This document shows positions 1 through 64,000 of a stretch of 64,000 nucleotides of DNA, in pieces. The position numbers and the translations under genes are program-made. The notes below the pieces were generated by a model that was not told the origin of the DNA, did no database searches, and was given only the letters and a program-made list of their open reading frames with translations. The stretch covers positions 21,803-85,802 of the forward strand of contig CAYJQH010000002.1 of the NCBI GenBank assembly GCA_964372415.1, in the 5' to 3' direction. This DNA is from an uncultured Gammaproteobacteria bacterium (lineage in GTDB: Bacteria > Patescibacteriota > Patescibacteriia > UBA9934). The number at the start of each line of letters is the position of its first letter. Position 1 is the first letter of the stretch.

Positions 1-1169
1 ATGTCACGTTTCATGAGTTCGAATTCAATCGCCTGGGAGTGAAAAGCGGCGCGGAACAACACGGCGACATTTGAGAGCTTGGTACCGTCACTCAGTAGTT
101 CAAGTATTTGCTCAACAACATATTGTGCCTCTTGTCGATCATCGGCGGCCGGAACCAGGTATGGTTTGTCACCACTTTTTACGACAGCAACCAGGTCCTT
201 TATAAATTGTTCTTTGTTCCCCTTAATCACGGCGTTAGCTACAGCGAGAATTTCTGGCGTTGAGCGGTAGTTGACAACGAGCCTGAAAACCTTTGTTTGA
301 GCGTGATGCTTAGGAAAATCAAGAATGTTTTTGATTTCGGCTGCTCTAAACGAATAAATACTTTGAGCATCATCGCCAACGACCAAAAGGTTACGGTGAA
401 CACTCGATAAAAGTTCAACAATTTCAGCTTGAATTACGTTGGTATCCTGAAACTCATCAACTAGCACGTAACGAAAACGTTGAGCTAACGACTGACGAAC
501 TTCGCTGTCGTCACGCAACAGACGACGAAGCTCAAGAAGTAGGTCATCAAAATCCATCCCCTTACCCTGTCTTTTAGCTTCCTGAAAACGCAAAATAATC
601 TTCGCAATCTCCGTTTCAAACTCTTCAAAGTGCGGATACCGCCATTCCAGCACTTCACGTATCGGAATATTCGCGTTCGCGGCGTAGGAGGCAATGGCCC
701 GGAGCACAGCAGGACTTGGAAAGCGCTTGCCGTGCTCGGCCACGTGAGCCTCTTTCACACAAATTTTCATTAGGTCGTTGGTATCTTCTTCGTCGAGAAT
801 TGAAAAATCATTACCAAAACCTGTTCGCTGGCCATGTAGGCGCAGAATTCGATTAGCAATCGAATGAAAGGTTCCTGCCCACAAGCCTTGCGGATAAATT
901 TTTAATAAGCCTTCAACGCGAATCGCCATCTCTTTGGCCGCCTTGTTGGTAAAGGTCAAAAGCAAAATCTGATCTGGCGGCACGCCGTGTTCCAAAAGCC
1001 AGGCGACGCGATAAGTTACAGTTCGCGTCTTGCCACTCCCTGCCCCGGCCAAGACCAAACACGGCCCGTCACCATTTTCGACCACCGCCAGCTGCTCCTC
1101 ATTGAGCTCCGCCCGATAGTCGATATTCAACTTTCGCCCCTCGGGTGCTGAGAGAACAAATTCTTTCAT
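1..1169 (-). CDS. UvrD/PcrA-family ATP-dependent DNA helicase, N-terminal portion; the 3' end runs off the window start
   Basis: My own translation of the minus strand from the ATG at 1169 gives MKEFVLSAPEG...LVLAGAGSGKTRT (Walker A), TFTNKAAKEM and VDEFQDTN (DExQ box). The ORF is open to position 1. It is missing from the ORF track because no stop falls inside the window. Confidence 0.85.
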   Translation of the reverse strand, partial: MKEFVLSAPEGRKLNIDYRAELNEEQLAVVENGDGPCLVLAGAGSGKTRTVTYRVAWLLEHGVPPDQILLLTFTNKAAKEMAIRVEGLLKIYPQGLWAGTFHSIANRILRLHGQRTGFGNDFSILDEEDTNDLMKICVKEAHVAEHGKRFPSPAVLRAIASYAANANIPIREVLEWRYPHFEEFETEIAKIILRFQEAKRQGKGMDFDDLLLELRRLLRDDSEVRQSLAQRFRYVLVDEFQDTNVIQAEIVELLSSVHRNLLVVGDDAQSIYSFRAAEIKNILDFPKHHAQTKVFRLVVNYRSTPEILAVANAVIKGNKEQFIKDLVAVVKSGDKPYLVPAADDRQEAQYVVEQILELLSDGTKLSNVAVLFRAAFHSQAIEFELMKRD

Positions 1170-1177
1170 AGCGCTGG

Positions 1178-2206
1178 TTAATGGAGGTACCGCGCCTTAT
1201 TTGCCACATGCTCCCCATGTGTCTTAGCGTAATAAATTTCGCCGTCGTCGGTTGTAAGGAAGTAGAGGTAGTCGTTGGGGGTTGGGTTATAGACGGCGGT
1301 CAGTGCGTTTAAGCTTGGGTTACTGATAGGCCCAGGTGGCAGGCCAGGATATTTGTAAGTGTTGTAAAGCGAATCGGTGTTATCGCGTTCTTCGATGGTG
1401 ATTGATGGGCTATCACCGCCTGTTACATAGTTAACCGTCGAATCAGCTTGGAGAGCCATGCCAATATCTAAACGTTTCAAGAAAATATCGGCCACGTTTT
1501 TCATCGTCTCTGGTCGACGAACCTCACGCTCAATAATCGAGGCCAAGGTCAAAAGCTCGTGGGTGGTGTAACCGACAGCGTCACCACTTGGCGTACCGAG
1601 TGAATCAACTCTGGCCTCCATGGTGTCGAGCATGATGGTAGCAATATCGCTGGCCGTTGCCTCGACGTCAAAGCGATAAGTATCAGGAAACAGGTAGCCT
1701 TCGAGGTCGACGTCATCTGGTTTTTGCGCAGCCACTACAAACGCGTGACTCTCAAGACTCGAGGTAGAGCTCGTCGCCTCTGTCCACTCTTCAACCGAGA
1801 CCAAACCCTTCCGTGCTAGCAGCTCCCCCATCTGCTTAATGGTATAGCCCTCAGGAATAGTCACACTAACTTCATTACTAGAGGCAACAGACGTTAGCGC
1901 CCCAAGAATGTCGCTGTAATTATCTTTAGGAACAATGGCATGAACGCCACTTTGAATATTGTTTGTTAGACCGGCTAATTCGGCCACGATCCGAAACCAA
2001 AAGGCACTGGCAATAAAGTCCTGATCTTCAAGACGGTCAGCCATGGCCACAAACGACTCCCCTTCTTCAACCACAAAATCCTGAGTAGCTACATCTTTTC
2101 CCGGATCACGAATAAAGACTTGATAAATCTGGTTTAAAAAAACGAAAAGTCCAACGGACAAAAGCAATAAAATTATGCCGCACGCCATCAACATTTTCTT
2201 AATCAT
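1178..2206 (-). CDS. mltG: Endolytic murein transglycosylase MltG (YceG-like)
   Basis: 342 aa with an N-terminal TM helix and a YceG-like domain (…NPTPNDYLYFLTTDDGEIYYAKTHGEH). Overlaps the upstream gene by 4 nt. Confidence 0.8.
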   Translation of the reverse strand: MIKKMLMACGIILLLLSVGLFVFLNQIYQVFIRDPGKDVATQDFVVEEGESFVAMADRLEDQDFIASAFWFRIVAELAGLTNNIQSGVHAIVPKDNYSDILGALTSVASSNEVSVTIPEGYTIKQMGELLARKGLVSVEEWTEATSSTSSLESHAFVVAAQKPDDVDLEGYLFPDTYRFDVEATASDIATIMLDTMEARVDSLGTPSGDAVGYTTHELLTLASIIEREVRRPETMKNVADIFLKRLDIGMALQADSTVNYVTGGDSPSITIEERDNTDSLYNTYKYPGLPPGPISNPSLNALTAVYNPTPNDYLYFLTTDDGEIYYAKTHGEHVANKARYLH

Positions 2207-2955
2207 ACGCGGCCATTGTACCGGTCCTTAACAAAGGCCTCAACTCGAGCCAAACGTTCGTGAGTACCAGAGTCAAACCACGGCTCGGTGGCGTGATAAA
2301 AGCCGAGTGGTCGACCACACTTCGCAAGCGACGGCCACAGGTGCGCCTCGTTGGAGACAGGGAGATCTTCCGGTACGTGACTGCGTATCGCCGGCGTCAT
2401 AACGTACCAGCCAGATGAAACAAAGACGGTTGGTTGTTTGCGGAGTTCGTCACCGCGGTTGCGGTCGACATACTCGACAAGTTGCGTTCGCGAGTCATCC
2501 GGAGCCAGAAGCTCGTAATTCAATGCATTTGCGCTCGGGATTTCGATCGCCGCGATCGTCGCCGCAGCCCCAAGCGAACGATGTCGATCAAGAAATTTTA
2601 GCACCTCGATCCAAAAAAGATTGTCAGCATTCAGTACAAAAAAATTATCGGCCAATTTGTTCCAGTCAACAAGTTTCGTCCAACCCCCCGTGCCCATGGG
2701 ACTTGGCTCTCGTAAATACGACAATTGCAATCCTTGTGCAGAACCATCACCGAAAGTTTCTTCAATCATGTGCCCAAGATGGGCTGTCGCAATAGCAATA
2801 TTAGTAATTCCTGCCGACTTGAGGTGCTCGAGGACATAGGACATCATGGGTCGACCCGCAATCGGCACTAAGGGTTTTGGCAGATTATCCGTAAGTGGCG
2901 AGAGACGCGTTCCCTTGCCACCAGCTAAGACTATCGCTTGAATCTTCTCCTTCAT
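2203..2955 (-). CDS. Sugar-1-phosphate nucleotidyltransferase (NTP_transferase family, RmlA/GalU-like)
   Basis: N-terminal LAGGKGTRLSPLTDNLPKPLVPIAG motif typical of sugar-phosphate nucleotidyltransferases; 250 aa. Confidence 0.75.
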   Translation of the reverse strand: MKEKIQAIVLAGGKGTRLSPLTDNLPKPLVPIAGRPMMSYVLEHLKSAGITNIAIATAHLGHMIEETFGDGSAQGLQLSYLREPSPMGTGGWTKLVDWNKLADNFFVLNADNLFWIEVLKFLDRHRSLGAAATIAAIEIPSANALNYELLAPDDSRTQLVEYVDRNRGDELRKQPTVFVSSGWYVMTPAIRSHVPEDLPVSNEAHLWPSLAKCGRPLGFYHATEPWFDSGTHERLARVEAFVKDRYNGRV

Positions 2956-3036
2956 AATCGCGCCTTAGATTAAACTAAAAATACCCAAAACGTCAAAAAC
3001 GTCCTAGATGTCATCTGTGACGTCTTAAACGTCTCT

Positions 3037-3558
3037 TCAAAGAGAAAAAGTAAGAATGTAAGCAAGACCGAAAAGGGCACCAAGAAAAAAGCCAAGCATG
3101 ACATCAAAAAAGTAATGAACTCCAACAATGAGTCGAGACAAGCCAATCAGTAAGGTCGTAATTCCTAGAATGACGTACAGCCCAAAATCTAAGATAACGC
3201 TGCCAGTCTGACCACTCGCTAAAACAAGAGCCCAGGCGGCGCTCACAAAAGCATGGGCAGACGGACAAGCGAAAGTTCTGTACCAAAGTTTGTAATTAGT
3301 TTTACTCTCTTCTCTCGGCCGCTCACGGCGGATAATGTTTTGCAAAGCCAGAGCCAAGGGGTAGGCCAGCATGGGTGGCAAAACGATATGCAAGATATGC
3401 AAACCGTTTTGCCACAACAGAAAGGTCCCCACCAGCACAAAAAGCCACATTCCGTTTCCGGCGACACGTCGCCAAAAATCAAGCTGTGGCTTTCCCCACC
3501 GCTCAAGCTGTTCAGTTAACTCAACATCTCGTTCGCGTAATCGCTTGTGGAGGGTCAT
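3037..3558 (-). CDS. PAP2-family membrane phosphatase (undecaprenyl-PP / phosphatidic acid phosphatase-like)
   Basis: Multi-TM protein with the PAP2 motifs KxxxxxxRP-like, PSAHA (PSGH) and SRLIVGVHYFFDV (SRxxxxxHxxxD). Confidence 0.7.
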   Translation of the reverse strand: MTLHKRLRERDVELTEQLERWGKPQLDFWRRVAGNGMWLFVLVGTFLLWQNGLHILHIVLPPMLAYPLALALQNIIRRERPREESKTNYKLWYRTFACPSAHAFVSAAWALVLASGQTGSVILDFGLYVILGITTLLIGLSRLIVGVHYFFDVMLGFFLGALFGLAYILTFSL

Positions 3559-3561
3559 GGG

Positions 3562-4383
3562 TTACTCTTCGAGGCAGAATGTCTGCTGTGATAAATAGGT
3601 GTTTTGGGCACCTCCTACCTTCTCTTCTGGAGCTTCATAGACGTTCGTCTCTACACAGTTACGATCGAGCCATCGAAGGTTATATGCGGTACCAGTTCCG
3701 CCGAGATCAGCTATCGCACCATAAAATACCTCGTCCGTCTCACCGATGACTTCGGTTTCGCCACTCAACAAGTCCAACACGACAAGCTGATTTCCGGTTT
3801 CAGAAACTGCTGCGTCCATATCATACGGAACAAAAGCGAGTTTAGTCTGGTCGGGAGAAACCTCAAAAGCATCCATAATGACGTATGAATCTTGAGCGAA
3901 ATCTACTAATTTCTGGTCTCCTTCAGTATTCAAGTTGAGTTCATGAAGTTGTAGAAACGGGTTATCGCCTTCTCCTACAAGATGGACAAAAACGCGCCCG
4001 TCGTAGCCCACCTGAGGAACTGCGACGACTTCAACAAAACCACCTATACCTGTTTCGAACACGGTGGTTTCACGACCGGTTTGACGATTGATGATTAAAA
4101 GTTGTTGACCGTATGGATAGCCACCTTCAAGCTTTTTGGTGTAAAGAAGTGGCGCTAACATTGGAGCCTCTTCACGTTGCTCTTGAAATTTAGCAATAGC
4201 TTGGCTTTGGGTTTTTTGGAGATTGGAGTATTGAACAATCACGTAACCAAGGGCGAGTGTCTCGAGGGCAAGAAGAAAAGCCAGGAGAGCCGTGACGATC
4301 GGGTGAATTCCCGAACGGTCAACGTGAATAGATGACGGTTGTTCAATCTCGACTGGCGTCGGTTTCATTTCCGGGTTGTCCAT
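3562..4383 (-). CDS. Hypothetical membrane-anchored protein
   Basis: ORF with one TM helix and a soluble domain of unknown function. The ORF track starts at a GTG at 4410, but an ATG at 4383 (MDNPEMKPT) lies just downstream of repeat element E1, so I prefer it. Confidence 0.5.
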   Translation of the reverse strand: MDNPEMKPTPVEIEQPSSIHVDRSGIHPIVTALLAFLLALETLALGYVIVQYSNLQKTQSQAIAKFQEQREEAPMLAPLLYTKKLEGGYPYGQQLLIINRQTGRETTVFETGIGGFVEVVAVPQVGYDGRVFVHLVGEGDNPFLQLHELNLNTEGDQKLVDFAQDSYVIMDAFEVSPDQTKLAFVPYDMDAAVSETGNQLVVLDLLSGETEVIGETDEVFYGAIADLGGTGTAYNLRWLDRNCVETNVYEAPEEKVGGAQNTYLSQQTFCLEE

Positions 4384-4404
4384 AATCTGTTTACTAACCT
4401 TAAA

Positions 4405-4492
4405 GCCCACTCTGAGAGACAGCGAAGAGTTAGGTTGGTTCGGCGAAAAAATTTCGTCTTACGACCTAACCCCTCACTTTAGTTCGGGGTGG
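4405..4492. repeat. Copy 1 of the 'E' intergenic repeat (…CGAAGAGTTAGGTTGG…CCTAACCCCTCACTTTAGTTCGGGGTGG)
   Basis: Near-identical 28-nt core shared with 8961-9033, and a related copy at 46055-46130. In all three loci it sits between two minus-strand genes, immediately 5' of the downstream gene's start. Confidence 0.7.
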
Positions 4493-4532
4493 ATTCAAAT
4501 AAATTTCAATCCAGTATACCAGCTGATGGCGG

Positions 4533-5978
4533 TTATGTTACACGTTTCTTCAAAAAGCGAATCGCTTGGTCACGAGTCGTGACCTTACCGTGGTCACGAG
4601 CTTCCTCTAGCATACGTTGCAACTCCCCCACTTTGGGCCCAGGTTCAAGTCCTAGAAGATCGATAATCTCGCCGCCCGTGAGGAGTGGGGTTTTTATGGA
4701 TTCGAGAAGGCTATTTTGAGCGACAGCTTGACGCATGACCTCACCGGGAAGGTACGGAGCGGTTGTCGCATCCTTAACTCCCCGACCACGAACGTCGGCC
4801 TCGGTGACTTTCAAATATACCTCGAATGACGTTTCGCCGAGTCGACGGAGCAGTCGACGCACTGCATACACGTAAGATTCGTCATTCAAGTGACCGAGTT
4901 GGAGTTCGCGATACAACATTGAAGGCTTAAGATGATCTTTAACGATTCTTACCACGGAATCCTCGATCTCCCGACCAAAAGTAAACTTTTTAAGCAAACT
5001 CCGCGTCGGCTTCTCGCCTGCCTCCTCGTGGCCACGCGAACGTATTCGACCATCAATAATTGCTGTCGTTGTTGCCTTGCCTAGGTCATGACACAAGGCG
5101 CCTAACATTACCGTGAGCTGGTCTTCGAGGGTCAACTGACGATCCAAAATTAGCTTTGCGGCCTGATCGATAACCATCAGGCTATGAGTCCAAACGTCCC
5201 CCTCGGGGTGCCATTCAGGTTCCTGGTCTGTAGTCTTTAGAACAAACAGTTCTGGATAATATTTTTCGATAATCCCCAAAGCCCACATCAAACGAAAACC
5301 CACCGAAGGTAGCGTGGCTTTCAACAAAAGCTTACGCCATTCGTCGCTCACTCGTTCTTTAGGTAATTCGTTTAGGTCACCACGTTCGATCATTTGTGTC
5401 ATGAGTGCGAATGTCTTGTCTTCAAGGGTAAAGCCGAGGCGAGCCGCAAGTTGAATACCGCGAAAAACCCGTAAGGGATCTTCCTGAAAAGTCGCCGTGT
5501 CAACAACTTGCAAAACTTTTGCTTCAAGGTGAACCTGACCCTGATAAGGGTCATGAAGAACTTCCGTTAGAGGATCAAGACTTATGGCATTGACCGTGAA
5601 GTCCCGCCGGCGAGCCGCCTCACGAAACGACATTTCGGGCGCGCTCTCGGTGACAAAGCCCCTGTGTCCCTTGCCAACTTTAGACTCTCGGCGCGGCGTG
5701 CCGATGTCTATTTCGTATTCATCTGAATACACTTTCAGAATCCCAAATGACGAACCAACAAGATCAACTCGCGGGAACATTTCTTTCACAACCGAGTGAA
5801 GCTTGTCGGGGTGAACGCCGTAAACTTCGAGGTCAATGTCTTTTACTTCTTTACCGAGCAGTCGATCGCGCACATAGCCGCCAACCAAAAGCGCCCGCGG
5901 AGTCACGGGTGCATAAGTAGCATCTGGCTCAAGCTCGGCGATGCGTTTGGCAAACTCGAGAATTGCTTTGGGAAACAT
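4533..5978 (-). CDS. cca: CCA-adding tRNA nucleotidyltransferase (class II, with HD domain)
   Basis: GGYVRDRLLG polymerase-beta head motif, then an HD domain (HDLGK); 481 aa. Confidence 0.85.
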   Translation of the reverse strand: MFPKAILEFAKRIAELEPDATYAPVTPRALLVGGYVRDRLLGKEVKDIDLEVYGVHPDKLHSVVKEMFPRVDLVGSSFGILKVYSDEYEIDIGTPRRESKVGKGHRGFVTESAPEMSFREAARRRDFTVNAISLDPLTEVLHDPYQGQVHLEAKVLQVVDTATFQEDPLRVFRGIQLAARLGFTLEDKTFALMTQMIERGDLNELPKERVSDEWRKLLLKATLPSVGFRLMWALGIIEKYYPELFVLKTTDQEPEWHPEGDVWTHSLMVIDQAAKLILDRQLTLEDQLTVMLGALCHDLGKATTTAIIDGRIRSRGHEEAGEKPTRSLLKKFTFGREIEDSVVRIVKDHLKPSMLYRELQLGHLNDESYVYAVRRLLRRLGETSFEVYLKVTEADVRGRGVKDATTAPYLPGEVMRQAVAQNSLLESIKTPLLTGGEIIDLLGLEPGPKVGELQRMLEEARDHGKVTTRDQAIRFLKKRVT

Positions 5979-6114
5979 GGGCTAGTAAGAATAAACCATA
6001 TTCGTCATTGCGAAGGAGGTATTTATTTCCGACTGAAGCAATCTTTGGTTTACAGATTGCTTCGTCCCGCTCATATTCATTCGGGGTCCGCGCAAAGACG
6101 GAAATATGCAGTCA

Positions 6115-7716
6115 TCACAAAAGAGGGGTTCCGGTCATTTGAGGTGGCTGTTCAAGCCCAAGAATCTTTAGGAAAGTGGGGGCCACATCAGCCAGCATGC
6201 CAATTGGCGGCATAAGTGACAAATCACCGTTTGGTACATCACCAGCAATTGAGGGTTTGCCCTCAAATTCCTTGCCAACAATCCAAAATGGCACGGGGTT
6301 TGTGCTGTGCTCCTTATCTATGGCGTGGGTTTGTAAGTTTAAAACTTCTTCAGCGTTTCCGTGATCAGCAGTGATACAAACCACGCCGCCGGCTTCGAGT
6401 GTGGCCGCAACTATTTTACCCACACAATCATCTACCGTTTCTACAGCCTTGATGGTGGCAGTCACGTTTCCAGTGTGCGCTACCATGTCGGGGTTGGCAA
6501 AGTTCGCAACGATCACATCGTAATTGCCAGTTTGGATCTCTTTAACTACTCGTTCGGTAATTTGCGAGCCACTCATCGCTGGCTCTAAATCGTAACTCGC
6601 CACCTGAGGCGAGGGTATAAGCACTCTGTCTTCGTTTGCAAAAGGTTTCTCTCGTGTGCCGTTAAAAAAGAACGTCACATGGGCATACTTTTCGGTTTCG
6701 GCAATATGGAGTTGAACAAGTCCAGCATCAGAAATAACCTCGGTCAAACCTTTAGTGATCGATTCCGGCGGAAAAGCTACATCAACCGGGAGCCCCGCCT
6801 CATATTCGGTCATGGTGACAAAGGTTAAGTTTTTGATGAACTGGCGTGAGAATTTGTCGAACGATGGTAAAACAAAAGCTCTGGTTAATTGTCGAGCCCG
6901 ATCAGGTCGGTAATTAAAAAAAATTACTGCGTCCCCTTCTTTTACCGTGGCCTTGGGACGCCCAGCTTGAGTAAGAACAGTTGGTTTAAATTCCTCATCA
7001 TAAATTTCTTGGGCGTAAGATTCCTCAAGGGCCTTTAGTGGATCTTCGGCTGTGACCACACCCTGACCGTGAACAATGGCGTTATACGCCTTCTCAATTC
7101 GATCCCAACGATTATCACGGTCCATGGCAAAATAACGACCGGATAACGTAGCTAGATACCCCACGCCAAGTCTCTGAATTTTTTCAAGGAGACTTTTTAC
7201 AAAATCAAGGCCTGAGTTATAAAGCGTGTCCCGACCATCCAGAAAAGCATGCACCGCGACATCCTTGAGCTTAGCTTTTTTACACAAAGCGAGCAGTTGA
7301 TGACAATGATCATCAAACGAATGAACTTTGCCGGAAGACAGGAGTCCCATGAGGTGCAGAGTACCGCCACTTTCCTTAACCTTGGCAAAAGCTTTCTCAA
7401 AAACAGGATTTTTTTCAAAAGTCCCATCAACAATAGCTTTGTTAATTCGTGGCAAAGTTTGGTAATACACTCGGCCAGCGCCAATCGCCAAATGCCCGAC
7501 CTCAGAGTTGCCCATTTCACCCCAATTTAAACCAACATCGTCGCCCGAAGCGCGAAGAGTCATGGTTGGATAACGTTCAGTTAACATCTTAAAAGTTGGC
7601 GTGTTGGCTCTCGTAATCGCGTTTCCTTCACCGTCTGGCGCAACGCCAAAACCATCTAAGATAAGAAGAACCGCCGGACGCGGTCGCTCACCACCACGTG
7701 ATTGCTGTGTCCCCAT
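6115..7716 (-). CDS. gpmI: 2,3-bisphosphoglycerate-independent phosphoglycerate mutase
   Basis: 533 aa; LLILDGFG…NSEVGH…ITADHGN are canonical iPGM motifs. Confidence 0.9.
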   Translation of the reverse strand: MGTQQSRGGERPRPAVLLILDGFGVAPDGEGNAITRANTPTFKMLTERYPTMTLRASGDDVGLNWGEMGNSEVGHLAIGAGRVYYQTLPRINKAIVDGTFEKNPVFEKAFAKVKESGGTLHLMGLLSSGKVHSFDDHCHQLLALCKKAKLKDVAVHAFLDGRDTLYNSGLDFVKSLLEKIQRLGVGYLATLSGRYFAMDRDNRWDRIEKAYNAIVHGQGVVTAEDPLKALEESYAQEIYDEEFKPTVLTQAGRPKATVKEGDAVIFFNYRPDRARQLTRAFVLPSFDKFSRQFIKNLTFVTMTEYEAGLPVDVAFPPESITKGLTEVISDAGLVQLHIAETEKYAHVTFFFNGTREKPFANEDRVLIPSPQVASYDLEPAMSGSQITERVVKEIQTGNYDVIVANFANPDMVAHTGNVTATIKAVETVDDCVGKIVAATLEAGGVVCITADHGNAEEVLNLQTHAIDKEHSTNPVPFWIVGKEFEGKPSIAGDVPNGDLSLMPPIGMLADVAPTFLKILGLEQPPQMTGTPLL

Positions 7717-7760
7717 AACAGGGGCATTCTAGCATAAAACAGTAGATCGATTCAGATCCG

Positions 7761-8084
7761 CTACTGCTTTAATGCAACCTCCGGTGATTGAACCGAAATG
7801 TATTTAACGTTGGTGATTTTTGTGAGACCCAGAAATACCTCCCGTTCCTCAATGCTCGACAAAGAGCGAAGTCGATCAATTTCTGCTGCCAAGCGGTCAT
7901 TCTCTTGGCGTAGACTTTCGTTAGCTTCAATAAAATCGCGCATCATGTACCCCTTAGTAGATGCTGCATTGACCTGAATAATATACAAAATGCCAAAGGC
8001 TAAAATGAGACCGAGAACCAACACGCGCCACGTTTTTTCGTTGCTTATTAGGTGTCGCCAAATTCCTCCTCCTGTCATGGTCAT
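7761..8084 (-). CDS. ftsL: FtsL-like cell division protein (TM anchor plus coiled coil)
   Basis: 107 aa with a single TM helix followed by a leucine-rich coiled coil. Sits immediately downstream of rsmH, as in dcw clusters. Confidence 0.55.
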   Translation of the reverse strand: MTMTGGGIWRHLISNEKTWRVLVLGLILAFGILYIIQVNAASTKGYMMRDFIEANESLRQENDRLAAEIDRLRSLSSIEEREVFLGLTKITNVKYISVQSPEVALKQ

Positions 8085-8087
8085 ACT

Positions 8088-8942
8088 TTAGCGTCGTTCA
8101 GCCAAGCGCAATTTTGCGCTGCGTGCGCGCGGGTTATCTTCAACCTCGTCGCGGCCAGGAACGATCGGTTTTTTGGTAATGGATAAAAGTCCCTTCTGCT
8201 CTTTGAGCCACAACTTCACTTGACGATCTTCGAGCGAATGGAAGCTGATAACAGCCAGCCTACCGCCCGGTGTCAAGACTTCACGCGCTGCCTCCAAACC
8301 CTTGGCCAGTTCGCCAAGCTCATCGTTTACAATCATGCGGAGAGCTTGAAAAACTTTGGTCGCTGGATGAATTTTGCCCCGGCGGGCCACGACCTCTTCA
8401 ATAACTTCTGCCAGCTGCTTCGTGCTTGTAATGCGATCTCGCCGTCTGGCTTCAAAAATAGCTTTGGCAATAATCGCTGCCTTAGGTTCTTCACCTAACT
8501 GACGAAAGAGCGTTGCCAGTTCCTCGCGCGACCAGCTGTTCACCACTTCTTCGGCAGTTAACGACTGTTGTATGTCGTAACGCATATCGAGCGGGCCATC
8601 GTTCATGAATGAAAAGCCTCGAGCTGGGTCATCCACATGAACCGAGGAAAATCCCAGGTCCAGGAGTACCGCTTGAGCTCTCGTTACATGATTCCTAATG
8701 TCAGCGAACGAAGCGTGGACGAGGGTTACTCGTTCGCCAAATTCCCGCAATCGCTCAGTGGCTAGTTCAAGATTCCTCGTATCACGATCAAAACCGATAA
8801 GTTTGCCGTCCGGAGCGATTTGCTCGAGCATAAGACTCGCGTGTCCGCCAAGTCCCACGGTGCCATCAATCACAGTCATACCTGGCTTCAGCTGAAGCCC
8901 TTCGAGAATCTCTTTTGCTAGAACCGGGATGTGTTGGGTCAT
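8088..8942 (-). CDS. rsmH: 16S rRNA (cytosine1402-N4)-methyltransferase RsmH (MraW)
   Basis: HIPVLAKEILEGL…GTVGLGGHAS matches RsmH. The ORF track start (8963) is a GTG that overlaps repeat E2, so I prefer the ATG at 8942 (MTQHIPVL). Confidence 0.85.
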   Translation of the reverse strand: MTQHIPVLAKEILEGLQLKPGMTVIDGTVGLGGHASLMLEQIAPDGKLIGFDRDTRNLELATERLREFGERVTLVHASFADIRNHVTRAQAVLLDLGFSSVHVDDPARGFSFMNDGPLDMRYDIQQSLTAEEVVNSWSREELATLFRQLGEEPKAAIIAKAIFEARRRDRITSTKQLAEVIEEVVARRGKIHPATKVFQALRMIVNDELGELAKGLEAAREVLTPGGRLAVISFHSLEDRQVKLWLKEQKGLLSITKKPIVPGRDEVEDNPRARSAKLRLAERR

Positions 8943-8960
8943 AAGGAAGAACAACGCTGC

Positions 8961-9033
8961 CACTCCGAGCGAATGCGAGGAGTTAGGTCGGCGTGCTGTT
9001 TGGGGAACTAACCCCTCACTTTCGTTCGGGGTG
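8961..9033. repeat. Copy 2 of the 'E' intergenic repeat
   Basis: CCACTCCGAGCGAATGCGAGGAGTTAGGTCGG…ACTAACCCCTCACTTTCGTTCGGGGTGG. Matches E1 at 26 of 28 positions in the core and E3 in the 5' half. Confidence 0.7.
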
Positions 9034-9049
9034 GCAAGTAAGGCGAACC

Positions 9050-9481
9050 TTAAATACCCATTCCTCCCAATTGTTCAGCGATCGCTGTTGAATCCTCCTC
9101 GGCCTGTTTGGCGTAAGCCTCCCAGGTCGTCTTGTCCCATAGTTCCAAACGCGTCTGAACACCGACCATGATCACTTCTTTCCGTAGTTTTGCGAACTCT
9201 CGCAAATACTCCGGCACAATAAACCTTCCTTGCTTATCAAGCTCAACAGCCATAGCGCCAGCGAGCATAAAGCGCGCAAAAGCCCTAGAGTTGGCTTGCC
9301 CCAGGGGCAAACTAGCAATTTTTTCGGCCAGTTTCCCCCACTCCTCTTTAGGGAGCAAGAAAAGTGAAGCGTCGAGACCCCGCGTCACAACTGCCCCGTT
9401 CGCGAAGGTCTCACGCAACTTCACCGGAACGGCGAGCCGCCCCTTATCGTCGATGGTGATTTGGTATTCGCCAATGAGCAT
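9050..9481 (-). CDS. mraZ: Transcriptional regulator MraZ
   Basis: 143 aa with two MraZ/SpoVT-AbrB repeats (DDKGRLAVP…; DKQGRFIVP…). Confidence 0.85.
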   Translation of the reverse strand: MLIGEYQITIDDKGRLAVPVKLRETFANGAVVTRGLDASLFLLPKEEWGKLAEKIASLPLGQANSRAFARFMLAGAMAVELDKQGRFIVPEYLREFAKLRKEVIMVGVQTRLELWDKTTWEAYAKQAEEDSTAIAEQLGGMGI

Positions 9482-9498
9482 AGCAGTGTGAATTCCAT

Positions 9499-9543
9499 GT
9501 CACGAGTAACCCATCGCCAAAGAGTTGACGGGTTACTCATGAC
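9499..9543. promoter_or_regulatory. 14-bp inverted repeat (GTCACGAGTAACCC-N17-GGGTTACTCATGAC) just upstream of mraZ
   Basis: Near-perfect inverted repeat (13 of 14) lying 18-62 nt upstream of the mraZ ATG on the minus strand. Candidate operator or promoter-embedded hairpin. Confidence 0.4.
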
Positions 9544-9809
9544 AAGGGGAAGTTTCCCGAAATTCGGACACCATTATTTGCTGCATGACTACGTTGCGGA
9601 ACTCAGATTTTTTCCTTCCGTACGGTTTAAGTACGCCTCAAAAAATCTTCCCCGCGCCTTGCCCTGCAGCAAATACTGGCGTCCTCTGTTGAACAACAGA
9701 ATAATCAGCACACCCCACTTTGTGCCGCTGAGCACCACTTTACACCATTATTTTACCAACCCAAACCAAAAACCACCTTTTCTGTGGATAAAATTTACTT
9801 TAACCTAAT

Positions 9810-11150
9810 TCAGCTCTTTTTCTTAAGCGGCGAAATTCCAAGTGATCTTCGACTTCTGAGTACTCGATGATAGCTACCAGCAAAGCGATGCGCTTCATCA
9901 CGCGCTTTTTGAAATGTGTCTTTGAAGGCTTGTGCCACGCGACGCAGCTCGGCATTTGTCGTATCGTAAACCAAGCGATCTTGCTTTCGATCAAAACCTT
10001 TGGCAATGCCAATGACCGGAATTTTAAGGTCCATTTCTTTTAGTACCTCGTTGACCCGATTGACCTGCCCTTCTCCACCATCAATGATCATGATGTCCGG
10101 AAGCGGCCAAGCGTGCGGCGAAACCTTGTTGCGTGTTAGGCGTCGACGGAGCATCTCCTCCATTGCTCCGACATCATTGGCACCTTCAAAACCTTTTATT
10201 TTAAATTTTCGATATTCGCTCTTGTTTGGTTTGCCAGCCTCAAATACCACCATCGAACCAACGTTCGAGGTACCGGAAATATTTGCAATATCGTAAGCCT
10301 CGATACGACCGAGCGCGTTGATGTGTTTATTAATATCGTCGGCTTTATCAATAAACTCTTCCCGCATCAAGAGTCCGATATCTTGAACGTGTTCAAGAGC
10401 AAAAACCCGATCACGCAAGGAGGCTGCTTTTTCGAACTCATTCGCTCTCGCGGCGGCATTCATCTCACGTTTTAATTGCTTAAGAAGCGTATCTTTTCGT
10501 CCACTAAAGAAAAGCATGAGCTTTCGAATATTCCGTCGATACTCTTTTGGGAGAATAGTTCCAGCACAAACCCCCGGGCATTTGCCAATTTGAGCATCAA
10601 AACACGGCTTACTTGAACCGCTGACTTCCGGTGGGTTGCAGGTCGACCACGGAATAAATCGACGCACGAGGTCGAGTGCTATCTTGAGCGACCGAGCGCT
10701 CAAATACGGTCCATAAACAGCCAAAAATTGTCGTCGAGCTTTGAGTTGTAAAAATTTCGAAAATGGTTGAATACCCAAGCGCTCGAGATCAAGGCCACGC
10801 ATGAGTACGGGTTTAGGAAAGTCTTCGTTCGTAAGACAGAGGTAAATAAAACTCTTGTCATCACGCCCGGCAATGTTGTATGGCGGTTTGTGGGTACGAA
10901 TATTATTTGCTTCGAGAACTAGCGCTTCAAGCACAGATCCGGTTTGCAGGTAATCGATACGCGCAATGTTAGCCACCAGATCAGCTGTCCGCTGATTTTC
11001 TTTTTTTCCCACGAAGTATGAACCAACGCGCTTCTTGAGCGATGTCGCCTTACCTATATACAGCAACTTATTTTTGAGGTCGTAATAAAAATACACCCCA
11101 GGAGCATCGGGTAATTGATTATTGAGAATTTGGATCTCCTGCGGGATCAT
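9810..11150 (-). CDS. uvrC: Excinuclease ABC subunit C (UvrC), short form lacking the C-terminal (HhH)2 domain
   Basis: GIY-YIG N-terminus (GVYFYYD…LLYIGKA), Cys-rich region, UvrB-interacting region (…EFEKAASLRDRV…) and RNase-H-like endonuclease domain. At 446 aa it ends before the usual helix-hairpin-helix tail. Confidence 0.8.
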   Translation of the reverse strand: MIPQEIQILNNQLPDAPGVYFYYDLKNKLLYIGKATSLKKRVGSYFVGKKENQRTADLVANIARIDYLQTGSVLEALVLEANNIRTHKPPYNIAGRDDKSFIYLCLTNEDFPKPVLMRGLDLERLGIQPFSKFLQLKARRQFLAVYGPYLSARSLKIALDLVRRFIPWSTCNPPEVSGSSKPCFDAQIGKCPGVCAGTILPKEYRRNIRKLMLFFSGRKDTLLKQLKREMNAAARANEFEKAASLRDRVFALEHVQDIGLLMREEFIDKADDINKHINALGRIEAYDIANISGTSNVGSMVVFEAGKPNKSEYRKFKIKGFEGANDVGAMEEMLRRRLTRNKVSPHAWPLPDIMIIDGGEGQVNRVNEVLKEMDLKIPVIGIAKGFDRKQDRLVYDTTNAELRRVAQAFKDTFQKARDEAHRFAGSYHRVLRSRRSLGISPLKKKS

Positions 11151-11155
11151 ACGAA

Positions 11156-12190
11156 TCAGTCGGCGAGAATCACTAAACTATTAAGAACCTCTTCATAAAT
11201 CTTTTCGTCAAACTCAGGGTTAGCGGCAATTACGTAGTATCGGGTTGGACCTTCCTCCGCTCGAACATCGGTCACGATGTGACGACCATTACGCCACTCT
11301 GGTTGATCGGCAAAATCAGCTACGTTGGCTTTCTTTTCAATGTCGTAACGCTTGGCGGTGTAACTATTAGCAATCGTCAGATCTGCAGTCGCATGGATAG
11401 TTACGGTCCGCAACGTTAGGAATTCGCTCGCATCAAAGTAGCGAATAAAAATTTGCGATCGTTCGCGGGCGGTCCCCTCGCCTTCGAGACTGAAGATATT
11501 CAGAGCTTCGATCGACGGCACGTATTCAACTTCCATGTTCTCGGGAATAATGAACTGAATCGCGAACACATTCGCTCCCCTCTCGCTCGCGTCAAAACGC
11601 CGAGGTGAAGTAAGCATGCTTACCTCGTGCTCAGCAAAATAATTGGTCGGGTTCAACCAGGTACTAACCTCCTCGGCCGTACGTTCGTAACCATTGATCT
11701 TGATTGGCTCACCTTGGTACAAACCAAAGTGGAGATGCTTGCGCTCACCGTCGGTCTCTGGTGATCGATCGTCTCCTAAATTCCCGATCATTTGACCTTT
11801 AATCACGGTATCTCCTGGCTCAAGCGTTACGGAGCCAAGATCGAGATGACCATACAAAGCGTTCACGTCGCCGTGATCAATGAGCACAAAACCGCCGTAT
11901 CCCGAAACAAATTCTGCTCGCTCAACGGTGCCATCAGAAATTGCTACCACCGGCACTTCCTCGCCCACATCTTCGTATTCCACATCGTCGCCGACGTGAT
12001 AGCCCACAAAGCGGTCGCTAATGTATTCGCCAAACGACTTAACTGTTCGGCGTTCCACGTAATCATCAATCGGTAAGGTAACACTGGGGGTTACGTTAGT
12101 AACCCCGTTATTCGAGGTTTTTGGTAATGCGCTCGGTGCACAACCTGCGCCGAGCGCTAACAAACTCACGATCGCGAGAAGTTGATACAT
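11156..12190 (-). CDS. Secreted M23-family metallopeptidase (LytM domain), possible lipoprotein
   Basis: Signal peptide ending …LALGAGC. LytM motifs HxxxD and HLHFG (DHGDVNALYGHL…KHLHFGLY). The C-terminal ~150 aa are of unknown function. Confidence 0.75.
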   Translation of the reverse strand: MYQLLAIVSLLALGAGCAPSALPKTSNNGVTNVTPSVTLPIDDYVERRTVKSFGEYISDRFVGYHVGDDVEYEDVGEEVPVVAISDGTVERAEFVSGYGGFVLIDHGDVNALYGHLDLGSVTLEPGDTVIKGQMIGNLGDDRSPETDGERKHLHFGLYQGEPIKINGYERTAEEVSTWLNPTNYFAEHEVSMLTSPRRFDASERGANVFAIQFIIPENMEVEYVPSIEALNIFSLEGEGTARERSQIFIRYFDASEFLTLRTVTIHATADLTIANSYTAKRYDIEKKANVADFADQPEWRNGRHIVTDVRAEEGPTRYYVIAANPEFDEKIYEEVLNSLVILAD

Positions 12191-12192
12191 AT

Positions 12193-14724
12193 TTACTTTT
12201 TGGCACGTCCCACATAGGAACGCAAATATTTACCAGTGTGACTTAATGGTTTACGCGCAATATCTTCTGGGGTACCCGCAGCGACCACAGTGCCACCTTT
12301 GTCGCCTCCTTCGGGGCCCATATCTATAACCCAGTCAGCAGTTTTGATGACGTCCAGGTTGTGCTCAATCACCACCATCGTGTTTCCTTTGTCCACCAAT
12401 CGGTGAAGAACTTCAAGGAGCTGCCTGACATCGTCGAAGTGCAGACCGGTCGTCGGTTCATCGAGAAGGTAAAGCGTTTTACCTGTCTGTCGTCGTGCGA
12501 GTTCGGTGGCGAGCTTCACTCGCTGCGCCTCGCCGCCCGAGAGCGTAGTCGCCGACTGGCCAAGAGTGATGTACGACAAACCAACCTCATTTAAGGCTCT
12601 GAGCTTATTGTGAATGTCAGATATATCTTTAAAAAACTGCTCGGCGATTTCGACCGTCATGCTGAGCACATCCGAGATGTTTTTTTCTTTATAGGTGACC
12701 TCAAGTGTTTCCCGATTAAAACGTTTCCCTTTGCACACTTCACAAACCACATACACCGTGGGCAGAAAGTGCATCTCAATCTCAATCACGCCGTGGCCTT
12801 CGCAGTGATCGCAACGACCACCCGGCACGTTAAAACTAAAACGACCCGATTTATAACCGCGGAAGCGCGCTTCCTCGGTGGCAGCAAATAATTCACGAAT
12901 TGGCCCCCAAGCACCAGTGTAGGTAGCGGGATTGGAGCGTGGCGTGCGACCGATGGCTGATTGATCAATAAGAATAGCTTTATCGATGTATTCAATGCCT
13001 AAAACTGCTTTATTTTTCCCTGGCTCGTCCCTTCCGCCATAAAGTTTCTTGGCTATCGACTTGTACATCACATCGTAGGCCAGGGTAGATTTGCCAGAAC
13101 CGGAGACACCGGTGACGCAAATAAATTTACGGAGCGGAAAGTCGACATCAACATTTTTGAGATTATTTTCGTGAGCCCCACGAACTTTAATCGCTCCGGC
13201 ATCCTTAGCGCGACGCTCTCGGGGAACAGGAATAGCCTCATCACCTCGTAAATAGGCTGCGGTTCGTGATTTTTTATTCTTAAAAATATCGGGCGTGCTG
13301 CCGGAACATACCACTTCTCCGCCATGAACTCCTGCCCCGGGCCCAATTTCTACCAAGTAATCTGAACGGCGAATCGTGTCTTCATCATGTTCAACCACAA
13401 GTACGGTGTTCCCGAGATCACGAAGATCCTCGAGCGTCTTAATCAGACGTTCGTTGTCGCGTTGATGTAAGCCAATGGTTGGCTCGTCGAGGACGTACAT
13501 GGCGCCTACTAAGCGCGAGCCGATTTGTGAAGCGAGTCGGATACGCTGCGCTTCACCTCCGGAAAGCGTACCGGCCGTTCGATTGAGCGTCAGGTAATGC
13601 AAACCGACATCCAACATAAAACCTAGCCGATTCGAGATTTCTTTAAAGATGCTCGTGGCAATCTCTTGTTGACGATCGGTTAGGCGTAGCTCAAGTAAAA
13701 AATTGATCGCCTCGTCGACTGACATAGCGGTCAGGTCAACAATCGATTTGCCACCTATAAATACATGCAAGGCTTCTTTGCGGAGTCGTGCTCCAAGACA
13801 GACTCCACACAATTCATCGGAGAACAATTCACGGGTGCCAAGGCCTGAACATTCCGAACAAGCGCCGTAAGGGCTATTGAAGGAAAAAAGTCGCGGCTCG
13901 ATTTCCGGAAATGAAAAACCATCAACTGGGCAACTAAATTTAGCCGACAAGTAACGTTCGGCGCCGTCGGGCATAAGCACGAGTGCCAGATCTTGGCCAC
14001 GATCGATGGCCTGCTCAAGGGCATCGGCTAGTCGCTGTCGAGATTCTTTAGTCGGCGAGGTCAACATGGCAGTCGGAATAGTATCGATGACGAGCTGAAT
14101 GTCGTGCGCTTTATAACGCGACAGCTCAATGCGCTCATTCAGACGGAACATCTTGCCATCAATCCGAACTTTGGCAAAACCGGCATTGTAAAGATCGTAC
14201 AACATTTGGTAGTATTCACCCTTTCGTCCGCGAACAATAGGCGCAAGAATCGAGATCTCGGTGGGCTTTTGGGAAACCTCGGACTTTGCTTTCAATTCTT
14301 TAATAACAATATCGACCATCTCATCGACAGTGAGTTTTTCGATCTTTCGGCCGCACTCTGGACAATGAGGTTCGCCAATACGCGCGTAGAGCACGCGTAG
14401 GTAGTCGTAAATTTCGGTAATCGTGGCGATTGTAGAACGAGGATTTCGGGAATGTGCCTTTTGATCGATAGAAATAGCTGGCGACAGACCCTCGATTTCA
14501 TCAACGTCAGGCTTTTGCATATTGCCCAAAAATTGTCGGGCGTAGGCCGACAAAGACTCGACGTATCGGCGCTGACCTTCGGCAAAAATGGTATCAAATG
14601 CCAACGAGGACTTCCCCGATCCAGAAAGCCCGGTGATACACACCAGTTTGTTGCGCGGCAATTCAAGCGAAATGTTCTTTAAGTTATGTTCGCGAGCACC
14701 TTTGATGATGATCTTGTCTTGCAT
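12193..14724 (-). CDS. uvrA: Excinuclease ABC subunit A (UvrA)
   Basis: 843 aa with two ABC ATPase modules ([20 protein letters not shown]) and zinc-finger Cys clusters. The N-terminus [20 protein letters not shown] is diagnostic. Confidence 0.9.
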
Positions 14725-14760
14725 ATATATTTTCAGTATTGTGCGGGTTGGAGGTATTTA

Positions 14761-15201
14761 ATGTCTTCCGAAAAACCAGAAGTGAGGCAAGCCGGTTGCG
14801 GCGGTCTGGGCTCGGCTGAAGGCGGTTTGCCGCGCGTCGATCCGAGACACGGACACGATCCGGGCGATGAGGACCCGACTGTCGATAAACCTATTTTCGA
14901 AGACCCAACGGTGCTCAATGATCTGCCACGCGACGCTTCGACCAACCGCGTCGGCCCACCGATCTATGAGCTGCCAACTGAGGCAGGACGCACCACCTGG
15001 GGCTGGGATCAACAGACTCGCTCTCCAGCCGAGATCACCGCGGCCATGTTTCTCCTCACCACGATGGGGCGTCTCCCCTATCGAGACATTCTTCTCCTTG
15101 CCGATCAGTGTGTAGGCGCGAACCTGAACAGCTTGTCGGACGAGGATCGTCAACTGTTCTTCGAGCGCCTGGCAGCGCTCAAGAGCCGCTACCAGAGTTA
15201 A
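14761..15201 (+). CDS. GC-rich small hypothetical protein (146 aa, Pro/Asp-rich) inserted between uvrA and uvrB
   Basis: ATG at 14761 preceded by GGAGG at -12. Codon usage is strongly GC-biased relative to the flanking genes. It exactly fills the uvrB-uvrA intergenic gap in the opposite orientation, and its 3' end overlaps the uvrB stop by 23 nt. Confidence 0.5.
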
Positions 15202-17248
15202 TCGGCAACTCCTTGCTGCGACGCCTCGCTTGTTTCTTAGCAGGCGTTTTTTGTTTACCTGAAAGTTCTTTTTCGAGCAGGGCTATCTCGTCACGCAGAA
15301 TTGCCGCTGTTTCGAAAAGCAAGTTGGCGGCTGCGGCTTTCATTTCGACCTTTTTCTCATTTATTACTTCTTCTAGCTCCTTAGGACTTGCCGTGAGTTC
15401 GATCTGAAGAATTTGCTTAGTTTTATCTTCGCTCACCTCGCCGAGCATGGCTCTGATATCAGAAATCTTTTTATTAATACTCTTTGGCGTAATGCCATGT
15501 TCTTTGTTGTACGCGAGCTGAAGTACCCGACGGCGCTTGGTTTCGTTTAGTGCTCGTTCTAGTGAACCGGTTTGATGATCCGCATAAAGCACCACGAGAC
15601 CGTTAACGTTGCGTGCGGCACGACCAATAGTTTGCACGAGCGATGTTTCGGATCGAAGAAAGCCCTCTTTATCGGCGTCTAGAATACCAATAAGCGAGAC
15701 CTCCGGCAGGTCTAATCCTTCACGAAGTAAGTTAACTCCGACCAGGACATCATATGCGCCACGTCGCAAATCAGAGAGAATCGTAATGCGTTCCAGGGTT
15801 TCGATATCAGAGTGTAAATAAGCGACTTTTATTCCCTCATCCTTCAGATACTGCGCCAAATCTTCAGCCATTTTTTTAGTCAGAGTCGTAATTAGTGCGC
15901 GTTCTCCTTGATCAACTCGCTCCCGGATTCGCTTGATGATGTCTTTTACCTGACCGGGGTGATCGCCACTAGGAATAACTGGCAGGACAAGTGTTTGTGG
16001 GTCAACCAGTCCGGTAGGGCGGACAATTTGCTCGACGACCTGTTCCGAAATCTGTCGTTCGTAGGGTCCCGGGGTGGCTGACACCATCACCATCTGATTA
16101 ACTTGGCCAATAAATTCATCAAAAGTTAGCGGTCGATTGTCTTTAGCTGAGGGCAACCGGAATCCGTGCTCAATTAGCGTTTGTTTACGGGCTTGATCAC
16201 CAGCATACATACCCCCGATTTGCGGCAAGGTGACGTGTGACTCGTCGACTATTGTCAAAAAGCCATCCGGAAAGTATGACAATAAAGTTGATGGCGGCTG
16301 ACCCGGCGATCGGCCATCGAAGTGTCGCGAATAATTTTCAATGCCACTGCAGTAACCAAGATTACGAATCATTTCTATGTCGTATCTTGTGCGACGCGAT
16401 AATCGTTCGTATTCAAGAACCTTGCCCTGGGTATCAAACTCTTTTAGACGGGCTCCCAGTTCGGATTCAATATCCTTAAGAGCCCGCTCGCGTTCCCCGG
16501 GTGCGCTCATGAAGTGTTTGGCCGGAAAAAGCCAAACGTCTTCTGGTTGGTCTTTGATCTCGCGGGTTACCGGGTCGAGGCGAAAGATTTGTCGTACCTT
16601 CTCACCTTCAAGAACGATGCGATAAATCACCTCTTCATTGACCGGCATGACCTCGATAACGTCACCGCGAGCGCGGAACTGACCGCGTGTCAGATCACTT
16701 GTTGTGCGAGTGAATTGCATCTCGACCAGTCGCCGCATGATCTCCTCGCGAGCCTGTTGCTGCTGAGCGGTCACCCGCAGCACAACCGCTTGATACTCCT
16801 CAGGCGAGCCCAAACCGTAAATGCAAGACACCGAGGCCACGATAATGACATCCTTACGAGTTAGCAGCGCTTGCGTGGCTGCGTGCCGAAGGCGATCGAT
16901 CTCGTCGTTGATCGTGGCTTCTTTTTCGATATACGTGTCAGTTCGTGGCAAGTAGGCCTCTGGCTGATAGTAGTCGTAGTACGAAACGAAGTATTCGACG
17001 ACGTTATCGGGAAAAAATTCGCGAAACTCGTTACACAGTTGAGCAGCTAGAGTTTTGTTGTGCGCTATAACGAGCGTTGGCTTTTGGATCTGCTGAATCA
17101 CGTTGGCCATCGTAAAAGTTTTGCCTGAGCCAGTTACGCCAAGCAATGTTTGGCGCGACAAACCCTCACGAAGTCCGTTCGTGAGTTGCTCGATCGCTTT
17201 AGGCTGATCACCAGCCGGCTGATACTCGGAATTTAACTTGAATTGCAT
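15179..17248 (-). CDS. uvrB: Excinuclease ABC subunit B (UvrB), with a ~24-aa basic C-terminal extension
   Basis: [11 protein letters not shown]alker A, helicase motifs, and the UvrC-binding helix (…[12 protein letters not shown]…). The tail …[19 protein letters not shown] extends past the usual terminus. Confidence 0.9.
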
Positions 17249-17359
17249 AACTACAGAGATGCCTCACTTTCGTTTGGCATAAAATCAGCAAATGCCCCAA
17301 GAGCGGAGGCTCTAGGGGTATGTTCGTATTTTGTACGGTTACAATAACATGCCTAATTA

Positions 17360-17863
17360 TCACTGTCGAGAAGTATCCACACCTCCGCCAAGACTTTTTT
17401 TCTCAATCACGTCAAGGGTTCCAGCCGGCACCTTACTTCGCCATGCTTTATTGCCACTTGCAATCAACTGACGAATTTCCGCGCCAACAATGCCTGGCAC
17501 TGGCACCACTTTTTTCGTGGCGATATTTTTCTTTTCGAAAATTGATCGTACCGCTTCGTTGCCACTCCAAATCACCGGCTCGGTTGGGTTATTAGCAGCA
17601 TCGAGCACATGGACTGCCCAATCTTCATCAGCTGGCGCGTCCTTAACAACGGCAATAGTTGCGTCCGGCAGATTGGCCGCCAACAGGGCGCCAGAAATCA
17701 TTTCGCGACGTTGTTCTAGTGTGAAAGGGTCTTCGTTACCGTTCTTGACCCCATCGCAAATAACCACGACAACGCTATCAGACAATTTTGCCATGCCTTG
17801 GACAACCATCAGGTGTCCGTTATGAAATGGCTGAAATCGACCAGGGAAAATAAGCGTGGACAT
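17360..17863 (-). CDS. Archaeal-type nicotinamide-nucleotide adenylyltransferase (NadM-like cytidylyltransferase fold)
   Basis: GRFQPFHNGH (HxGH) motif at the N-terminus; 167 aa. Confidence 0.7.
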   Translation of the reverse strand: MSTLIFPGRFQPFHNGHLMVVQGMAKLSDSVVVVICDGVKNGNEDPFTLEQRREMISGALLAANLPDATIAVVKDAPADEDWAVHVLDAANNPTEPVIWSGNEAVRSIFEKKNIATKKVVPVPGIVGAEIRQLIASGNKAWRSKVPAGTLDVIEKKSLGGGVDTSRQ

Positions 17864-17866
17864 AAG

Positions 17867-18787
17867 CTAGTCTGTCATTAGTCGCTCTTTGGTCATAACC
17901 GGGAGCGCAAATTTTCGAGTCAGCTGAGTTAAAAGAAGCGGCGGAACATCAATCTTGGACATGTCATTTGTCCCTGTGCCGCGCCCCGACAAGGCCTCAA
18001 GATAACCAATGTCATGAGGATCAAAACCCATGAGCGTGGCCGCTACGGCATCGGCGGCAACTGGATCAGTACTCGCCAACACTACTCCCATTGAGACCGG
18101 CGTGCCATCAACTGGGCCATCACCTTCCATGCCCAGGATACCATCAATAACTACCAAATCGCAGGGTAAATGTTTAAAAAGCTGAGCAATGAGCTCATTG
18201 GCTGCTGCCAGTCCATAAGCGTTGAGCCAGGGAGCCCGAGACCAAACCCGTCCCTGAATACCTACCCGTGAGGGCACAATCATCGTTGCCTCAGACCACG
18301 AACTGATAGCGAGTGACGCCCCATAAACATGATGGGTCTTAAGAGGCGCGACGGCAATTCGTAAATCACAATCACGCACCAATCGTGGCCGACGAACCGC
18401 GACAGTTCGACCTTCAACCAGATATGATTCCTCGTAAATATCTTCGTCGTTCAAGTCGACGAGTGAAAGATTGACGTACTGCGTGATTAAGCCTTCATAG
18501 CCAAAATTTCTAAAACTAGCCTTAGTGCCGTAATGCGCCCCGTCGGCGATCACAATAGGAACATCGGTATATACCCGAATCTGATCCAAGACTCCCCGTA
18601 CCGCGTCAACGTGGGTTGAGGCAAGTTGCAGTTCATGATGCGTTAGGTTGGGCTGAATTAGAATCTGCTTGGCGGATCTAAAACGAGCCACAGCCTCATT
18701 GCCAAGCTCATCGATTGCCTGGCGCACAGCTTTTCGACGATGTTCGTTCTGGATCAAGGCAACCTTCTGCATAGCTGGCCTGAGCAT
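17867..18787 (-). CDS. DUF362 domain protein
   Basis: 306 aa with the GILGMEGDGPVDG motif characteristic of DUF362. Confidence 0.5.
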   Translation of the reverse strand: MLRPAMQKVALIQNEHRRKAVRQAIDELGNEAVARFRSAKQILIQPNLTHHELQLASTHVDAVRGVLDQIRVYTDVPIVIADGAHYGTKASFRNFGYEGLITQYVNLSLVDLNDEDIYEESYLVEGRTVAVRRPRLVRDCDLRIAVAPLKTHHVYGASLAISSWSEATMIVPSRVGIQGRVWSRAPWLNAYGLAAANELIAQLFKHLPCDLVVIDGILGMEGDGPVDGTPVSMGVVLASTDPVAADAVAATLMGFDPHDIGYLEALSGRGTGTNDMSKIDVPPLLLTQLTRKFALPVMTKERLMTD

Positions 18788-18815
18788 ACACAGGCTACCT
18801 TAGAGAGGCAATGAG

Positions 18816-20051
18816 TTATTCGTAACGCAAAGCTTCAATTGGACTTTTCCGGGAAGCGCGTAGCGCTGGGTAAAGCCCAAAAACAATACCAGTAATAGCC
18901 GCTACGACAAGCGCTGCCCCGGCGGCTGAAGAGGGAAAAATATAAGTCCACTCCATATTGATTATTGAGCTTAAAATCTTCGATGCCAAAAACGACAATC
19001 CTGATCCGAAAATTATCCCTATTAGGCCGCCAAGAGTTGTGAGTAATAAAGCTTCAAAAAGAAACTGCAAAAGAATGTCTCTGTTTCTGGCTCCGAGTGC
19101 TTTACGCAAGCCTATCTCTTTGGTCCGTTCAGTGACAGCCACCAGCATAATATTCATAATGCCAATACCACCGACTACGAGAGAAATCGCCGCAATCGCC
19201 GAAAGAAAAACGGTCAAAATGTTGGTTACGCTAGCTACTTGTTTGGCTGCATCAGCTTGGGAAGTAACATGAAAATCGTCGTTTATAGGATCGTCAATAG
19301 AATGTTCCCGACGGAGGGTGCTTAGAATTTCCTCCTTAGCGAGCGGTACAGCTTCTTCACTTATGGCCTGAGTAATAATCATGTTGTAGTGATCAATGTC
19401 CACCATATCCTGAGCGGTGGTGTAAGGGATGAGCACCATGAAATCGACTTCGAAGAGACCAAAAAAACCCTTCTTATCAAACGTGCCAATAACTTCAAAT
19501 TCTTCGTTCTGTATCTCAATCGTCTGCCCAACTGGATCTTGGTTCGGGAATAATTCCTGACGCACCTCAAACCCAAGTACCGCAACTTTACGCTTAGAAG
19601 AGACATCTTCCTCCCTTAGCAAGCGACCGGTGGAGAGTGAGACACCAAAAACCGAGGCAAAATTTTCCGTTGAACCGGTAGTACTCGCTTCGGCCGAAAA
19701 CTTGTCAATCATCACCCGGCCAGGAACAAAAACAACAGGGGCTAAATCAACCAAATTTGGTGCGTTTGCTTTATCACTCAACACCTCAAGATCACTGTTT
19801 TTAAGAGAATTAGACAAAAGGGACACAAGATCAGAAGGCGTTTCGGGCATCGGTCCTGGCTCAATAATAATCGTGCCGAGGCCAAGCCCTTGAATTTGAC
19901 CCAAAATCAAATTCTCGGCCCCCTGCCCCACGGACTGGATGAGGGTGATTGAGGTCACGCCAATAACAATGCCAAGAATCGTGAGCGCAGAACGCGTGGC
20001 GTGGGCCCAAAGGCCCGACAAGGCGGTCTTGAAAGCGTGAGATATTTTCAT
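18816..20051 (-). CDS. ABC transporter permease, MacB/FtsX-like
   Basis: N-terminal TM helix, large periplasmic domain, and a C-terminal FtsX-like 3-TM module; 411 aa. Confidence 0.8.
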   Translation of the reverse strand: MKISHAFKTALSGLWAHATRSALTILGIVIGVTSITLIQSVGQGAENLILGQIQGLGLGTIIIEPGPMPETPSDLVSLLSNSLKNSDLEVLSDKANAPNLVDLAPVVFVPGRVMIDKFSAEASTTGSTENFASVFGVSLSTGRLLREEDVSSKRKVAVLGFEVRQELFPNQDPVGQTIEIQNEEFEVIGTFDKKGFFGLFEVDFMVLIPYTTAQDMVDIDHYNMIITQAISEEAVPLAKEEILSTLRREHSIDDPINDDFHVTSQADAAKQVASVTNILTVFLSAIAAISLVVGGIGIMNIMLVAVTERTKEIGLRKALGARNRDILLQFLFEALLLTTLGGLIGIIFGSGLSFLASKILSSIINMEWTYIFPSSAAGAALVVAAITGIVFGLYPALRASRKSPIEALRYE

Positions 20052-20929
20052 AATGAGTCACGGCTATCGCTTGCTATTTGTCCGTCTTTAATTCGAATCG
20101 TCCTTTTGGCCTGGCTTGCCGTCCAAGCATCGTGAGTGATAACAATAATGGTTCGACCTTTGGCGTGAAGATCATTTAAGGTTTCCATAACCGTCTGTCC
20201 AGAGACAGAGTCAAGATTTCCCGTTGGTTCATCGGCAAAAATGACCGCAGGATTATTAACTATCGACCTCGCAATCGCCACGCGTTGTTTTTCGCCTCCG
20301 GAAAGCTGGTTGGCTGTGTGGTTTAAGCGGTGCGAAAGTTGAACGGACTGAAGAGCCGTGGTGGCTAACTCGTCCCATATGCTTTTTGGCGTTTTTGAGT
20401 ACATGAGAGGGAGCTTCACGTTTTCAAGCACCGTAGCACGAGGCAAAAGATTGAAGGCTTGAAAAACAAAACCTAAACTCTCGTTACGCAAACGAGCTAA
20501 GGCATTTGGAGAAAGTTGTTCGGTATTGAGACCAGAAAAAAAATATTCACCGCTACTTGGTCGGTCAAGACAGCCAAGTAATTGCAAGAGCGTAGACTTG
20601 CCAGATCCCGATGGGCCCATGATGGCAATAAATTCTCCCTTGTTTATTGAAAGATTAACGTTCCGGAGCGCGACAGTTTGAACGCCGCCTGTTTCGTAGA
20701 CCTTACATAAATCGCGTGTTTCAATGAGAGCTTTTGCTGGCGTGACAGTGCTAGTTAAAGAAACTGTTTTGGCGCTCAAACGGGGCGTAAGGTTCTTGAA
20801 AGCATAACGAAGCTGACGCTTAGACCAACCTACACGTAACAACTCGTCGGAAATTTTTAACTCATCCAAACCCTGCTCTTGGGCGGCAATTATATAGGCC
20901 TTTAACTTTTCTATTTCTGCGGGTGTCAT
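20048..20929 (-). CDS. ABC transporter ATP-binding protein (MacB/LolD-like) with a ~75-aa N-terminal extension
   Basis: [11 protein letters not shown]alker [14 protein letters not shown] signature and a Walker B. 4-nt overlap with the permease gene. Confidence 0.85.
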
Positions 20930-20995
20930 AAAGGTGGGAGGTTACTCTGGTCAAACCGAATTAACAATCCCCAATAAAACAAAGCGTGGTAAAAG

Positions 20996-21024
20996 TTGAA
21001 ATTTTTCTCAACTTCAGCTATCAT
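20996..21024 (+). promoter_or_regulatory. Candidate sigma70-like promoter (TTGAAA-17-TATCAT) upstream of the tRNA-Gln leader element
   Basis: Hexamers read directly from the sequence with a 17-nt spacer. It lies ~45 nt upstream of the conserved element at 21055. Confidence 0.35.
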
Positions 21025-21054
21025 GATTACAATTTTTAACAAGAAAACGTATTA

Positions 21055-21169
21055 AGTTTCGTCAGTTACGAGGAGGAGACGAGTAAGGGCGAGGCGTACT
21101 GATAAGTACGGTGAGTCCGACGGAGTCGACGACGAAGTAAATGGCGAAACTTGGATACGTTTTCTATAC
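21055..21169 (+). ncRNA. Conserved tRNA-abutting element, copy 1 (candidate structured leader or ncRNA)
   Basis: Shares the blocks CGAGGAG…GAGGCGTAC-loop-GTACGGTGA…CCGGAGTCG…ACTTGGATA…TAC with 34156-34307 and 26277-26369, and ends exactly at the tRNA-Gln 5' end. The hairpin stem covaries between copies (GTACT/AGTAC versus GTAGT/ACTAC). Confidence 0.5.
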
Positions 21170-21243
21170 TCCGGGATCGTCTAAGGGCAGGACAGCGGCC
21201 TTTGAAGCCGTGAATCTTGGTTCGAATCCAAGTCCCGGAACCA
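21170..21243 (+). tRNA. tRNA-Gln (anticodon TTG), CCA encoded
   Basis: Manual cloverleaf: acceptor TCCGGGA/TCCCGGA, anticodon loop CTTTGAA, T-arm CTTGG-TTCGAAT-CCAAG. Confidence 0.85.
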
Positions 21244-21246
21244 AAA

Positions 21247-21280
21247 AACCTCGACACAATTTCGAGGTTTTTTGTTTTTG
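21247..21280 (+). terminator. Rho-independent terminator after tRNA-Gln
   Basis: Hairpin AACCTCGACACAATTTCGAGGTT followed by TTTTTGTTTTT. Confidence 0.7.
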
Positions 21281-21417
21281 AGTTTAAGAATTTAGTATTC
21301 GAGACGAGTTTGGGTGAATGGGGAAGATTTTTCCGAAGCGTAGTTCATGCTACGGTGAGGAAAAATCGGGGCCCCATGAGGCCAAAATTGGCCGAATAAT
21401 AAATTCTCCAAAAAGAA

Positions 21418-21455
21418 GCGCCCCGGCCAGTCTGACGACTGGTCGGGGCACGTGA
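21418..21455 (-). terminator. Rho-independent terminator of the 519-aa gene
   Basis: GC hairpin CCCCGGCCAGTC…GACTGGTCGGGG, followed on the minus strand by a TTCTTTTT run. Confidence 0.6.
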
Positions 21456-21465
21456 CGGTGACCGG

Positions 21466-23025
21466 TTAGAGGTCGTCGAGATCGTTCGACATGTCCTCGA
21501 CCGGCACGGCTTCGTCTTCGACGAAGTCAACCGAGGTGGCCATGGTCCGCCGGATGGCGGTCTCCACAGCCTCGGCGATCTCCTCGTTTGAGAGCAGGGA
21601 CGGACGCTGCGGGTGCGACAGCGACCCGTTCAGCAACATGCCCGCCTCGACGAAGAAATACCAGTGCTGCGCCGGCTCCGGCAGATCTCGGCCGGCCGCC
21701 TCGCCATTATGGAAGTTGTCGATGATCCGCCGAACGTCAGACACGAGGTCAGCATGATCGATCCTGACCTCGGACCAACCGGCGCGTCGGGCCTCGGCGA
21801 GAGCGATCTCCTCGGCGATCTCCCAGATCTGCTGCTTGTTGTCATCGGACGTGAAGACGCTCACGTTGCCGCTCGATCGACGGATGACGACCACCTGAGC
21901 CTGATGCACGCTCCGAAGCCACGAGCTCATCTTTCGGAGATTCGTCTCGGCGAAGGCCACTCGCACCCCAGAAATCTGGCGCAAGAGGCCGTTATTTTCC
22001 TGGAAGGATTGTGCGCATTCCTCTTGAAACTCGCGAGCACTCGCCAAGTAGCAGTTGAAGATCTTGAAGACCTTCCGGCCAAGCTCCTCCGGGGACATCT
22101 TGCCCCAAATGTTCAAAGCCGTGACCACGGAGTCGAGCTCGAACGGCAACTGCTTGCGGTCCGGCTCGCGGTACCGCTTGAGCTCCCTTAGAAGGTAGCG
22201 CAAGAGCTTGGCCTCACGATCCTCCACCCTCTTGAAGTTGAGGCCAAAGAACTTGGCCACCTCGTCCGCCGTCGTGGACGGCGGAAAGTGTCCGCCTTCA
22301 ATATCCACGAAGATGGTTCGCGGATTCTCCAGGTACTCTCTCAGGGTTTCCGCGTCCGCGTAGACGAGCTGCGGCTCGTTCAGATACCGCCCGACGATCC
22401 AAGCCTTGGCCAATCCATTCAAGGTGGCGTAGGCCGGAACCACGATAGTCGGTCGACGGAGCTTGCGCATGGCTTCGGCCGTCATCGGCTCGGAAGCCGT
22501 AGACAGAGCGAGGGGCACAGTGAGCGGTCGCGCCATGGGCTGACAGCTCGCGCCATAAAGATGCGCATTGACCACGGCCTCGATCCAGTTGAAGACCCAC
22601 AAGTCGTCGACCTTCTGGTCCTTGCCCCACCATTCGAGCGTCTTGACCACCTCCCCCCATTCGAGGCGAGTTTGTCCGGACACTGCACCCTGGTCATCCT
22701 TGCGCGTGTCAGCGCGGCGAATTTCCGAAAGCAGCGTCTTGTACTCGGATCTGTCGAACAGTCCAAGTTCCTTGGCGGTCAGAGTGGCGGCGCACTCGCC
22801 GGGCAATCGGCCATCCAGCCGGTGCTCGTCAAACATTCCGCCACCAATGCCGATCAGGGCCACCGTGGAGTCACCAAGAAAGGTGCGCTTGGCGCGCTCC
22901 TCATCCCAGAACTCCACCGTGGCTTCAGGATTGGCCCGGCGGATGAGCGCCGCGGCCACGTGCTCGTCGGCATGTGCCCCTCGGTGGGAAACGGCCAGCC
23001 TGAGCTTGAGCGGATCGAGAGCCAT
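21466..23025 (-). CDS. GC-rich hypothetical protein with an N-terminal MYG1/UPF0160-like metal-dependent hydrolase motif and an acidic C-terminal tail
   Basis: 519 aa. N-terminal VSHRGAHADEH…IGIGGGMFDEHR resembles the HxGxFHADE…GG.YD..HH pattern of the MYG1 family. AGGAG lies 8 nt upstream of the ATG. GC content is much higher than in the neighbouring genes. Confidence 0.45.
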   Translation of the reverse strand: MALDPLKLRLAVSHRGAHADEHVAAALIRRANPEATVEFWDEERAKRTFLGDSTVALIGIGGGMFDEHRLDGRLPGECAATLTAKELGLFDRSEYKTLLSEIRRADTRKDDQGAVSGQTRLEWGEVVKTLEWWGKDQKVDDLWVFNWIEAVVNAHLYGASCQPMARPLTVPLALSTASEPMTAEAMRKLRRPTIVVPAYATLNGLAKAWIVGRYLNEPQLVYADAETLREYLENPRTIFVDIEGGHFPPSTTADEVAKFFGLNFKRVEDREAKLLRYLLRELKRYREPDRKQLPFELDSVVTALNIWGKMSPEELGRKVFKIFNCYLASAREFQEECAQSFQENNGLLRQISGVRVAFAETNLRKMSSWLRSVHQAQVVVIRRSSGNVSVFTSDDNKQQIWEIAEEIALAEARRAGWSEVRIDHADLVSDVRRIIDNFHNGEAAGRDLPEPAQHWYFFVEAGMLLNGSLSHPQRPSLLSNEEIAEAVETAIRRTMATSVDFVEDEAVPVEDMSNDLDDL

Positions 23026-23144
23026 TTTTCACTCCTACTCTTGTATGTGATGCCGGCAGATTTCCGGCGGTGAATGAACAACGTGCCCAAGCTTGACACA
23101 AAACAGACCTTTTGTCAAGGTTTTTGGCCAACATTAGATATTTT

Positions 23145-24056
23145 TTACGTTTTTAGGTATTTTCGCATAGCCATCCAGGTGGTCACCATACTAAGGAGGG
23201 CCAGGAGTGCGAATTGAGAGCCAAAAATAAGTGGTGCTTGGACCCAAAAATAATCTGAAAGATTTATGTCTACGCCGCTAAAAAAGCGACTAATACTTGG
23301 CTCGAGCGTAGTGAGGACAAGGGCTACAAGGCCGGCTACTAGCACTGTGGCAGCAAAGCTGTAAAGCATGGCCTCAAGTAAGAAGGGTCCACGCACGAGC
23401 CAGTTTTTGGCGCCCACGAGCTTCATGACCGCGATTTCATCCCGATGAACGTAAATGGCCACGCGAATCGTATTGAAAACTATCAGCATGGCAATGAGCG
23501 CAAAAAAGGCGGCTAACCCAAAACCTCCCCAACGAACCTTTTCGGCAAAGTTCGACAACTTAGTAATCACTAACGCGTGATCGGCAAAATTTGTTTCTTT
23601 GATATAGGGTGTGAACTCAGGGCTTTGAACAGCCTCTAAAATAAATGGAAAATCCTCCGGGTCGTGAGCGGAAATAAGAAGCGAATCGCCAATTGGATTG
23701 CCACCCACTTCTTCTAGGGCGGCCAAAATTTCTGGGTCGTCAGCGTGGAGTCGTTTAAAATTCTCAAGTGATGCTTCGGCCTCAATGACGGATACGTCCC
23801 TGACTTGTGGGAGTCCTAAGAGATAGCCCCGAACCGCTGCTTGAATATCGTTACTAGTACCTTGATTAAAGAAAATCTCAACCTGCACGCTTTGCTCTAC
23901 CGAACGTATAGTTGTTTCGGCCAGCACATTTAAAATAAGAACGGCATTTATAGTAATGAGCGTAAGCAGCATCACTGTAGTTGTCACAAAAGACAACCAA
24001 AAATTACGCAAGGCACTTTGCAGAGCAAACTTCACCAAGCGCCACATTTCTTGCAT
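23145..24056 (-). CDS. ftsX: Cell division permease FtsX
   Basis: 303 aa with an N-terminal TM helix, periplasmic domain and C-terminal 3-TM FtsX module. Directly follows ftsE. Confidence 0.8.
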   Translation of the reverse strand: MQEMWRLVKFALQSALRNFWLSFVTTTVMLLTLITINAVLILNVLAETTIRSVEQSVQVEIFFNQGTSNDIQAAVRGYLLGLPQVRDVSVIEAEASLENFKRLHADDPEILAALEEVGGNPIGDSLLISAHDPEDFPFILEAVQSPEFTPYIKETNFADHALVITKLSNFAEKVRWGGFGLAAFFALIAMLIVFNTIRVAIYVHRDEIAVMKLVGAKNWLVRGPFLLEAMLYSFAATVLVAGLVALVLTTLEPSISRFFSGVDINLSDYFWVQAPLIFGSQFALLALLSMVTTWMAMRKYLKT

Positions 24057-24061
24057 AGGTA

Positions 24062-24904
24062 TTAACCAAGATGATAACGACCGTGTTCAGCATCAGCCAC
24101 AATCTTGCCGTCATTTAAAGTAATAACTCGCTTACGAAGCCCATTCACGATATCTCTGTCGTGAGTCACAAGAACGATAGTTGTTCCTACCTCGTGGATG
24201 CGTTTAAAGAGCTCAAGAATATCACGAGCCGTCAAGGTATCGAGGTTTCCTGTCGGCTCATCAGCTATGATGATCTTTGGCCTGTGCACCAAGGCACGGG
24301 CCACTGAGACGCGTTGTTGTTCACCACCAGAAAGCTGTCTTGGGTAACGATGCAATTTATCAGCTAAACCAACGATCTTCATGACTTGCGGCACCACCTG
24401 CCTGATACGGCTCGTTGCTGCTCCGGCAACTTCCAAAGCAAAAGCTACGTTTTCGTAAGCGGTTTTTTTGGGTAATAGTTTATAGTCCTGAAAAACCACA
24501 CCAATCTGACGACGTAAAATTGGTACTTCGTGATACCTGAGACGTGAAATATCCCAATCCCCAACCGAAATCTGCCCATGGGTTGGCTGTTCTTCCGCAA
24601 AAAGAAGTTTAGCTAAAGTTGTTTTTCCGGATCCGCTCGTACCAACAATCGACACGAACTCGCCAGGTTTAATATGAAAACTTACGCCATCCAAAGCGCG
24701 CGTGTCTGGTTGGTAGATTTTACTCACGTTTTTAAACGTAATCACTCGGGCAGTATAGCATGTACGACCGTTGACTAAAAATGAATTTTCAACTAGACTG
24801 GGGCGTCGTTTCTTGGAGGTAATGTTGGATAACGACTCAGAGATCATTCTCGTGAAAAGCAAGTTCGGAGACCGTGAGATCTCCCGGGAAAACGTGGATT
24901 CCAT
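24062..24904 (-). CDS. ftsE: Cell division ATP-binding protein FtsE
   Basis: GTSGSGKTTL…LSGGEQQRVSVAR…[11 protein letters not shown]. The first ~50 aa of the ORF are probably not translated. A GTG at 24745 (VITFKNVSKIY) is the likelier start. Confidence 0.8.
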   Translation of the reverse strand: MESTFSREISRSPNLLFTRMISESLSNITSKKRRPSLVENSFLVNGRTCYTARVITFKNVSKIYQPDTRALDGVSFHIKPGEFVSIVGTSGSGKTTLAKLLFAEEQPTHGQISVGDWDISRLRYHEVPILRRQIGVVFQDYKLLPKKTAYENVAFALEVAGAATSRIRQVVPQVMKIVGLADKLHRYPRQLSGGEQQRVSVARALVHRPKIIIADEPTGNLDTLTARDILELFKRIHEVGTTIVLVTHDRDIVNGLRKRVITLNDGKIVADAEHGRYHLG

Positions 24905-25976
24905 TCTGGATACGCGGATTTTCCGGATTGTCGGTAAGCGGGAGTGGGTGGTAAAGAGCGGTTTCTACGACCGGCCCTTCATCTGCTACAACCGCAGTCA
25001 AGATAGGCACCATGCCTACCAAAACCCGCACACCGCATTTCGAGCCACGGTTTACGCCGATGGCTTCGAGGGGTACGGCGCCGACGACATTCCGGAAGGC
25101 GACCTGCAAAAGCTCAAGGCCTGGCTCGAGCGTCACCGCTACCTGCAGCTCCTTGTGTCCGACGACATGATGCGCGGGCCGGAGCGGGCCATGTTCAACA
25201 GGCTGTGCATCGAGCTCGCGACCAAGATGGGTCGGCCGGTGAACGAGGTCAAACGCGAAATCCTGACTCAGACCATCATTGCCGCCACCCTTGAGGGTGA
25301 AGCGGCAGTCGAGAGCTTGGGCGAGACGATCGGGCTTGATCGGCGACGGATTGCAGAAATCACCGCCATCGGTCGAAACGTCAACTGGCACGGGGCCCTC
25401 ATCGTGCGTGAGATCAGAGAACAAGAAGATCTCATGACGGCCTGCGGCGCCGAGCTGAGCGCCCTTCTCGAAGCCCGTTCAACGCTCTTCGACGACGCGG
25501 CCAGACGCGAAAGTCACCTGAGGAACGTCAAAAACATCGCAACGCTCCTCGGCACGATCAAGGACCGCCCATGGCGAAGCCTGGCACAACGCGACATTCA
25601 GGACCTCGAACAGTACGTCGGCTATGGCTCAACGGGTGTCGAAGCCCTGATCCAGGCCGAACTCTTCCTCCGTCGACCGGTAGCCGCGCACAAGTGCTTC
25701 TACCTGTCGCGCCAGATCAACGTAGTGCTCTATCGGCTGGCCATGGCCGAAGCGAGACAAGGCAACATCCGCTCCGCTCTCCTTGATCGGGGCTACGCCG
25801 AACTCGTCGCCATTCGGGACTCCATCGATCCCGCGACGGGCGAAATCCTGCAGCGCAACCCGCTCTGGAGCGCCCTCGGTCGCATCAACGATGCGCTCCA
25901 TATCTGGCGTGCGAGCAGCAGCCACTTCGAGGACGTTCGCAACCTCCTCCGCCACGCCGCTGCCACGTTCGGCTAG
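24771..25976 (+). CDS. GC-rich hypothetical protein (401 aa), no recognisable domain
   Basis: Long ORF whose codon usage shifts to high GC after about 24880. Followed by a strong terminator. Its start overlaps the dubious N-terminal extension of ftsE on the other strand. Confidence 0.5.
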   Translation: MTKNEFSTRLGRRFLEVMLDNDSEIILVKSKFGDREISRENVDSILDTRIFRIVGKREWVVKSGFYDRPFICYNRSQDRHHAYQNPHTAFRATVYADGFEGYGADDIPEGDLQKLKAWLERHRYLQLLVSDDMMRGPERAMFNRLCIELATKMGRPVNEVKREILTQTIIAATLEGEAAVESLGETIGLDRRRIAEITAIGRNVNWHGALIVREIREQEDLMTACGAELSALLEARSTLFDDAARRESHLRNVKNIATLLGTIKDRPWRSLAQRDIQDLEQYVGYGSTGVEALIQAELFLRRPVAAHKCFYLSRQINVVLYRLAMAEARQGNIRSALLDRGYAELVAIRDSIDPATGEILQRNPLWSALGRINDALHIWRASSSHFEDVRNLLRHAAATFG

Positions 25977-25984
25977 GCATCTCC

Positions 25985-26017
25985 CGGCTCGGACCCCTTG
26001 GTCCGAGCTGCTTTTTA
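25985..26017 (+). terminator. Rho-independent terminator of the 401-aa gene
   Basis: GCTCGGACC-CCTT-GGTCCGAGC followed by TGCTTTTT. Confidence 0.7.
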
Positions 26018-26034
26018 TGTTCGACCTCCCCTCA

Positions 26035-26100
26035 CCCCTCCTTCTTAAGGAGGGGACTGCTCACTGTTTCACCCTTTATAAGGGGGAATGAAGGGGGTCG
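26035..26100. repeat. GC-rich palindromic hairpin element (CCCCTCCTTCTTAAGGAGGGG … CCCTTTATAAGGG … GGGGGAATGAAGGGGG)
   Basis: A near-identical CCCCCTCCATTTATGGAGGGGG…GGGGGTTGGGGGAGG element is found at 62405-62440. Both lie just beyond the terminator of a GC-rich gene. Confidence 0.6.
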
Positions 26101-26107
26101 AACACAA

Positions 26108-26135
26108 AAAGCACATGCCTTCTGGCACGTGCTTT
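26108..26135. terminator. Bidirectional terminator hairpin (GCACATGCC-TTCT-GGCACGTGC, A-run on one side, T-run on the other)
   Basis: Serves the plus-strand 401-aa gene region and the minus-strand tRNA-Thr. Confidence 0.6.
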
Positions 26136-26211
26136 TGGAGCCACTTCCGGGATTTGAACCCGGGACCTCTGCTTTACGAAAGCATTGCTCTACCGCTGAG
26201 CTAAAGTGGCC
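26136..26211 (-). tRNA. tRNA-Thr (anticodon CGT), CCA encoded
   Basis: Reverse complement is GGCCACTTTAGCTCAGCGGTAGAGC…TTCGTAA…GGTCCCGGGTTCAAATCCCGGAAGTGGCTCCA. Confidence 0.85.
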
Positions 26212-26230
26212 TAGAAAACGTATAACCAAA

Positions 26231-26259
26231 TTATCGACCATGAGAAAACTGATTTAAAC
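26231..26259 (-). promoter_or_regulatory. Candidate promoter of tRNA-Thr (TTTAAA-17-GATAAT on the minus strand)
   Basis: Read directly from the sequence. The promoter-proximal sequence TTGGTTATACGTTTTCTA resembles the 3' end of the tRNA-abutting element copies. Confidence 0.35.
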
Positions 26260-26276
26260 GGCCAAATACTAAAAAC

Positions 26277-26369
26277 AGCGAGGAGCGAAGTGAGGCGTAG
26301 TTAATACTACGGTGAACGAGCACCGGAGTCGCGACAACGCAGTTGGTTATTTGAATCAGTTTTTTGTAC
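26277..26369 (+). ncRNA. Conserved tRNA-abutting element, copy 3 (plus strand, ending at the 3' CCA end of the minus-strand tRNA-Gly)
   Basis: AGCGAGGAGCGAAGTGAGGCGTAGTTAATACTACGGTGAACGAGCACCGGAGTCGCGACAACG…TTGGTTA…TTTTTTGTAC. The hairpin carries compensatory changes relative to copies 1 and 2. Confidence 0.45.
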
Positions 26370-26444
26370 TGGAGCAGGAGACGGGACTCGAACCCGCGAC
26401 CCTTTGCTTGGGAAGCAAATGTTCTACCACTGAACTACTCCTGC
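26370..26444 (-). tRNA. tRNA-Gly (anticodon CCC), CCA encoded
   Basis: Reverse complement is GCAGGAGTAGTTCAGTGGTAGAAC…TTCCCAA…GGGTCGCGGGTTCGAGTCCCGTCTCCTGCTCCA. Confidence 0.85.
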
Positions 26445-26593
26445 GTTTTAAGCGCAAAATATATAGCACGATTTTACTATCCAGTCTAGACTAAGTCTCG
26501 GGTTTCTGCTAACCTTTAGCCGCATCGTGATCCCCATGATGCATCAAGCCAACCCTTTCCACTACAGCGCTCCCCGCGCTGAGCGGAGAGTCC

Positions 26594-27124
26594 ATGATCC
26601 TCGAAACCAGGGCGGTAATCCCCCGCCTTTCGCTCCAGTCGCGACTCCCCCGTGCAGCCAGCATCATCCGCCCCAAGCTGACCGATGATGGCAATCTGAT
26701 CTTGATCCTCAACCCCGAGGGTCTGATCCGCATCCATCTCCGCCGTGAGAACGTCGACAATCAGGCTCTCTACGAATGCCTGGTGGTCGACGAAGAAGGC
26801 CGGCCCCTCGAGCTCTTCTTCGGACGCGGCATCTGCGACGCACTCCTCAACGCCTGTGCCCACCTCGTGGAACACGGCGCCGTCATCCTCCCCGTGAGCG
26901 ACGAAGTGCGCGGCAAGTACATCTCGAACGAACGGCATCACAAGTCGGTCCGCCTGAACTTCGACGACACGAAGGACCTGTCCGTCATCGAGGTGATCCG
27001 GCTCCGACTCAACACCTACGAGGTCAAGATCTTCGACGAGCCGCTCCCGGGATTCTTCTCGAACCCCGTGCTCGGCGTCATCGGGGGCCTGTATTACCTC
27101 AAGGCGAAGGGCTACCTCATGTAG
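26594..27124 (+). CDS. GC-rich hypothetical protein (176 aa)
   Basis: ATG preceded by GGAGAG. GC-rich codon usage. Followed by a nested GC hairpin and T-run terminator. The antisense ORF (26516..27169) has an Asp/Glu/Gly/Val-rich composition typical of an artefact. Confidence 0.5.
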   Translation: MILETRAVIPRLSLQSRLPRAASIIRPKLTDDGNLILILNPEGLIRIHLRRENVDNQALYECLVVDEEGRPLELFFGRGICDALLNACAHLVEHGAVILPVSDEVRGKYISNERHHKSVRLNFDDTKDLSVIEVIRLRLNTYEVKIFDEPLPGFFSNPVLGVIGGLYYLKAKGYLM

Positions 27125-27140
27125 CGCCGACTCGTTCCCC

Positions 27141-27190
27141 TCCCGCACTCCCTGGCTCCCCCGAGCCATGGCGTGCGGGAATCTTTTTTT
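27141..27190 (+). terminator. Rho-independent terminator (CCCGCAC…GGCTCCCCCGAGCC…GTGCGGG followed by TCTTTTTTT)
   Basis: Read directly from the sequence. Confidence 0.65.
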
Positions 27191-28040
27191 ACCACACTAA
27201 AACTAGCGGTGGATTAGCTTGTCTTCTTGTGGCAATGATCTCTCCCAAGGTTAATTTTTTAACCGCGATTCCTCTAAACCTTACATACTCTTCACCGTTT
27301 ATTTTTTCTCGGCTAAGTAACTCAACAACCCAGTAAGCTTCTGGTCCACTCAAAATTTCTGAGTGTTCGCTAATCTGAAGAGTGAGCGCCGGCCTTAACC
27401 AGTGCGGCACCTCGCTCACCTTCATGAGCCCTAGATCACCTTTATTTTTAGCTGAAATGTCCTCAGAAAAATACTCCGCCACATCCCTAAACGGCATGCC
27501 GTCATCAATTTTTTTCATGATCTCCTCAAGAGTATTTTTAGCTGCCTCCTGACCAGCATCACCCAAGGCTACCGCCTGTTCCACGCCTTGCGACAAGAGA
27601 AGCGGCGCCACCACAAACTGACGGTAATCGTCTACAGTCCAACCAGCCTGACTAAGTCCTGAAGCAATTAGCTCCTCATTAACTTCATAATGAGCTATAG
27701 CTTCACGGTTAGTAATCACTCCAAGTTCATTGGCTAATTGCTCAATATACAAACGGTGAACACCACTTTTTAAACCTTCGTCGAAAGCTTCTTCGCCTTG
27801 TGCCTGGCCAAATGCTTCTGCCGCTCGAGCAAGTTCTAGGATGGTGCTATAAGATAAAGTTTTTTGGGACGAAGCTTCACCAGCCTTAATAAAAACTGCT
27901 GGCGCAATTACGCCTCTAGCAAAAAGGCGCGCCGGGCCGTGCGTAAAATGAAAAATAAAAAAAGAATAATTAAAAATTGCATAAACAAAAATTACGCTCA
28001 ACAGAAAAAAACCTGCAGGGCGTAATCTCGCGAACTTCAT
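27189..28040 (-). CDS. Membrane-anchored parvulin-type peptidyl-prolyl cis-trans isomerase (PrsA/SurA-like)
   Basis: N-terminal TM helix and a PpiC-type rotamase domain (…FSEDISAKNKGDLGLM…GPEAYWVVELL). Confidence 0.65.
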   Translation of the reverse strand: MKFARLRPAGFFLLSVIFVYAIFNYSFFIFHFTHGPARLFARGVIAPAVFIKAGEASSQKTLSYSTILELARAAEAFGQAQGEEAFDEGLKSGVHRLYIEQLANELGVITNREAIAHYEVNEELIASGLSQAGWTVDDYRQFVVAPLLLSQGVEQAVALGDAGQEAAKNTLEEIMKKIDDGMPFRDVAEYFSEDISAKNKGDLGLMKVSEVPHWLRPALTLQISEHSEILSGPEAYWVVELLSREKINGEEYVRFRGIAVKKLTLGEIIATRRQANPPLVLVW

Positions 28041-28435
28041 AACCCCTCAAGCGAAGCAAAACGAGCAGGGTTGAAAAAATAATAAAACCAACGAGCCGGA
28101 TTTTTCAGACCATCATCTATAGCTACCCCCTCAACCAGCCCATTATTAACGACGTCATCCGGGAGATCGACAACCACCAAAGTTTCGCCTGATTCACCTA
28201 AACCACGTTTCATCCGGGCCTCTCGCTCCAGATAATATTCGCTCGACAAGCTCTCAATAAGTGTGAGTGATGCCAGTTTTTCTCCTTCTAATCGGTCATA
28301 TTCGGCCTGAAGCGCAGCGATTTCATTTTCGATTTGGCGGTTACGGAAATATTCCCGACCAAAACCCACAAATAACAAGCCAAGAACAACCATGGTTCCA
28401 AGAAGAAAAAGGGATATTTTAGGCAACAATCTCAT
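28037..28435 (-). CDS. FtsB/DivIC-like septum formation initiator
   Basis: 132 aa with a single TM helix and a coiled coil (…ENEIAALQAEYDRLEGEKLAS…). Sits upstream of murE and murD in dcw context. Confidence 0.55.
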   Translation of the reverse strand: MRLLPKISLFLLGTMVVLGLLFVGFGREYFRNRQIENEIAALQAEYDRLEGEKLASLTLIESLSSEYYLEREARMKRGLGESGETLVVVDLPDDVVNNGLVEGVAIDDGLKNPARWFYYFFNPARFASLEGL

Positions 28436-28494
28436 ATAACTAACTAATCGGCTAATGGGCTAAACAGCTAACCAGCCTCTAAAACCAACGGCTT
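28436..28494. repeat. 8-nt periodic tandem repeat (AATCGGCT/AATGGGCT/AAACAGCT/AACCAGCC)
   Basis: Period-8 units containing GCTAA. The reverse-complement family lies at 29820-29883 on the other side of murE. Confidence 0.55.
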
Positions 28495-29814
28495 TCAGGT
28501 GTTATTGTACCCCATTCGTTTAAGTGCCGCACGCGCGACTTGGCGATCGTCCCAAGGAATTTTTTTTCCGTGAGCTACGGCCATAACAGGTTCCGATCCC
28601 TTGCCGGTAATAAGTACCGCATCCCCTTCGCGGGCGAGTGACAAGGCTTTAGCGATCGCTTCGCCGCGATCGTCAATTACAAACAAATCCAGTCCGTCTC
28701 TCTTGCCTATTTCTCGAGCCCCTTGAGCCACTTGTTCCATGATGGTTCGCGGATCATCATCATAAGGATCCTCGTTCGTCACAATAACAAAGACTTCGTT
28801 CTCGGCGGCCAATTTACCGATGAGCGGTCGACGCGCCAAATCGCGCCCGCCACCAGCTGAACCGTGAACGCCAATGAGCCGCCTCGCGCCGTGAGCTTTT
28901 GCCGCCGCCATAAGCGCCTTTAGGGCATATGGCTCATATGCGTAATCAACAATCACCGTAAATGACTGACCTTGGTTGATGAGTTCGAATCTTCCTGCCA
29001 CAGGGTGTAATGACTCGGCGGCAGTCAAAACATCGGTCAACGAATAGCCAAGACTCGCCACAGCCGCCATTGCGGCGAGTGCATTGTATCGCTCGAACTT
29101 GGCCGGCAGGGCAAGTCGACAAGGTACATTGTTAACACTGACGTCTGCCCCTTTCTCATCAACGAGCAACTCACGAGCCGCATATCCCTCGCCCGGCAGT
29201 TGCGACCAGCCGTAGTACACGTGTCTATCTGCCTTGAACTCAGCAAAATAGCGCGTGTGCTCATCATCAGCGTTTAACACACTCACCTTGAGTACTCGCT
29301 TATCGTCGATAATTTTATGAGGACGTCGCGTTAGATGATCAAATAATTTCCCTTTGGCCGCTTTGTACTTTTCGAATCCACCATGAGCTTCAATATGTTC
29401 TGGGGTTAAATTCGTAAAAACGACTTCGTCGTAATTAATGCCCAAATGACGGTATTGAGAGATCCCTTGTGAAGAACTTTCGACAACCGCATACGAACAG
29501 CCCGCAGCCACCATGTCAGACAACATTTTTTGCAACAAAAAACGACCCGGCATGGTCATCTTCATGCGGTTCTCAATGTCGCGCCCTGCAATGTTGAACC
29601 CTGCTGTCGAAGTGTAACCAACAGTCTCGCCAAGTTCGGTAAGAATCTGAGCAATAAAATTTACGGTTGACGATTTGCCGTTAGTTCCGGTCACGCCGAT
29701 AACAATGAGTTGCGATGAGGGGTTGCCATAAAACGCCGCTGCCAGTTTAGCAAGAGCAAAGTGATAAACAACCTTAATGGGCTCGGGAATGAGTTGCTTA
29801 AGCCAGTAAAGCAT
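28495..29814 (-). CDS. murE: Mur ligase, most like UDP-MurNAc-L-Ala-D-Glu:meso-DAP (or Lys) ligase MurE
   Basis: GVTGTNGKSST P-loop, TNLTPEHIEAHGGFEKY, and a C-terminal …NEDPYDDDPRT (DNPR-like) motif. Confidence 0.75.
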   Translation of the reverse strand: MLYWLKQLIPEPIKVVYHFALAKLAAAFYGNPSSQLIVIGVTGTNGKSSTVNFIAQILTELGETVGYTSTAGFNIAGRDIENRMKMTMPGRFLLQKMLSDMVAAGCSYAVVESSSQGISQYRHLGINYDEVVFTNLTPEHIEAHGGFEKYKAAKGKLFDHLTRRPHKIIDDKRVLKVSVLNADDEHTRYFAEFKADRHVYYGWSQLPGEGYAARELLVDEKGADVSVNNVPCRLALPAKFERYNALAAMAAVASLGYSLTDVLTAAESLHPVAGRFELINQGQSFTVIVDYAYEPYALKALMAAAKAHGARRLIGVHGSAGGGRDLARRPLIGKLAAENEVFVIVTNEDPYDDDPRTIMEQVAQGAREIGKRDGLDLFVIDDRGEAIAKALSLAREGDAVLITGKGSEPVMAVAHGKKIPWDDRQVARAALKRMGYNNT

Positions 29815-29819
29815 AGCCG

Positions 29820-29883
29820 GTTAGCCGGTTTGCCGATTAGCGGCGCGGATGGTTCTAACCGGCTAATCGACTAATCGACTTTA
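29820..29883. repeat. 8-nt periodic repeats in both orientations (CCGGTTAG/CCGGTTTG/CCGATTAG … TAACCGGC/TAATCGAC/TAATCGAC), forming a 9-bp inverted repeat
   Basis: GCCGGTTAG…CTAACCGGC inverted repeat plus direct octamer repeats. Lies between murD and murE. Confidence 0.55.
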
Positions 29884-31338
29884 TTAGAGGTTACGCACTT
29901 CTTCACGAAACTGCTCGCCACGATCAAATTCGTTCTTGAACATATTAAAACTTGCGGCGCCAGGAGACAAAAGCACCACGTCAGCAGTAGCGGCTAGCTT
30001 GCTCGCTTTTTGAACCGCCTCCTTCATGCTGTGCACTTCATGAATAGGCACTTTGCCGATAATTTTCGGCTTGAGAATTTCCGAAGCCGTACCCGGGAAA
30101 AGCATAACCGCCTTGACCCCATCGACAATCGACTGGGCCAGACCATCAAATACAAGTTTCTTGTCGACGCCACCACAAATTAGAATCAAATGCTCCTTGC
30201 TCCCAAACCGCTTGATGGCTGCGACGACGGCATCGGGCGAGGTGGCAGCTGTGTCGTTAATGTATGTTATTTCATTAACTTCACGAATCAGTTCTTGCCT
30301 GTCTGGAACGCCTTTGAATTCACGTAGCACTTTGGCCACCCCTTCAGGCGGCACGCCGCGAAGAATTGCTGCGCAGGAAGCCGATAAAACATTTTCAAGA
30401 TTATGTTCGCCTGATAAGGCGATCTCAGAAACCGGTAAAATCTCTGTTTCTTCCCCATCTTGTAAAAAGATTAATTGACCGTTTTTTATTGAGCAGCCAT
30501 TTTTTTGTAATTCATTTCGTGAAAACCACCATAGCTGCCCCTTGATCCGTGGCTCCATCGAGCGAACAAGATCATGATCCCAGTTTATAACAGTGTGTTG
30601 ACTCTCCGTTTGATAGGCGAAAATTATCTCTTTCGACTTTTGATAGTCCTCAAATGAGGCATAACGATTGAGATGATCTGGGTAAATATTAGTTAACACG
30701 GATATTTCTGGACCTTTACCAAGATCCATAAGTGCCGCCGGAAGACTATCAAGGAGCCAAGATGAGAGTTCAAGGACGATGGGTGTGGGAGTGTTTGTTT
30801 TCAGGAGTTCGTCCAAAAATTCAAGTGGCGAAACACGAATGTTTCCGGCAGTGATCGCCTTTGGATCTAAGATCTTTAACATTTCACCAATTAAGAGTGT
30901 GGTCGTCGTCTTACCACGAGTTCCAGTAACCGCCATGATGGGATGCTTGTAGTAACGAAAAAACAAACTGACGTCTGACTCAATATTTACTCCCTTTTCG
31001 CGAGCTAACTTTACATATTCAGATTCACTTGGCACGCCGGGATTTTGCACCACGCAATCCACGTTTTCGAAATCCTCTTTACGATGCTGTCCGAGAACAA
31101 ACACCGGTTGATAAATTGTTCTGTCCGGATACATGTCGCGGTACTTATGGAACCACTCCATAACAAGCTCCACTGATTCTTTGAGTTCGTCTGTATCTTT
31201 AAGGTCAGTAATCACAGTTTGTGCCCCATGACGCATAAGCCACTTGGCAGTGCTTAGGCCGCTTCCCTGTTTAAAGCTGCCGAGTCCCATGACGGTAACC
31301 ACGGCGTCCTTAAAGTTCTCTATTTTTGATAAATTCAT
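29884..31338 (-). CDS. murD: UDP-N-acetylmuramoylalanine--D-glutamate ligase MurD
   Basis: N-terminal VMGLGSFKQGSGLSTAKWL…AVTGTRGKTTTT, with the central and C-terminal domains of the Mur ligase family. Confidence 0.85.
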   Translation of the reverse strand: MNLSKIENFKDAVVTVMGLGSFKQGSGLSTAKWLMRHGAQTVITDLKDTDELKESVELVMEWFHKYRDMYPDRTIYQPVFVLGQHRKEDFENVDCVVQNPGVPSESEYVKLAREKGVNIESDVSLFFRYYKHPIMAVTGTRGKTTTTLLIGEMLKILDPKAITAGNIRVSPLEFLDELLKTNTPTPIVLELSSWLLDSLPAALMDLGKGPEISVLTNIYPDHLNRYASFEDYQKSKEIIFAYQTESQHTVINWDHDLVRSMEPRIKGQLWWFSRNELQKNGCSIKNGQLIFLQDGEETEILPVSEIALSGEHNLENVLSASCAAILRGVPPEGVAKVLREFKGVPDRQELIREVNEITYINDTAATSPDAVVAAIKRFGSKEHLILICGGVDKKLVFDGLAQSIVDGVKAVMLFPGTASEILKPKIIGKVPIHEVHSMKEAVQKASKLAATADVVLLSPGAASFNMFKNEFDRGEQFREEVRNL

Positions 31339-31345
31339 ATTTTCT

Positions 31346-31384
31346 CAAGACCCAGGACTCAAGACTCTAGACTCTAGAGTCTCG
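31346..31384. repeat. Heptamer tandem array (CAAGACC CAGGACT CAAGACT CTAGACT CTAGAGT CTCG) containing the palindrome GACTCTAGAGTC
   Basis: Member of the CTAGACT/AGTCTAG family. Lies between the P-type ATPase stop and the murD start. Confidence 0.7.
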
Positions 31385-31397
31385 TGGTTGGTAATGG

Positions 31398-33920
31398 TTA
31401 AGATTGTAACAGACGAAGCTTGGTAAACTCCATGAGAAGTAATTTTACCGTTAGACCGGCTAAGAATATGGCGAATACAGTTAGTCCCGGCCAGCCCAGA
31501 TCCAGAGTTACGGTGAGACCGGGAATGAGTAGTGGCAGAAAGAGCAATAGGCCACTCACTAAAAGCGCCATTGAGAGTAGCGGATTGTTGAAAATTCGCA
31601 CCTTCCATAAAGGCTGCCGTAAAACACGAAGAACATAAATGCTAACCAAGGAATCAAGACCAAGAGCCAGAAAAACCATGGTTCTAGCTATATTCTCACT
31701 GAAGCCGAGTTCAATCGCCGCGACGTACAAAGTAACTAACATCACAACCGACAGTCCGCCAATAAACAGCGTCCACTTACCTAATTCTGAACCGATAATC
31801 GACGACCCTTTTGGTCGAGGATATTCCTTCATAATGCCTGGTTCAGCTGGCTCTGTAGCGAGCGCCATGGCGGGCAAACCGTCGGTAACTAAATTAATCC
31901 ACAGAATATGAATCGGTCCTAACGGCAAAGGAAAGCCTAAGATCAGAACGGCAGCAATAAGTGCTACCTCGCTTAAGCTAAAAGTTAACAGGTAAACTGT
32001 TACTTTGCGAATATTATCGTAAATAGTGCGACCCTCGCGTATAGCATCAATGATCACCTGAACATTACTTTCAAGAAGCACCATATCGGCAGTCTCTTTA
32101 GCGACATCAGTGCCGCTCCCGACGGCAATGCCGATTTCGGCGGCACGCAAAGCGGGAGCGTCGTTCACTCCATCCCCAGTCATAGCGACCGAGAATCCAC
32201 GTCGCTGAAAGGCTTTTACAATTCGCACCTTTTGCTCAGGCAAAACTCGCGCATAAACCCCAATATCTGCCACCAAACGTTCTAGCTCGGCATCCGATAA
32301 TGTCGTCATTTCGGTACCGGTAATTACTCTCTCACCGTTTGTGAGTAAACCGATATCGCGAGCCACCCGCTCGGCGGTTGCGGGATGATCACCGGTCACC
32401 ATAACTACGCGGATGCCAGCATTCATTGCTTGAGCAACAGTTTGTCGAGCTTCCGGTCGGAGCGGATCAGCAAGACCAATGATGCCTAGCGCAGTAAAAT
32501 CAACCATGGCCTTGACTGAAAATTCTTGCGGTACGTCATGTTGTCGCTTAGCTAGTAAAAAAAGCCGCAACCCACGCTTGGCCAAACTGTCGATTTCCGT
32601 TTCCAGACGAATTCTTGTGGCATCATCAATATCGCACCGCGCCAAGACTACCTCAGGGGCTCCCATGAGATACCAAACTACCCCGCCGTCTTCTTGAACG
32701 GCTCTAGCCGAAAATTTTCGGACTGAATCAAAAGGCAACTCAGCAATAATTTGCGCCTCCGTAAAAATACTTTCGGCCGATAAGTACTTTTGAAAGGCTG
32801 TCTGACTGGCGCTTGCCAAATCACCCTGACCACGCACAAAAAGAGATAAAGCGTGATTGATCTCTGACTTTGTCACATAATCCCTCACTTTAACCTCGAC
32901 AACAGTCATTTCGCCGGTCGTGAGCGTCCCGGTTTTATCCACACAAACTACATTAACCTGCCCCAGTGTTTCGGCGGCTAAAAGCCGTCGTACCAAAGCT
33001 TTTTTTCTAAGCATCCGTTGCATACCAGCAGTCAAAATAACGGTTAAGGCAACGCCTAAACTCTCAGGCACCACAGCTACCGCGAGGGCAGCTGCAATGG
33101 CCAAGAGGCTGGTAGTTTCAATACCACGCCAAGCGCCAAGAATAACCACAAAAGCCGCAGACAATAAGGCGATGCCAATAATCAGGCGCGACAAACCGTA
33201 AAGTTCCCTCTGTAGTGGAGTGGGCTCGGCTTGAATATTCGTCACCATACCTGCCACGCGACCAAACTCGGTGGCTGAGCCAGTTGTGACAATTACTGCC
33301 TCACCTATTCCAGCCATCACAGTTGTTCCTGCAAAAACCATTGAGGCTCGCTCAGTTATCGAGGTTTCATTAGACACCGGAAATATTTGCTTACCAACTT
33401 CGCTCGATTCTCCAGTTAAAGTTGACTCATTGACCGCTAAAAAATTCGCCACGATCAAACGGCTGTCAGCTGTAATCCTATCTCCGGCTGAAAGAACAAC
33501 TATATCGCCGGGCACCAATTCGATAGCTGATAGTCGAATCAGCTTCCCCTCGCGACGCACGGTAACCTGATATTCAAGCTTCTGCTCCAAGGCAGCCAAG
33601 GCGTGATCAGCGCGATACTCTTGGTAAAAACCAAGCAGCGTGTTACCAAGTAGAATAGCTAGGATCAAACTAGCATCAATACTCTCCCCCAGGGTAACGC
33701 TCACGGCCGCGGCGATGGCCAAGATAAAAACTAAGGGACTTTTGAGTTGACGTACTAAGTACGTAACTGTCGTCACGCGTCGTGGCTTAGGCAGTTCATT
33801 CTTGCCGTAATCCAACAGTCGCCGCTTCGCCTCCTCGGCGCTCAGCCCATCTCGGCTCACCCCCTGAGCCCGCATCACCTCCTGAACCGGCATCGCGTGC
33901 CAAGGCAAAACCTCCACCAT
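31398..33920 (-). CDS. Cation-transporting P-type ATPase (Ca2+/Mg2+-type, P2/P3-like)
   Basis: 840 aa with DKTGTLT, TGDGVNDAPAL and 10 predicted TM helices. Has the cation_ATPase N-terminus. Confidence 0.85.
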   Translation of the reverse strand: MVEVLPWHAMPVQEVMRAQGVSRDGLSAEEAKRRLLDYGKNELPKPRRVTTVTYLVRQLKSPLVFILAIAAAVSVTLGESIDASLILAILLGNTLLGFYQEYRADHALAALEQKLEYQVTVRREGKLIRLSAIELVPGDIVVLSAGDRITADSRLIVANFLAVNESTLTGESSEVGKQIFPVSNETSITERASMVFAGTTVMAGIGEAVIVTTGSATEFGRVAGMVTNIQAEPTPLQRELYGLSRLIIGIALLSAAFVVILGAWRGIETTSLLAIAAALAVAVVPESLGVALTVILTAGMQRMLRKKALVRRLLAAETLGQVNVVCVDKTGTLTTGEMTVVEVKVRDYVTKSEINHALSLFVRGQGDLASASQTAFQKYLSAESIFTEAQIIAELPFDSVRKFSARAVQEDGGVVWYLMGAPEVVLARCDIDDATRIRLETEIDSLAKRGLRLFLLAKRQHDVPQEFSVKAMVDFTALGIIGLADPLRPEARQTVAQAMNAGIRVVMVTGDHPATAERVARDIGLLTNGERVITGTEMTTLSDAELERLVADIGVYARVLPEQKVRIVKAFQRRGFSVAMTGDGVNDAPALRAAEIGIAVGSGTDVAKETADMVLLESNVQVIIDAIREGRTIYDNIRKVTVYLLTFSLSEVALIAAVLILGFPLPLGPIHILWINLVTDGLPAMALATEPAEPGIMKEYPRPKGSSIIGSELGKWTLFIGGLSVVMLVTLYVAAIELGFSENIARTMVFLALGLDSLVSIYVLRVLRQPLWKVRIFNNPLLSMALLVSGLLLFLPLLIPGLTVTLDLGWPGLTVFAIFLAGLTVKLLLMEFTKLRLLQS

Positions 33921-34155
33921 AGTTGGGAGTATTTTATCATCAAAAACCTCCTAAAATTTATCCCGGCGTTGTCGCGTCGCCATGCTCGGACTCGCCGTAG
34001 CTCTACTACGCCTCGTCCTGCGCTATCGTCGCTCCTAGCCGGAATAAATTTCTATGAGGTTTTTGGTACACCTACTCTACTCTTTTCAAAATCTTAAATT
34101 TTTGCTATCCTTTGCCCGATATTTCATTAGTCTGTTGAGAGAAAACCTAATAAGG

Positions 34156-34307
34156 TTCGTCAGTTTTACAGATTATTGCGTTGGCCTACTAAGTTCGGCG
34201 AGGTTCAAGGAGCAACGAGGACCGACTGAGGCGTACTTGAAAAGTACGATGAAGGAGGCCCGGAGTTGCACGAAGAAGATCGTCGAACTTGGGTAGGCCA
34301 AAGGTAC
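34156..34307 (+). ncRNA. Conserved tRNA-abutting element, copy 2 (upstream of tRNA-Lys)
   Basis: TTCGTCAGTT…AACGAGGACCGACTGAGGCGTACTTGAAAAGTACGATGAAGGAGGCCCGGAGTTGCACGAAG…CGAACTTGGGTA…GGTAC, ending at the tRNA +1. It has a GAAA-loop hairpin and a 50-nt insertion in its 5' part. Confidence 0.5.
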
Positions 34308-34382
34308 GCGCTGGTAGCTCAGTGGTAGAGCAAAGGCCTTTTAAGCCTGTGGTCGTGGGTTCGATCCCCACCCGGCGCACCA
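34308..34382 (+). tRNA. tRNA-Lys (anticodon TTT), CCA encoded
   Basis: GCGCTGGTAGCTCAGTGGTAGAGC…CTTTTAA…GTGGGTTCGATCCCCACCCGGCGCACCA. Confidence 0.85.
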
Positions 34383-34412
34383 AAAAACACCCAGCTTTGG
34401 GTGTTTTTTGTT
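34383..34412 (+). terminator. Rho-independent terminator after tRNA-Lys
   Basis: ACACCCAGCTTTGGGTGT followed by TTTTTTG. Confidence 0.7.
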
Positions 34413-35059
34413 TATTTAGTACACACGATTTTTAATGTTTCATTCTCCCAAACAAACCAGGTGGTCTCATCGTTATTTTCGAAACCCAGTAGATTGCTAG
34501 AGGTTTCATAGACGTAGCCTCTTTCGGTCGTTTCTCCATATTCATAAATCTCTCCGGTATCGGCATCGACGATGGCCATGCCATAACAGCCCTCGCTACA
34601 ACCCCATTCGGCAAATACATACTTGCCAGCAAAATTCACTCCGCGATTGACATCACGCGTTATTGCCGTTCGATGATGCGTGGCGGCCTCGTTGCTTGAA
34701 AAATCCGGAGCTGCGACACGACCTTGATATACGTCGACGGAATAATCAGAAAATGTTGGCGTCGAAGCACAAGCTCCATTTGACTGAGCCTCTAGGGTCC
34801 CGACCGGCTCGTTTAGTTCGTGATCAATTCTTATCTGAGTAAATTGATGGGTTTCTTGGTTGAACGATAGTCGAGTGCTGTCTGGACTAATGCACGTGGG
34901 TTGGCTAGCTCCGTATAACCATTCCCCACCTACTTCCTCGCAATGCATCATGTAGTGGCGAACGGAGCCTTCAGGTGGAGCCAAAAAAATAGCCGTGGCG
35001 CCGCCTGCAGCTGCCAAACCTGCAATAATCACAAAAACAGCTGATTGTAAGCGTGTCAT
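34412..35059 (-). CDS. Hypothetical secreted or membrane-anchored Cys-rich protein
   Basis: 215 aa with an N-terminal hydrophobic segment and 8 or more Cys. No recognisable domain. Confidence 0.45.
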   Translation of the reverse strand: MTRLQSAVFVIIAGLAAAGGATAIFLAPPEGSVRHYMMHCEEVGGEWLYGASQPTCISPDSTRLSFNQETHQFTQIRIDHELNEPVGTLEAQSNGACASTPTFSDYSVDVYQGRVAAPDFSSNEAATHHRTAITRDVNRGVNFAGKYVFAEWGCSEGCYGMAIVDADTGEIYEYGETTERGYVYETSSNLLGFENNDETTWFVWENETLKIVCTK

Positions 35060-35112
35060 ACATTAATACTTCCGGACTGTAAGCCGAAAATAGCCCAATT
35101 AGAAATTCCTAG

Positions 35113-36180
35113 TTAGGACCTTATCATTGCCATGGCCTCATGGACAATACGTGCGTCAGCATTCACCGGAAAAAGTCCCCTAATGTTGTGACCTAAGCTA
35201 GTTCGGCGTACGGAATCTTCAAGCAGGCGTTCGATTGCGGTCCTAAGTGACTGTGGTGTGAATTCACTTAAAAACTCAGCCGCTCGTTGCCCAGCCAGAA
35301 CTTGTGCATTGGCCACCTGTTGCGAGCCTGGTAATGGGACAAGAATCGCTGCTTTGCCGAGAGCTGCGAGTTCAGTGATGGTACCCATACCTGCCCGAGC
35401 AACGACGACATCGCTCGCTGCGTACAGATCGGCGAGATCGTTGGCTGCAAACTCCAGAGCTGCGTAATTTGGCGCGAGCCCTCGTAGGCTATGAAGCATT
35501 TTTCCTTGCCCAGTAAGATGAATAACGTTGGCTTTTTTTGTTAGCTCTTGGCCAATAATAGCCATCGCTTGATTGAGGCTGGCTGCTCCGGTGCCGCCAC
35601 CGATCACCAACACTGTGGGCTTGGCGCTCTCAAATCCGTAGCTTTCGTAAACTCGCTCGCGTTGACCGTGGAGAAGCTGCTCTCGTGCCATCGCGCCAAC
35701 AACGGTCGTTTTGCGAGCCGCAAAGGAAGCTGCGCTTAAAGGCCAAGTGACACTAATCTTTTTTGCAAAAGGAGCCATGAGTCGATTGGCCAAACCGGGA
35801 ACAACGTCAAGCTGATGCAGCCAGACAGGCACGCGCTTAAGCCAAGCGGCAATAACAATGGGAACGCTGACGTAAGCACCAGCCGTAAAGATGATTGTTG
35901 GCTCAAGTTGAGTCAGGAGCTGCCAAGCCTTAAAAAAAGAAAATAAAAATTGCCCTGGAATGAATGGCCACAGCCAAGGTCGATGACGGTCAAATTTAGG
36001 CGCCGCAAGCGCGAAAAAAGGGATCCGAGAGGCCTCGACCAAGGTCCTTTCAGGCCCCTGCGGTGTACCAATCCATGACAGGCGAGCCCCAGGCTGACGC
36101 TTACGCCATTCGTGAGCTACTGCCAAAAGAGGGGTTACCGGCCCTAGGGTTCCGCCACCAGTTAACAAAATATTACTCAT
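35113..36180 (-). CDS. murG: UDP-GlcNAc:MurNAc-pentapeptide-PP-undecaprenol GlcNAc transferase MurG
   Basis: GT28 fold. N-terminal LTGGGTLGPVTP and a C-terminal …GGGTGA… with a conserved E/Q. Confidence 0.85.
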   Translation of the reverse strand: MSNILLTGGGTLGPVTPLLAVAHEWRKRQPGARLSWIGTPQGPERTLVEASRIPFFALAAPKFDRHRPWLWPFIPGQFLFSFFKAWQLLTQLEPTIIFTAGAYVSVPIVIAAWLKRVPVWLHQLDVVPGLANRLMAPFAKKISVTWPLSAASFAARKTTVVGAMAREQLLHGQRERVYESYGFESAKPTVLVIGGGTGAASLNQAMAIIGQELTKKANVIHLTGQGKMLHSLRGLAPNYAALEFAANDLADLYAASDVVVARAGMGTITELAALGKAAILVPLPGSQQVANAQVLAGQRAAEFLSEFTPQSLRTAIERLLEDSVRRTSLGHNIRGLFPVNADARIVHEAMAMIRS

Positions 36181-37289
36181 AATGGCTGCCCTTTTGATGC
36201 CGAAACATTCAGTACGATTCCCGCGGCTGTCAACGATACTGCAAGTGCCGTTCCGCCGTAACTAATAAACGGCAGCGGCACGCCAGTAATTGGCAGTAGA
36301 CCAACCATAGCGCCGACGTTAATCAATGCCTGCAGACCGAACCAGGTCATGATACCCATAACTAGATATTTGCCAAAAAGGTCTGGCGCTCGTTCGCCAA
36401 TATTGATGCCGCGCAACAAAAAAACAAGATAGAAACCAAGAAATGCGCTGGTTAAGACAAATCCCAATTCTTCGGCCACGATCGGAAAAATTGAGTCGCC
36501 CGCGACCTCCGGCAGATATTGAAATTTTTGTAAGCTGTGCCCATAACCTCGTCCAAATAATCCACCTGAGCCAATAGCGAGGAGTGCTTGATTAATGTGA
36601 TAGCCGATCCCTCGAGGGTCAAGCTCAGGATGCAAAAAAGTTAGAACACGCGCCGCCCGATATTCTGAAAAACGGAGAATAAGGGCCATGATACCTAATC
36701 CAGAAAGACCAGCTCCGAGGAGATACCTAAGAGGCGCACCGGCTACAAAATACACCACGAACGAAGTCAGCACGATGATAGCCAAGGTACCTGTGTCGGG
36801 CTGCAAAAAAAGAAGTAGCGCGATCACGCCCATCACCGACAGAAACGGAATGAGTCCGCCCCAAAATGATTTTAGTTCAAGGTGACTTCTTTTTTCAAGC
36901 CAAGCTGCCAAATAGATAAGAAAAGTCAGCTTCACTACTTCTGATGGTTGAAAAGATATGCCACCAAGCGAAATCCAGCTATGCGCCGTGCCAAACTCGG
37001 CGCCAACACCCGGAATAAACACAAGGAGCAACAGAATAATCGAAATTATCAACATGTGTGGCGCGAAATGCCTAAAAAAGCTGTACGGGATTCGGTAAGC
37101 AATAACAAACCCGACAACCCCAACGAGCACGCCAAAAATAAGTTGATGTTTAAGAAAGTAATAACCGTCAGCAAATTTTTCGTAACCGAGTGGCCAAGAG
37201 GCTGAAGTGAGAAGAATTAAACCAAGAAGGACGAGGCCGGCAAGCAAGCCCAGGAAGGCGCGGTCAGCCGCTGACCGAGTACGATTCAT
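36177..37289 (-). CDS. ftsW: SEDS-family peptidoglycan glycosyltransferase FtsW/RodA
   Basis: 370 aa, 10 TM, with characteristic motifs (…GDSIFPIVAEELGF…PFISYGGT…). 4-nt overlaps with mraY and murG. Confidence 0.85.
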   Translation of the reverse strand: MNRTRSAADRAFLGLLAGLVLLGLILLTSASWPLGYEKFADGYYFLKHQLIFGVLVGVVGFVIAYRIPYSFFRHFAPHMLIISIILLLLVFIPGVGAEFGTAHSWISLGGISFQPSEVVKLTFLIYLAAWLEKRSHLELKSFWGGLIPFLSVMGVIALLLFLQPDTGTLAIIVLTSFVVYFVAGAPLRYLLGAGLSGLGIMALILRFSEYRAARVLTFLHPELDPRGIGYHINQALLAIGSGGLFGRGYGHSLQKFQYLPEVAGDSIFPIVAEELGFVLTSAFLGFYLVFLLRGINIGERAPDLFGKYLVMGIMTWFGLQALINVGAMVGLLPITGVPLPFISYGGTALAVSLTAAGIVLNVSASKGQPL

Positions 37290-38392
37290 AAAGAAACTGG
37301 AGTCAAATCAAGAAGCGCCACGATAAGACCAAGGCCGGCACCAATCCATGACACAACCCAAAATCGCATGACGACTTTTGGTTCCGGCCAACCTTTAGCC
37401 TCGAAGTGGTGATGTATGGGCGCAATCAGAAAAATTTTCCGTTTGAAAATTTTCTTAGAGAGAATTTGAATGATAGTGGTCACTGCCTCAACTACAAATA
37501 CGATACCGATAATGGGTAGAAGAAAGGCGCCGTTTGTCAGCATAGCCACTATGCCAAGCGTCACCCCGAGACTCATCGCACCCGTGTCGCCCATAATAAA
37601 ACGGGCAGGATAAATATTGAACCACAAAAAAGCCAGGAGTGTGCCCACGATAACCGCGCAAAATACAGCTAGGTCTTCCCTGCCCTGAAGGAGCGCGATG
37701 ACGGCGTAGGCCGAGAAAGCCGAGGCTAAGGAACCGCCGGCCAGGCCGTCGAGTCCATCTGTTTGGTTAACGGAAAACGAAGTAGCAACAATGACTAGAA
37801 TAAAAAACGGTACATACCACCATCCCATAGCAATATCGCCCAAGTTAAGAATGGGTACATGGAGCGTGTCAAAACCAAGTTTAAAATAAAACCACCAAGC
37901 CCCCACGGCCGCAATTACTGTATAGAGCGCCAAACGATGCCTAATGTTAATCCCTCCGCCGTGCGGGCCTATTTTAAGAACATTAAAAAAATCATCAGCC
38001 AAACCGACGAGCCCGGCTGCGACCAGGGCAAATAATGGTAACCAGGTTTGGGCTCGTGACAAAAAATTTAGTTGCCCTAAAACGCCGTCAAAAAATACTG
38101 CCCCAAGTGCCACAAGAAGCGTTATTACGAGCGTCGTGCCCCACATTAAAACTCCTCCCATAGTGGGCACACCAGCTTTCTTTTTATGGAGCTCAGCGAA
38201 CATTGGAGCTTTAACGGCGCTCCTTATGGATTTTCCGAGGCGATATTTATACAAAAAATGTGTCAAAAGTGGTGTCCAGGCAATGGCTAAAACAAAGGCG
38301 ATGGTTGACATGATTAACATGTGAACAATCGTCGCTGAGAAAATTGGGTCACCTGAAAAATCAACCACCATAGGTGAGGTGAAGAAAAACAA
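37286..38392 (-). CDS. mraY: Phospho-N-acetylmuramoyl-pentapeptide transferase MraY
   Basis: 10 TM, with the motif triad that includes NxTDGLDGLA and the HHHFE region. Confidence 0.9.
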   Translation of the reverse strand: MFFFTSPMVVDFSGDPIFSATIVHMLIMSTIAFVLAIAWTPLLTHFLYKYRLGKSIRSAVKAPMFAELHKKKAGVPTMGGVLMWGTTLVITLLVALGAVFFDGVLGQLNFLSRAQTWLPLFALVAAGLVGLADDFFNVLKIGPHGGGINIRHRLALYTVIAAVGAWWFYFKLGFDTLHVPILNLGDIAMGWWYVPFFILVIVATSFSVNQTDGLDGLAGGSLASAFSAYAVIALLQGREDLAVFCAVIVGTLLAFLWFNIYPARFIMGDTGAMSLGVTLGIVAMLTNGAFLLPIIGIVFVVEAVTTIIQILSKKIFKRKIFLIAPIHHHFEAKGWPEPKVVMRFWVVSWIGAGLGLIVALLDLTPVSL

Positions 38393-38753
38393 TAAAAATC
38401 ATGGCCACAAATAACAATAGCTCAACTAGTACCGTAGCCGAAGCAACAACGTACGACAGCATAGGGTCTCGTTGCCAGGTAAAACGCGCCGCAAATAAAT
38501 TGAGAATAATAAACAAGATACCTACCCCGGGAACTACGTAAATTTGCCACCACGGGCCAACCGTATCAATGCCAAAATGAATATTGTAATGAAGTGGCAC
38601 GGCTTTTTTATTAATAATTTCCGGCACTACCCGCCACGAAGGAAGGGCGACAGCTAAAGCCCAAAAAAGAAGCGATAACGCTATGGCCATTTGAAAAAAA
38701 CGGCGTCGTGCCATTTCTTTTAAGGGTTCTTGCGGAGTAAGTCCAAGGGTCAT
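38361..38753 (-). CDS. Hypothetical small membrane protein (4 TM)
   Basis: 130-aa hydrophobic ORF whose 3' end overlaps the mraY start by 32 nt. Confidence 0.45.
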   Translation of the reverse strand: MTLGLTPQEPLKEMARRRFFQMAIALSLLFWALAVALPSWRVVPEIINKKAVPLHYNIHFGIDTVGPWWQIYVVPGVGILFIILNLFAARFTWQRDPMLSYVVASATVLVELLLFVAMIFIVFLHLTYGG

Positions 38754-38757
38754 GAAA

Positions 38758-39027
38758 TTAAGCTACGGCTACAACGCGTCGGACTTCAGGAAGTCGTTTG
38801 CAAAGCGCCGTCTCAACGCCGTGTTGCAAGGTTATCGAAGAAAGGGCACAGGAAGCACAGGCGCCTGTCAGTTTGACCGTCACCGTACCCGTTGGTTCGT
38901 CAACTGAAATGAGTTCAATTCCTCCACCATGCAGACCGAGCGTCTGACGAACCTCCTCAAGGACCGCGCACACAAGATCGTGCATACGAAGCAAAGTATA
39001 GCTTAAAATCGTTAACTTTAACAACAT
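38758..39027 (-). CDS. Nfu/NifU-like Fe-S cluster scaffold domain protein
   Basis: 89 aa with …VKLTGACASCALSSITLQHGVE… (the CxxC NifU C-terminal domain). Confidence 0.7.
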   Translation of the reverse strand: MLLKLTILSYTLLRMHDLVCAVLEEVRQTLGLHGGGIELISVDEPTGTVTVKLTGACASCALSSITLQHGVETALCKRLPEVRRVVAVA

Positions 39028-39090
39028 TTTCCACCTTGACGGAATCCGTGCCTTCCGCTACTCTGTACGCTATTAACCGAGAGCCAAACA

Positions 39091-39208
39091 TTAGACTCTA
39101 GATCCTAGACTCTAGACGCAAGTATCTAATATTGCGTCTTTGACGTCTTGTACGTCGCGATGGAGCGAGTCTAGAATCTAGGGTCTCGAGTCTTGAGTCT
39201 TGAGTCTC
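39091..39208. repeat. Large inverted array of heptamers. Left arm TAGACT CTAGATC CTAGACT CTAGAC, ~50-nt core with its own GACGCAA…TTGCGTC hairpin, right arm AGTCTAG AATCTAG GGTCTCG AGTCTTG AGTCTTG AGTCTC
   Basis: Arms are reverse complements built from the CTAGACT unit. Lies between the divergent nfu and rpmA genes and ends 4 nt before the rpmA ATG. Confidence 0.75.
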
Positions 39209-39212
39209 TTCT

Positions 39213-39485
39213 ATGGCACATAAATTAGCCCAGGGTTCAACGCGAAATGGCCGCGATTCGCAGGCCAAGCGACTCGGCGTTAAGCGCGCCGATGGCCAGG
39301 TTGTTAAAACCGGTCAAATTATTGTTCGCCAGCGCGGCACTAAAATCCATCCGTCTAAAAACGTTAGCGCCGGTAAAGACTTTACACTTTTCGCCATGAA
39401 AGATGGCAAGGTAAAGTTCAACACCAAAAAAACACCGAACTTCATTGGTAAACTCCAGGTACGAACTTTCGTCTCAGTGGTTTAA
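39213..39485 (+). CDS. rpmA: 50S ribosomal protein L27
   Basis: [25 protein letters not shown]…; 90 aa. Confidence 0.95.
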
Positions 39486-39519
39486 TAAAAATTCGAGCCT
39501 AGGCTCGAATTTTTATTTT
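39486..39519. terminator. Bidirectional terminator (AAAAATTCGAGCCTAGGCTCGAATTTTT) between convergent rpmA and pyrG
   Basis: Perfect 20-bp palindrome centred on CCTAGG and flanked by an A-run and a T-run. Overlaps the pyrG stop codon. Confidence 0.75.
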
Positions 39520-41150
39520 CTACGACTTACCCGTTGTTTGGCGGCCCTGAGCAAACCAACAAACAAGGGGTGAGCCGACAAGGGCCTACTTTGAAATTCC
39601 GGATGAAATTGGACGCCCACAAAAAATGGGTGATCTTTGACTTCAACAATTTCAACCAGTTGATTATCTGGCGAGATTCCCGCAATCACCAAACCAGCCT
39701 TTTCTAGATCGGCTCGATACTTGTTGTTAAACTCGTATCTGTGACGATGACGTTCGCTCACTTCCCCGACCCCATAGGTGGCCCGCGACGTTGATCCTGG
39801 CATGAGGCGACAAGGGTACGCACCAAGTCTTAGCGTTCCGCCGTATTTTTTGTCCTTAACATTTTGGCCTTGACCATCCATGAGATCGATTACCGGGTGT
39901 TTAGTTTTAGGGTTAATCTCGGTCGTGTTGGCCGATTTTAAGCCGAGTTCGTGACGGGCAAATTCAATGACCGCGCACTGCATGCCATAACATAGGCCGA
40001 GATACGGAATTTTCTTTTTTCGGCAATACTCAATAGCCGCGATCTTTCCCTCAATACCTCGTGATCCGAAACCGCCAGGAATAATTATCGCGTCGAGTTT
40101 TTTGAGTTCCGCCAGCTTCTTTGGATGCTCTTCAAATTCTTCTGAATTAAGCCATTCAATCCTCGGCTTAACTTGGGCGGCAGCCCCAGCATGCTTCACG
40201 GCTTCGAGCACAGAAATATAGGCATCGGACAAGGTAAAACTTCCAGTCGAGAAATATTTGCCAATAACGCCGACGCGAACCTCTTTACGACTGTTCTCGC
40301 GCGCCTTCACAAAGGCATCCCAATGGCGAAGATCGTTCTTTTTTACGCGAAGACCAAAGCTCTTCAAAACTTTTCGCGCAAAATCTTGCTCCTCGAATAT
40401 CCTCGGGATGTCGTAGATGGACTTCACATCTGGGGCCGAAATAATGTGCTCCCAGGGTACTTGGCAAAAATGGGCTATTTTTTGTTTGCGTGGCTTGTCC
40501 ATTGGCTCTTCAGAACGGCCAACCACAAAATTTGGTTGAATGCCCGCGCTGTTGAGCGTGCGCACTGCGTACTGAGTGGGCTTGGTCTTCATCTCCCCCA
40601 CAGACCGTGGCACGGGCAAATAGCTCACGAGCGCAAATTGCACATCCTGACCATGACGCACTTGCATCATTCGAGCAGCCTCCAAAAACAGAATGTTCTG
40701 GTACTCACCAACCGTACCGCCAACTTCAATGAGCGTAATGTCTGCCTTGGCTGTTTTGGCCGCGGTCTCAATACGCTGAATAACCTCTTCTGGCACGTGC
40801 GGCACTACCTCAACGCACTTGCCGCCGTACTCCAAATTACGCTCCCGTTCAATGACAGAGTTATAAACTCGGCCGGTTGTCATGTAGTTGAGTTTGGTTA
40901 TATCAACATCAAGATATCTTTCGTAGGTACCAATATCCTGATCTGTCTCATCGCCGTCCACGGTAACAAAAACCTCCCCGTGTTCTACGGGGTTCATCGT
41001 TCCGGCGTCAACGTTTACGTAAGGGTCAATTTTGATAGCGGTCACGCGGTAACCTTTCGCTTTGAGGGTCAAGCCGAGAGCCGCGGTGGATGTTCCTTTC
41101 CCCACGCCGCTCATGACGCCTCCGACCACGAACAGGTACCGATGACGCAT
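39513..41150 (-). CDS. pyrG: CTP synthase
   Basis: MRHRYLFVVGGVMSGVGKG…, and a C-terminal GATase domain with GLCYGMQ and HPEF. Confidence 0.95.
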   Translation of the reverse strand: MRHRYLFVVGGVMSGVGKGTSTAALGLTLKAKGYRVTAIKIDPYVNVDAGTMNPVEHGEVFVTVDGDETDQDIGTYERYLDVDITKLNYMTTGRVYNSVIERERNLEYGGKCVEVVPHVPEEVIQRIETAAKTAKADITLIEVGGTVGEYQNILFLEAARMMQVRHGQDVQFALVSYLPVPRSVGEMKTKPTQYAVRTLNSAGIQPNFVVGRSEEPMDKPRKQKIAHFCQVPWEHIISAPDVKSIYDIPRIFEEQDFARKVLKSFGLRVKKNDLRHWDAFVKARENSRKEVRVGVIGKYFSTGSFTLSDAYISVLEAVKHAGAAAQVKPRIEWLNSEEFEEHPKKLAELKKLDAIIIPGGFGSRGIEGKIAAIEYCRKKKIPYLGLCYGMQCAVIEFARHELGLKSANTTEINPKTKHPVIDLMDGQGQNVKDKKYGGTLRLGAYPCRLMPGSTSRATYGVGEVSERHRHRYEFNNKYRADLEKAGLVIAGISPDNQLVEIVEVKDHPFFVGVQFHPEFQSRPLSAHPLFVGLLRAAKQRVSRRK

Positions 41151-41177
41151 AGATTGCTAGCTACTGGCTACTAGCGG

Positions 41178-41600
41178 TTAGCCGCTAGCGGATTCAATAT
41201 TTACTCGGACTTTCGCATCGAAGCCGCTTGGAAATTCGAGATCGACCTCAAAGGTCCCGGGTTCGGTCAAGGGATCTGTTTTGATAACGTTTTTAGGCAC
41301 CGCGACATCTTGTTCTTTAAGAGCCGCCCGGATCTCTGTAGCAGTAACCGGTTTTTTAAGTTTGCCGTCTTTTACTGGCACAGAAATTGTCAGTTCCAGT
41401 CCATCGGCCGCACTCGCGAGTGACTGCTCTTCTTGTTCAGCCTTTGACGGCATCTTGGCCGGCGCTTCGGCGTTTGATTCAGAAGTTTGGACGGCAAGAA
41501 ATTGCGGAAATAAAAAATTCTTAGCGTACCCATCCGGTACCTCAATGGTTAAACCTTTTGGTCCAAGCGAGGCAACTGTCTCAAGGAGGGTGACGAACAT
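41178..41600 (-). CDS. rplI: 50S ribosomal protein L9
   Basis: N-domain …SLGPKGLTIEVPDGYAKNFLFP… and the C-domain; 140 aa. Confidence 0.8.
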   Translation of the reverse strand: MFVTLLETVASLGPKGLTIEVPDGYAKNFLFPQFLAVQTSESNAEAPAKMPSKAEQEEQSLASAADGLELTISVPVKDGKLKKPVTATEIRAALKEQDVAVPKNVIKTDPLTEPGTFEVDLEFPSGFDAKVRVNIESASG

Positions 41601-42106
41601 AAGCGTAAAGCTTTCTTTATAATACCAAGCATGTCGCGGTAACTGGAACGGCGCAAAACCTGACGAGCTGGCACCCAGACAACATCACGAATGCGCTCTC
41701 CGCCCTCACTTCGTTCGGGGCGAACTAATTTTGCCTCAGAGAAGGCCTCAAAAAGAAAATAATGAATGTATTTGTGGATAAGCGTTCCCTTGTGCACAAA
41801 TCTATCGTGAAACCAAATATCAATGGTGTCGAGCTGGGCCACGTACTTAAGCGGCGACAAACCCATTTCTTCTTTTATTTCACGTACTGCCGCCTCCCGA
41901 TATGATTCACCGGGTTGTACATGACCCTTAGGAAAAGCCCATTTACCATACGAATCAATCACCATGGCAAAAAAGACTCCGCTCTTTGTTCTTTTGAACA
42001 CCAAACCACCCGAGGACACCTCGGTACGGTGGCGAGCTTTCCGCCGTTTACTCGGATGCCTCGAGGAAACGAAGCGCCGCGTCGAATTGGGAGTCTTCTT
42101 CTGCAT
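41549..42106 (-). CDS. NUDIX hydrolase
   Basis: Nudix box GHVQPGESYREAAVREIKEEMG. The 3' end overlaps rplI by 52 nt. Confidence 0.75.
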   Translation of the reverse strand: MQKKTPNSTRRFVSSRHPSKRRKARHRTEVSSGGLVFKRTKSGVFFAMVIDSYGKWAFPKGHVQPGESYREAAVREIKEEMGLSPLKYVAQLDTIDIWFHDRFVHKGTLIHKYIHYFLFEAFSEAKLVRPERSEGGERIRDVVWVPARQVLRRSSYRDMLGIIKKALRLCSSPSLRQLPRLDQKV

Positions 42107-43286
42107 TTTCTGAAGGGGCTACGATTTCGTCTGGAGTGATGCCAAGTTCATCAATTGACCTACCGAGCGGCGTGAGCCAGCGAGCCACGGTAATTTTAAC
42201 TGCGCTGCCGTCAGGAAGCTCATGGTATTCCTGAACCGAACCCTTACCGAAAGTTTGTTCGCCAATAAGGTGCGCAAGTTTGTAGTCTTGGAGTGCGCCG
42301 GAAAGAATTTCTGACGCTGAAGCCGAGCCACCGTTCACCAAAACCACAGTGTCAAGTCCGGCAAGTCGAGAATCACCTTGAGCTAAAAAGGCTTGCTGTT
42401 CGCCGCGAACTTCTTCAATGACCGCGGTTCGGTTATCTATCCAGTAACCGGCCAAATTGATGGCCGCGTCAAGATAACCACCAGGATTGTTTCGTAGATC
42501 AAGTACGAGTTTTTTTGCGCCTCTATTGAGCACCTCTTTGACCGCTTTGTCAAAAAGCCGCACCGTGTCTTCATTGAACATGGTTATGGTGATAACCACT
42601 ACCCCGTCGTCGCGAATCTCAGAAATTACGCTATCGACATTGATTTCGTCACGAATAATATCAACATCGAAAGGTTCTTCTAGGCCTTCACGAAAAATGG
42701 TCAGCACGACATGCGTACCTTTGTCGCCACGAATTAAATCAACGGCCTCATTAACTGACATGCCAGTAGTATCAACCTTGTCTATCATGATGATGTGATC
42801 ACCCGGTTTAAGACCGGCGTTATCGGCTGGCGTCTCCGGCAAAGGAGCGATAACCACTACAAAACCATCGTCGTCGAGCCCTATTTCAGCCCCAATACCA
42901 AAAAACGAACCCTCCAGCTCTTGGGCAAAGCTAGCGGCCATTTCTGGCGTGAAAAAAGTCGAATATGGGTCCCCGAGTCCCCACAAGAGTCCCTGGAGCG
43001 AACCGTAAAAAAGGTCTTTGTCAACGACTGGCTGATCAACATACTGTTGTTCAACTAACCGCCAAACGTCCCAGAACAGGTCAAAATCTACATCAGCACC
43101 AGAAACTACAGGTGGATTTTGATATTTTCCAATAACCGCACCTGAGCCATCGTCGTTGGTGTGACCTATGGTGTAACCAAAAACGAAAAAAAAGGCCGCA
43201 ACCCCTAGCGCCAAAATTGCTTTAAGTGGCGCCAAAAGCGGCGAACGTAACTCTTTAGCCTCAGACATACGCAAGGATTGTAGCAC
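42048..43286 (-). CDS. ctpA: Carboxy-terminal processing peptidase (S41, Ctp/Prc-like) with a PDZ domain
   Basis: N-terminal TM, PDZ (GLKPGDHI), and S41 motifs LDLRNNPGG and TFGKGSVQ. Confidence 0.85.
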   Translation of the reverse strand: MLQSLRMSEAKELRSPLLAPLKAILALGVAAFFFVFGYTIGHTNDDGSGAVIGKYQNPPVVSGADVDFDLFWDVWRLVEQQYVDQPVVDKDLFYGSLQGLLWGLGDPYSTFFTPEMAASFAQELEGSFFGIGAEIGLDDDGFVVVIAPLPETPADNAGLKPGDHIIMIDKVDTTGMSVNEAVDLIRGDKGTHVVLTIFREGLEEPFDVDIIRDEINVDSVISEIRDDGVVVITITMFNEDTVRLFDKAVKEVLNRGAKKLVLDLRNNPGGYLDAAINLAGYWIDNRTAVIEEVRGEQQAFLAQGDSRLAGLDTVVLVNGGSASASEILSGALQDYKLAHLIGEQTFGKGSVQEYHELPDGSAVKITVARWLTPLGRSIDELGITPDEIVAPSENAEEDSQFDAALRFLEASE

Positions 43287-43379
43287 GAGTCGTCCGCTTC
43301 TAAAATCCTAGAAAAACTAGACATTGATTGATAATAAAATTCCCCAGAAACGCTAGCGCCTCGTGAGGAATTGATTCGG

Positions 43380-44111
43380 TTACTTCATACGGAACGTCAC
43401 AACGCCAACACCAGCCTCCGGCCGCGAATACATTGCACTCGTCAATCGAATTGTACTGTTAGCTTGCCAAATTCCAAGCCAAGCGCAATTTTTCACATCT
43501 GCACGCTCGACTGAACCAGGTAGTAGCATCGCGTGGCATTCCAGCCTGAGATTTTTCTTGTAATGAACGTACAGAGCAATGCCTGCGTCCGCAGTACCTG
43601 CGAGTATGTTGCCAACGCATTCCTTCAGACACTCTTTTGGTTCGCGACCACGATTTTTCCAACCGTAGTTAGCACGAAACCAGTAAGGTTCTTTAGGAAC
43701 AGCGTGTAGTTCATCACGTGGCACAAAACTCTCATTATCGTACTTATACGTGAGCCCTCTGTAGGTAATTCCAACACGCTCAACTCGAAGAGTACGGGAG
43801 GGACGAGGATCATCAAGAGCAAGAAGTGGGAATTTTTCATCTTCGTCGAGCAGGGTTTCCGGAATCTCAGGGATAGATTCCAAGTAGCTGTTGAATCTTC
43901 GATAGCTGAGGGAGCGAACTGCACCGAGTTCCCACAAACACCTTGCTTGTTGAGTACGTAGATCATTCGGCCCCTTGTTGAACTCATCCACCATTAACTT
44001 TTGGATGAGCTTGTCCATCTCGTCACCAATCCCAGGCAAACCTCGCTTGATTCGAGCTTCTTGAATTTGGTAAAGTTTGCGAATGTGCTCATCAGTCAAC
44101 CGATCAGACAT
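43380..44111 (-). CDS. Hypothetical protein
   Basis: No recognisable domain. I prefer the ATG at 44111 (MSDRLTDEH, GAGG at -7) to the ORF-track start at 44180. Confidence 0.45.
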   Translation of the reverse strand: MSDRLTDEHIRKLYQIQEARIKRGLPGIGDEMDKLIQKLMVDEFNKGPNDLRTQQARCLWELGAVRSLSYRRFNSYLESIPEIPETLLDEDEKFPLLALDDPRPSRTLRVERVGITYRGLTYKYDNESFVPRDELHAVPKEPYWFRANYGWKNRGREPKECLKECVGNILAGTADAGIALYVHYKKNLRLECHAMLLPGSVERADVKNCAWLGIWQANSTIRLTSAMYSRPEAGVGVVTFRMK

Positions 44112-44219
44112 TGAAACCTCAGTCGAGCATTTATGGTTACTAGTGCTGGTACGCAAAGTCTTTTCAGACCTAGGCCACACTCAATAAAATGTACTAGCAA
44201 TTGTTAAAAAAAACAATTA

Positions 44220-45203
44220 TTGATATGCTTCGCAAAATTTATGCACCGCGTTGTCCGAAAATTTCTCTTCGCCTTTTTTGTGGCCGTGTTTGTGGTGGCA
44301 ACACCACTTGTTATTTTGTATACCGCTGGTTACCGGCTCAATATTACCAGTCGTCGCGTACTCCAAACAGGAGTGATTGCGATCACCACCTCTCCTAGGG
44401 GAGCAAGTATTTATCTGGATAACACGCTAATAAACGACAAAACTCCGCTCGTCATTCAACGACTGGCACCTAAAACTTACGAGTTACAATTCGAAAAAAA
44501 TGGTTATCACACCTGGGAACAGCGGGTGGAGGTGCGCGAAGGTGTGACCACTTACGTCACCGCCCGACTCTTTGCTGCTTCAGAGCCAACTCCCCTAGCG
44601 TTAAGTGAAGCTCGTGAGCTATTAGCCGAACACGATAAAGATTCACAATTACCCGCTATCCCGGACGATATTCAGTTGCTTGATAAACGAGTCCAAGTTG
44701 AAGTTTGGCGCCAAACTGATGAAGAGAGCGTGCTCATCGGCATTCTCCCGCCAGGCGTCTACACCTTACTCTACGACGACGGAGAGTATCTGCTATTTGA
44801 GACTGAAAGTCGTGCCGCATTTGTGGTGTCGCGAGCCGGAAACAATGTGACCACGCTGTCACCAAACATGGGGGCGTTCTCCTGGCTTGATGACACCCAC
44901 AGCTTACTTTGGACAGACGGCACCGAAGTGGCTCTTTTTGAAGCTTCGACTGGCGAACGGTTAACCATCACTAGGCTCGGTGAGCCCATCATTAATGTGG
45001 CCTGGCACCCTTCTGGCGATACTCTCTTCTACGCCACTAACCGCTCCCTTCTTGCCGCCTCACGGGAACAGTACGACACGCGTCCGACGACGCTTCTTGT
45101 TGACGGGGTGACGATCAACGATTTTTGGCTGGCTGAAAACGGTAAAGAACTGTACCTAGCCACCGGTCCACAAGCCATCTCTACCCTGTCACTCACCGAG
45201 TAA
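44220..45203 (+). CDS. Membrane-anchored PEGA-domain protein
   Basis: TM helix followed by a PEGA-like segment (ITTSPRGASIYLDNTLINDKTPLV…KNGYHTWEQRVEV…) and a beta-rich C-terminal region. Confidence 0.55.
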   Translation: MICFAKFMHRVVRKFLFAFFVAVFVVATPLVILYTAGYRLNITSRRVLQTGVIAITTSPRGASIYLDNTLINDKTPLVIQRLAPKTYELQFEKNGYHTWEQRVEVREGVTTYVTARLFAASEPTPLALSEARELLAEHDKDSQLPAIPDDIQLLDKRVQVEVWRQTDEESVLIGILPPGVYTLLYDDGEYLLFETESRAAFVVSRAGNNVTTLSPNMGAFSWLDDTHSLLWTDGTEVALFEASTGERLTITRLGEPIINVAWHPSGDTLFYATNRSLLAASREQYDTRPTTLLVDGVTINDFWLAENGKELYLATGPQAISTLSLTE

Positions 45204-46043
45204 GTAGGCGCGAAGCGCTAACTGACGGTGACGCAATTTGGGAAATTTAGTATTTTGCAAAGCCGCAAACTTTGGTCTTTTGGCTGGTTTAGGAAACTCA
45301 TCTGAGGCCACTCTTTTTCGCGGAGTTTTAATCTCAAGAAGTGTAAAAACTTCCTCGGCAAACTCATACCAGGTAACGCCTTCGCCGTCGTTTACTAAAT
45401 GATAAACGCCCGGCGCATACCCCTCGGTCACCAGTCGGTAAGTGGCAAGCGCCAAGTCCGGCGTATAAGTTGGGCAGCCAACTTCTTCGTTCACAATTGA
45501 AAGCTCTGGTTTGCTCGCGGCCAGACGCGCGATAAGATCAACAAAACTTTCTTTGCTGTCTTCGGTTAATCCTCTTTTACCAAAAAGACGCGAAGTGCGA
45601 ACGATATATATCTTGCCCCCCACCTCGCTTACTAATTTTTCGCCCAAATGTTTAGTTTCACCGTATTTAGAAATCGGTCGCGGCTCGTCGGTTTCTAAGT
45701 AGCCCTCTGGTTTATTACCAGAAAAAACATAGTCGGTGCTGAAGTGAACCAGGGGCACACCAAGCACCTTTGCAATCTCTGCTAAATACTGGGGCCCGAG
45801 CGCGTTTATGGCATAAGCTACAGGAAAGACCGTGGCCTCTTCGATTTTATCAACTGCATTAAACGCTGCGCAGTTAATAATCAATTCTGGTTGCAATTCT
45901 GCCACTTTATTGAGCACTTGATCGTGATTGGTAATATCCAAATCGCCCTGAGTCCAAGCCACCACGTCGTGCCCCTGACTTGAAAAAACTTTAATAATAT
46001 CTTGTCCAAGTGACCCTAGAGCTCCGGTGATTAAGACTTTCAT
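45189..46043 (-). CDS. rfbD: dTDP-4-dehydrorhamnose reductase
   Basis: MKVLITGALGSLG Rossmann motif and the YxxxK family. The ORF-track start (GTG at 46058) overlaps repeat E3, so I prefer the ATG at 46043. Confidence 0.85.
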   Translation of the reverse strand: MKVLITGALGSLGQDIIKVFSSQGHDVVAWTQGDLDITNHDQVLNKVAELQPELIINCAAFNAVDKIEEATVFPVAYAINALGPQYLAEIAKVLGVPLVHFSTDYVFSGNKPEGYLETDEPRPISKYGETKHLGEKLVSEVGGKIYIVRTSRLFGKRGLTEDSKESFVDLIARLAASKPELSIVNEEVGCPTYTPDLALATYRLVTEGYAPGVYHLVNDGEGVTWYEFAEEVFTLLEIKTPRKRVASDEFPKPAKRPKFAALQNTKFPKLRHRQLALRAYLLGE

Positions 46044-46054
46044 AATCCGTTTGT

Positions 46055-46130
46055 CCACTCCGAGTGAATACGAGGAGTTAGGTTGGTGCGGCGTCGTTCC
46101 TCCAAGACCCCTCGCATTCGCTCAGGGTGG
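46055..46130. repeat. Copy 3 (divergent) of the 'E' intergenic repeat
   Basis: CCACTCCGAGTGAATACGAGGAGTTAGGTTGGTGCGGCG…GACCCCTCGCATTCGCTCAGGGTGG. The 5' half is nearly identical to E2. Confidence 0.6.
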
Positions 46131-46139
46131 CTGACAGAG

Positions 46140-46685
46140 TTAGAACGGCAGGTTAAGCACCGACAGTCGCGGCGCGGCGGCGTCACGTGCCGAAAGAATC
46201 GGCGGCTGACCCTGAAGCAGAGGCCAGTTAATAGCGAGCTCAGGATCATTCCAAGCCACGTTGGCATCCGCGGCTTTATCGAATGTTTCGGTACATTTAT
46301 ACACCACTTCAGCGTCCTCAAAGGTATAAAAACCATGTCCAAAGCCGGGTGGCACCCACAACATTCTTTTGTTGGCAGCCGTTAGCTCAAGGCCAAACCA
46401 TTGTTTATAGGTTGGTGAGGCCTTACGCAGGTCGACGGCCATGTCCCAAATGCGCCCCCGCGTACAACGCACAAGCTTGCCCATCGCTTTTGGCGGCAAT
46501 TGAAAATGAATTCCGCGGAGCACACCCTTAACTGAAAACGAATGGTTGTCTTGTGAAAAATTAGTGGGCAGCCCTAAAGCGGCAAATTTATCGGCGTTAA
46601 ATGATTCATAAAAAAATCCTCGGTCATCTCCAAAGACCTCCGGTTCGATGATCAACAAACCCTCAAGGGGGTGAAGGGCCTTCAT
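46140..46685 (-). CDS. rfbC: dTDP-4-dehydrorhamnose 3,5-epimerase
   Basis: …DDRGFFYESFN…RGIHFQ…; cupin fold, 181 aa. Confidence 0.9.
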   Translation of the reverse strand: MKALHPLEGLLIIEPEVFGDDRGFFYESFNADKFAALGLPTNFSQDNHSFSVKGVLRGIHFQLPPKAMGKLVRCTRGRIWDMAVDLRKASPTYKQWFGLELTAANKRMLWVPPGFGHGFYTFEDAEVVYKCTETFDKAADANVAWNDPELAINWPLLQGQPPILSARDAAAPRLSVLNLPF

Positions 46686-47692
46686 AAAACTCGACCAAAT
46701 TGCAACTTAAACCACTCTCGGTAAGCCGAGCTTTGACGAATCGGCCGCCACCAAGGCTCATTCTTGCGGTACCAGGCGACCATATTCTTAAGTCCTTCAT
46801 CAAAAGTAAAAGCTGGTTGCCAGCCGAGTTCGCGTTGGATTTTTGAGTAATCAATGCTGTAGCGACGATCCTGACCAGGACGATCGTTAATAAACTCGAG
46901 CATGTTTTCGGTTAAGCCCATAGCGTTTAAAAGTATGCGAGCGGTTTCAAGCATACTCATCTCGGAATTGCCTCCCATCATGTAAGTTTCACCAATAACC
47001 CCTTTTTCTAAAATCGCGAGCAACCCCAGGGAATGATCGCGCGCGTGAATCCAATCACGAACCTGACGCCCGTCCCCGTGAATTAATACTGGGTGCCCGT
47101 CTATAAGATTGGTGATAGCAATCGATAAAAACTTTTCGGGGTACAAAAAAGGACCGTAGTTATTGGTGCAGTTTGAAATTGTTGCCTTAAGTCCGTGGGT
47201 ATGGACTGCGGCCCGCACCAAATGATCAGAAGCCGCCTTGGTAGCTGAATATGGGTTACGCGGATCGTACGGTGTTTTTTCGTGAAATTTAGAATCAGTT
47301 GGCCCGAGTGAGCCAAAAACTTCGTCGGTGCTCACGTGGTGCAGGCGCTTACCATGCTTTACACAAGCATCAATAATGCGCTGCGTGCCAAGTACGTTGG
47401 TCAAAATAAAAGGCTCAGCATCAACTATCGAGCGATCAACATGCGTTTCGGCGGCAATATTCACAACCACATCAACCGCGGCCACAAGCTCGTCAACTAT
47501 CTTCTTATCGACAATCGAACCATAAACAAACTTATAACGCGGGTTGGTCTGAATATCCATGGTATTGGCAAGATTGCCCGCATAGGTAAGAGAGTCAAGA
47601 TTGACCACTTCCCAATCCGGGCGTTCGCTCAAAACCGTGCGAATAAAATGGCTGCCAATAAAGCCGCAACCGCCGCTAACCAAAACCTTCAT
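46682..47692 (-). CDS. rfbB: dTDP-glucose 4,6-dehydratase
   Basis: MKVLVSGGCGFIGSHF…YSATKAASDHL… (extended SDR family). Confidence 0.9.
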   Translation of the reverse strand: MKVLVSGGCGFIGSHFIRTVLSERPDWEVVNLDSLTYAGNLANTMDIQTNPRYKFVYGSIVDKKIVDELVAAVDVVVNIAAETHVDRSIVDAEPFILTNVLGTQRIIDACVKHGKRLHHVSTDEVFGSLGPTDSKFHEKTPYDPRNPYSATKAASDHLVRAAVHTHGLKATISNCTNNYGPFLYPEKFLSIAITNLIDGHPVLIHGDGRQVRDWIHARDHSLGLLAILEKGVIGETYMMGGNSEMSMLETARILLNAMGLTENMLEFINDRPGQDRRYSIDYSKIQRELGWQPAFTFDEGLKNMVAWYRKNEPWWRPIRQSSAYREWFKLQFGRVL

Positions 47693-47746
47693 AGCACTCC
47701 GGAGCTTACTTTAGAGAGCTTTTACCCGTCAAATAGCCATTTTCCG

Positions 47747-48151
47747 CTACATCGCTGCCCGTAATGTTGCTCGAGTGGCGGCCAACATGTCTTTTGTCGG
47801 GTGCATTTTAGTAAAAGTTCGTGCCTGTCCCTCATAACGCGGCATGAGGTGCACATGGGTATGCATAACAACTTGGCCGGCGACCTCACCCTCATTCATT
47901 CCGAGGTTATAACCTGTAGCGCTAAGCGCCTGCATAATTTTCGGCGCAATACTATGAATGACTCTCATCACAGCCAGGGCATCCTCCAGACTACCTTGGC
48001 TCAAACATTGGGCATGCGCTTTAGGAACTATTAGCAAATGCCCTTGACTTACCGGATTAATGTCAAGGAAAGCAATAATTTTGTCGTCCTCATAAACTTT
48101 TTCTGCCGGCACTTGACCGTCGATTATTTTACAAAAAAGACATTCAGCCAT
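47747..48151 (-). CDS. HIT-family (histidine triad) nucleotide hydrolase
   Basis: …GQVVMHTHVHLMPR… HxHxHxx motif; 134 aa. Confidence 0.85.
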   Translation of the reverse strand: MAECLFCKIIDGQVPAEKVYEDDKIIAFLDINPVSQGHLLIVPKAHAQCLSQGSLEDALAVMRVIHSIAPKIMQALSATGYNLGMNEGEVAGQVVMHTHVHLMPRYEGQARTFTKMHPTKDMLAATRATLRAAM

Positions 48152-48161
48152 ACAAAAAAAA

Positions 48162-48527
48162 TTAATCTTTTTCTTGTTTGAGTGACCTTACCACATAAAG
48201 CGACGTCCAAGGAAGAATTGCTGTCACTAAAAGCACAAACAGTTCCCAGGCTCCATAAATTAGGCGCACAGATACTACATAACTTACAAGAAGGAGCGTA
48301 AGGCCAAGCGTTAAAACAAAATTCAACGGTCGCAGACGTTGCTTAAAATCAGGTACGCTGGGTAAAAAAATGATTGCCATTAAGCCAAAAGACAAAGTTA
48401 AAAAGAACCAAATTTGGATAGGGAAAACGCGATCAACTATCCCTTTTGTAACTTGAAAATATAACAAACCAAGTAACACGAGTGAAAAAACTATAAACCC
48501 GTTGTAAAAAATTTTACCCATATTCAA
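48162..48527 (-). CDS. Hypothetical small membrane protein (3-4 TM)
   Basis: Hydrophobic 121-aa ORF. 4-nt overlap with the upstream gene. Confidence 0.45.
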   Translation of the reverse strand: MNMGKIFYNGFIVFSLVLLGLLYFQVTKGIVDRVFPIQIWFFLTLSFGLMAIIFLPSVPDFKQRLRPLNFVLTLGLTLLLVSYVVSVRLIYGAWELFVLLVTAILPWTSLYVVRSLKQEKD

Positions 48528-49969
48528 TGAAATAGTACTCGAATTTCGTGGAGATATGGTTCTGTTTCAAAAACCTCAAGTCCAGGCACTGAAATGATAA
48601 ATTTATAACTTCCTTGCTCGCTAGCCAAATCCCATAAGCTCCAGGTGGCACTTGCTATTTGCCAACCATCACTCCTAAGCGACTCTTTAGGCAGACGCGC
48701 ATAAATAGCCTCAGCCTCGAGGACTGCTAAATTAGTGAAAGCATTAATCGAGACTGGGTCGGGGTTAAAGAAGGCATCGGGCGACAATGCGTACTTCCCC
48801 TCCCCCACGATCTTGACGTCACCAACGGGGCTTGAAGCTTGAACAACTCCCGGTTTGTGAATGGCCAGAGCGTACTTTTGCTTAACCTCTTTGATGGCAA
48901 GTTGTTCCTGACCAAAACGTATGGTCTGCAGTCCTTCAGCATGGGCCGTCTCAACAGTTACCCGTTTGGCGTCAGTCACAAAATCCGTGGCTCTAGGTGC
49001 CACTAAAAAGCCTACGTCATCTCCAAGGTAGATTGAATTTTTGAACACAAAATAACTTTGGGCGGTTTCTATGGATCGCCACATGGTATCTGAGGTCCCG
49101 GACAACACAATCCGATACACGCCCTCTGACCAACCATGGCCGATTATTTCAAGCCTCGTTAGCGGTGATTGCTCCTGGTTAGTTGAGATATTTTCGTCGT
49201 CGGCAAAGGATAACGACTTCATGAGGTCACCGTTCTCATTAAAAACTTTGATAAAACCTTCATCACTACCGTAAGTTCGATTAATATCTACAAAAGATGC
49301 AACAAGCCTGAAGTTCTCATTTTTAATGTATGTTAGAGCTTCGTGCGGTCCACGCAAGGCCACGTTCCAGGAGTGGCAACTCGTTTGTCCGCAGGAGGCG
49401 TAATCGTCATCCCTGTAAGGTTGCGGATACGAAGCACGGTATGTGGCCACGTCAGCACGCAGTGGCAAACCGCCTGCAAGTTCAATTCCAGAAACCGGTG
49501 AAATAAAAATTGAATTTCCGTTAGCCAATTCAGTCACTGGCCAAGTTACTTCCTCCAGTATGGAGTTATGCAAAGGCACAAAATCAAAAGCTTGAGCCGA
49601 CAAATCTTTGAGCGCCCCAACTTCTATGATTGAAGCGCCTCGGTCGTCAAAAGCGAGTTCTACTGTTACCTCATCAAACTCGCCGTAGGGCGGGGTCACC
49701 GTGAAATATACCGGCTCGCCCGTTAAAGCCAAGTAGGCGCCGCGTTCGTCATGAAGAACGTCGCTTACCCGGTCGTCAGGGAGTGGCCGATTGATGTACG
49801 GCGAAATTTTTCCTGGACGATACGCCACTTCGCGCTCTCCGGAAGGTGATGTCCAGGACCAAAGCAAATACCCAGCCAAAACCGTGGGAGCAAAAATTAT
49901 GAAGAGAGTTAGGAGACGTGACCAAAACATATTAATGTGCACGTAATCTGTACAAAGACTCTTCGTCAA
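48524..49969 (-). CDS. Hypothetical membrane-anchored extracytoplasmic protein (481 aa)
   Basis: N-terminal TM helix and a large domain with no recognisable motifs. Sits in an operon with the glycosyltransferases. Confidence 0.45.
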   Translation of the reverse strand: MTKSLCTDYVHINMFWSRLLTLFIIFAPTVLAGYLLWSWTSPSGEREVAYRPGKISPYINRPLPDDRVSDVLHDERGAYLALTGEPVYFTVTPPYGEFDEVTVELAFDDRGASIIEVGALKDLSAQAFDFVPLHNSILEEVTWPVTELANGNSIFISPVSGIELAGGLPLRADVATYRASYPQPYRDDDYASCGQTSCHSWNVALRGPHEALTYIKNENFRLVASFVDINRTYGSDEGFIKVFNENGDLMKSLSFADDENISTNQEQSPLTRLEIIGHGWSEGVYRIVLSGTSDTMWRSIETAQSYFVFKNSIYLGDDVGFLVAPRATDFVTDAKRVTVETAHAEGLQTIRFGQEQLAIKEVKQKYALAIHKPGVVQASSPVGDVKIVGEGKYALSPDAFFNPDPVSINAFTNLAVLEAEAIYARLPKESLRSDGWQIASATWSLWDLASEQGSYKFIISVPGLEVFETEPYLHEIRVLFH

Positions 49970-51461
49970 CGGTCAATACTTGTTCGATTAAGACTCCGTA
50001 ATTAAGTAATTTAATCTCACGCAAATACGCAAAATCTTCTTCCGGTAGGGTTATGCCAAAGTAATAAAGCGGGGCGGTTTGATCGAGTTCGGACAAGGCA
50101 TTATAAGTCTCTTCACTTCTAAGTGGCGTCACCACGCGACGATACGGAAAAAGATATTTATCAGCTCGATCAACAATAATAATCGCCTGCTCTTCGGTGT
50201 TCAGGAGAATAATTTCCCGTTTCTTAGCGAACGAATCTAGTGCGGCACGAGTTGGTACAAACCCGTCATGGCCAAAAAAGACTAGCTGCGCTGAGAGCGT
50301 AAAGCATAACCCAAGCACAGCTAGCGCTCCCCATTTATACTTTGACCACAAGACAGTCGTCGCCTGCGCGGCATAAAGAGAAGCCACCACAAAAATCGGC
50401 AACCAGTACCTAACATGAGAGTTGGCTAGGCTCGCAATCGTTGGGTCGGGATTATCGACCGTGAGCCAACTACCGTACAGCACAATGAGCCAAAGCGAAA
50501 TTGCCGCCCCAAGTGCTATAGCCACTTGCCATCGACGGTCGCTTAGCTCACGAGTCAGTATAACCATGACGAGACCCAAAATGGCGGGTATTGTCATCCA
50601 CGGATAAAGGCCAAAAACATAGTCACGAAGGTTCTTAAGGATGTTCATCTCATGGAAACCAAACGGCAGAACGAGCGACCAGGGACTGGATTCTGCAAGC
50701 GAAGTCTCAAGCGCGCCTCCCGTAATTTCATATGCATAATGCGCAGTGTAGCCAGTCGTAAATAAACTGCCAAAAGTTGCTTGTTGAGTAACTAGCATGA
50801 GTATGATTGGAGGTAAAATTCCAAAAACAATCGGTAGAACCCGTGTTCGTGTTACGAGCGCAAGTGTAATGGCGCTAGGCACAAGCCACCACGCTTCAAC
50901 CGGTCTTATAAAAAGCGCCATGCCAAGGCAGAGACCGCTCGCAACTAGCCAACGTTGTCCTTTGCTACCGAACCATAAAGCAAAAACAATAAAAGCTAAA
51001 AACGCTACATTGTGCATCATGACTCGTCCGGTGTAGTACCAAAAGGCGGGGTGGATAGCCAAAAAAAACGCCGCCAAATTTGCTAGAAGTTGATTGCTGA
51101 AAACTTTCTGAATAAAATCTCGCCAGGCGAAAATAGCCAAAATCGCAAGCAGCGGTGTCACGATGAACATGCTGTAGGAACCAAAAATGGCTGCGACGGT
51201 TCCGGTCAAGACCAAAAAACCCAAAAAACCACCCGGGACGATACTGGCTCCAAAACCAAGAGCGCTCCTAGGATGTAACAGTCCAGCGAAGTTTTCATTA
51301 AGCGGCTCAGGAATAACTAAGGAACCGGTTTTGGCCAAAGTGCGAGCAAACACAAAAGCGGCGTTTTCGTCGGGTGAGACGAAAACGTCACCTTTAACCA
51401 ACCAAAACAAGGTCAATCCGTAAAAGACAAGGAGACAGGCAACAATTATCTTTTTAGCCAT
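49932..51461 (-). CDS. GT-C fold membrane glycosyltransferase (ArnT/PMT-like, polyprenyl-phosphate-sugar dependent)
   Basis: 509 aa and 11 or more TM helices. The N-terminal loop motif …VSPDENAAF… is typical of GT-C enzymes. Confidence 0.6.
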   Translation of the reverse strand: MAKKIIVACLLVFYGLTLFWLVKGDVFVSPDENAAFVFARTLAKTGSLVIPEPLNENFAGLLHPRSALGFGASIVPGGFLGFLVLTGTVAAIFGSYSMFIVTPLLAILAIFAWRDFIQKVFSNQLLANLAAFFLAIHPAFWYYTGRVMMHNVAFLAFIVFALWFGSKGQRWLVASGLCLGMALFIRPVEAWWLVPSAITLALVTRTRVLPIVFGILPPIILMLVTQQATFGSLFTTGYTAHYAYEITGGALETSLAESSPWSLVLPFGFHEMNILKNLRDYVFGLYPWMTIPAILGLVMVILTRELSDRRWQVAIALGAAISLWLIVLYGSWLTVDNPDPTIASLANSHVRYWLPIFVVASLYAAQATTVLWSKYKWGALAVLGLCFTLSAQLVFFGHDGFVPTRAALDSFAKKREIILLNTEEQAIIIVDRADKYLFPYRRVVTPLRSEETYNALSELDQTAPLYYFGITLPEEDFAYLREIKLLNYGVLIEQVLTVDEESLYRLRAH

Positions 51462-51465
51462 AACC

Positions 51466-52050
51466 CTATAACGAATACGTCATTACCGCGACGAGCGCAA
51501 ATACCAAGGACACCGCAAGAATTCCTTCACCAAAAATTATGAGTTCAGGCAGCCCGAGGGCTAAGCCAAGTAGTAAACAAGTAAATGAAGTGAATTGCAG
51601 GAACATTTTTAACTTACCCCATACGTTGGCCATCATGACCGTGCCTACATAACGAGTCGACGCCCAACGCAGTGAAGGCAGGATATCCAAAACGATGGCG
51701 CTAAAAATAATTATTGGATGGTAATACAGAAGTCCAAGAAGTATCGCAATAGAACCAATAAGCAATTTGTCGGCGATTGGATCAAAAAAAATGCCCCACG
51801 GAGTGATTTTGTTGCGTACCCTGGCGAGAGAGCCGTCAATAGCGTCGGTGAAGGCCGTAAAAATAAAAAGTGGCACACCGTAAAGATAGTTCTCAACAAA
51901 CAAAAGCCAAAGCACGAGCGGGGTCAACAAAAAACGCAGAGCCGTTACATGGTTGGGCTGCACCGCCTCCGGGATAAATGGCAAAACAATAAGCCGCATG
52001 ATACGGTCATGCGGAAGTAATTTGGAAGACCGGGTATTTTCTTTCTGCAT
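51466..52050 (-). CDS. CDP-alcohol phosphatidyltransferase family protein
   Basis: DAIDGSLAR…G…DPIADK, i.e. the D-x2-DG-x2-AR…G-x3-D-x3-D motif. Confidence 0.8.
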   Translation of the reverse strand: MQKENTRSSKLLPHDRIMRLIVLPFIPEAVQPNHVTALRFLLTPLVLWLLFVENYLYGVPLFIFTAFTDAIDGSLARVRNKITPWGIFFDPIADKLLIGSIAILLGLLYYHPIIIFSAIVLDILPSLRWASTRYVGTVMMANVWGKLKMFLQFTSFTCLLLGLALGLPELIIFGEGILAVSLVFALVAVMTYSL

Positions 52051-52083
52051 GCTATCATTCTAGCAAATCTTGGCGCAAAATAC

Positions 52084-53940
52084 ATGATTGCCCGTACCGT
52101 CAGTCTGTTTCTGGCTCTGGTTAGCCTCATCGGCTGCGCTTTTTATTATACGTCTAAACTCACCACGCCGATACTTGTCATAACGCTTCTCCTTGCCCTG
52201 CTCGTCACCTTACTTATTACCCTTAAAAAACCTGGACTTAAAGTAACACCCTTAAAATTACGACTAACCACTCTTGAGGGAATTATTGGCGCCAGCGGTC
52301 TGTTTTGTCTTATCTTGTGGTGGCTGCAAATTTTTCCGTTGCGTGAAGCTTTCCTTAACCAAGCCCACCGCACCCTCTGGGATGTAGTCAACCCGGAATA
52401 TCTTTTTCTTATTGCTCTTGCCTGGTGGTGCGTTTTACTTCTCGCCTACCGCGCCTCATGGCTCGCTTGGCCGCTTGCCAGTCTTACGCTTTTTAGCGGC
52501 GTTGCTCTGGCCGCCTCGCTCTTTCCGCTAGGTTTTGGCTTTGACCCATTCATTCATCGAGCAACCATTGAACACCTTGCAAATTTTGGAACGATCACTC
52601 CTAAACCGCTTTATTACATTGGGCAATACGTGCTTGAACTCATTGCCGTCAAGCTCTTTTTTATACCCCTTAACGTGGTTGATAGTCTGCTCGTTCCAGT
52701 GCTGTTTTCGGTTCTCGTTCCACTTTTTCTTATTGGGCAACGTCAACCGATTGTCTTAGCCACACTTGTCTTAATACCTCTTGGAATCTTTGTCCAAACC
52801 ACCCCCATGGCTTTGGCGCTTCTTTGGACCTTATTAACAGTACTTGCACCGCGAGAGCCTAAGTATCTGCCAGCTATTTTGTCACTCGCCGCGCTCCTCA
52901 CTCATCCGCTTACTGGCATACCCGCTGTTATTTACGTGGTCTTACTCACGGGTGATGAGTTTATTACCCACCGTTATCTTCGTCAGGCATTTCGGGCTGT
53001 AATTTTTACAGTGTCTAGCTTAGCTATTCCTCTGGCCTTTGTAATTCAAGCAAAAATTTCTGGTTTAGCTTTAAACTTCGATTTTGGGCATTTGTTCGCC
53101 TGGACTGAATTGCCGCTAACGAGTTTTATAGGCACGCACTGGCAAGTCTTTGGCGACCTCGCCTACACTTTCATAAAAAACTCCCAGATATTCTTGGTTA
53201 TCTTAGCAATACTTACTCTCGTTATGGTTCCGGCTAGCCGCCGCCTGGCTACGCCCAATATTCTCATCGCTGCCTCGCTCCTCGTAAGTTTTATTGTGCT
53301 CAGTCTGGGCTTTGATTTCAGGTTTCTTATTTCTTATGAACGAACAGATTTTGCCTTACGACTCCTAGGCATCACGCTCCTTTTTTTGATCCCCATACTT
53401 CGTGATGGTGTGGTCGCCTTATTTGATCGAGTAAAACCCTTTCCGGCTCTGACCTTGGGAATTGTAGGACTAAGTACCATGATGTTCGCCGCCTTCACTT
53501 ATGGCGCCTATCCGAGGCACGATAACTACGCCCGTTCAGCCGGCTTCAATGTAACAACACTCGACTTAGCCACCGTTCACGCTATAGACAATTACCAAAC
53601 GGGAGAGGAATATGCAGTCCTTGCGGATCAGGCACTATCAGCGGCGGCGATTAGAGAATTCGGTTTTGTTAAATATTATCCCGGCGATATCTTTTACTAT
53701 CCTGTACCAACCGGTGGGCCACTTTACGCTATCTACCTTGATCTTGTAGAAAACGGACCTGAACTACAAAAAATTGAACAAGCCATGGAACTTACTGGCG
53801 TTGATCTAGTGTTCTTTGCCATTCATGGATATTGGTGGCAAGCTGACCGTCTAATTGAAAACACTAAACCTCTGGCTCGTGACTGGTTTGCTTTTGGCCA
53901 AGGCGAGCAAGGCATCACGATTTTTGTTTTCTCACGCTAA
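52084..53940 (+). CDS. Large polytopic membrane protein (618 aa), possible GT-C-like or polymerase-like enzyme with a C-terminal soluble domain
   Basis: About 14 TM helices and a ~150-aa soluble tail. No firm family assignment. Confidence 0.45.
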   Translation: MIARTVSLFLALVSLIGCAFYYTSKLTTPILVITLLLALLVTLLITLKKPGLKVTPLKLRLTTLEGIIGASGLFCLILWWLQIFPLREAFLNQAHRTLWDVVNPEYLFLIALAWWCVLLLAYRASWLAWPLASLTLFSGVALAASLFPLGFGFDPFIHRATIEHLANFGTITPKPLYYIGQYVLELIAVKLFFIPLNVVDSLLVPVLFSVLVPLFLIGQRQPIVLATLVLIPLGIFVQTTPMALALLWTLLTVLAPREPKYLPAILSLAALLTHPLTGIPAVIYVVLLTGDEFITHRYLRQAFRAVIFTVSSLAIPLAFVIQAKISGLALNFDFGHLFAWTELPLTSFIGTHWQVFGDLAYTFIKNSQIFLVILAILTLVMVPASRRLATPNILIAASLLVSFIVLSLGFDFRFLISYERTDFALRLLGITLLFLIPILRDGVVALFDRVKPFPALTLGIVGLSTMMFAAFTYGAYPRHDNYARSAGFNVTTLDLATVHAIDNYQTGEEYAVLADQALSAAAIREFGFVKYYPGDIFYYPVPTGGPLYAIYLDLVENGPELQKIEQAMELTGVDLVFFAIHGYWWQADRLIENTKPLARDWFAFGQGEQGITIFVFSR

Positions 53941-55155
53941 GCGGCGCTCCCGTTTTTTTTGAACCTGCTTAACAATCAACTGTAAAAAGGTATCGGTGTA
54001 ATTGGGAAGGGCGTAAGGAATCACACTTTTAGCTATCTCCTCCGTATTTTTAAGATACTCCTCTTTTTTTTGATTTATCACCTGGGCTGCACGTAAAAAA
54101 TCCTCTTTGTTGCCGGGGGTAAAAAGCTCACCGGTTTTCCCTTCAGTCACGAGCTCGCCAACGCCGCCAATCCGCGAGGCCAAAACCGGCACACCGGCGC
54201 TAAGCGATTCGTAAATAACTGTAGGCGAATTCTCGTAGCACAAAGACGGCACAACTGTGGCGTGAACAATGGCAAAAAGTTTTTGAATCTCTTGAGACGT
54301 CATGTAACCTAAAAATCTTATCCGGTGATCTTTTGCTGCATATTCTTCCACAGTGCTTCTAAGCGGTCCATCGCCAATAATAAGTAACGTCGTATCTTGC
54401 GGCAATTGGGAAAACATTTCCAAAAGAAACATTACACCTTTGTGAGTCGCCAATTGACCGGCAAATAAGAGTCGCAAGCCACTCGCCCGGCTCAAGTCGC
54501 GTTGCACCATGCTGTAACTTGGTCCTGGATTCCTAAGTACTATCGTTTCACTCTCTTCAAAAAAGCCGTAATTCAGATACATGGTGCGTAAGTATTCTGA
54601 AGGCGAAATGACTAGTTCTGGCCTGCCCATAGCTCGCCGACACAAGGCCCGGTAGACGGCATAAAAGGGCCACACATACCAAGGCAGCCGCTCACGGCCA
54701 AACATCAAAAGACCCGAGGGAAAAAGTAGCTGAACGTCGTGCAAAACATGAATGTGTGGAATATTTTCCCTCTGAATAATGAGCGGAACGTTTATCCCAA
54801 GACCCTTGAGGTTGTGAGTGATTACGATGTCAGGTGATTCCTGACGCAAGATTTGCTTAATTATCCCACTGCTTCGCAAGCTTAAGGTGTCAATCACGTG
54901 CCACAACAATCTTAGCCACTTGGGATATTTGTAATCATGCGAAGTAAAGTAAATATTGGTTGGAAAAAACCTGTAAATACGTTCCGAGCTCGCATCGTCC
55001 ATAGTGAAACGTTCAACCGAACCTCTGGGCTGACCAGTGATAACAAAAACATCGTGCCCGCGAGCGACTAATTCCTCTACGGTGCGAACTATAACGTTTT
55101 CTGCGCCGCCGCGAGCGTAAGGCGGATAAAGATTTGTGATTATGCCAATTTTCAT
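53932..55155 (-). CDS. Glycosyltransferase family 4
   Basis: MKIGIITNLYPPYARGGAENV…, with a C-terminal E-x7-E-like GT4 region. Confidence 0.8.
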   Translation of the reverse strand: MKIGIITNLYPPYARGGAENVIVRTVEELVARGHDVFVITGQPRGSVERFTMDDASSERIYRFFPTNIYFTSHDYKYPKWLRLLWHVIDTLSLRSSGIIKQILRQESPDIVITHNLKGLGINVPLIIQRENIPHIHVLHDVQLLFPSGLLMFGRERLPWYVWPFYAVYRALCRRAMGRPELVISPSEYLRTMYLNYGFFEESETIVLRNPGPSYSMVQRDLSRASGLRLLFAGQLATHKGVMFLLEMFSQLPQDTTLLIIGDGPLRSTVEEYAAKDHRIRFLGYMTSQEIQKLFAIVHATVVPSLCYENSPTVIYESLSAGVPVLASRIGGVGELVTEGKTGELFTPGNKEDFLRAAQVINQKKEEYLKNTEEIAKSVIPYALPNYTDTFLQLIVKQVQKKRERRLA

Positions 55156-56222
55156 ACCGTCCGCAATGAGTTGTACAAAGGCAACAAATTTTCTGCAAGC
55201 TTCTCCCGACTATAAAGCACTAATGTTCTATCTCTTGCAGCCTGACCAAGACGTGCACACAAAACTTCATCTTCAAGTAATCTTTTAAGCGCGCCAGCGA
55301 GCGCATCAGGGTCTTTTGGCGGCACCACCAAGCCTGTTTCTTCTGGCACAACTACCGTGCGCACCCCCGGCAAGTCAACCACAATCGAGGGCACGCCGCT
55401 TGCTGCGGCCTCAAGGGTAACTAAGCCGAAGGCTTCGTTCATCGCTACCGAGGGCAAAACGTGCACCTGAGCTTCGCGAACAATTGATGGCAAATCGCGA
55501 TCACTGATATTGCCCAAAAATCTAACCCGGTCGCTAATGCCGAGAGTCATGGCCAACTGCTCATACACTGGTCTTAGATCGCCCTCGCCAACAATAACCA
55601 GGTTCCAAGGCACGCTTGATGACAGCTGCCACATTGATTGCAGGAGCACGTCAACCCCCTTAAAATCATGAGCCGTATCTAAGCCGCCAATAAACAAGAC
55701 GATTCGCTTGTCTAAGGGTATTTGAAAACGCTCCCTAATTTTTAAGTCACGTCCTGGAAAAAAACGAGCGACCTCAACGCTGAGCGGCCGTTCAACCATT
55801 CTGGGGTGACGAAGGCCAATGGCTCTGGCGTAATCAAACGAACTCACCAAGATCATTTTTGCTAGACGTAAAATTATCGGTTCCAAAAAAATTCGGTGCA
55901 GATGAAAAATAATTCCCCGGTAATCTTTAGCGCTAGGCGCCATGTGATAAGTAACAATAAGTGGCGTGTGAAAAAAAAGACTGGCTAGTGCCGCAAAAAT
56001 GTCGCTCCCGTAGAACGGATAGTGAAGATGAATAAAATCAAAACCTCTTAACTGCCAAAGTAACTGCGGCATGACGGCCGCGTTACCAAAATTTCGTTTT
56101 TTGGGAACAATAACCGAGACCTCAAGGCCAGAAGCGCGTAAAGCCTCAACGTCAGCTGCCGCCACTGCCCCCATACCGCCACGGTATGGTGGATAAACAG
56201 GCGTGATTATTGCTACCCGCAT
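55152..56222 (-). CDS. Glycosyltransferase family 4
   Basis: MRVAIITPVYPPYRGGMG… is the likelier start. The ORF track extends to 56282. Confidence 0.8.
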   Translation of the reverse strand: MRVAIITPVYPPYRGGMGAVAAADVEALRASGLEVSVIVPKKRNFGNAAVMPQLLWQLRGFDFIHLHYPFYGSDIFAALASLFFHTPLIVTYHMAPSAKDYRGIIFHLHRIFLEPIILRLAKMILVSSFDYARAIGLRHPRMVERPLSVEVARFFPGRDLKIRERFQIPLDKRIVLFIGGLDTAHDFKGVDVLLQSMWQLSSSVPWNLVIVGEGDLRPVYEQLAMTLGISDRVRFLGNISDRDLPSIVREAQVHVLPSVAMNEAFGLVTLEAAASGVPSIVVDLPGVRTVVVPEETGLVVPPKDPDALAGALKRLLEDEVLCARLGQAARDRTLVLYSREKLAENLLPLYNSLRTV

Positions 56223-56223
56223 A

Positions 56224-57303
56224 TTACCAGCGTACTCCGGCTCGCAGGACTTTGAACAGTCTGTCCATGAGCGGATTAGCAAACTTTTGCAACAAACTGT
56301 TCTCTGTCTCTTGATACTCTATACGGCCGGTGAAAAATCGTAATAGTTCTTGGTCAGAAATTTTCCGCAACTTCTGTACTCGACAACGCATAGCGCATAG
56401 CAGGTTCCAGCTAGAGGGCTTAAACCATTGTGCACTAGCCCAGACTTTTGCCCTAAACCAACCGCCCCGTATAGCCATAAGCCATGAACCGCAATTAATG
56501 GCTAAGATGAGTGGGGCAAAAATTATTAAGGTGCGGTAACGAAAATACGACAAGATCACAATCATCCGATACAGTTCCATCCAGGCAAACTTTTTTGGAT
56601 TACGCGAAAAGTGATAATCATGAAAGGCAGAGGCCTGAGTCGCTAGAAGGTTCTTATAACCGGCAAGCCTAAGCCTTAGCCCTAGCTCAAGATCTTCGTG
56701 ATACATAAAAAATCCTTCCTCTAAAAGTCCCACTTCACGAAGAGCCGCAGCCCTATACAATACCGCGGCGCCGCTTGCATAGGTGATCTCTTCCCCATCC
56801 TTAACTGCCACCTCGCTCATGAGGCGGCCATTATCACGAGCGTAACCGTAGCCAGCAATGTGTACCATGCCACCTGACACATTAACCTTTTCTGGCTGGG
56901 GCCAATAACGAATCAAGCATTGAACCGAACCTACCCGCGGATCATGTTGAGCAAGTTCCACGAGCTTGGTTATTGACTCGGGAGCTAAGCGCAGATCTCC
57001 GTTGTGCAAAAAAACATAGTCGAATTCCTGATTAAGCGCCCAGCGTATGCCAAGATTATTACCCTTGCCAAAACCATGATTTATTCCGTCATTTAACAAT
57101 TTAATTTCAGGCAAATCTTTGCCGCTACGTGGTATAACATCTCTTTCTATGACTTCAACCACGTTGTCACTAGAACCATTTGGTATAAAAATCAAGGTCA
57201 AACAATCCTTAGGGTATTGAAGTTTGGCGATAGCAGCGACAACCTCCGGCACGTACTGCACTGTGCCGTGGCAAATATAAATAATAGCAACCCGCGGCAT
57301 CAT
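56224..57303 (-). CDS. Glycosyltransferase family 2
   Basis: …VAIIYICHG…GKGNNLG…DYVFLHNGD…; GT-A fold with DxD. Confidence 0.75.
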   Translation of the reverse strand: MMPRVAIIYICHGTVQYVPEVVAAIAKLQYPKDCLTLIFIPNGSSDNVVEVIERDVIPRSGKDLPEIKLLNDGINHGFGKGNNLGIRWALNQEFDYVFLHNGDLRLAPESITKLVELAQHDPRVGSVQCLIRYWPQPEKVNVSGGMVHIAGYGYARDNGRLMSEVAVKDGEEITYASGAAVLYRAAALREVGLLEEGFFMYHEDLELGLRLRLAGYKNLLATQASAFHDYHFSRNPKKFAWMELYRMIVILSYFRYRTLIIFAPLILAINCGSWLMAIRGGWFRAKVWASAQWFKPSSWNLLCAMRCRVQKLRKISDQELLRFFTGRIEYQETENSLLQKFANPLMDRLFKVLRAGVRW

Positions 57304-57653
57304 ACCTTTTTAAGCTCTTTCTCCCCTTCCAAAATCGCCAGGTGACTAACCAAATCGGTTAGTTCGCGTTGCAGTTGATGCTGCCTAATAAGCACGCGGT
57401 GATATGACCAAATGAGACCCAAAATTGCGAGGTATATCAACAGATCAGCGCCCCGTCCTACACCCACAAAGCGAGCCAAGATATCGGTCCACTCAGGCAC
57501 GACCGCCACCACAATCACGAGCGTCCAGACAATCATCATGAGGGCCAGCCAATATTTAGACACCTGTCTTGCGCTGTATTGCGAGACGGTGCGGCCAATA
57601 GCCAATAGGGAAAAGAGAACTAAAAAAATCTTAAACACCATATTAGCCAACAA
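57300..57653 (-). CDS. DUF2304-like small membrane protein associated with GT2 enzymes
   Basis: 117 aa and 3-4 TM helices. Sits between two GT2 genes, as in GtrB-type loci. Confidence 0.5.
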   Translation of the reverse strand: MLANMVFKIFLVLFSLLAIGRTVSQYSARQVSKYWLALMMIVWTLVIVVAVVPEWTDILARFVGVGRGADLLIYLAILGLIWSYHRVLIRQHQLQRELTDLVSHLAILEGEKELKKV

Positions 57654-58320
57654 TGCGCTTTTTTAGCATATCAAACACGCTCAACATTGCTTTAAGCGTA
57701 GTTTGGCCCTTCGCGAGCGAAGTAATTGAGTAACGAATAGTTACCGGCACCTCCACGTAACGTAACCTTTTTGCCACGATGAGATCCAAAATTTCTGAAG
57801 CGTGAGCCATGCGGTCGAGAGTAATTTCAATCTCCTGCGCTGCCTTACGAGATAAGGCACGAAAACCGTTGTGACTATCGGTTACCCGAATGCCTGAAAA
57901 AAACATGGTAAACAGTGTGCCAACTTTAAGCATGAGGCGTCTAAACCACGGCATGTTAATCGCTTCTTTACCTAAAAATCGCGAGCCTAAAACCACGTCC
58001 GCACGTCCCATGATGATTGGCTCAAGGAGCGTTGGTATCTCCTGTCCCTCCATTTGGCCGTCGGCGTCAAAATGAACAATGATCTCAGCGTCTAAATTTT
58101 TGAGGGCAAAAATCTTGCCGGTCTCGAGCGCCGCGCCTTGTCCACGATTAATTATGTGACGCAGTACCATAGCCCCAGCCTGGCGCGCTGCGTCACTTGT
58201 TGCATCAAGACTGCCGTCATCAACGACTACCACATGATTAACAAAAAGTTTGGCGTCAGCCACCGCTTTCGCTACTCTAGATGCTTCATTGTACGCGGCT
58301 ATGATCGCAACTGATCGCAT
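57643..58320 (-). CDS. GT2 polyprenyl-phosphate glycosyltransferase (DPM1/GtrB-like)
   Basis: …IIAAYNEASRV…VVVDDGSLD…GQGAALETG…HFDADGQ… The ATG at 58320 is preferred. The ORF-track start at 58341 is a TTG that lies inside the heptamer repeat. Confidence 0.8.
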   Translation of the reverse strand: MRSVAIIAAYNEASRVAKAVADAKLFVNHVVVVDDGSLDATSDAARQAGAMVLRHIINRGQGAALETGKIFALKNLDAEIIVHFDADGQMEGQEIPTLLEPIIMGRADVVLGSRFLGKEAINMPWFRRLMLKVGTLFTMFFSGIRVTDSHNGFRALSRKAAQEIEITLDRMAHASEILDLIVAKRLRYVEVPVTIRYSITSLAKGQTTLKAMLSVFDMLKKRIVG

Positions 58321-58325
58321 AAAAT

Positions 58326-58398
58326 AAGACCCGAGACTCAAGACTCAAGTTGGCACAACTGGCCATTTTTACCACTTGGGTCTTGGGTCTGGGGTCTC
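58326..58398. repeat. Inverted heptamer array (AAGACCC GAGACT CAAGACT CAAG … CTTGGGT CTTGGGT CTGGGGT CTC)
   Basis: Reverse-complementary arms around a 27-nt spacer. Lies between the epimerase stop and the GT2 start. Confidence 0.7.
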
Positions 58399-58421
58399 AA
58401 ATACTGTACTTTCGTACCCTT

Positions 58422-59447
58422 TTATCCATTATTGGTCAAGAGAATCTTATTGGCCCTGATGTAATCAATAGTCTTTTTTAAACCGTCTTCCAAGCGTACA
58501 AGGGGCAACCAGCCCAGAGTTTCTTTGGCTTTATTAAGATTGGGTAAAGTAAGTGGAATTAGGTAAGGCGGTTGAGCCTCATAGTTTACGGCTACCTCGG
58601 CTTCAGCTAACTTCATAATCATGCGAGCTACCTCAATAATTGGTACTTCGGTGTCGCTCCCTAGGTTAATCGGCCCTATTCCTTTTTCGGTCTTCATGAG
58701 CCTCAAAAGTCCGTCAACCACATCGGTTACATAAATCAGGGCGGTAGTTGTAGCTTCGTTTCCCATGACGGCTAGCGGTTTTCCATCAAGCACATTTAAC
58801 ACAAAATCAGGCACTTGGTGACCGTGAAATAACGCCATGCGTGGCCCATAAGTGCGGAAGATACGGGCGATTTTGCAATCAATGCCATAGACGTCGGCAT
58901 AAGTGGTAAACATAGTCTCAGCAAAACGTTTGCCCTCGTTCAAGGCAGCCCGCGGATTCAGGTGATCAATAATTCCAAGCTCAGTTTCATCAACGCCATC
59001 AGAATCAACTGCGCTTCGCGCTCCATAAATGGCACCTGTTGAGGCAAGCAGCGTCTTGGCTTTATATTTGACCGCCAAATCAAGAATATTTTTTGTGCCA
59101 AGTGAATTGGTAAATAAAGTTTGCATCTTAAATTTATCGTAGGCTTTGACCGAAGTCGGCATGGCCAGGTGATAAATTTCTTGGAGACCAAGAAAACGGA
59201 ACTTAAACGCATCGAGCTCGGGAAACGATTCTAGATCGAATGGTTCATTAATGTCTAAACGCAAAAATTGAAAATCAGGATTTCTAAGCAGTGGGTCGAT
59301 GTTACGAACGTGACCGGTCGAAAAATCGTCAAGACAAATGACTCTGTTTTGAGCTCTAAGTAATGATTCACATAAGAATGAACCGATAAATCCTGCCCCG
59401 CCAGTCACGAGCACGTTTTTTTTCTCCATACCGCTACCAAGCGCCAA
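58422..59447 (-). CDS. NAD-dependent epimerase/dehydratase (UDP-glucuronate decarboxylase/UXS-like extended SDR)
   Basis: VLVTGGAGFIGSFL… Rossmann motif and a YxxxK-family fold; 341 aa. Confidence 0.75.
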   Translation of the reverse strand: MALGSGMEKKNVLVTGGAGFIGSFLCESLLRAQNRVICLDDFSTGHVRNIDPLLRNPDFQFLRLDINEPFDLESFPELDAFKFRFLGLQEIYHLAMPTSVKAYDKFKMQTLFTNSLGTKNILDLAVKYKAKTLLASTGAIYGARSAVDSDGVDETELGIIDHLNPRAALNEGKRFAETMFTTYADVYGIDCKIARIFRTYGPRMALFHGHQVPDFVLNVLDGKPLAVMGNEATTTALIYVTDVVDGLLRLMKTEKGIGPINLGSDTEVPIIEVARMIMKLAEAEVAVNYEAQPPYLIPLTLPNLNKAKETLGWLPLVRLEDGLKKTIDYIRANKILLTNNG

Positions 59448-61527
59448 GAAAGGCGCCGTTATCTGTAATTAATTTTTGTCCAACAATAATTATTTCGTTG
59501 CCGGAACTTGAGAACACGCGTATCTCGCCAGCCGTGAGTCGCGGAGCGATCGTCAAGTCAATCTCGCCATCGATATCAATGTCTGAAGCTTGAATCTCTA
59601 CTCCCCTAGACAGTGCTCCGTCTGCAATTGAGAAACTTCTGATAAGCGCTCCAATTTTATTATAAGCCCTAATCGTGGCACCTGAGGCAGTTGGCACAGC
59701 CACGATAATCTCATCGCGGTCATCAAGATCAACGTCTCCAATCGTGACCCCAAGCCCTTGAGTGGTCACGGGATCCCCCAAAAAACTTGTGATCAAGCTT
59801 CCGTTGTTATCATAAATAGCAATTCTTGGCTCCCCGCTCGTAGCCCAAACTACAAATTCTGCGTCCCAGTCGTCGTCAACATCTGCCACCTCTATGGCAA
59901 GTGGCGCCTGAGGTGCAAAGCCGTCTACCGTAAATCGTGATAGCTCTTGGCCGCGTTCTGTCCAGATCACAATATCATTGCTTACCCCAGCGCCCACAGC
60001 TGACACAATCTCAAGCGTGCTGTCGCCATTCACATCCCCAACCGCAATATTTACCCCGTGGGTAGAACTTTTTTCGTAGGCAAACCATTCGTAAACCATG
60101 GCTCCGAAAGGTTTAAAAATTCTGATGTGCGGTCCGCCAGTTTCCCCGGCAGAAGCCACGACCTCAGGAATTGCGTCGCCGTCAAAATCGGCCAGCTCAA
60201 CGTGTACTCCGCCTGTAAAGTTAGTGGTATAAGCCGTAAAGGTGGCGTACGGCGTGCCGTCAGCCCGAACCACTTGAATGTCTGGTCTAGCCCCAAATGG
60301 GGCGCCAAGCGCAACGAATGAATAGTATTCGTTGCTTTTATCGGGTGATATAGTTTTATCTATTGCCTCATTCTCTGGTTCTGCAGGCTCAACGTTCTCC
60401 GTCTCTTCTGGCTCGGCCACAGAAATACCGTCTGAATACGCCGAACCAATCTCAAGCGCGCGGGCGATGTTTAACCTGCCAACCCCAAAACTTCCTACTC
60501 CTCCGGGAGCGGAACGAATTGGATCAACCGACAACTTCAAAATAATAGCCACCTCATCTGGAGTTAGGTCTGGATACTGGATAAGTAAAAGCCCAACTGC
60601 TCCAGCCACAAGCGGGCTAGCTGTGGAAGTGCCCGACCACGGACCGCTGTAGGGATCGGCAAATCCTTGGGTGATATCTTGGTATCCCAGACCAAAAATA
60701 TCTTCACCTGGGGCCGACAGATCGGCACATTCAACGCCGTAGTTTGAGAAATCAGAACCGTTATCACCGTCGTCGGTTGAAGTCACGCCAATTACCCAAT
60801 CAGTAGATTGCCCTGTAAGACAAGCCGGGTAAACCGGAATGTTGTTTACGTTTTGCGCGTTGTTCCCTAGTGCCGCCACAATAACCACCCCAGCCTCGTA
60901 AGCCCGTTTGACCGCCGAAGTTAAAATAAGTGAAGCGTTGTCACCGGCAAAACTCATGTTAATGACTTTAGCCCCATTTTCGACGGCATAATCAATAGCC
61001 GCCGCGGCATCTGGCTCGTTGCCTACACCAACCTCGTCAAGCATTCTGAGGGTCATTATCTTAGCTTCCCAAAGAACACCGGCGTAACCGCTACCGTTAT
61101 TTGTTTCGGCCGCAATGAGTCCAGCCACGAGCGTGCCGTGCGAAACCGCATCGGGATCAGTGGTGAGCGAAAGATCAACCGAGGGATTGTTATCATTACT
61201 CACAAAATCCCAACCGTTAACATCATCTACGTAACCGTTACCATCGTCATCTTTGCCGTTGCCGGCAATCTCTTTGCTGTTTTGCCACACATGTTTGGCA
61301 AAATCAGGGTGATCAACGTCTATCCCGGTATCTAGGACGGCAATAATCAAAGACGAATCTCCAGTTTCTGTATCCCAGGCCACAGGAGCTTGAATTTTTG
61401 TTAGATACCACTGCTCGGGAAACAACGAATCATTTGGCGTTAAGGCTAAAACTTGTATTGGCAAGCCTAAAATAACTATTAATACAAAAATCTTGCGGAG
61501 CCGCGACCAAAACTTTGGGTACTCCAT
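59434..61527 (-). CDS. Secreted subtilisin-like serine protease (S8) with C-terminal FG-GAP/VCBS-like repeats
   Basis: Asp, His and Ser catalytic motifs (AVLDTGID; HGTLVAG; GTSTASPLVAG). Five or more repeats of the form DxDGD..E(I/V)V. Confidence 0.8.
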   Translation of the reverse strand: MEYPKFWSRLRKIFVLIVILGLPIQVLALTPNDSLFPEQWYLTKIQAPVAWDTETGDSSLIIAVLDTGIDVDHPDFAKHVWQNSKEIAGNGKDDDGNGYVDDVNGWDFVSNDNNPSVDLSLTTDPDAVSHGTLVAGLIAAETNNGSGYAGVLWEAKIMTLRMLDEVGVGNEPDAAAAIDYAVENGAKVINMSFAGDNASLILTSAVKRAYEAGVVIVAALGNNAQNVNNIPVYPACLTGQSTDWVIGVTSTDDGDNGSDFSNYGVECADLSAPGEDIFGLGYQDITQGFADPYSGPWSGTSTASPLVAGAVGLLLIQYPDLTPDEVAIILKLSVDPIRSAPGGVGSFGVGRLNIARALEIGSAYSDGISVAEPEETENVEPAEPENEAIDKTISPDKSNEYYSFVALGAPFGARPDIQVVRADGTPYATFTAYTTNFTGGVHVELADFDGDAIPEVVASAGETGGPHIRIFKPFGAMVYEWFAYEKSSTHGVNIAVGDVNGDSTLEIVSAVGAGVSNDIVIWTERGQELSRFTVDGFAPQAPLAIEVADVDDDWDAEFVVWATSGEPRIAIYDNNGSLITSFLGDPVTTQGLGVTIGDVDLDDRDEIIVAVPTASGATIRAYNKIGALIRSFSIADGALSRGVEIQASDIDIDGEIDLTIAPRLTAGEIRVFSSSGNEIIIVGQKLITDNGAFLGAW

Positions 61528-61554
61528 ACCGGGACATTATACCGTATCCAAGCA

Positions 61555-61648
61555 CTAGACTCTAAACCCTAGACTCTAAAAAATTACCAAAAAACAGGTT
61601 CTTCTTGAGCTACTTGAGGCTTGAATCTAGGGTCTTGGATCTAGAGTC
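61555..61648. repeat. Inverted heptamer array (CTAGACT CTAAACC CTAGACT CTAAA … TTGAATC TAGGGTC TTGGATC TAGAGTC)
   Basis: Same CTAGACT/AGTCTAG family. Lies between the TPR-protein stop and the protease start. Confidence 0.7.
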
Positions 61649-61651
61649 GAT

Positions 61652-62362
61652 TTAGGAATTTTCACATTGCGTTTTAGCCGACGCAATATCTTGTTTTATG
61701 GCCTCATTGTCGGGTGGCAGTAAATCCTTGGCCACCTCATAGTGATCTAGTGCCCTATCGCAGTCATCGTGAGTCAAATACCATGTGGCGAGTTCGGTCA
61801 TAAACCACGGTGTTTGGCCAACACGGTCGACGCCATCTTCAAGCACTATCTTTACCTCGTCTTCTCGCGAACCGTCAGGGGGGTTATTCCGAATAGCCAT
61901 TACTAAGTCGCGATAAAACTCCTCTGTTGGATCAAGTTCAACAGCCTTGGCAAACGCCGCTTCGGCTTTGCTGTAATCCTCCATCCGAGTCAAAATTTCG
62001 CCGTAAAAATTCCAGGCTGACATGTTAATAGCGTTGAGCGTTAAGTATTCCTCAATGGTCTCGCGCGCGAGCACCAGGTCACCAAGCATAGAAGCATTCC
62101 AGGCGATTGAGGTAAACAAATCCCAGTCAACATCCTGAATGTCCATGGTGGCTTTTTGAGCTACCAAGGCCGACTGAGCTATATCGAGTTGCTGCTCATA
62201 ATACGCCCGTTCCGAATCGGTCATTTGCGCGTAATCGTCAGTTAGCACCAGACCGCGATAAGCGTAAGCGTCGGAATTAAAGTACCAAACCGCAAAGACC
62301 CCAAGAACCACCATCAATACGACGGCAATACCGGCAATAAAAACATTTCTAGAAAACGTCAT
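61652..62362 (-). CDS. Membrane-anchored TPR-repeat protein
   Basis: I prefer the start MTFSRNVFIAGIAVVLMVV at 62362. The ORF-track start at 62446 would run through the upstream terminator hairpins. Confidence 0.55.
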   Translation of the reverse strand: MTFSRNVFIAGIAVVLMVVLGVFAVWYFNSDAYAYRGLVLTDDYAQMTDSERAYYEQQLDIAQSALVAQKATMDIQDVDWDLFTSIAWNASMLGDLVLARETIEEYLTLNAINMSAWNFYGEILTRMEDYSKAEAAFAKAVELDPTEEFYRDLVMAIRNNPPDGSREDEVKIVLEDGVDRVGQTPWFMTELATWYLTHDDCDRALDHYEVAKDLLPPDNEAIKQDIASAKTQCENS

Positions 62363-62404
62363 ACGCCAAGTATGGTAAGTGATGCAGACTAAAAGTGCAA
62401 TGCT

Positions 62405-62476
62405 CCCCCTCCATTTATGGAGGGGGTTGGGGGAGGTTAAAACCAAACACCCCGGCCCTTGCGAGCACGGGGTGTT
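62405..62476 (-). terminator. GC hairpin element (CCCCCTCCATTTATGGAGGGGG) plus a rho-independent terminator (ACACCCCG…CGGGGTGT, then a T-run on the minus strand)
   Basis: Lies just 3' of the GC-rich surface-protein gene. The first hairpin is a near-copy of the one at 26035. Confidence 0.6.
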
Positions 62477-62520
62477 TGTTGCTCCCGGAGCTTGCGCCCC
62501 GAGTCAGGTAACCGCCGTCA

Positions 62521-64000
62521 TTAGAAGACGAGCGAGTTGCCGGTCACTGGTAGGTTGTCTACCAAGTGAGCACCGTAGCGTTCCTGAGCGCCGGTTGAGG
62601 TGGAGCCATCGGAGAGCGTGAAGCTACCAATGGACGTTACACCGTCATCCTGCCAGAGGAAGGCACCAGGTACACGGTCGACGTTGTCACCCGTGTCGTT
62701 GAGGCTACCTGTGTCTGGCGTTGTGGCCAAGTAGCCGCGGACTACCGTGAGGGTTGTGCCGCCATCTACAACGACCAGCATCTTTTCGTCATCCGAGCCA
62801 CAACCGTTATCGGCGGTGTCCATACAGAGCACATCACCCAAGGCGTAGGTTGAAGCTGCGCCCATGCTGAGTATTGTATCGGTACCTGTGACGTTGTCCT
62901 CTGCGAGCTCATCAGCTGCAAGGAAGCTAGCGTCAGCCACGATCGGATCGGTGGCCATCTCAACTTGGAAGGTATCGTCATTAGCCGCTGAAGCGAGCGA
63001 TAGGTCAACCCACAACGCATACATGTAGGTCTGTCCCTTCGGCACTACTTCCTCGGTCGTGAGCGACAAACGCTGCCAAGCAAGATCGGTTGAGGCGGTC
63101 GTACAGTCAGCACCGGTTGCGGTGAGACCAGTCCAATCGGCATCCACATCAAGCGCCAAGGCCGTGCCCTGTTCGCTCATGTTGTAGAAGTCGAAATCCT
63201 CGTCGTTCATTGAGGTGGCGTCAGCATCCGTATCACAGTTCTCCCACAAGGTCGGCGTGCCGGTGTTGTCGGTCGCGCTAATCTTGAAGAGAATGTTTTT
63301 GAAGATCACGTCTTCGTTTGAAGAAGCCGCAATGTTGAAGCGGAAGACTTCCTGGTCGCCAGGCACCTTAGCGCCTGTCGGACTTGAGGAATTGAGACTG
63401 ATGGTTGGCTTGGTTTCGCGGACTACAAACTGGGCAATGCCGTCCGTAGCGTAAGCGTCATCACCAACCACTGTAGCATCGTCGTCATCAAGCGTGGTGC
63501 CAGAACCAGCACCTACGGCCTGGAAGTTGTCATCGTTTGTGGTGTCCGCAAAGAGACCCATGCGGATTTCTTCATTGGAACGCGCGTTACCACCCGAATC
63601 ACGATCCGTGAGAGGAGTAGTTACGTAGACGTTCACAATACCCGGAGTTCCAGTCTTAACGTACATGTCAAGATCCGAGAACTTGGCTTCGTTGCCGGTC
63701 ATCGAGACCGACTTCGAACCAGTCGTACCATCGGCCTTCGGGAAGTCGATCTTCACCGTTGAAATGTTATTAGCGTAAGACGATGAGTTCGCGGTACCGG
63801 TGTCATCTTCAGCCGCCTCTTCCGAGAAGGTGAGGATATTCACATCGAAGTTTTCATTCGTAGCGGTGAAGCGGAAGGTCGAAACCTTCACGTCAGTCGA
63901 GCTCGTAAGAATGAAGTCCGGCGATGGCGTGCTCGAATCAGCAGCCATAGTGAGCGAACCGGCATCGTTGACACTGACCACGTTGGTCGGGCTTGTGCCG
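62521..64000 (-). CDS. Large GC-rich Thr/Asp/Gly-rich secreted surface protein, C-terminal part; the 5' end runs off the window
   Basis: Open minus-strand frame of 486 or more aa, low-complexity acidic and T/S-rich, with GC-rich codon usage. Its stop is at 62521. Confidence 0.55.
   Translation of the reverse strand, partial: GTSPTNVVSVNDAGSLTMAADSSTPSPDFILTSSTDVKVSTFRFTATNENFDVNILTFSEEAAEDDTGTANSSSYANNISTVKIDFPKADGTTGSKSVSMTGNEAKFSDLDMYVKTGTPGIVNVYVTTPLTDRDSGGNARSNEEIRMGLFADTTNDDNFQAVGAGSGTTLDDDDATVVGDDAYATDGIAQFVVRETKPTISLNSSSPTGAKVPGDQEVFRFNIAASSNEDVIFKNILFKISATDNTGTPTLWENCDTDADATSMNDEDFDFYNMSEQGTALALDVDADWTGLTATGADCTTASTDLAWQRLSLTTEEVVPKGQTYMYALWVDLSLASAANDDTFQVEMATDPIVADASFLAADELAEDNVTGTDTILSMGAASTYALGDVLCMDTADNGCGSDDEKMLVVVDGGTTLTVVRGYLATTPDTGSLNDTGDNVDRVPGAFLWQDDGVTSIGSFTLSDGSTSTGAQERYGAHLVDNLPVTGNSLVF

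What the first reader, a model, noticed from the sequence alone, without database searches (positions are those of the whole stretch)
26277..26369. Third copy of the tRNA-abutting element is on the opposite strand to its neighbouring tRNA
Copy 3 is on the plus strand. Its last nucleotides (…TTTTTTGTAC) run directly into the 3' CCA end of tRNA-Gly, which is on the minus strand. It therefore cannot be a leader for that tRNA.

tRNA-Gly has its own candidate promoter (TAGACT-17-TATATA) on the other side. tRNA-Thr upstream (26212-26276, minus strand) carries only the promoter-proximal part of the element (TTGGTTATACGTTTTCTA) and lacks the hairpin part.

Three explanations fit. There may have been a local inversion or rearrangement tied to the neighbouring GC-rich insertions. 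The element may be an independent sRNA that uses an antisense-tRNA cloverleaf as a 3' processing signal. Or it may be an orphaned leader whose tRNA was displaced.
Basis: partly seen in the sequence, partly recalled or inferred. Interest (0 to 1): 0.6.

Follow-up and report, generated by a model that had tools for sequence, protein, structure and literature searches.

The report
Conserved hairpin element flanking tRNA genes
The plus-strand "copy 3" is a real member of an undescribed family of long, strand-specific hairpin elements that usually precede tRNA genes in this candidate-phyla-radiation (Patescibacteria) lineage, and its tail-to-tail position against tRNA-Gly is an old, recurring arrangement rather than a local accident.

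Summary
A 120-nt imperfect hairpin (26243-26365, +) ends 4 nt from the CCA end of tRNA-Gly (26370-26444, -). It belongs to a family I call E, which has six copies in the window. E has a conserved core, 5'-GAGG-CGUASU-loop-ASUACG-RUGA-3', and purine-rich internal loops. No Rfam 15 family matches it and I found no paper describing it.

The core occurs in many phyla. In Bryobacterales it sits inside roughly 190-bp MITE-like units. In 488 kb of this Patescibacteria lineage I found 53 E cores:
- 34 lie 51-77 nt upstream of a same-strand tRNA, so E is the 5' leader.
- 9-10 lie 53-56 nt from the 3' end of an opposite-strand tRNA, as copy 3 does. The tRNA is Gly in six contigs, plus Ser, Leu and Val.
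- None has only its 5' end against a tRNA.

Relatives L121 and L129 show the fuller form: tRNA-Gly, antisense E, sense E, tRNA-Thr. The window has lost the sense copy except for its last 19 nt. Antisense copies keep the folding asymmetry of the E strand (G·U 20 versus A·C 2).

A recent inversion and an orphaned leader are not supported. An independently acting plus-strand RNA remains plausible but is untested.

The parts
26243..26365 (+). Copy 3 (c3) of element E: a long imperfect hairpin. Core at 26282-26325; full-length model match at 26259-26350. Its 3' end lies 4 nt from the CCA end of tRNA-Gly on the other strand.
   Evidence: Fold -42.3 kcal/mol, z -4.2. Core model R1 48.5 bits. Full model R2 29.6 bits, with a degenerate lower module.
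26370..26444 (-). tRNA-Gly(CCC), with CCA encoded.
   Evidence: ARAGORN; Rfam tRNA 73.1 bits.
26136..26210 (-). tRNA-Thr(CGT).
26211..26229 (-). Remnant (the last 19 nt of the 3' arm) of a sense-strand E that was the 5' leader of tRNA-Thr.
   Evidence: TTGGTTATACGTTTTCTAG compares with c1 CTTGGATACGTTTTCTATAC. It also compares with the intact L121 leader...CTTGGATACGTTTTCTAT followed by tRNA-Thr.
26460..26488 (-). Promoter of tRNA-Gly: TAGACT, 17 nt, (TGC)TATATA.
   Evidence: Read from the sequence. The -35 and extended -10 are conserved in eight relatives.
26230..26258 (-). Promoter-like site TTTAAA-17-GATAAT just upstream of tRNA-Thr, overlapping the 5' arm of c3.
   Evidence: Consensus scan only; function not shown.
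26107..26136 (-). Terminator hairpin after tRNA-Thr.
   Evidence: Inverted repeat I4, AAAAGCACATGCC / GGCACGTGCTTTT.
21042..21165 (+). Copy 1 (c1): the 5' leader of tRNA-Gln (21170-21243), lying between a promoter (20996-21033) and the tRNA.
   Evidence: Fold -58.4 kcal/mol, z -9.7. R2 95.2 bits. Promoter and terminator scan.
21287..21407 (+). Copy 2 (c2): lies after the tRNA-Gln terminator with no tRNA downstream. It is followed by the GC-rich terminator hairpin of the 519-aa gene.
   Evidence: Fold -55.7 kcal/mol, z -8.7. R1 37.5 bits. A c2-like copy abuts the 3' end of tRNA-Lys in L121.
34177..34306 (+). Copy 4 (c4): the 5' leader of tRNA-Lys (34308-34382). It is absent from the same site in L121 and L124.
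   Evidence: Fold -61.8 kcal/mol, z -7.5. R1 45.0 bits, R2 39.8 bits. Element-free sites in relatives.
33941..34065 (-). Copy 5 (c5, newly found): diverges from c4 and ends 20 nt before the ATG (33920) of a P-type cation ATPase.
   Evidence: R1 27.8 bits, R2 46.6 bits. Fold. Start codon checked.
9566..9684 (-). Copy 6 (c6, newly found): lies upstream of mraZ (9050-9481, -).
   Evidence: R2 30.3 bits. Fold. The MraZ assignment is my reading of the translation, not a family search.

Best explanation
**What it is (shown).** Copy 3 is a genuine member of a widespread, strand-specific hairpin family, E.
- E is 110-190 nt long. Its core is 5'-GAGG / CGUASU-loop-ASUACG / RUGA-3', with further purine-rich internal loops.
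- In this Patescibacteria lineage E sits 3-10 nt from a tRNA gene end, always with its own 3' end facing the tRNA.
- Most copies are 5' leaders of tRNAs on the same strand. About one in five lie tail-to-tail against the 3' end of a tRNA on the other strand. Copy 3 is of that minority type.
- Copy 3 is the surviving half of an old divergent pair that fills the tRNA-Gly to tRNA-Thr spacer (Gly, antisense E, sense E, Thr). The window's genome has deleted the sense partner down to 19 nt.

**How it works (inferred).**
- E acts as a folded single strand of its own polarity, most likely as RNA.
- Sense copies are transcribed from the tRNA promoter and released when RNase P cuts at the tRNA 5' end.
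- Copy 3 would be read from the plus strand, converging on tRNA-Gly. Its 3' end would be set by its own hairpin and U6 tract, or by processing at the antisense-tRNA cloverleaf.
- Copies spread and turn over at the DNA level by duplication, replacement, deletion and, in other phyla, MITE-type transposition.
For: **The family is real.**
- The core pattern found more than 118 loci in many phyla, against about 26 expected by my own estimate for a random match. Nearly all fold as long hairpins.
- In a 30-sequence alignment, 94.1% of cells are paired versus 77.7% in shuffles. There are 126 double-change cells versus 37.5, and slid controls give 25-46%.

**The fold is strand-specific.**
- Outside the core, 54 diverse members show G·U 204 versus A·C 25, purine-purine mismatches 89 versus pyrimidine-pyrimidine 14, and 30 GA/GA loops versus none of the complement type.
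- The E strand is more stable than its complement in 50 of 54 members.
- The ten antisense copies show the same bias on the strand opposite the tRNA: G·U 20 versus A·C 2, and the E strand more stable in 10 of 10.

**Polarity.** Of 53 cores in 488 kb, 34 have a same-strand tRNA 51-77 nt downstream, 9-10 have an opposite-strand tRNA 3' end 53-56 nt downstream, and none has only its 5' end against a tRNA.

**Conservation of the copy 3 arrangement.**
- It is found in the window, L121, L124, L129, L135 and L155. Intact divergent pairs occur in L121, L129, L135 and L155.
- Over the same divergence, promoter-flanking intergenic DNA is randomised outside the -35 and -10 boxes.

**DNA-level turnover.**
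- c4 is absent in L121 and L124.
- The same element type precedes Gln (window), Thr (L121) and Lys (L129).
- L128 and L123 keep only stem bases.
- Bryobacterales copies have sharp ends flanked by (C)TA...TA(G).
Against: - No sigma-70-like promoter is found on the + strand upstream of copy 3. None is evident upstream of the best antisense copies, L124 and L140.
- Copy 3's lower module is degenerate: 29.6 bits on the full model versus 95.2 for c1.
- Outside this lineage only 3 of about 118 copies adjoin a tRNA. Orientation relative to flanking genes is random. tRNA-dependent 3'-end formation therefore cannot be a general property of the family.
- Gene conversion from sense copies could keep the antisense copies E-like without any function of their own.
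- There is no expression data of any kind.
Confidence: 0.45

Rival explanations
1. **Passenger hairpin.** E is a palindromic mobile or duplicative DNA element, and copy 3 has no function of its own. In the minus-strand tRNA transcript its complement forms the hairpin that ends or insulates the tRNA-Gly unit. A separate promoter then drives tRNA-Thr. Antisense copies stay E-like through gene conversion with, or replacement by, sense copies.
For: - Copy 3 sits exactly where a tRNA terminator normally lies. Its basal stem is GAAAAC...GTTTTC, so each strand reads hairpin plus U-tract.
- A promoter-like TTTAAA-17-GATAAT follows on the minus strand. L135 and L155 have TTGACC-17-TACACT in the central spacer (my reading).
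- In L121 an antisense E replaces the ordinary terminator that tRNA-Lys has in L124.
- There is no plus-strand promoter.
- In most pairs the two arms are of the same type, as concerted evolution predicts.
- Bryobacterales copies are MITE-like.
Against: - A terminator role would select for pairing in the minus-strand RNA. The wobble bias lies on the other strand: G·U 20 versus A·C 2 on the E strand, and 7 versus 8 on the complement.
- The unpaired GAGG and RUGA core nucleotides are conserved in the antisense copies.
- The terminator scan does not call copy 3.
- L124 and L140 keep a high-scoring antisense E (85.6 bits in L124) although the neighbouring sense hairpin lacks the core. A local conversion donor is therefore missing.
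- Random insertion does not explain why the 3' end always faces the tRNA.
Confidence: 0.33
2. **Single-stranded DNA element.** The E strand is recognised as a DNA hairpin by a transposase or recombinase that inserts it 5' of cloverleaf-forming DNA. The polarity would reflect the insertion mechanism and not RNA processing.
For: - Strand asymmetry is equally compatible with ssDNA.
- Presence/absence differences and type-swapping among tRNA loci occur.
- Orientation relative to neighbouring genes is random in other phyla.
- On the E strand the adjoining sequence is a cloverleaf in both arrangements.
Against: - No recombinase or HUH gene is consistently nearby, and I saw none in the part of the window that I examined.
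- The Bryobacterales copies look like TA-duplicating double-strand cut-and-paste MITEs.
- Window copies differ greatly from one another (68% mean column identity), so they did not transpose recently.
- Antisense copies are conserved over long divergence.
Confidence: 0.12
3. **Recent local inversion or orphaned leader.** Copy 3 was once a normal leader. It was flipped, or lost its tRNA, during rearrangements caused by the GC-rich insertions.
For: - tRNA cassettes are inverted between relatives while protein genes stay collinear.
- The tRNA-Thr leader really was deleted in this genome.
Against: - The antisense E abutting the 3' end of tRNA-Gly is present in six contigs, in both orientations of the module.
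- The same arrangement recurs at Ser, Leu, Val and Lys tRNAs.
- The GC-rich ORFs have syntenic GC-rich homologues in relatives.
Confidence: 0.05

Closest known systems
Bacterial intergenic palindromic repeats and MITEs (ERIC/IRU, Correia/NEMIS, RUP, BOX, REPIN)
   Same: - Small (110-190 bp) and non-coding, with a whole-length imperfect palindrome that folds as a long hairpin.
- Intergenic, found in both orientations, multicopy in some genomes.
- Present or absent between relatives.
- In Bryobacterales, sharp ends flanked by TA within CTAG.
   Different: - The apical core and lower module are conserved and asymmetric across phyla, while the outer stems covary.
- There is a strong G·U and purine-mismatch bias on one strand.
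- Position and polarity next to tRNA genes are stereotyped in one lineage.
- Window copies are old and divergent and not recent transpositions.
Stable RNAs co-transcribed with tRNAs and released by tRNA processing (phage T4 species 1 and 2 RNAs; E. coli tRNA external-spacer RNAs such as 3'ETS-leuZ). From my own knowledge.
   Same: Sense copies lie between a promoter and a tRNA. RNase P would therefore cut them off as a discrete structured RNA.
   Different: No expression or processing data exist for E. E also occurs on the opposite strand, before protein genes, and far from tRNAs in other phyla.
MALAT1-mascRNA type 3'-end formation: RNase P cutting at a downstream tRNA-like fold. From my own knowledge.
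   Same: On the E strand the element is followed within 3-10 nt by a cloverleaf. This is a real tRNA in 34 cases and an antisense tRNA in 9-10 cases.
   Different: The known system is eukaryotic. Cleavage of an antisense tRNA by bacterial RNase P is untested. The Rfam tRNA model gave no listed plus-strand match over tRNA-Gly.
Bidirectional intrinsic terminators
   Same: An A-tract, a stem and a U-tract at the base of E. Copy 3 and the L121 copy occupy the usual terminator position after a tRNA.
   Different: The stem is four to five times longer, has an AU-rich base and conserved internal loops. The consensus scan does not call it. The same element lies upstream of tRNAs, where termination would be harmful.
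tRNA-gene-targeting retrotransposons of gene-dense eukaryotes (Ty3, Dictyostelium TRE5/DGLT-A; PMC6101501)
   Same: Selfish or semi-selfish elements accumulating at a fixed distance from tRNA genes in a compact genome.
   Different: Those elements are autonomous retroelements targeted through Pol III factors. E is a small non-coding hairpin in bacteria with no associated enzyme.

Membership tests
MITE / palindromic intergenic repeat | Terminal inverted repeats bounding a short non-coding unit. | tested here: met
   The whole element is an imperfect palindrome. Bryobacterales units have sharp ends, GCCCGCTTTTCTCA...TGAGAAATGCGGGC.
MITE / palindromic intergenic repeat | Target-site duplication. 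| tested here: inconclusive
   Bryobacterales copies are flanked by (C)TA...TA(G). No consistent duplication is seen around the window copies.
MITE / palindromic intergenic repeat | Many near-identical copies within one genome. | tested here: inconclusive
   Met in Bryobacterales OZ250179.1, with more than 15 near-identical copies. Not met in the window, where copies share 68% mean column identity.
MITE / palindromic intergenic repeat | An autonomous partner element with matching ends. | not tested
No recurrent neighbouring protein was found.
tRNA 5' leader removed by RNase P | Lies between the promoter and the 5' end of a same-strand tRNA. | tested here: not met
   Met for c1, c4 and 34 of 53 lineage copies. 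Not met for copy 3, which is on the opposite strand and faces the tRNA 3' end.
Intrinsic terminator | A short GC-rich stem followed directly by a U-run. | tested here: not met
   The scan of 25900-26600 does not report copy 3 on either strand. The base of the stem is AU-rich.
Any Rfam 15 RNA family | A covariance-model match. | tested here: not met
   There are no non-tRNA hits at gathering score in the window. There is nothing relevant at E up to 10 for c3 or c1, or at E up to 1 in five other loci.
REP/REPIN mobilised by RAYT; IS200/IS605-derived palindromic elements | A conserved 5' GTAG head or subterminal hairpins, plus a linked Y1 transposase. | tested here: not met
   The core has GTAC as often as GTAG. 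No recurrent transposase lies nearby. I did not check genome-wide co-occurrence.
Independent small RNA gene | Its own promoter and a defined 3' end on the element's strand. | tested here: inconclusive
   No sigma-70-like site lies upstream of copy 3 on +. A hairpin plus U6 is present at its 3' end. Transcription cannot be tested with these tools.

The most novel reading that the evidence does not exclude
E is a new class of small structured bacterial RNA that borrows tRNA-processing signals. Its 3' end would be made by RNase P, or another tRNA-end nuclease, acting on whichever cloverleaf follows it on its own strand. That cloverleaf is a real tRNA in most copies and an antisense tRNA in copies like copy 3. 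The purine-rich core would bind a conserved, still unknown partner. The module has been mobilised repeatedly, for example as a MITE in Bryobacterales.
Probability: 0.2. Interest if true: 0.85.

Novelty: new variant of a known kind. Interest (0 to 1): 0.65.

Why it matters
**If E is a functional RNA.** It would be an abundant, unannotated structured RNA family shared by several phyla. In Patescibacteria with strongly reduced genomes it precedes tRNAs of at least 14 amino-acid types in the sampled contigs. That makes it a direct lead into how these organisms make or control tRNAs.

**If E is selfish DNA.** It would be a bacterial counterpart of the tRNA-targeting transposons of compact eukaryotic genomes, with an unexplained polarity rule.

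**Practical points in either case.**
- The fixed rule, 5'-E-(3-10 nt)-cloverleaf-3', is a concrete prediction that RNA-seq and RNase P assays can test.
- The covariance models built here can be used to annotate the family.
- Long spacers in the tRNA operons of these genomes should not be read as assembly errors or inversions.

Tried and rejected
- **Known RNA families.** Four Rfam runs, including E up to 10 on c3 and c1, gave nothing.
- **Associated protein gene (reverse transcriptase, TnpB/IscB, transposase, integrase).** Clustering ORFs within 3 kb of 118 loci gave no recurrent family. The largest clusters were spurious ORFs overlapping the repeat itself.
- **Phage origin.** The core pattern has no match in viral contigs. 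A Bryobacterales copy has no match in the plasmid collection.
- **GC-rich ORFs as the mobilising genes.** They have no Pfam or PADLOC hits. They are syntenic homologues in relatives.
- **Inverted repeats flanking the Gly-Thr module that could explain its inversion.** None were found beyond the element's own arms and the terminators.
- **Double-stranded DNA operator for a dimeric protein.** Rejected because the loop length varies from 3 to 6 nt and the two half-sites change together in a compensatory way.
- **K-turn, sarcin-ricin or loop E motif.** Considered by eye only. The 4x4 loop is symmetric and fits none of them cleanly. No claim is made.
- **Shine-Dalgarno sequestration by c5.** The AGGAGG in its 3' arm precedes an ATG at 33940 that opens only a 21-codon ORF. 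The ATPase starts at 33920, so I dropped this idea.
- **Literature.** Five full-text searches, including a search for the core sequence itself, found no description of the element.

Full report
**1. The observation**

The window is a Patescibacteria (candidate phyla radiation) contig close to Uhrbacteria. Its FtsX has best hits in "Patescibacteria group" and Uhrbacteria assemblies.

Four tRNAs are present: Gln 21170-21243 (+), Thr 26136-26210 (-), Gly 26370-26444 (-) and Lys 34308-34382 (+).

The flagged stretch ends ...CAGTTTTTTGTAC at 26369 and runs straight into TGG, the complement of the encoded CCA of tRNA-Gly. The motif GCGTA-N5-12-TACGRTGA occurs four times in the window, all on the + strand, against 0.01 expected. 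Each occurrence is the tip of a 120-135-nt imperfect hairpin with a folding z-score between -4.2 and -9.7.

Covariance models add two minus-strand copies:
- c5 at 33941-34065, which diverges from c4.
- c6 at 9566-9684, upstream of mraZ.

**2. The element family (E)**

My own estimate of chance matches is about 26. The loci come from:
- Bryobacterales, with dozens of copies per genome.
- Nitrospirota, Deltaproteobacteria/Deferrimicrobium, Gammaproteobacteria and Bdellovibrionales.
- Pyramidobacter and Anaerospora.
- Several Patescibacteria classes.

Almost all of them fold as long hairpins.

*Shared features.*
- A 6-bp apical stem, CGUASU/ASUACG, with compensatory C-G to G-C swaps.
- A symmetric 4x4 internal loop, 5'-GAGG / 5'-RUGA.
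- A lower purine-rich module.

*Structure support.* In a 30-sequence alignment of the lineage-specific subtype, 94.1% of cells pair versus 77.7% in shuffles. There are 126 double-change cells versus 37.5. Sliding the partners drops pairing to 25-46%.

*Strand specificity.* In 54 diverse members, outside the core:
- G·U pairs outnumber A·C mismatches 204 to 25.
- Purine-purine mismatches outnumber pyrimidine-pyrimidine mismatches 89 to 14.
- There are 30 GA/GA loops and none of the complementary type.
- The E strand is the more stable one in 50 of 54 members.

This argues that one strand functions as a folded single strand.

*Known families.* No Rfam 15 family matches, even at E up to 10. No viral or plasmid match was found, and no paper describing the element.

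*Genomic setting in other phyla.*
- No protein gene travels with E.
- Its orientation relative to neighbouring genes is random.
- In Bryobacterales it is the body of a roughly 190-bp unit with sharp ends flanked by (C)TA...TA(G). From my own knowledge this is the signature of IS630/Tc1-type MITEs.

**3. The tRNA connection and the polarity rule**

A metagenome scan with a subtype-specific pattern gave 44 loci. Together with the window and the syntenic relatives this makes 488 kb, holding 103 tRNAs and 53 distinct E cores.

| Arrangement | Copies | Detail |
|---|---|---|
| Same-strand tRNA starting 51-77 nt after the core | 34 | E is the 5' leader. tRNAs: Ile, Arg, Lys, Leu, Thr, Gly, Gln, His, Ala, Glu, Met, Asn, Phe, Val |
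| Opposite-strand tRNA whose 3' end is 53-56 nt after the core | 9-10 | Gly in six contigs; Ser in L140 and apparently L163 (tRNA cut by the contig end); Leu in L143; Val in L154 |
| No adjacent tRNA | 10 | Precede protein genes or nothing recognisable: nusA and dnaK by N-terminal sequence, the ATPase, mraZ |
| Only the 5' end against a tRNA | 0 | |

On the E strand the order is therefore always 5'-E-(3-10 nt)-cloverleaf-3', where the cloverleaf is either a tRNA or an antisense tRNA. The antisense tRNA-Gly does fold with a 7-bp acceptor-like stem.

Promoters with the lineage's TGnTATnnT -10 box lie upstream of the sense copies, so those copies are transcribed with their tRNA.

Outside this lineage only 3 of about 118 copies adjoin a tRNA.

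**4. Synteny around copy 3**

Seven relatives (FtsX 62-78% identical) keep the gene order ATPase, murD-like, mur ligase, divIC, rotamase-like, [tRNA-Gly and tRNA-Thr], ftsE, ftsX.

State of the Gly-to-Thr spacer in each:

| Locus | Spacer content |
|---|---|
| L121, L129 | Antisense E abutting the 3' end of tRNA-Gly, then a sense E abutting tRNA-Thr |
| L124 | Antisense E, then a core-less hairpin |
| L126, L127 | A sense E only |
| L130 | Two sense copies |
| L123, L128 | Only stem remnants |

L135 and L155, from the metagenome scan, also carry the divergent pair.

The window has the antisense copy plus the last 19 nt of the sense copy. Copy 3 is thus half of an old pair, and the tRNA-Thr "partial element" is a deletion remnant.

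The whole module is inverted relative to ftsEX in L121, L124, L128 and L130 compared with the window, L123, L126 and L129. The internal arrangement is unchanged in both orientations.

The GC-rich ORFs next to the tRNAs are syntenic, GC-rich homologues in relatives, 35-44% identical where FtsX is 78%. They have no Pfam or PADLOC hit. They are not recent insertions.

The tRNA-Gly promoter is conserved, while the DNA around it is randomised. The roughly 70-80% similarity I judged by eye among the antisense copies is therefore not neutral drift.

**5. Is the antisense copy read on its own strand?**

In the ten antisense copies the wobble bias lies on the E strand: G·U 20 versus A·C 2, against 7 versus 8 on the complement. 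The E strand is more stable in 10 of 10. The unpaired GAGG and RUGA nucleotides are kept.

Selection for a hairpin in the tRNA-sense transcript would predict the opposite bias. This favours a role for the plus strand of copy 3, as RNA or as single-stranded DNA.

Three points count against that reading:
- No sigma-70-like promoter precedes copy 3 or the best antisense copies.
- Copy 3's lower module is degenerate (29.6 versus 95.2 bits).
- Gene conversion from sense copies could mimic selection. However, L124 and L140 keep strong antisense copies next to core-less partners.

**6. DNA-level dynamics**
- c4 is missing from the tRNA-Lys leader in L121 and L124.
- One element type precedes Gln in the window, Thr in L121 and Lys in L129.
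- c4 is preceded by a fragment of that type.
- L121's Gln leader carries a 55-nt insertion in the apical loop.
- In L121 an antisense E replaces the ordinary terminator of tRNA-Lys.
- All three tRNA cassettes are inverted between L121 and the window.

**7. Verdict**
- *Shown:* the observation; family membership; the conserved, recurrent tail-to-tail arrangement; the deletion of the partner; the strand-specific fold; the polarity rule.
- *Inferred:* that E acts as RNA; that sense copies are released by RNase P; that copy 3 is expressed from the plus strand.
- *Rejected:* a recent inversion tied to GC-rich insertions, and a displaced tRNA.

The element differs from known palindromic repeats by its core conserved across phyla and by its tRNA-end polarity. 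I rate it a new variant of a known kind, with moderate-to-high interest.

Noticed in passing
window 21466-23025 (-), 24771-25976 (+), 26594-27124 (+): Three ORFs at 60-61% GC lie in a genome of about 47% GC, all next to tRNA loci. None has a Pfam or PADLOC match. The 519-aa and 401-aa proteins have syntenic, equally GC-rich homologues in relatives. These are only 35-44% identical where FtsX is 78%, so they are fast-evolving, compositionally odd resident genes.
   Followed up: partly
window tRNA-Lys, Gly-Thr and Gln loci compared with L121 (also L124, L128, L130): All three tRNA cassettes are inverted between the window and L121 while every flanking protein gene stays collinear. No flanking inverted repeats were found beyond the hairpin elements themselves.
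   Followed up: partly
window 26009-26113: A small separate palindromic unit with arms TGCTTTTTATGTTCGACCTCC / GGGGGTCGAACACAAAAAGCA. It encloses a C/T-rich and G/A-rich segment (CCCCTCACCCCTCCTTCTTAAGGAGGGGA...) and lies between the terminator of the 401-aa gene and that of tRNA-Thr.
   Followed up: no
L010, L013-L015, L018, L019, L023 and others (Bryobacterales OZ250179.1): Here the same hairpin core forms the body of a roughly 190-bp MITE-like repeat. The copies are near-identical, with ends GCCCGCTTTTCTCA...TGAGAAATGCGGGC flanked by TA inside CTAG. Some copies carry a 13-nt insertion next to the core (for example L077).
   Followed up: partly
L121:12880-13100: The tRNA-Gln leader element carries a roughly 55-nt extra hairpin inserted in its apical loop. 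It also has a GC-rich hairpin inserted in its 3' arm. The apical loop therefore tolerates large insertions.
   Followed up: no
L142:~430-520 and L153:~5040-5130: The element is followed by a tRNA-like sequence (GCCGCAGTAGCTCAGTTGGTAGAGCGCGTCC...) that ARAGORN and Rfam do not call. It may be an interrupted or intron-containing tRNA.
   Followed up: no
L124:8928-9050 (-) and L140:840-960 (-): A shorter hairpin, GGATAGACGCAAGTGAGGG...GTCTATC, keeps the lower module but lacks the apical core. It takes the leader position before tRNA-Thr (L124) and tRNA-Ser (L140), paired with an antisense full element.
   Followed up: no
window 33875-33950 (-): The 3' arm of c5 contains AGGAGG 7 nt before an ATG at 33940. 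That ATG opens only a 21-codon ORF overlapping the ATPase start at 33920. This could be a leader peptide or chance.
   Followed up: partly
L123:60-140 and L126:100-170: A different GC-rich long hairpin (GCTCGCCCCTGGTAGGGCGAGC...) precedes the P-type ATPase gene in two relatives, at the position where the window has c5.
   Followed up: no
window 63082-63135 (+): A weak core-model match (14.5 bits) with a 22-nt apical insertion lies inside ORF 62521-63981 (-). The full-length model did not recover it, so it is probably chance.
   Followed up: partly

Follow-up and report, generated by a model that had tools for sequence, protein, structure and literature searches.

Four intergenic loci in the stretch of DNA analysed here (the window, 64 kb in length) carry tandem 7-nt units with the consensus 5′-GRGTCTN-3′, and no further locus was found in the window (Table 1). 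The host, a member of the Patescibacteria (CPR), stands close to Candidatus Uhrbacteria. Array 1 begins 11 nt past the stop codon of a P-type ATPase gene (31398-31400) and ends 5 nt before the ATG of murD (31338), for whose protein an exact-sequence look-up matched no record. It consists of one AGAC-sense unit followed directly by four to five GTCT-sense units (on the minus strand, CAC GAGACTC TAGAGTC TAGAGTC TTGAGTC CTGGGTC TTGAG) and includes a 12-nt palindromic junction, GACTCTAGAGTC.

Array 2 is flanked by divergent genes. On the minus strand its left arm presents GRGTCTN units toward a NifU-like gene, while its right arm, of six units, ends 4 nt before the rpmA ATG (39213), and this is the array that had been described by the first-pass annotation as stopping just short of that start codon. 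The final GAG of the array stands at a distance of 8 nt from the ATG, and no stronger Shine-Dalgarno sequence is present. The spacer between the arms holds two further GTCT-type units (GCGTCTT and GACGTCTT), two small hairpins of its own, and -35/-10-like hexamers (TTGACG; TTGTAC-18-TAGAAT, with TAGAAT inside the right arm), which were picked out by eye and do not reach the threshold of our scan tool.

Array 3 begins 23 nt past the stop of an epimerase/dehydratase gene (58422-58424), and its gene-proximal arm (minus strand, GAGTCTT GAGTCTC GGGTCTT) ends 5 nt (ATTTT) before the ATG, at 58320, of a GT2 (PpgS-like) gene; the right arm of the plus strand is the 5′ arm in the sense of these minus-strand genes. 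The distal arm of array 4 begins, in gene sense, 3 nt past the stop of a TPR gene (61652-61654), and 13 nt separate the end of the proximal arm from a downstream TATAAT box (61541-61536), which itself stands 8 nt before the ATG of a protease gene (61527). This box resembles a leaderless-type promoter; it is kept, as ACGGTATACT, in a relative (L126) that is without array 4. The palindromic unit that had also been noted near tRNA-Gly (26370-26444, minus strand) is present as a 10-nt palindrome at 26483-26492, 39 nt upstream of the tRNA gene, and the whole site, which continues with AAGTCTC GGGTTTC, spans 39-63 nt upstream; alone it is too short to distinguish from chance.

Table 1. Coordinates of the heptamer arrays, their arms and the solo site in the window.
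Feature	Position	Strand	Description
Array 1	31344-31386	-	essentially one arm
Array 2 left arm	39091-39119	-	plus strand TTAGACTC TAGATCC TAGACTC TAGACGC
Array 2 spacer	39120-39165	.	sequence shared with no other array
Array 2 right arm	39166-39208	+	GAGTCTA GAATCTA GGGTCTC GAGTCTT GAGTCTT GAGTCTC
Array 3 left arm	58326-58349	-	plus strand AAGACCC GAGACTC AAGACTC AAG
Array 3 right arm	58375-58398	+	CTT GGGTCTT GGGTCTG GGGTCTC
Array 4 gene-proximal arm	61555-61579	-	minus strand TTAGAGTCTAGGGTTTAGAGTCTAG
Array 4 distal arm	61613-61648	+	CTT GAGGCTT GAATCTA GGGTCTT GGATCTA GAGTC
Solo site	26483-26507	+	palindrome AGTCTAGACT and two degenerate units

Detection and unit grammar

All four arrays were found where they had originally been placed, far above chance: AGACYCNAGAC has nine matches in the window against 0.13 expected, a count that 0 of 100 shuffles reached. 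Tandem Repeats Finder calls a period of 7 at each of the four loci, and period-7 self-similarity marks four regions in the window and none in shuffles. A position-weight scan, which is partly circular as it was built from the arrays' own units, returned the same four loci only, each on both strands (shuffles, 0.1-0.4). Counted over 28 units, the composition is G(28) R(27) G(24) T(27) C(27) T(26) N, variation being restricted to positions 2 and 7, with G1 invariant (28/28) and positions 3-6 agreeing in 24-27 of 28 units.

The arrays therefore have what defines a heptanucleotide repeat, namely head-to-tail units of 7 nt in at least three copies and at above-chance frequency, and they are dispersed with a common, lineage-specific consensus unit. 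Arrays 2, 3 and 4 in addition carry this unit on opposite strands, in arms 25-46 nt apart, as in the inverted pairs of Xanthomonas. Two arms and a spacer had been described for every array, which is right for arrays 2-4 and wrong for array 1, where there is no spacer and no second arm. That the arrays are not CRISPR was correctly recognised, as the units are contiguous and of 7 nt, with one spacer per locus and inverted arms, and CRISPR repeats are of about 23-50 nt with unique spacers of similar length and, as a rule, cas genes.

A second assembly, of the same strain (run ERR4904390; 99.96 % identical), carries arrays 2 and 4 at 100 % identity in Logan contigs L367 and L125. Because these contigs are identical through both arrays, the arrays are not assembly artefacts; comparison of arrays 2 and 4 in this single, near-identical assembly gave no repeat-number polymorphism.

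The window holds other repeats besides: a second family with an 8-nt unit has the same architecture and ends at an ATG, and a third, hairpin family is a dispersed palindromic element of about 85 nt in three copies. Across the window 18 of the 26 spacers of at least 35 nt fold with z <= -2.5, and structured spacers are therefore the rule here.

Turnover, polarity and copies in other genomes

The relatives that we compared have MurD proteins 74-78 % identical to that of the host, the closest being L001 at 78 %. Gene order is kept in them (ATPase-murD and TPR-protease-epimerase-GT2), and despite this synteny the arrays are missing at the orthologous spacers of L001, L002, L004 and L126, the rpmA spacer of L004 included. 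L001 has G-N-G-T-C-T-N arrays of its own at other spacers: L001a, between divergent genes and upstream of TATACT, and L001b, a single-arm array. Such rapid gain and loss between related genomes is characteristic of heptanucleotide repeats. The possibility that the arrays might be absent elsewhere, and so a local coincidence, is not borne out, since many metagenome contigs, like the nearest relative, carry related arrays.

Throughout the window, and likewise in L001, the polarity is 5′-(AGACYCN)n ... (GRGTCTN)n-3′ and then the gene, and in arrays 1-3 the GTCT-sense arm stands 4-5 nt before an ATG that is without a strong Shine-Dalgarno sequence. Low-GC metagenome contigs (L418, L439, L444 and L395) repeat this layout, with five GTCT-sense arms and one AGAC-sense arm at most 40 nt from a start. 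High-GC contigs show the opposite polarity, with 11 AGAC-sense versus 4 GTCT-sense arms adjoining starts, and a second count next to starts in other lineages gave 19 versus 11 in the same direction.

The statement that arrays never occur in coding sequence describes the window well (four of four are intergenic on its ORF map) but does not extend to other Patescibacteria, in which four loci have arrays in frame within long ORFs. The string (AGACTCN)4 is in frame in MurE-like, RNR-like and Pol I-like ORFs, the RNR-like call being made from sequence motifs and the Pol I-like call from reading the sequence alone, and in a Peribacteria MAG an inverted pair lies in frame in isoleucyl-tRNA synthetase (IleRS), where it forms an insertion of 16-18 aa relative to solved IleRS structures. 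Within ORFs the copies mostly have the AGAC sense in the mRNA. In other phyla, by crude ORF calls, 108 arrays were intergenic and 35 within ORFs.

Scanning more widely for four copies of GTCTNGN gave at least 120 matches in genomes and viral contigs, and a scrambled control, GCTTNGN x4, likewise gave at least 120. We therefore reject a special pan-bacterial GTCT family and take the wide GTCT-core matches as generic heptamer-repeat abundance; comparable arrays built on many other cores are spread across phyla. For the variable positions a general ‘XXXXNXN’ rule was not supported either, the circular distance between them being 1, 2 and 3 in 62, 21 and 32 arrays. For the 120 bacterial loci with GTCT-core arrays among the matches listed, an inverted partner lies no more than 120 nt away in 28 % of the arrays, compared with 5-13 % in a fake-partner control.

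Hairpins, origin and rival readings

Because their arms are reverse-complementary, the arrays can form a hairpin of 20-25 bp, interrupted every 7 nt, in the spacer DNA or RNA; arm-to-arm complementarity is 90 % over 20 nt in array 2 and 77 % over 22 nt in array 4. RNA fold z-scores are -4.8/-6.1 for array 2, -10.5/-6.4 for array 3 and -2.3/-3.2 for array 4, those for DNA are -3.7 (array 2) and -8.3 (array 3), and L001a of the nearest relative also folds significantly. The long imperfect hairpins initially envisaged for all of the arrays are thus upheld for arrays 2, 3 and 4 and not for array 1 (z about -1, not significant). As we read the arms and folds, variable positions in one arm find no compensation in the other, which leaves a mismatch every 7 nt. 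G·U asymmetry was discarded as a pointer to the transcribed strand, as it is inconsistent, favouring antisense in array 3 and sense in array 4.

A U-tract follows the stem in array 3 only (minus strand, CTTATTTTAT), and arrays 1, 2 and 4 are without one; this U-tract apart, the arrays contain no canonical sigma-70 promoter or terminator that our scan tool picked up. TAGAAT, TAGACT and TAGAGT are -10-like by eye, with poor -35 spacing. A canonical terminator is found, for comparison, at 39484-39517. Rfam gave no match to the arrays, only four tRNAs in the window passing the gathering score, and a single chance-level miRNA match (E = 0.84) in the array 2 region.

The explanation that we favour, to which we give roughly an even chance, is that these are lineage-specific degenerate heptanucleotide repeats of slippage and template-switch origin, serving as hairpin spacers that act on the next start. 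Replication slippage would create and resize the arrays, and the second, reverse-complement arm would most likely come from arm-to-arm template switching or from inverted duplication. Arrays would turn over fast and persist where a 7-nt unit is harmless, either between genes or, as in other Patescibacteria, in frame within protein loops. The 3′ arm would form the translation-initiation region of the next gene, supplying a weak Shine-Dalgarno-like GAG or GGG 5-9 nt before the ATG, and the 5′ arm, with its CUC/CCC, might sequester that region. The likely effect in cis would be structural punctuation of operons, the upstream message ending in a stem-loop and the downstream start being masked until something opens the stem, such as ribosomes that complete the upstream gene 3-23 nt away.

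The in-frame copies in ORFs of other Patescibacteria argue for such a generative process over a purely regulatory origin, and the arrays are not a conserved, dedicated regulatory system. However, the fixed core at positions 1 and 3-6 and the grammar kept in L001 are not predicted by plain slippage and drift, nor is a fixed unit sequence needed by hairpin selection alone. Array 4 would be unable to mask the protease start because it lies upstream of the apparent leaderless promoter, and arrays 2 and L001a, between divergent genes, need no read-through transcript, which also counts against the hairpin explanation, as do the uncompensated variable positions, the G·U asymmetry that does not single out the sense strand, the restriction of the U-tract to array 3 and the identical repeat number in the one near-identical second assembly.

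The fixed core with two degenerate positions, kept in L001 although the sites themselves turn over, could alternatively mean that a dsDNA-binding protein uses the arrays cooperatively as operator- or centromere-like sites and reads one heptad per dimer, as ω/ParB does; we think this unlikely. MetJ behaves similarly on tandem 8-bp met boxes, and the parallel 8-nt family of the window could have a reader of its own. The uncompensated variable positions, the presence of direct and inverted orientations, and promoter-like elements adjoining or overlapping arrays (TATAAT at array 4, TAGAAT at array 2 and TATACT at L001a) would all suit such a protein. Only copies in tandem would matter to it, given that the motif is not scattered as single copies. 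With three to six heptads per arm, and a core with degenerate ends, the arrays are compatible with an ω-type operator, and the 7-bp heptads of plasmid pSM19035 are a precise precedent (PMC9499535) for the half-site arrays of a DNA-binding protein that the first-pass annotation had suggested. But ω needs at least four contiguous heptads, and the arms here are held 25-50 bp apart by unrelated spacers; the targets are unrelated housekeeping genes, and the in-frame ORF copies in other Patescibacteria and the similar arrays with many other cores across phyla also tell against a binder of this kind. No candidate came from the 20 window ORFs scanned against Pfam, among which only MraZ appeared, and the known binding sites of MraZ differ from GRGTCTN arrays. 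A bolder proposal, of slightly lower probability again, is that GRGTCTN heptads are a protein-read code conserved across Patescibacteria, one protomer taking each unit, either of cold-shock/OB-fold type on single-stranded RNA or of ω-like ribbon-helix-helix type on duplex DNA, and the inverted arm acting as a competitor hairpin.

It is quite improbable, in our estimation, that the units are ssRNA or ssDNA docking sites for a single-OB-fold (cold-shock) protein with one protomer per heptamer, a protein that would keep or make Shine-Dalgarno-poor starts accessible, with the 5′ arm as an antagonist hairpin. CspB of B. subtilis has the heptanucleotide consensus GTCTTTG/T, with a strong preference for C at position 3 and T at 2, 4 and 6 (PMC1904285). 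In that register the unit here reads G-T-C-T-[T/A/C]-G-[A/G], identical at positions 1-4 and often at 5, with the degenerate positions falling at 5 and 7, and the GTCT strand is the mRNA sense next to starts in this lineage; Csp or S1 has moreover been proposed for the similarly placed TAACTGA repeats (MacGregor 2015, PMC4679880). However, position 6 is G and not T, and the match depends on one Firmicute protein. The AGAC-sense arm is the one that predominates next to starts in other lineages (in both counts given above), in-ORF copies are mainly AGAC-sense in mRNA, the heptamer cores elsewhere are unrelated (GGGAATC, TAACTGA, GCTTGNN), and no cold-shock-domain gene was found in the window.

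Small non-autonomous mobile or hairpin-templated insertions (REPIN, MITE or RPE-like) with heptamer-array termini could account for both arms being present where relatives have no array, for the in-frame inverted pair in the Peribacteria IleRS, and for TATTT on both sides of array 3, a possible duplication; the dispersed 85-nt element in this same genome would be in keeping with them. We nevertheless find such an origin hard to credit: the spacers between arms have no common sequence, each locus has its own arm lengths and order of units, array 1 and L001b are arrays with a single arm, target-site duplication is absent at arrays 2 and 4, and no transposase or RAYT gene is among the window ORFs scanned. 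MITE or REPIN membership was rejected, there being no conserved element sequence and no consistent target-site duplication.

CPR bacteria depend on DNA uptake, and the units contain GAGTC, and TCTAGA where position 7 is A, but that the arrays are uptake or restriction-modification (methylation) signals (GANTC, GAGTC, TCTAGA), the latter a lead offered by the first-pass annotation, is very improbable, as GAGTC (56), GACTC (44) and GANTC (212) occur in the 64 kb about as often as base composition predicts, GRGTCT occurs 50 times against 44 expected, with 23 of these in arrays and the 27 singletons outside them, if anything, depleted relative to the roughly 44 expected window-wide, and uptake signals are dispersed single copies, unlike tandem arrays.

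Heptanucleotide arrays are among the most abundant unexplained bacterial repeats, and the present case adds a family from the streamlined CPR/Patescibacteria, which have little non-coding DNA and in which any spacer sequence that is kept is likelier to matter. It offers three handles, namely a constant unit grammar, a fixed polarity before starts, and the in-frame copies that related lineages have in essential genes, with which a slippage by-product, a translation-gating RNA hairpin and a heptad-reading protein could be tested directly against one another. If the arrays are a mere slippage by-product the finding is ordinary; if a protein-read code were true, the prokaryotic excess of 7-nt repeats would be the footprint of heptad readers and not of polymerase slippage.

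Comparison with known repeat systems

Long heptanucleotide repeats, including the cyanobacterial STRR heptamers of Calothrix, are intergenic and their origin is ascribed to polymerase slippage; in the survey of Mrázek et al. 2007, heptanucleotides are reportedly the most abundant class of long repeats in prokaryotes. That survey and those of STRRs concern perfect or near-perfect direct arrays, and the inverted layout and position-specific degeneracy found here are not known to be covered by them.

As hairpin-forming elements that are dispersed in spacers, often as inverted pairs, REP/BIME/REPIN sequences resemble the arrays. REP units are palindromes of 20-40 nt with a conserved sequence, moved by RAYT transposases, and intercistronic copies can stabilise the upstream mRNA; Rickettsia palindromic elements are likewise dispersed hairpins, found also as in-frame gene insertions. 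Unlike these elements (for REPINs, PMC3116915), the loci here have arms of tandem heptamers around unrelated spacers, and a RAYT gene was not found among the ORFs scanned.

At each site of ω/ParB on pSM19035, 7-10 heptads of 7 bp (WATCACW), some direct and some inverted, overlap promoters, and one ribbon-helix-helix dimer binds each heptad (PMC9499535). The arrays here share with them the 7-bp units, the core with degenerate ends and the use of both orientations. The ω heptads are, however, contiguous, plasmid-borne and confined to three specific promoters, in contrast to arrays that are split by a spacer of 25-50 bp.

TAACTGA repeats stand a few nt upstream of start codons, in place of a Shine-Dalgarno sequence, in marine Beggiatoaceae, some cyanobacteria and Bacteroidetes, with S1, Csp or CsrA as their proposed readers (MacGregor 2015, PMC4679880). 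Like the arrays described here, they are sets of two to six tandem heptamers near start codons of housekeeping genes, ribosomal protein genes included; unlike them, they are near-perfect and almost always direct (1 of 170 sets indirect), the arrays here being degenerate and mostly paired with an inverted arm.

A search of the literature for the literal repeat strings found no paper, but the initial view that no described repeat family has this architecture does not hold, as heptanucleotide intergenic repeats are known, as an over-represented class, and form convergent inverted pairs in Xanthomonas (Rehm et al. 2015, PMC4692102). In that genus (GGGANTN)n arrays are 89-93 % intergenic, there are 70-75 convergent inverted heptamer pairs per genome, and array length differs between sister species (PMC4692102); the four loci with which these genome counts are compared come from the window only. 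The (GGGAATC)n repeats of Xanthomonas and (GGGGA(C/T)T)n repeats of Nostoc are likewise degenerate heptamers with a fixed core and two variable positions, and when the unit here is rotated to GTCTNGN, positions 1-4 and 6 are conserved in it and in GGGANTN alike. Those arrays, of 2 to about 26 units, are also intergenic and close to gene ends, the Xanthomonas inverted pairs could also form stem-loops or cruciforms, and in all three cases the neighbouring genes are of all functional classes. The differences are that the unit here is not G-rich, with no G-quadruplex possible, that the host is a small-genome CPR bacterium, and that the arrays abut start codons, whereas those of Xanthomonas and Nostoc lie mainly behind stop codons. 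The arrays of the window are thus a new, lineage-specific family within the known class of long intergenic heptamer repeats.

Structure and folding of the heptamer arrays

Direct inspection of the sequence bore out the positions that the first-pass annotation had given for all four arrays. Tandem Repeats Finder returned a period of 7 at each locus, and a self-similarity scan of the window found four regions of period 7, against none in shuffles, and three of period 8, against 0.1. The motif AGACYCNAGAC has 9 matches in the window where 0.13 are expected, a count reached in no shuffle; a weight matrix built from the arrays' own units matched only the four array loci, each on both strands. In Logan contigs of run ERR4904390, which match the window at 99.96 % over 4.7 kb, arrays 2 and 4 are base-for-base the same, and the arrays are therefore not assembly artefacts. 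The heptamer arrays are a real and statistically solid feature.

With 28 units aligned in register, positions 1 to 7 read G (28/28), R (A17, G10, C1), G (24), T (27), C (27), T (26) and N (A13, T10, C4, G1); the unit is therefore 5'-GRGTCTN-3', with two positions only variable. The two-arm layout proposed at first pass holds for arrays 2-4, in which an AGAC-sense arm is followed by 25-46 nt of unrelated spacer and a GTCT-sense arm, but not for array 1, where one arm of 4-5 units is joined via the palindrome GACTCTAGAGTC to a single inverted unit. In array 2 the arms are 90 % complementary over 20 nt, in array 4 they are 77 % complementary over 22 nt. Arrays 2-4 can fold as RNA on either strand (see table), and arrays 2 and 3 remain significant with DNA folding parameters; RNA folding of array 1 gave no significant structure. 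The stems break about every 7 nt because, as we read the folds and arm sequences, the variable positions are unmatched between arms; a two-arm array of the nearest relative (L001a) is likewise interrupted about every 7 nt. A rare core variant (AGAT with ATCT) is common to paired units of array 2.

Positions, contexts and predicted folds of the arrays and neighbouring elements (free energy in kcal/mol)
Feature	Position	Strand	Context	Fold
Array 1	31344-31386		between P-type ATPase stop and murD ATG	
Array 2	39091-39208		between divergent NifU-like gene and rpmA	plus -50.4, z -4.8; minus -49.7, z -6.1
Array 3	58326-58398		between epimerase/dehydratase stop and GT2 (PpgS-like) ATG at 58320	plus -44.3, z -10.5; minus -37.8, z -6.4
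Array 4	61555-61648		between TPR-protein stop and subtilisin-like protease gene	plus -28.1, z -2.3; minus -31.6, z -3.2
8-nt repeats	29814-29881	minus	ends at Mur-ligase ATG	-28.4, z = -2.7
8-nt repeats	28440-28475			
8-nt repeats	41151-41190			
~85 nt element	4411-4495	minus		
~85 nt element	8964-9045	minus		
~85 nt element	46059-46140	minus		
Folding spacer	21244-21465			z = -11.5
Folding spacer	58321-58421			z = -9.9
Folding spacer	25977-26135			z = -9.4
Folding spacer	20930-21169			z = -6.5
Palindrome, 17 + 17 nt	39484-39517		between convergent rpmA and pyrG	
21-nt inverted repeat	9495-9547		just upstream of mraZ (9050-9481)	
-10-like box	61536-61541			
-10-like box	38995-39000			
-10-like box			upstream of ORF 6115-7716	
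-10-like box			upstream of ORF 51466-52050	
-10-like box			upstream of ORF 1178-2206	
(AGACTCN)4	L043 6655-6693		within long ORF	
(AGACTCN)4	L046 2038-2062		within long ORF	
(AGACTCN)4	L071 3832-3856		within long ORF	
Inverted pair	L061 3485-3552		in frame in isoleucyl-tRNA synthetase (IleRS) gene, Peribacteria MAG contig CAZQCB010000021.1	-24.6, z = -3.6

Gene starts, turnover and other hairpins

On the coding strand of the downstream gene, all four arrays run (AGACYCN)n ... (GRGTCTN)n, with the gene next. Between the GTCT-sense arm and the ATG there are 5 nt in array 1, 4 nt in array 2 and 5 nt in array 3; apart from a GAG or GGG in the final unit, 5-9 nt from the ATG, these starts have no Shine-Dalgarno sequence. 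The corresponding arm of array 4 stops 13 nt upstream of a TATAAT box, which is itself 8 nt before the ATG; the box is conserved (ACGGTATACT) in a relative, L126, from which the array is absent, and resembles a leaderless-type promoter, an arrangement seen often in the window. In many first genes there, a -10-like box (TATAAT, TAGAAT, TATACT or TACAAT) precedes the ATG by only 6-9 nt and a Shine-Dalgarno sequence is lacking, a pattern which suggests that leaderless mRNAs are frequent. The NifU-like gene probably starts at 38985 rather than 39027.

By its sequence the host is a Patescibacteria (CPR) bacterium; the best matches to its MurD are at most 78 % identical, and the named ones are 'Patescibacteria group' or 'Candidatus Uhrbacteria'. 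ATPase-murD synteny is conserved in the relatives' contigs L001, L002 and L004 (MurD 74-78 % identical) and TPR-protease-epimerase-GT2 synteny in L126 (protease 60 % identical). No array was found in any of the orthologous spacers of these contigs, nor in the rpmA-nifU spacer of L004. Units of the same grammar (GCGTCTT, GAGTCTA, GTGTCTG) do occur at other loci of L001, the nearest relative, as an inverted pair between divergent genes and as a lone GTCT-sense arm that stops 7 nt short of the ftsX ATG. Thus the loci turn over but the grammar of the unit is kept.

An 8-nt repeat family in the window has the architecture of the heptamer arrays. Its Mur-ligase member, (AGYCGRTT)3 ... (CWAAYCGG)3, reads AGTCGATT AGTCGATT AGCCGGTT AG, 14 nt, CTAATCGG CAAACCGG CTAACCGG CT and then the ATG of gene 28495-29814; one-arm (NNNTTAGC)n arrays precede the divIC-like ATG (28435) and pyrG. 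A conserved palindromic element of ~85 nt (CCACCCCGAACGAAAGTGAGGGGT ... CCTAACTCCTCGCATTCNCTCGGAGTGG; consensus hairpin 31 bp) occurs in three copies directly upstream of unrelated genes (an unknown 282-aa ORF, rsmH and an rmlD-like gene), with the 3' end of each copy providing an apparent GTG start; a comparison with Rfam gave nothing credible, only chance-level miRNA matches. Of the window's spacers of at least 35 nt, 18/26 fold at z <= -2.5 (best strand, mononucleotide shuffles), and several of the strongest adjoin tRNA genes. Hairpin-forming spacers are thus the common denominator of this genome, and heptamer arrays are one way to make them.

The perfect palindrome behind rpmA (AATAAAAATTCGAGCCT / AGGCTCGAATTTTTATT) resembles a conventional intrinsic terminator acting in both directions; canonical terminators therefore appear to be present in the genome. 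The inverted repeat (CCATGTCACGAGTAACCCATC / GACGGGTTACTCATGACAAGG) lies upstream of mraZ, the gene that heads the division/cell-wall cluster.

Distribution in other genomes

When 185,579 species genomes were scanned for GTCTNGN x4, at least 120 matches came up, those listed including Planctomycetota, Verrucomicrobiota, Acidobacteriota, Gemmatimonadota, Bacteroidota, Chloroflexota, Patescibacteria and others. In viral contigs the same pattern also gave at least 120, as did a scrambled-core control (GCTTNGN x4). Since the scrambled core reached that number too, the breadth is a sign of how abundant heptamer repeats are in general rather than of a special GTCT family. Among the bacterial matches listed, an inverted partner lies within 120 nt of 28 % of arrays (fake partners, 5-13 %), 108 arrays are intergenic against 35 inside crude ORFs, and no overall sense bias was found; among the viral matches listed, 6-7 % have such a partner. 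Among the matches listed from the control scan, many viral contigs (L320-L349 and others) have (GCTTGNN)n arrays in which a 5-nt core is fixed and the two variable positions are adjacent; these look like a family of their own, abundant and phage-associated.

A metagenome scan for GAGTCTN x3 gave at least 120 matches. Among the matches listed, inverted pairs in contigs above 52 % GC were GTCT..AGAC in 28 cases against AGAC..GTCT in 4, and in contigs below 42 % GC they were AGAC..GTCT in 4 against 0; pair polarity tracks base composition among the matches listed, both metagenomic (L368-L487) and genomic (L005-L124). In contigs below 52 % GC, an arm within 40 nt of a start was GTCT-sense in 5/6 of the matches listed, and the low-GC contigs L418, L439, L444 and L395 have a window-like layout, with 0-5 nt between the array and an ATG.

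At four Patescibacteria loci among the genome-scan matches listed, arrays lie within long ORFs. The (AGACTCN)4 arrays, of the window's unit type, are in ORFs that we label MurE-like, RNR-like and, in a Saccharibacteria MAG, Pol I-like, from a reading of sequences and motifs rather than a family search; those of L043 and L046 encode KTQDSR-type linker peptides. The IleRS pair, (AGACACG)4, 15 nt and four GTCTCA(C/A) units (the last partial), adds 16-18 aa that solved IleRS structures lack, at a site between the conserved motifs HYPFE and FPADFIAEG.

Origin of the arrays and comparison with known repeats

The analysis establishes the periodicity, over-representation, folding potential, polarity and turnover of the window arrays, and their place in a known class of heptanucleotide repeats. 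We take as most likely, and give an even chance, the reading that replication slippage and template switching would generate them, and that in this lineage the 3' arm acts as a weak initiation region of the downstream gene that the 5' arm could sequester. The arrays would then be transcribed, and might affect termination, mRNA stability or translation. Fitting poorly with slippage and hairpins are the position-specific degeneracy (G1 invariant, positions 2 and 7 free), the grammar conserved across species, the lack of compensation between arms at variable positions and the lineage-specific polarity; none of these follows from plain slippage, or from selection for hairpins alone. They lend a low but real probability to a heptad-reading protein, either ω/RHH-like on duplex DNA or of the cold-shock/OB-fold type on single strands. 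ω/ParB of pSM19035 binds contiguous 7-bp heptads, direct or inverted, at promoters (PMC9499535), and B. subtilis CspB has a heptanucleotide ligand with consensus GTCTTTG/T (PMC1904285). A mobile-element origin, likewise of low probability, draws on the in-frame copies and the presence/absence pattern. Motif counts in the window led us to reject both the restriction-modification link raised at first pass and an uptake-signal reading.

A literature search for the window's literal repeat strings found no paper, and the arrays are a new family within an already known repeat class. In many prokaryotes no long simple-sequence repeats are more abundant than the heptanucleotide ones, for which polymerase slippage has been hypothesised (Mrázek 2007, as cited in PMC4679880 and PMC4692102). 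Xanthomonas has 183-186 arrays of (GGGANTN)n, 89-93 % of them intergenic and 70-75 arrays forming convergent inverted pairs that could adopt a stem-loop or cruciform; sister species differ in array length, and the study found no function (Rehm et al. 2015, PMC4692102). TAACTGA repeats lie a few nt upstream of start codons, replacing the Shine-Dalgarno sequence, with S1, Csp or CsrA proposed as their readers (MacGregor 2015, PMC4679880).
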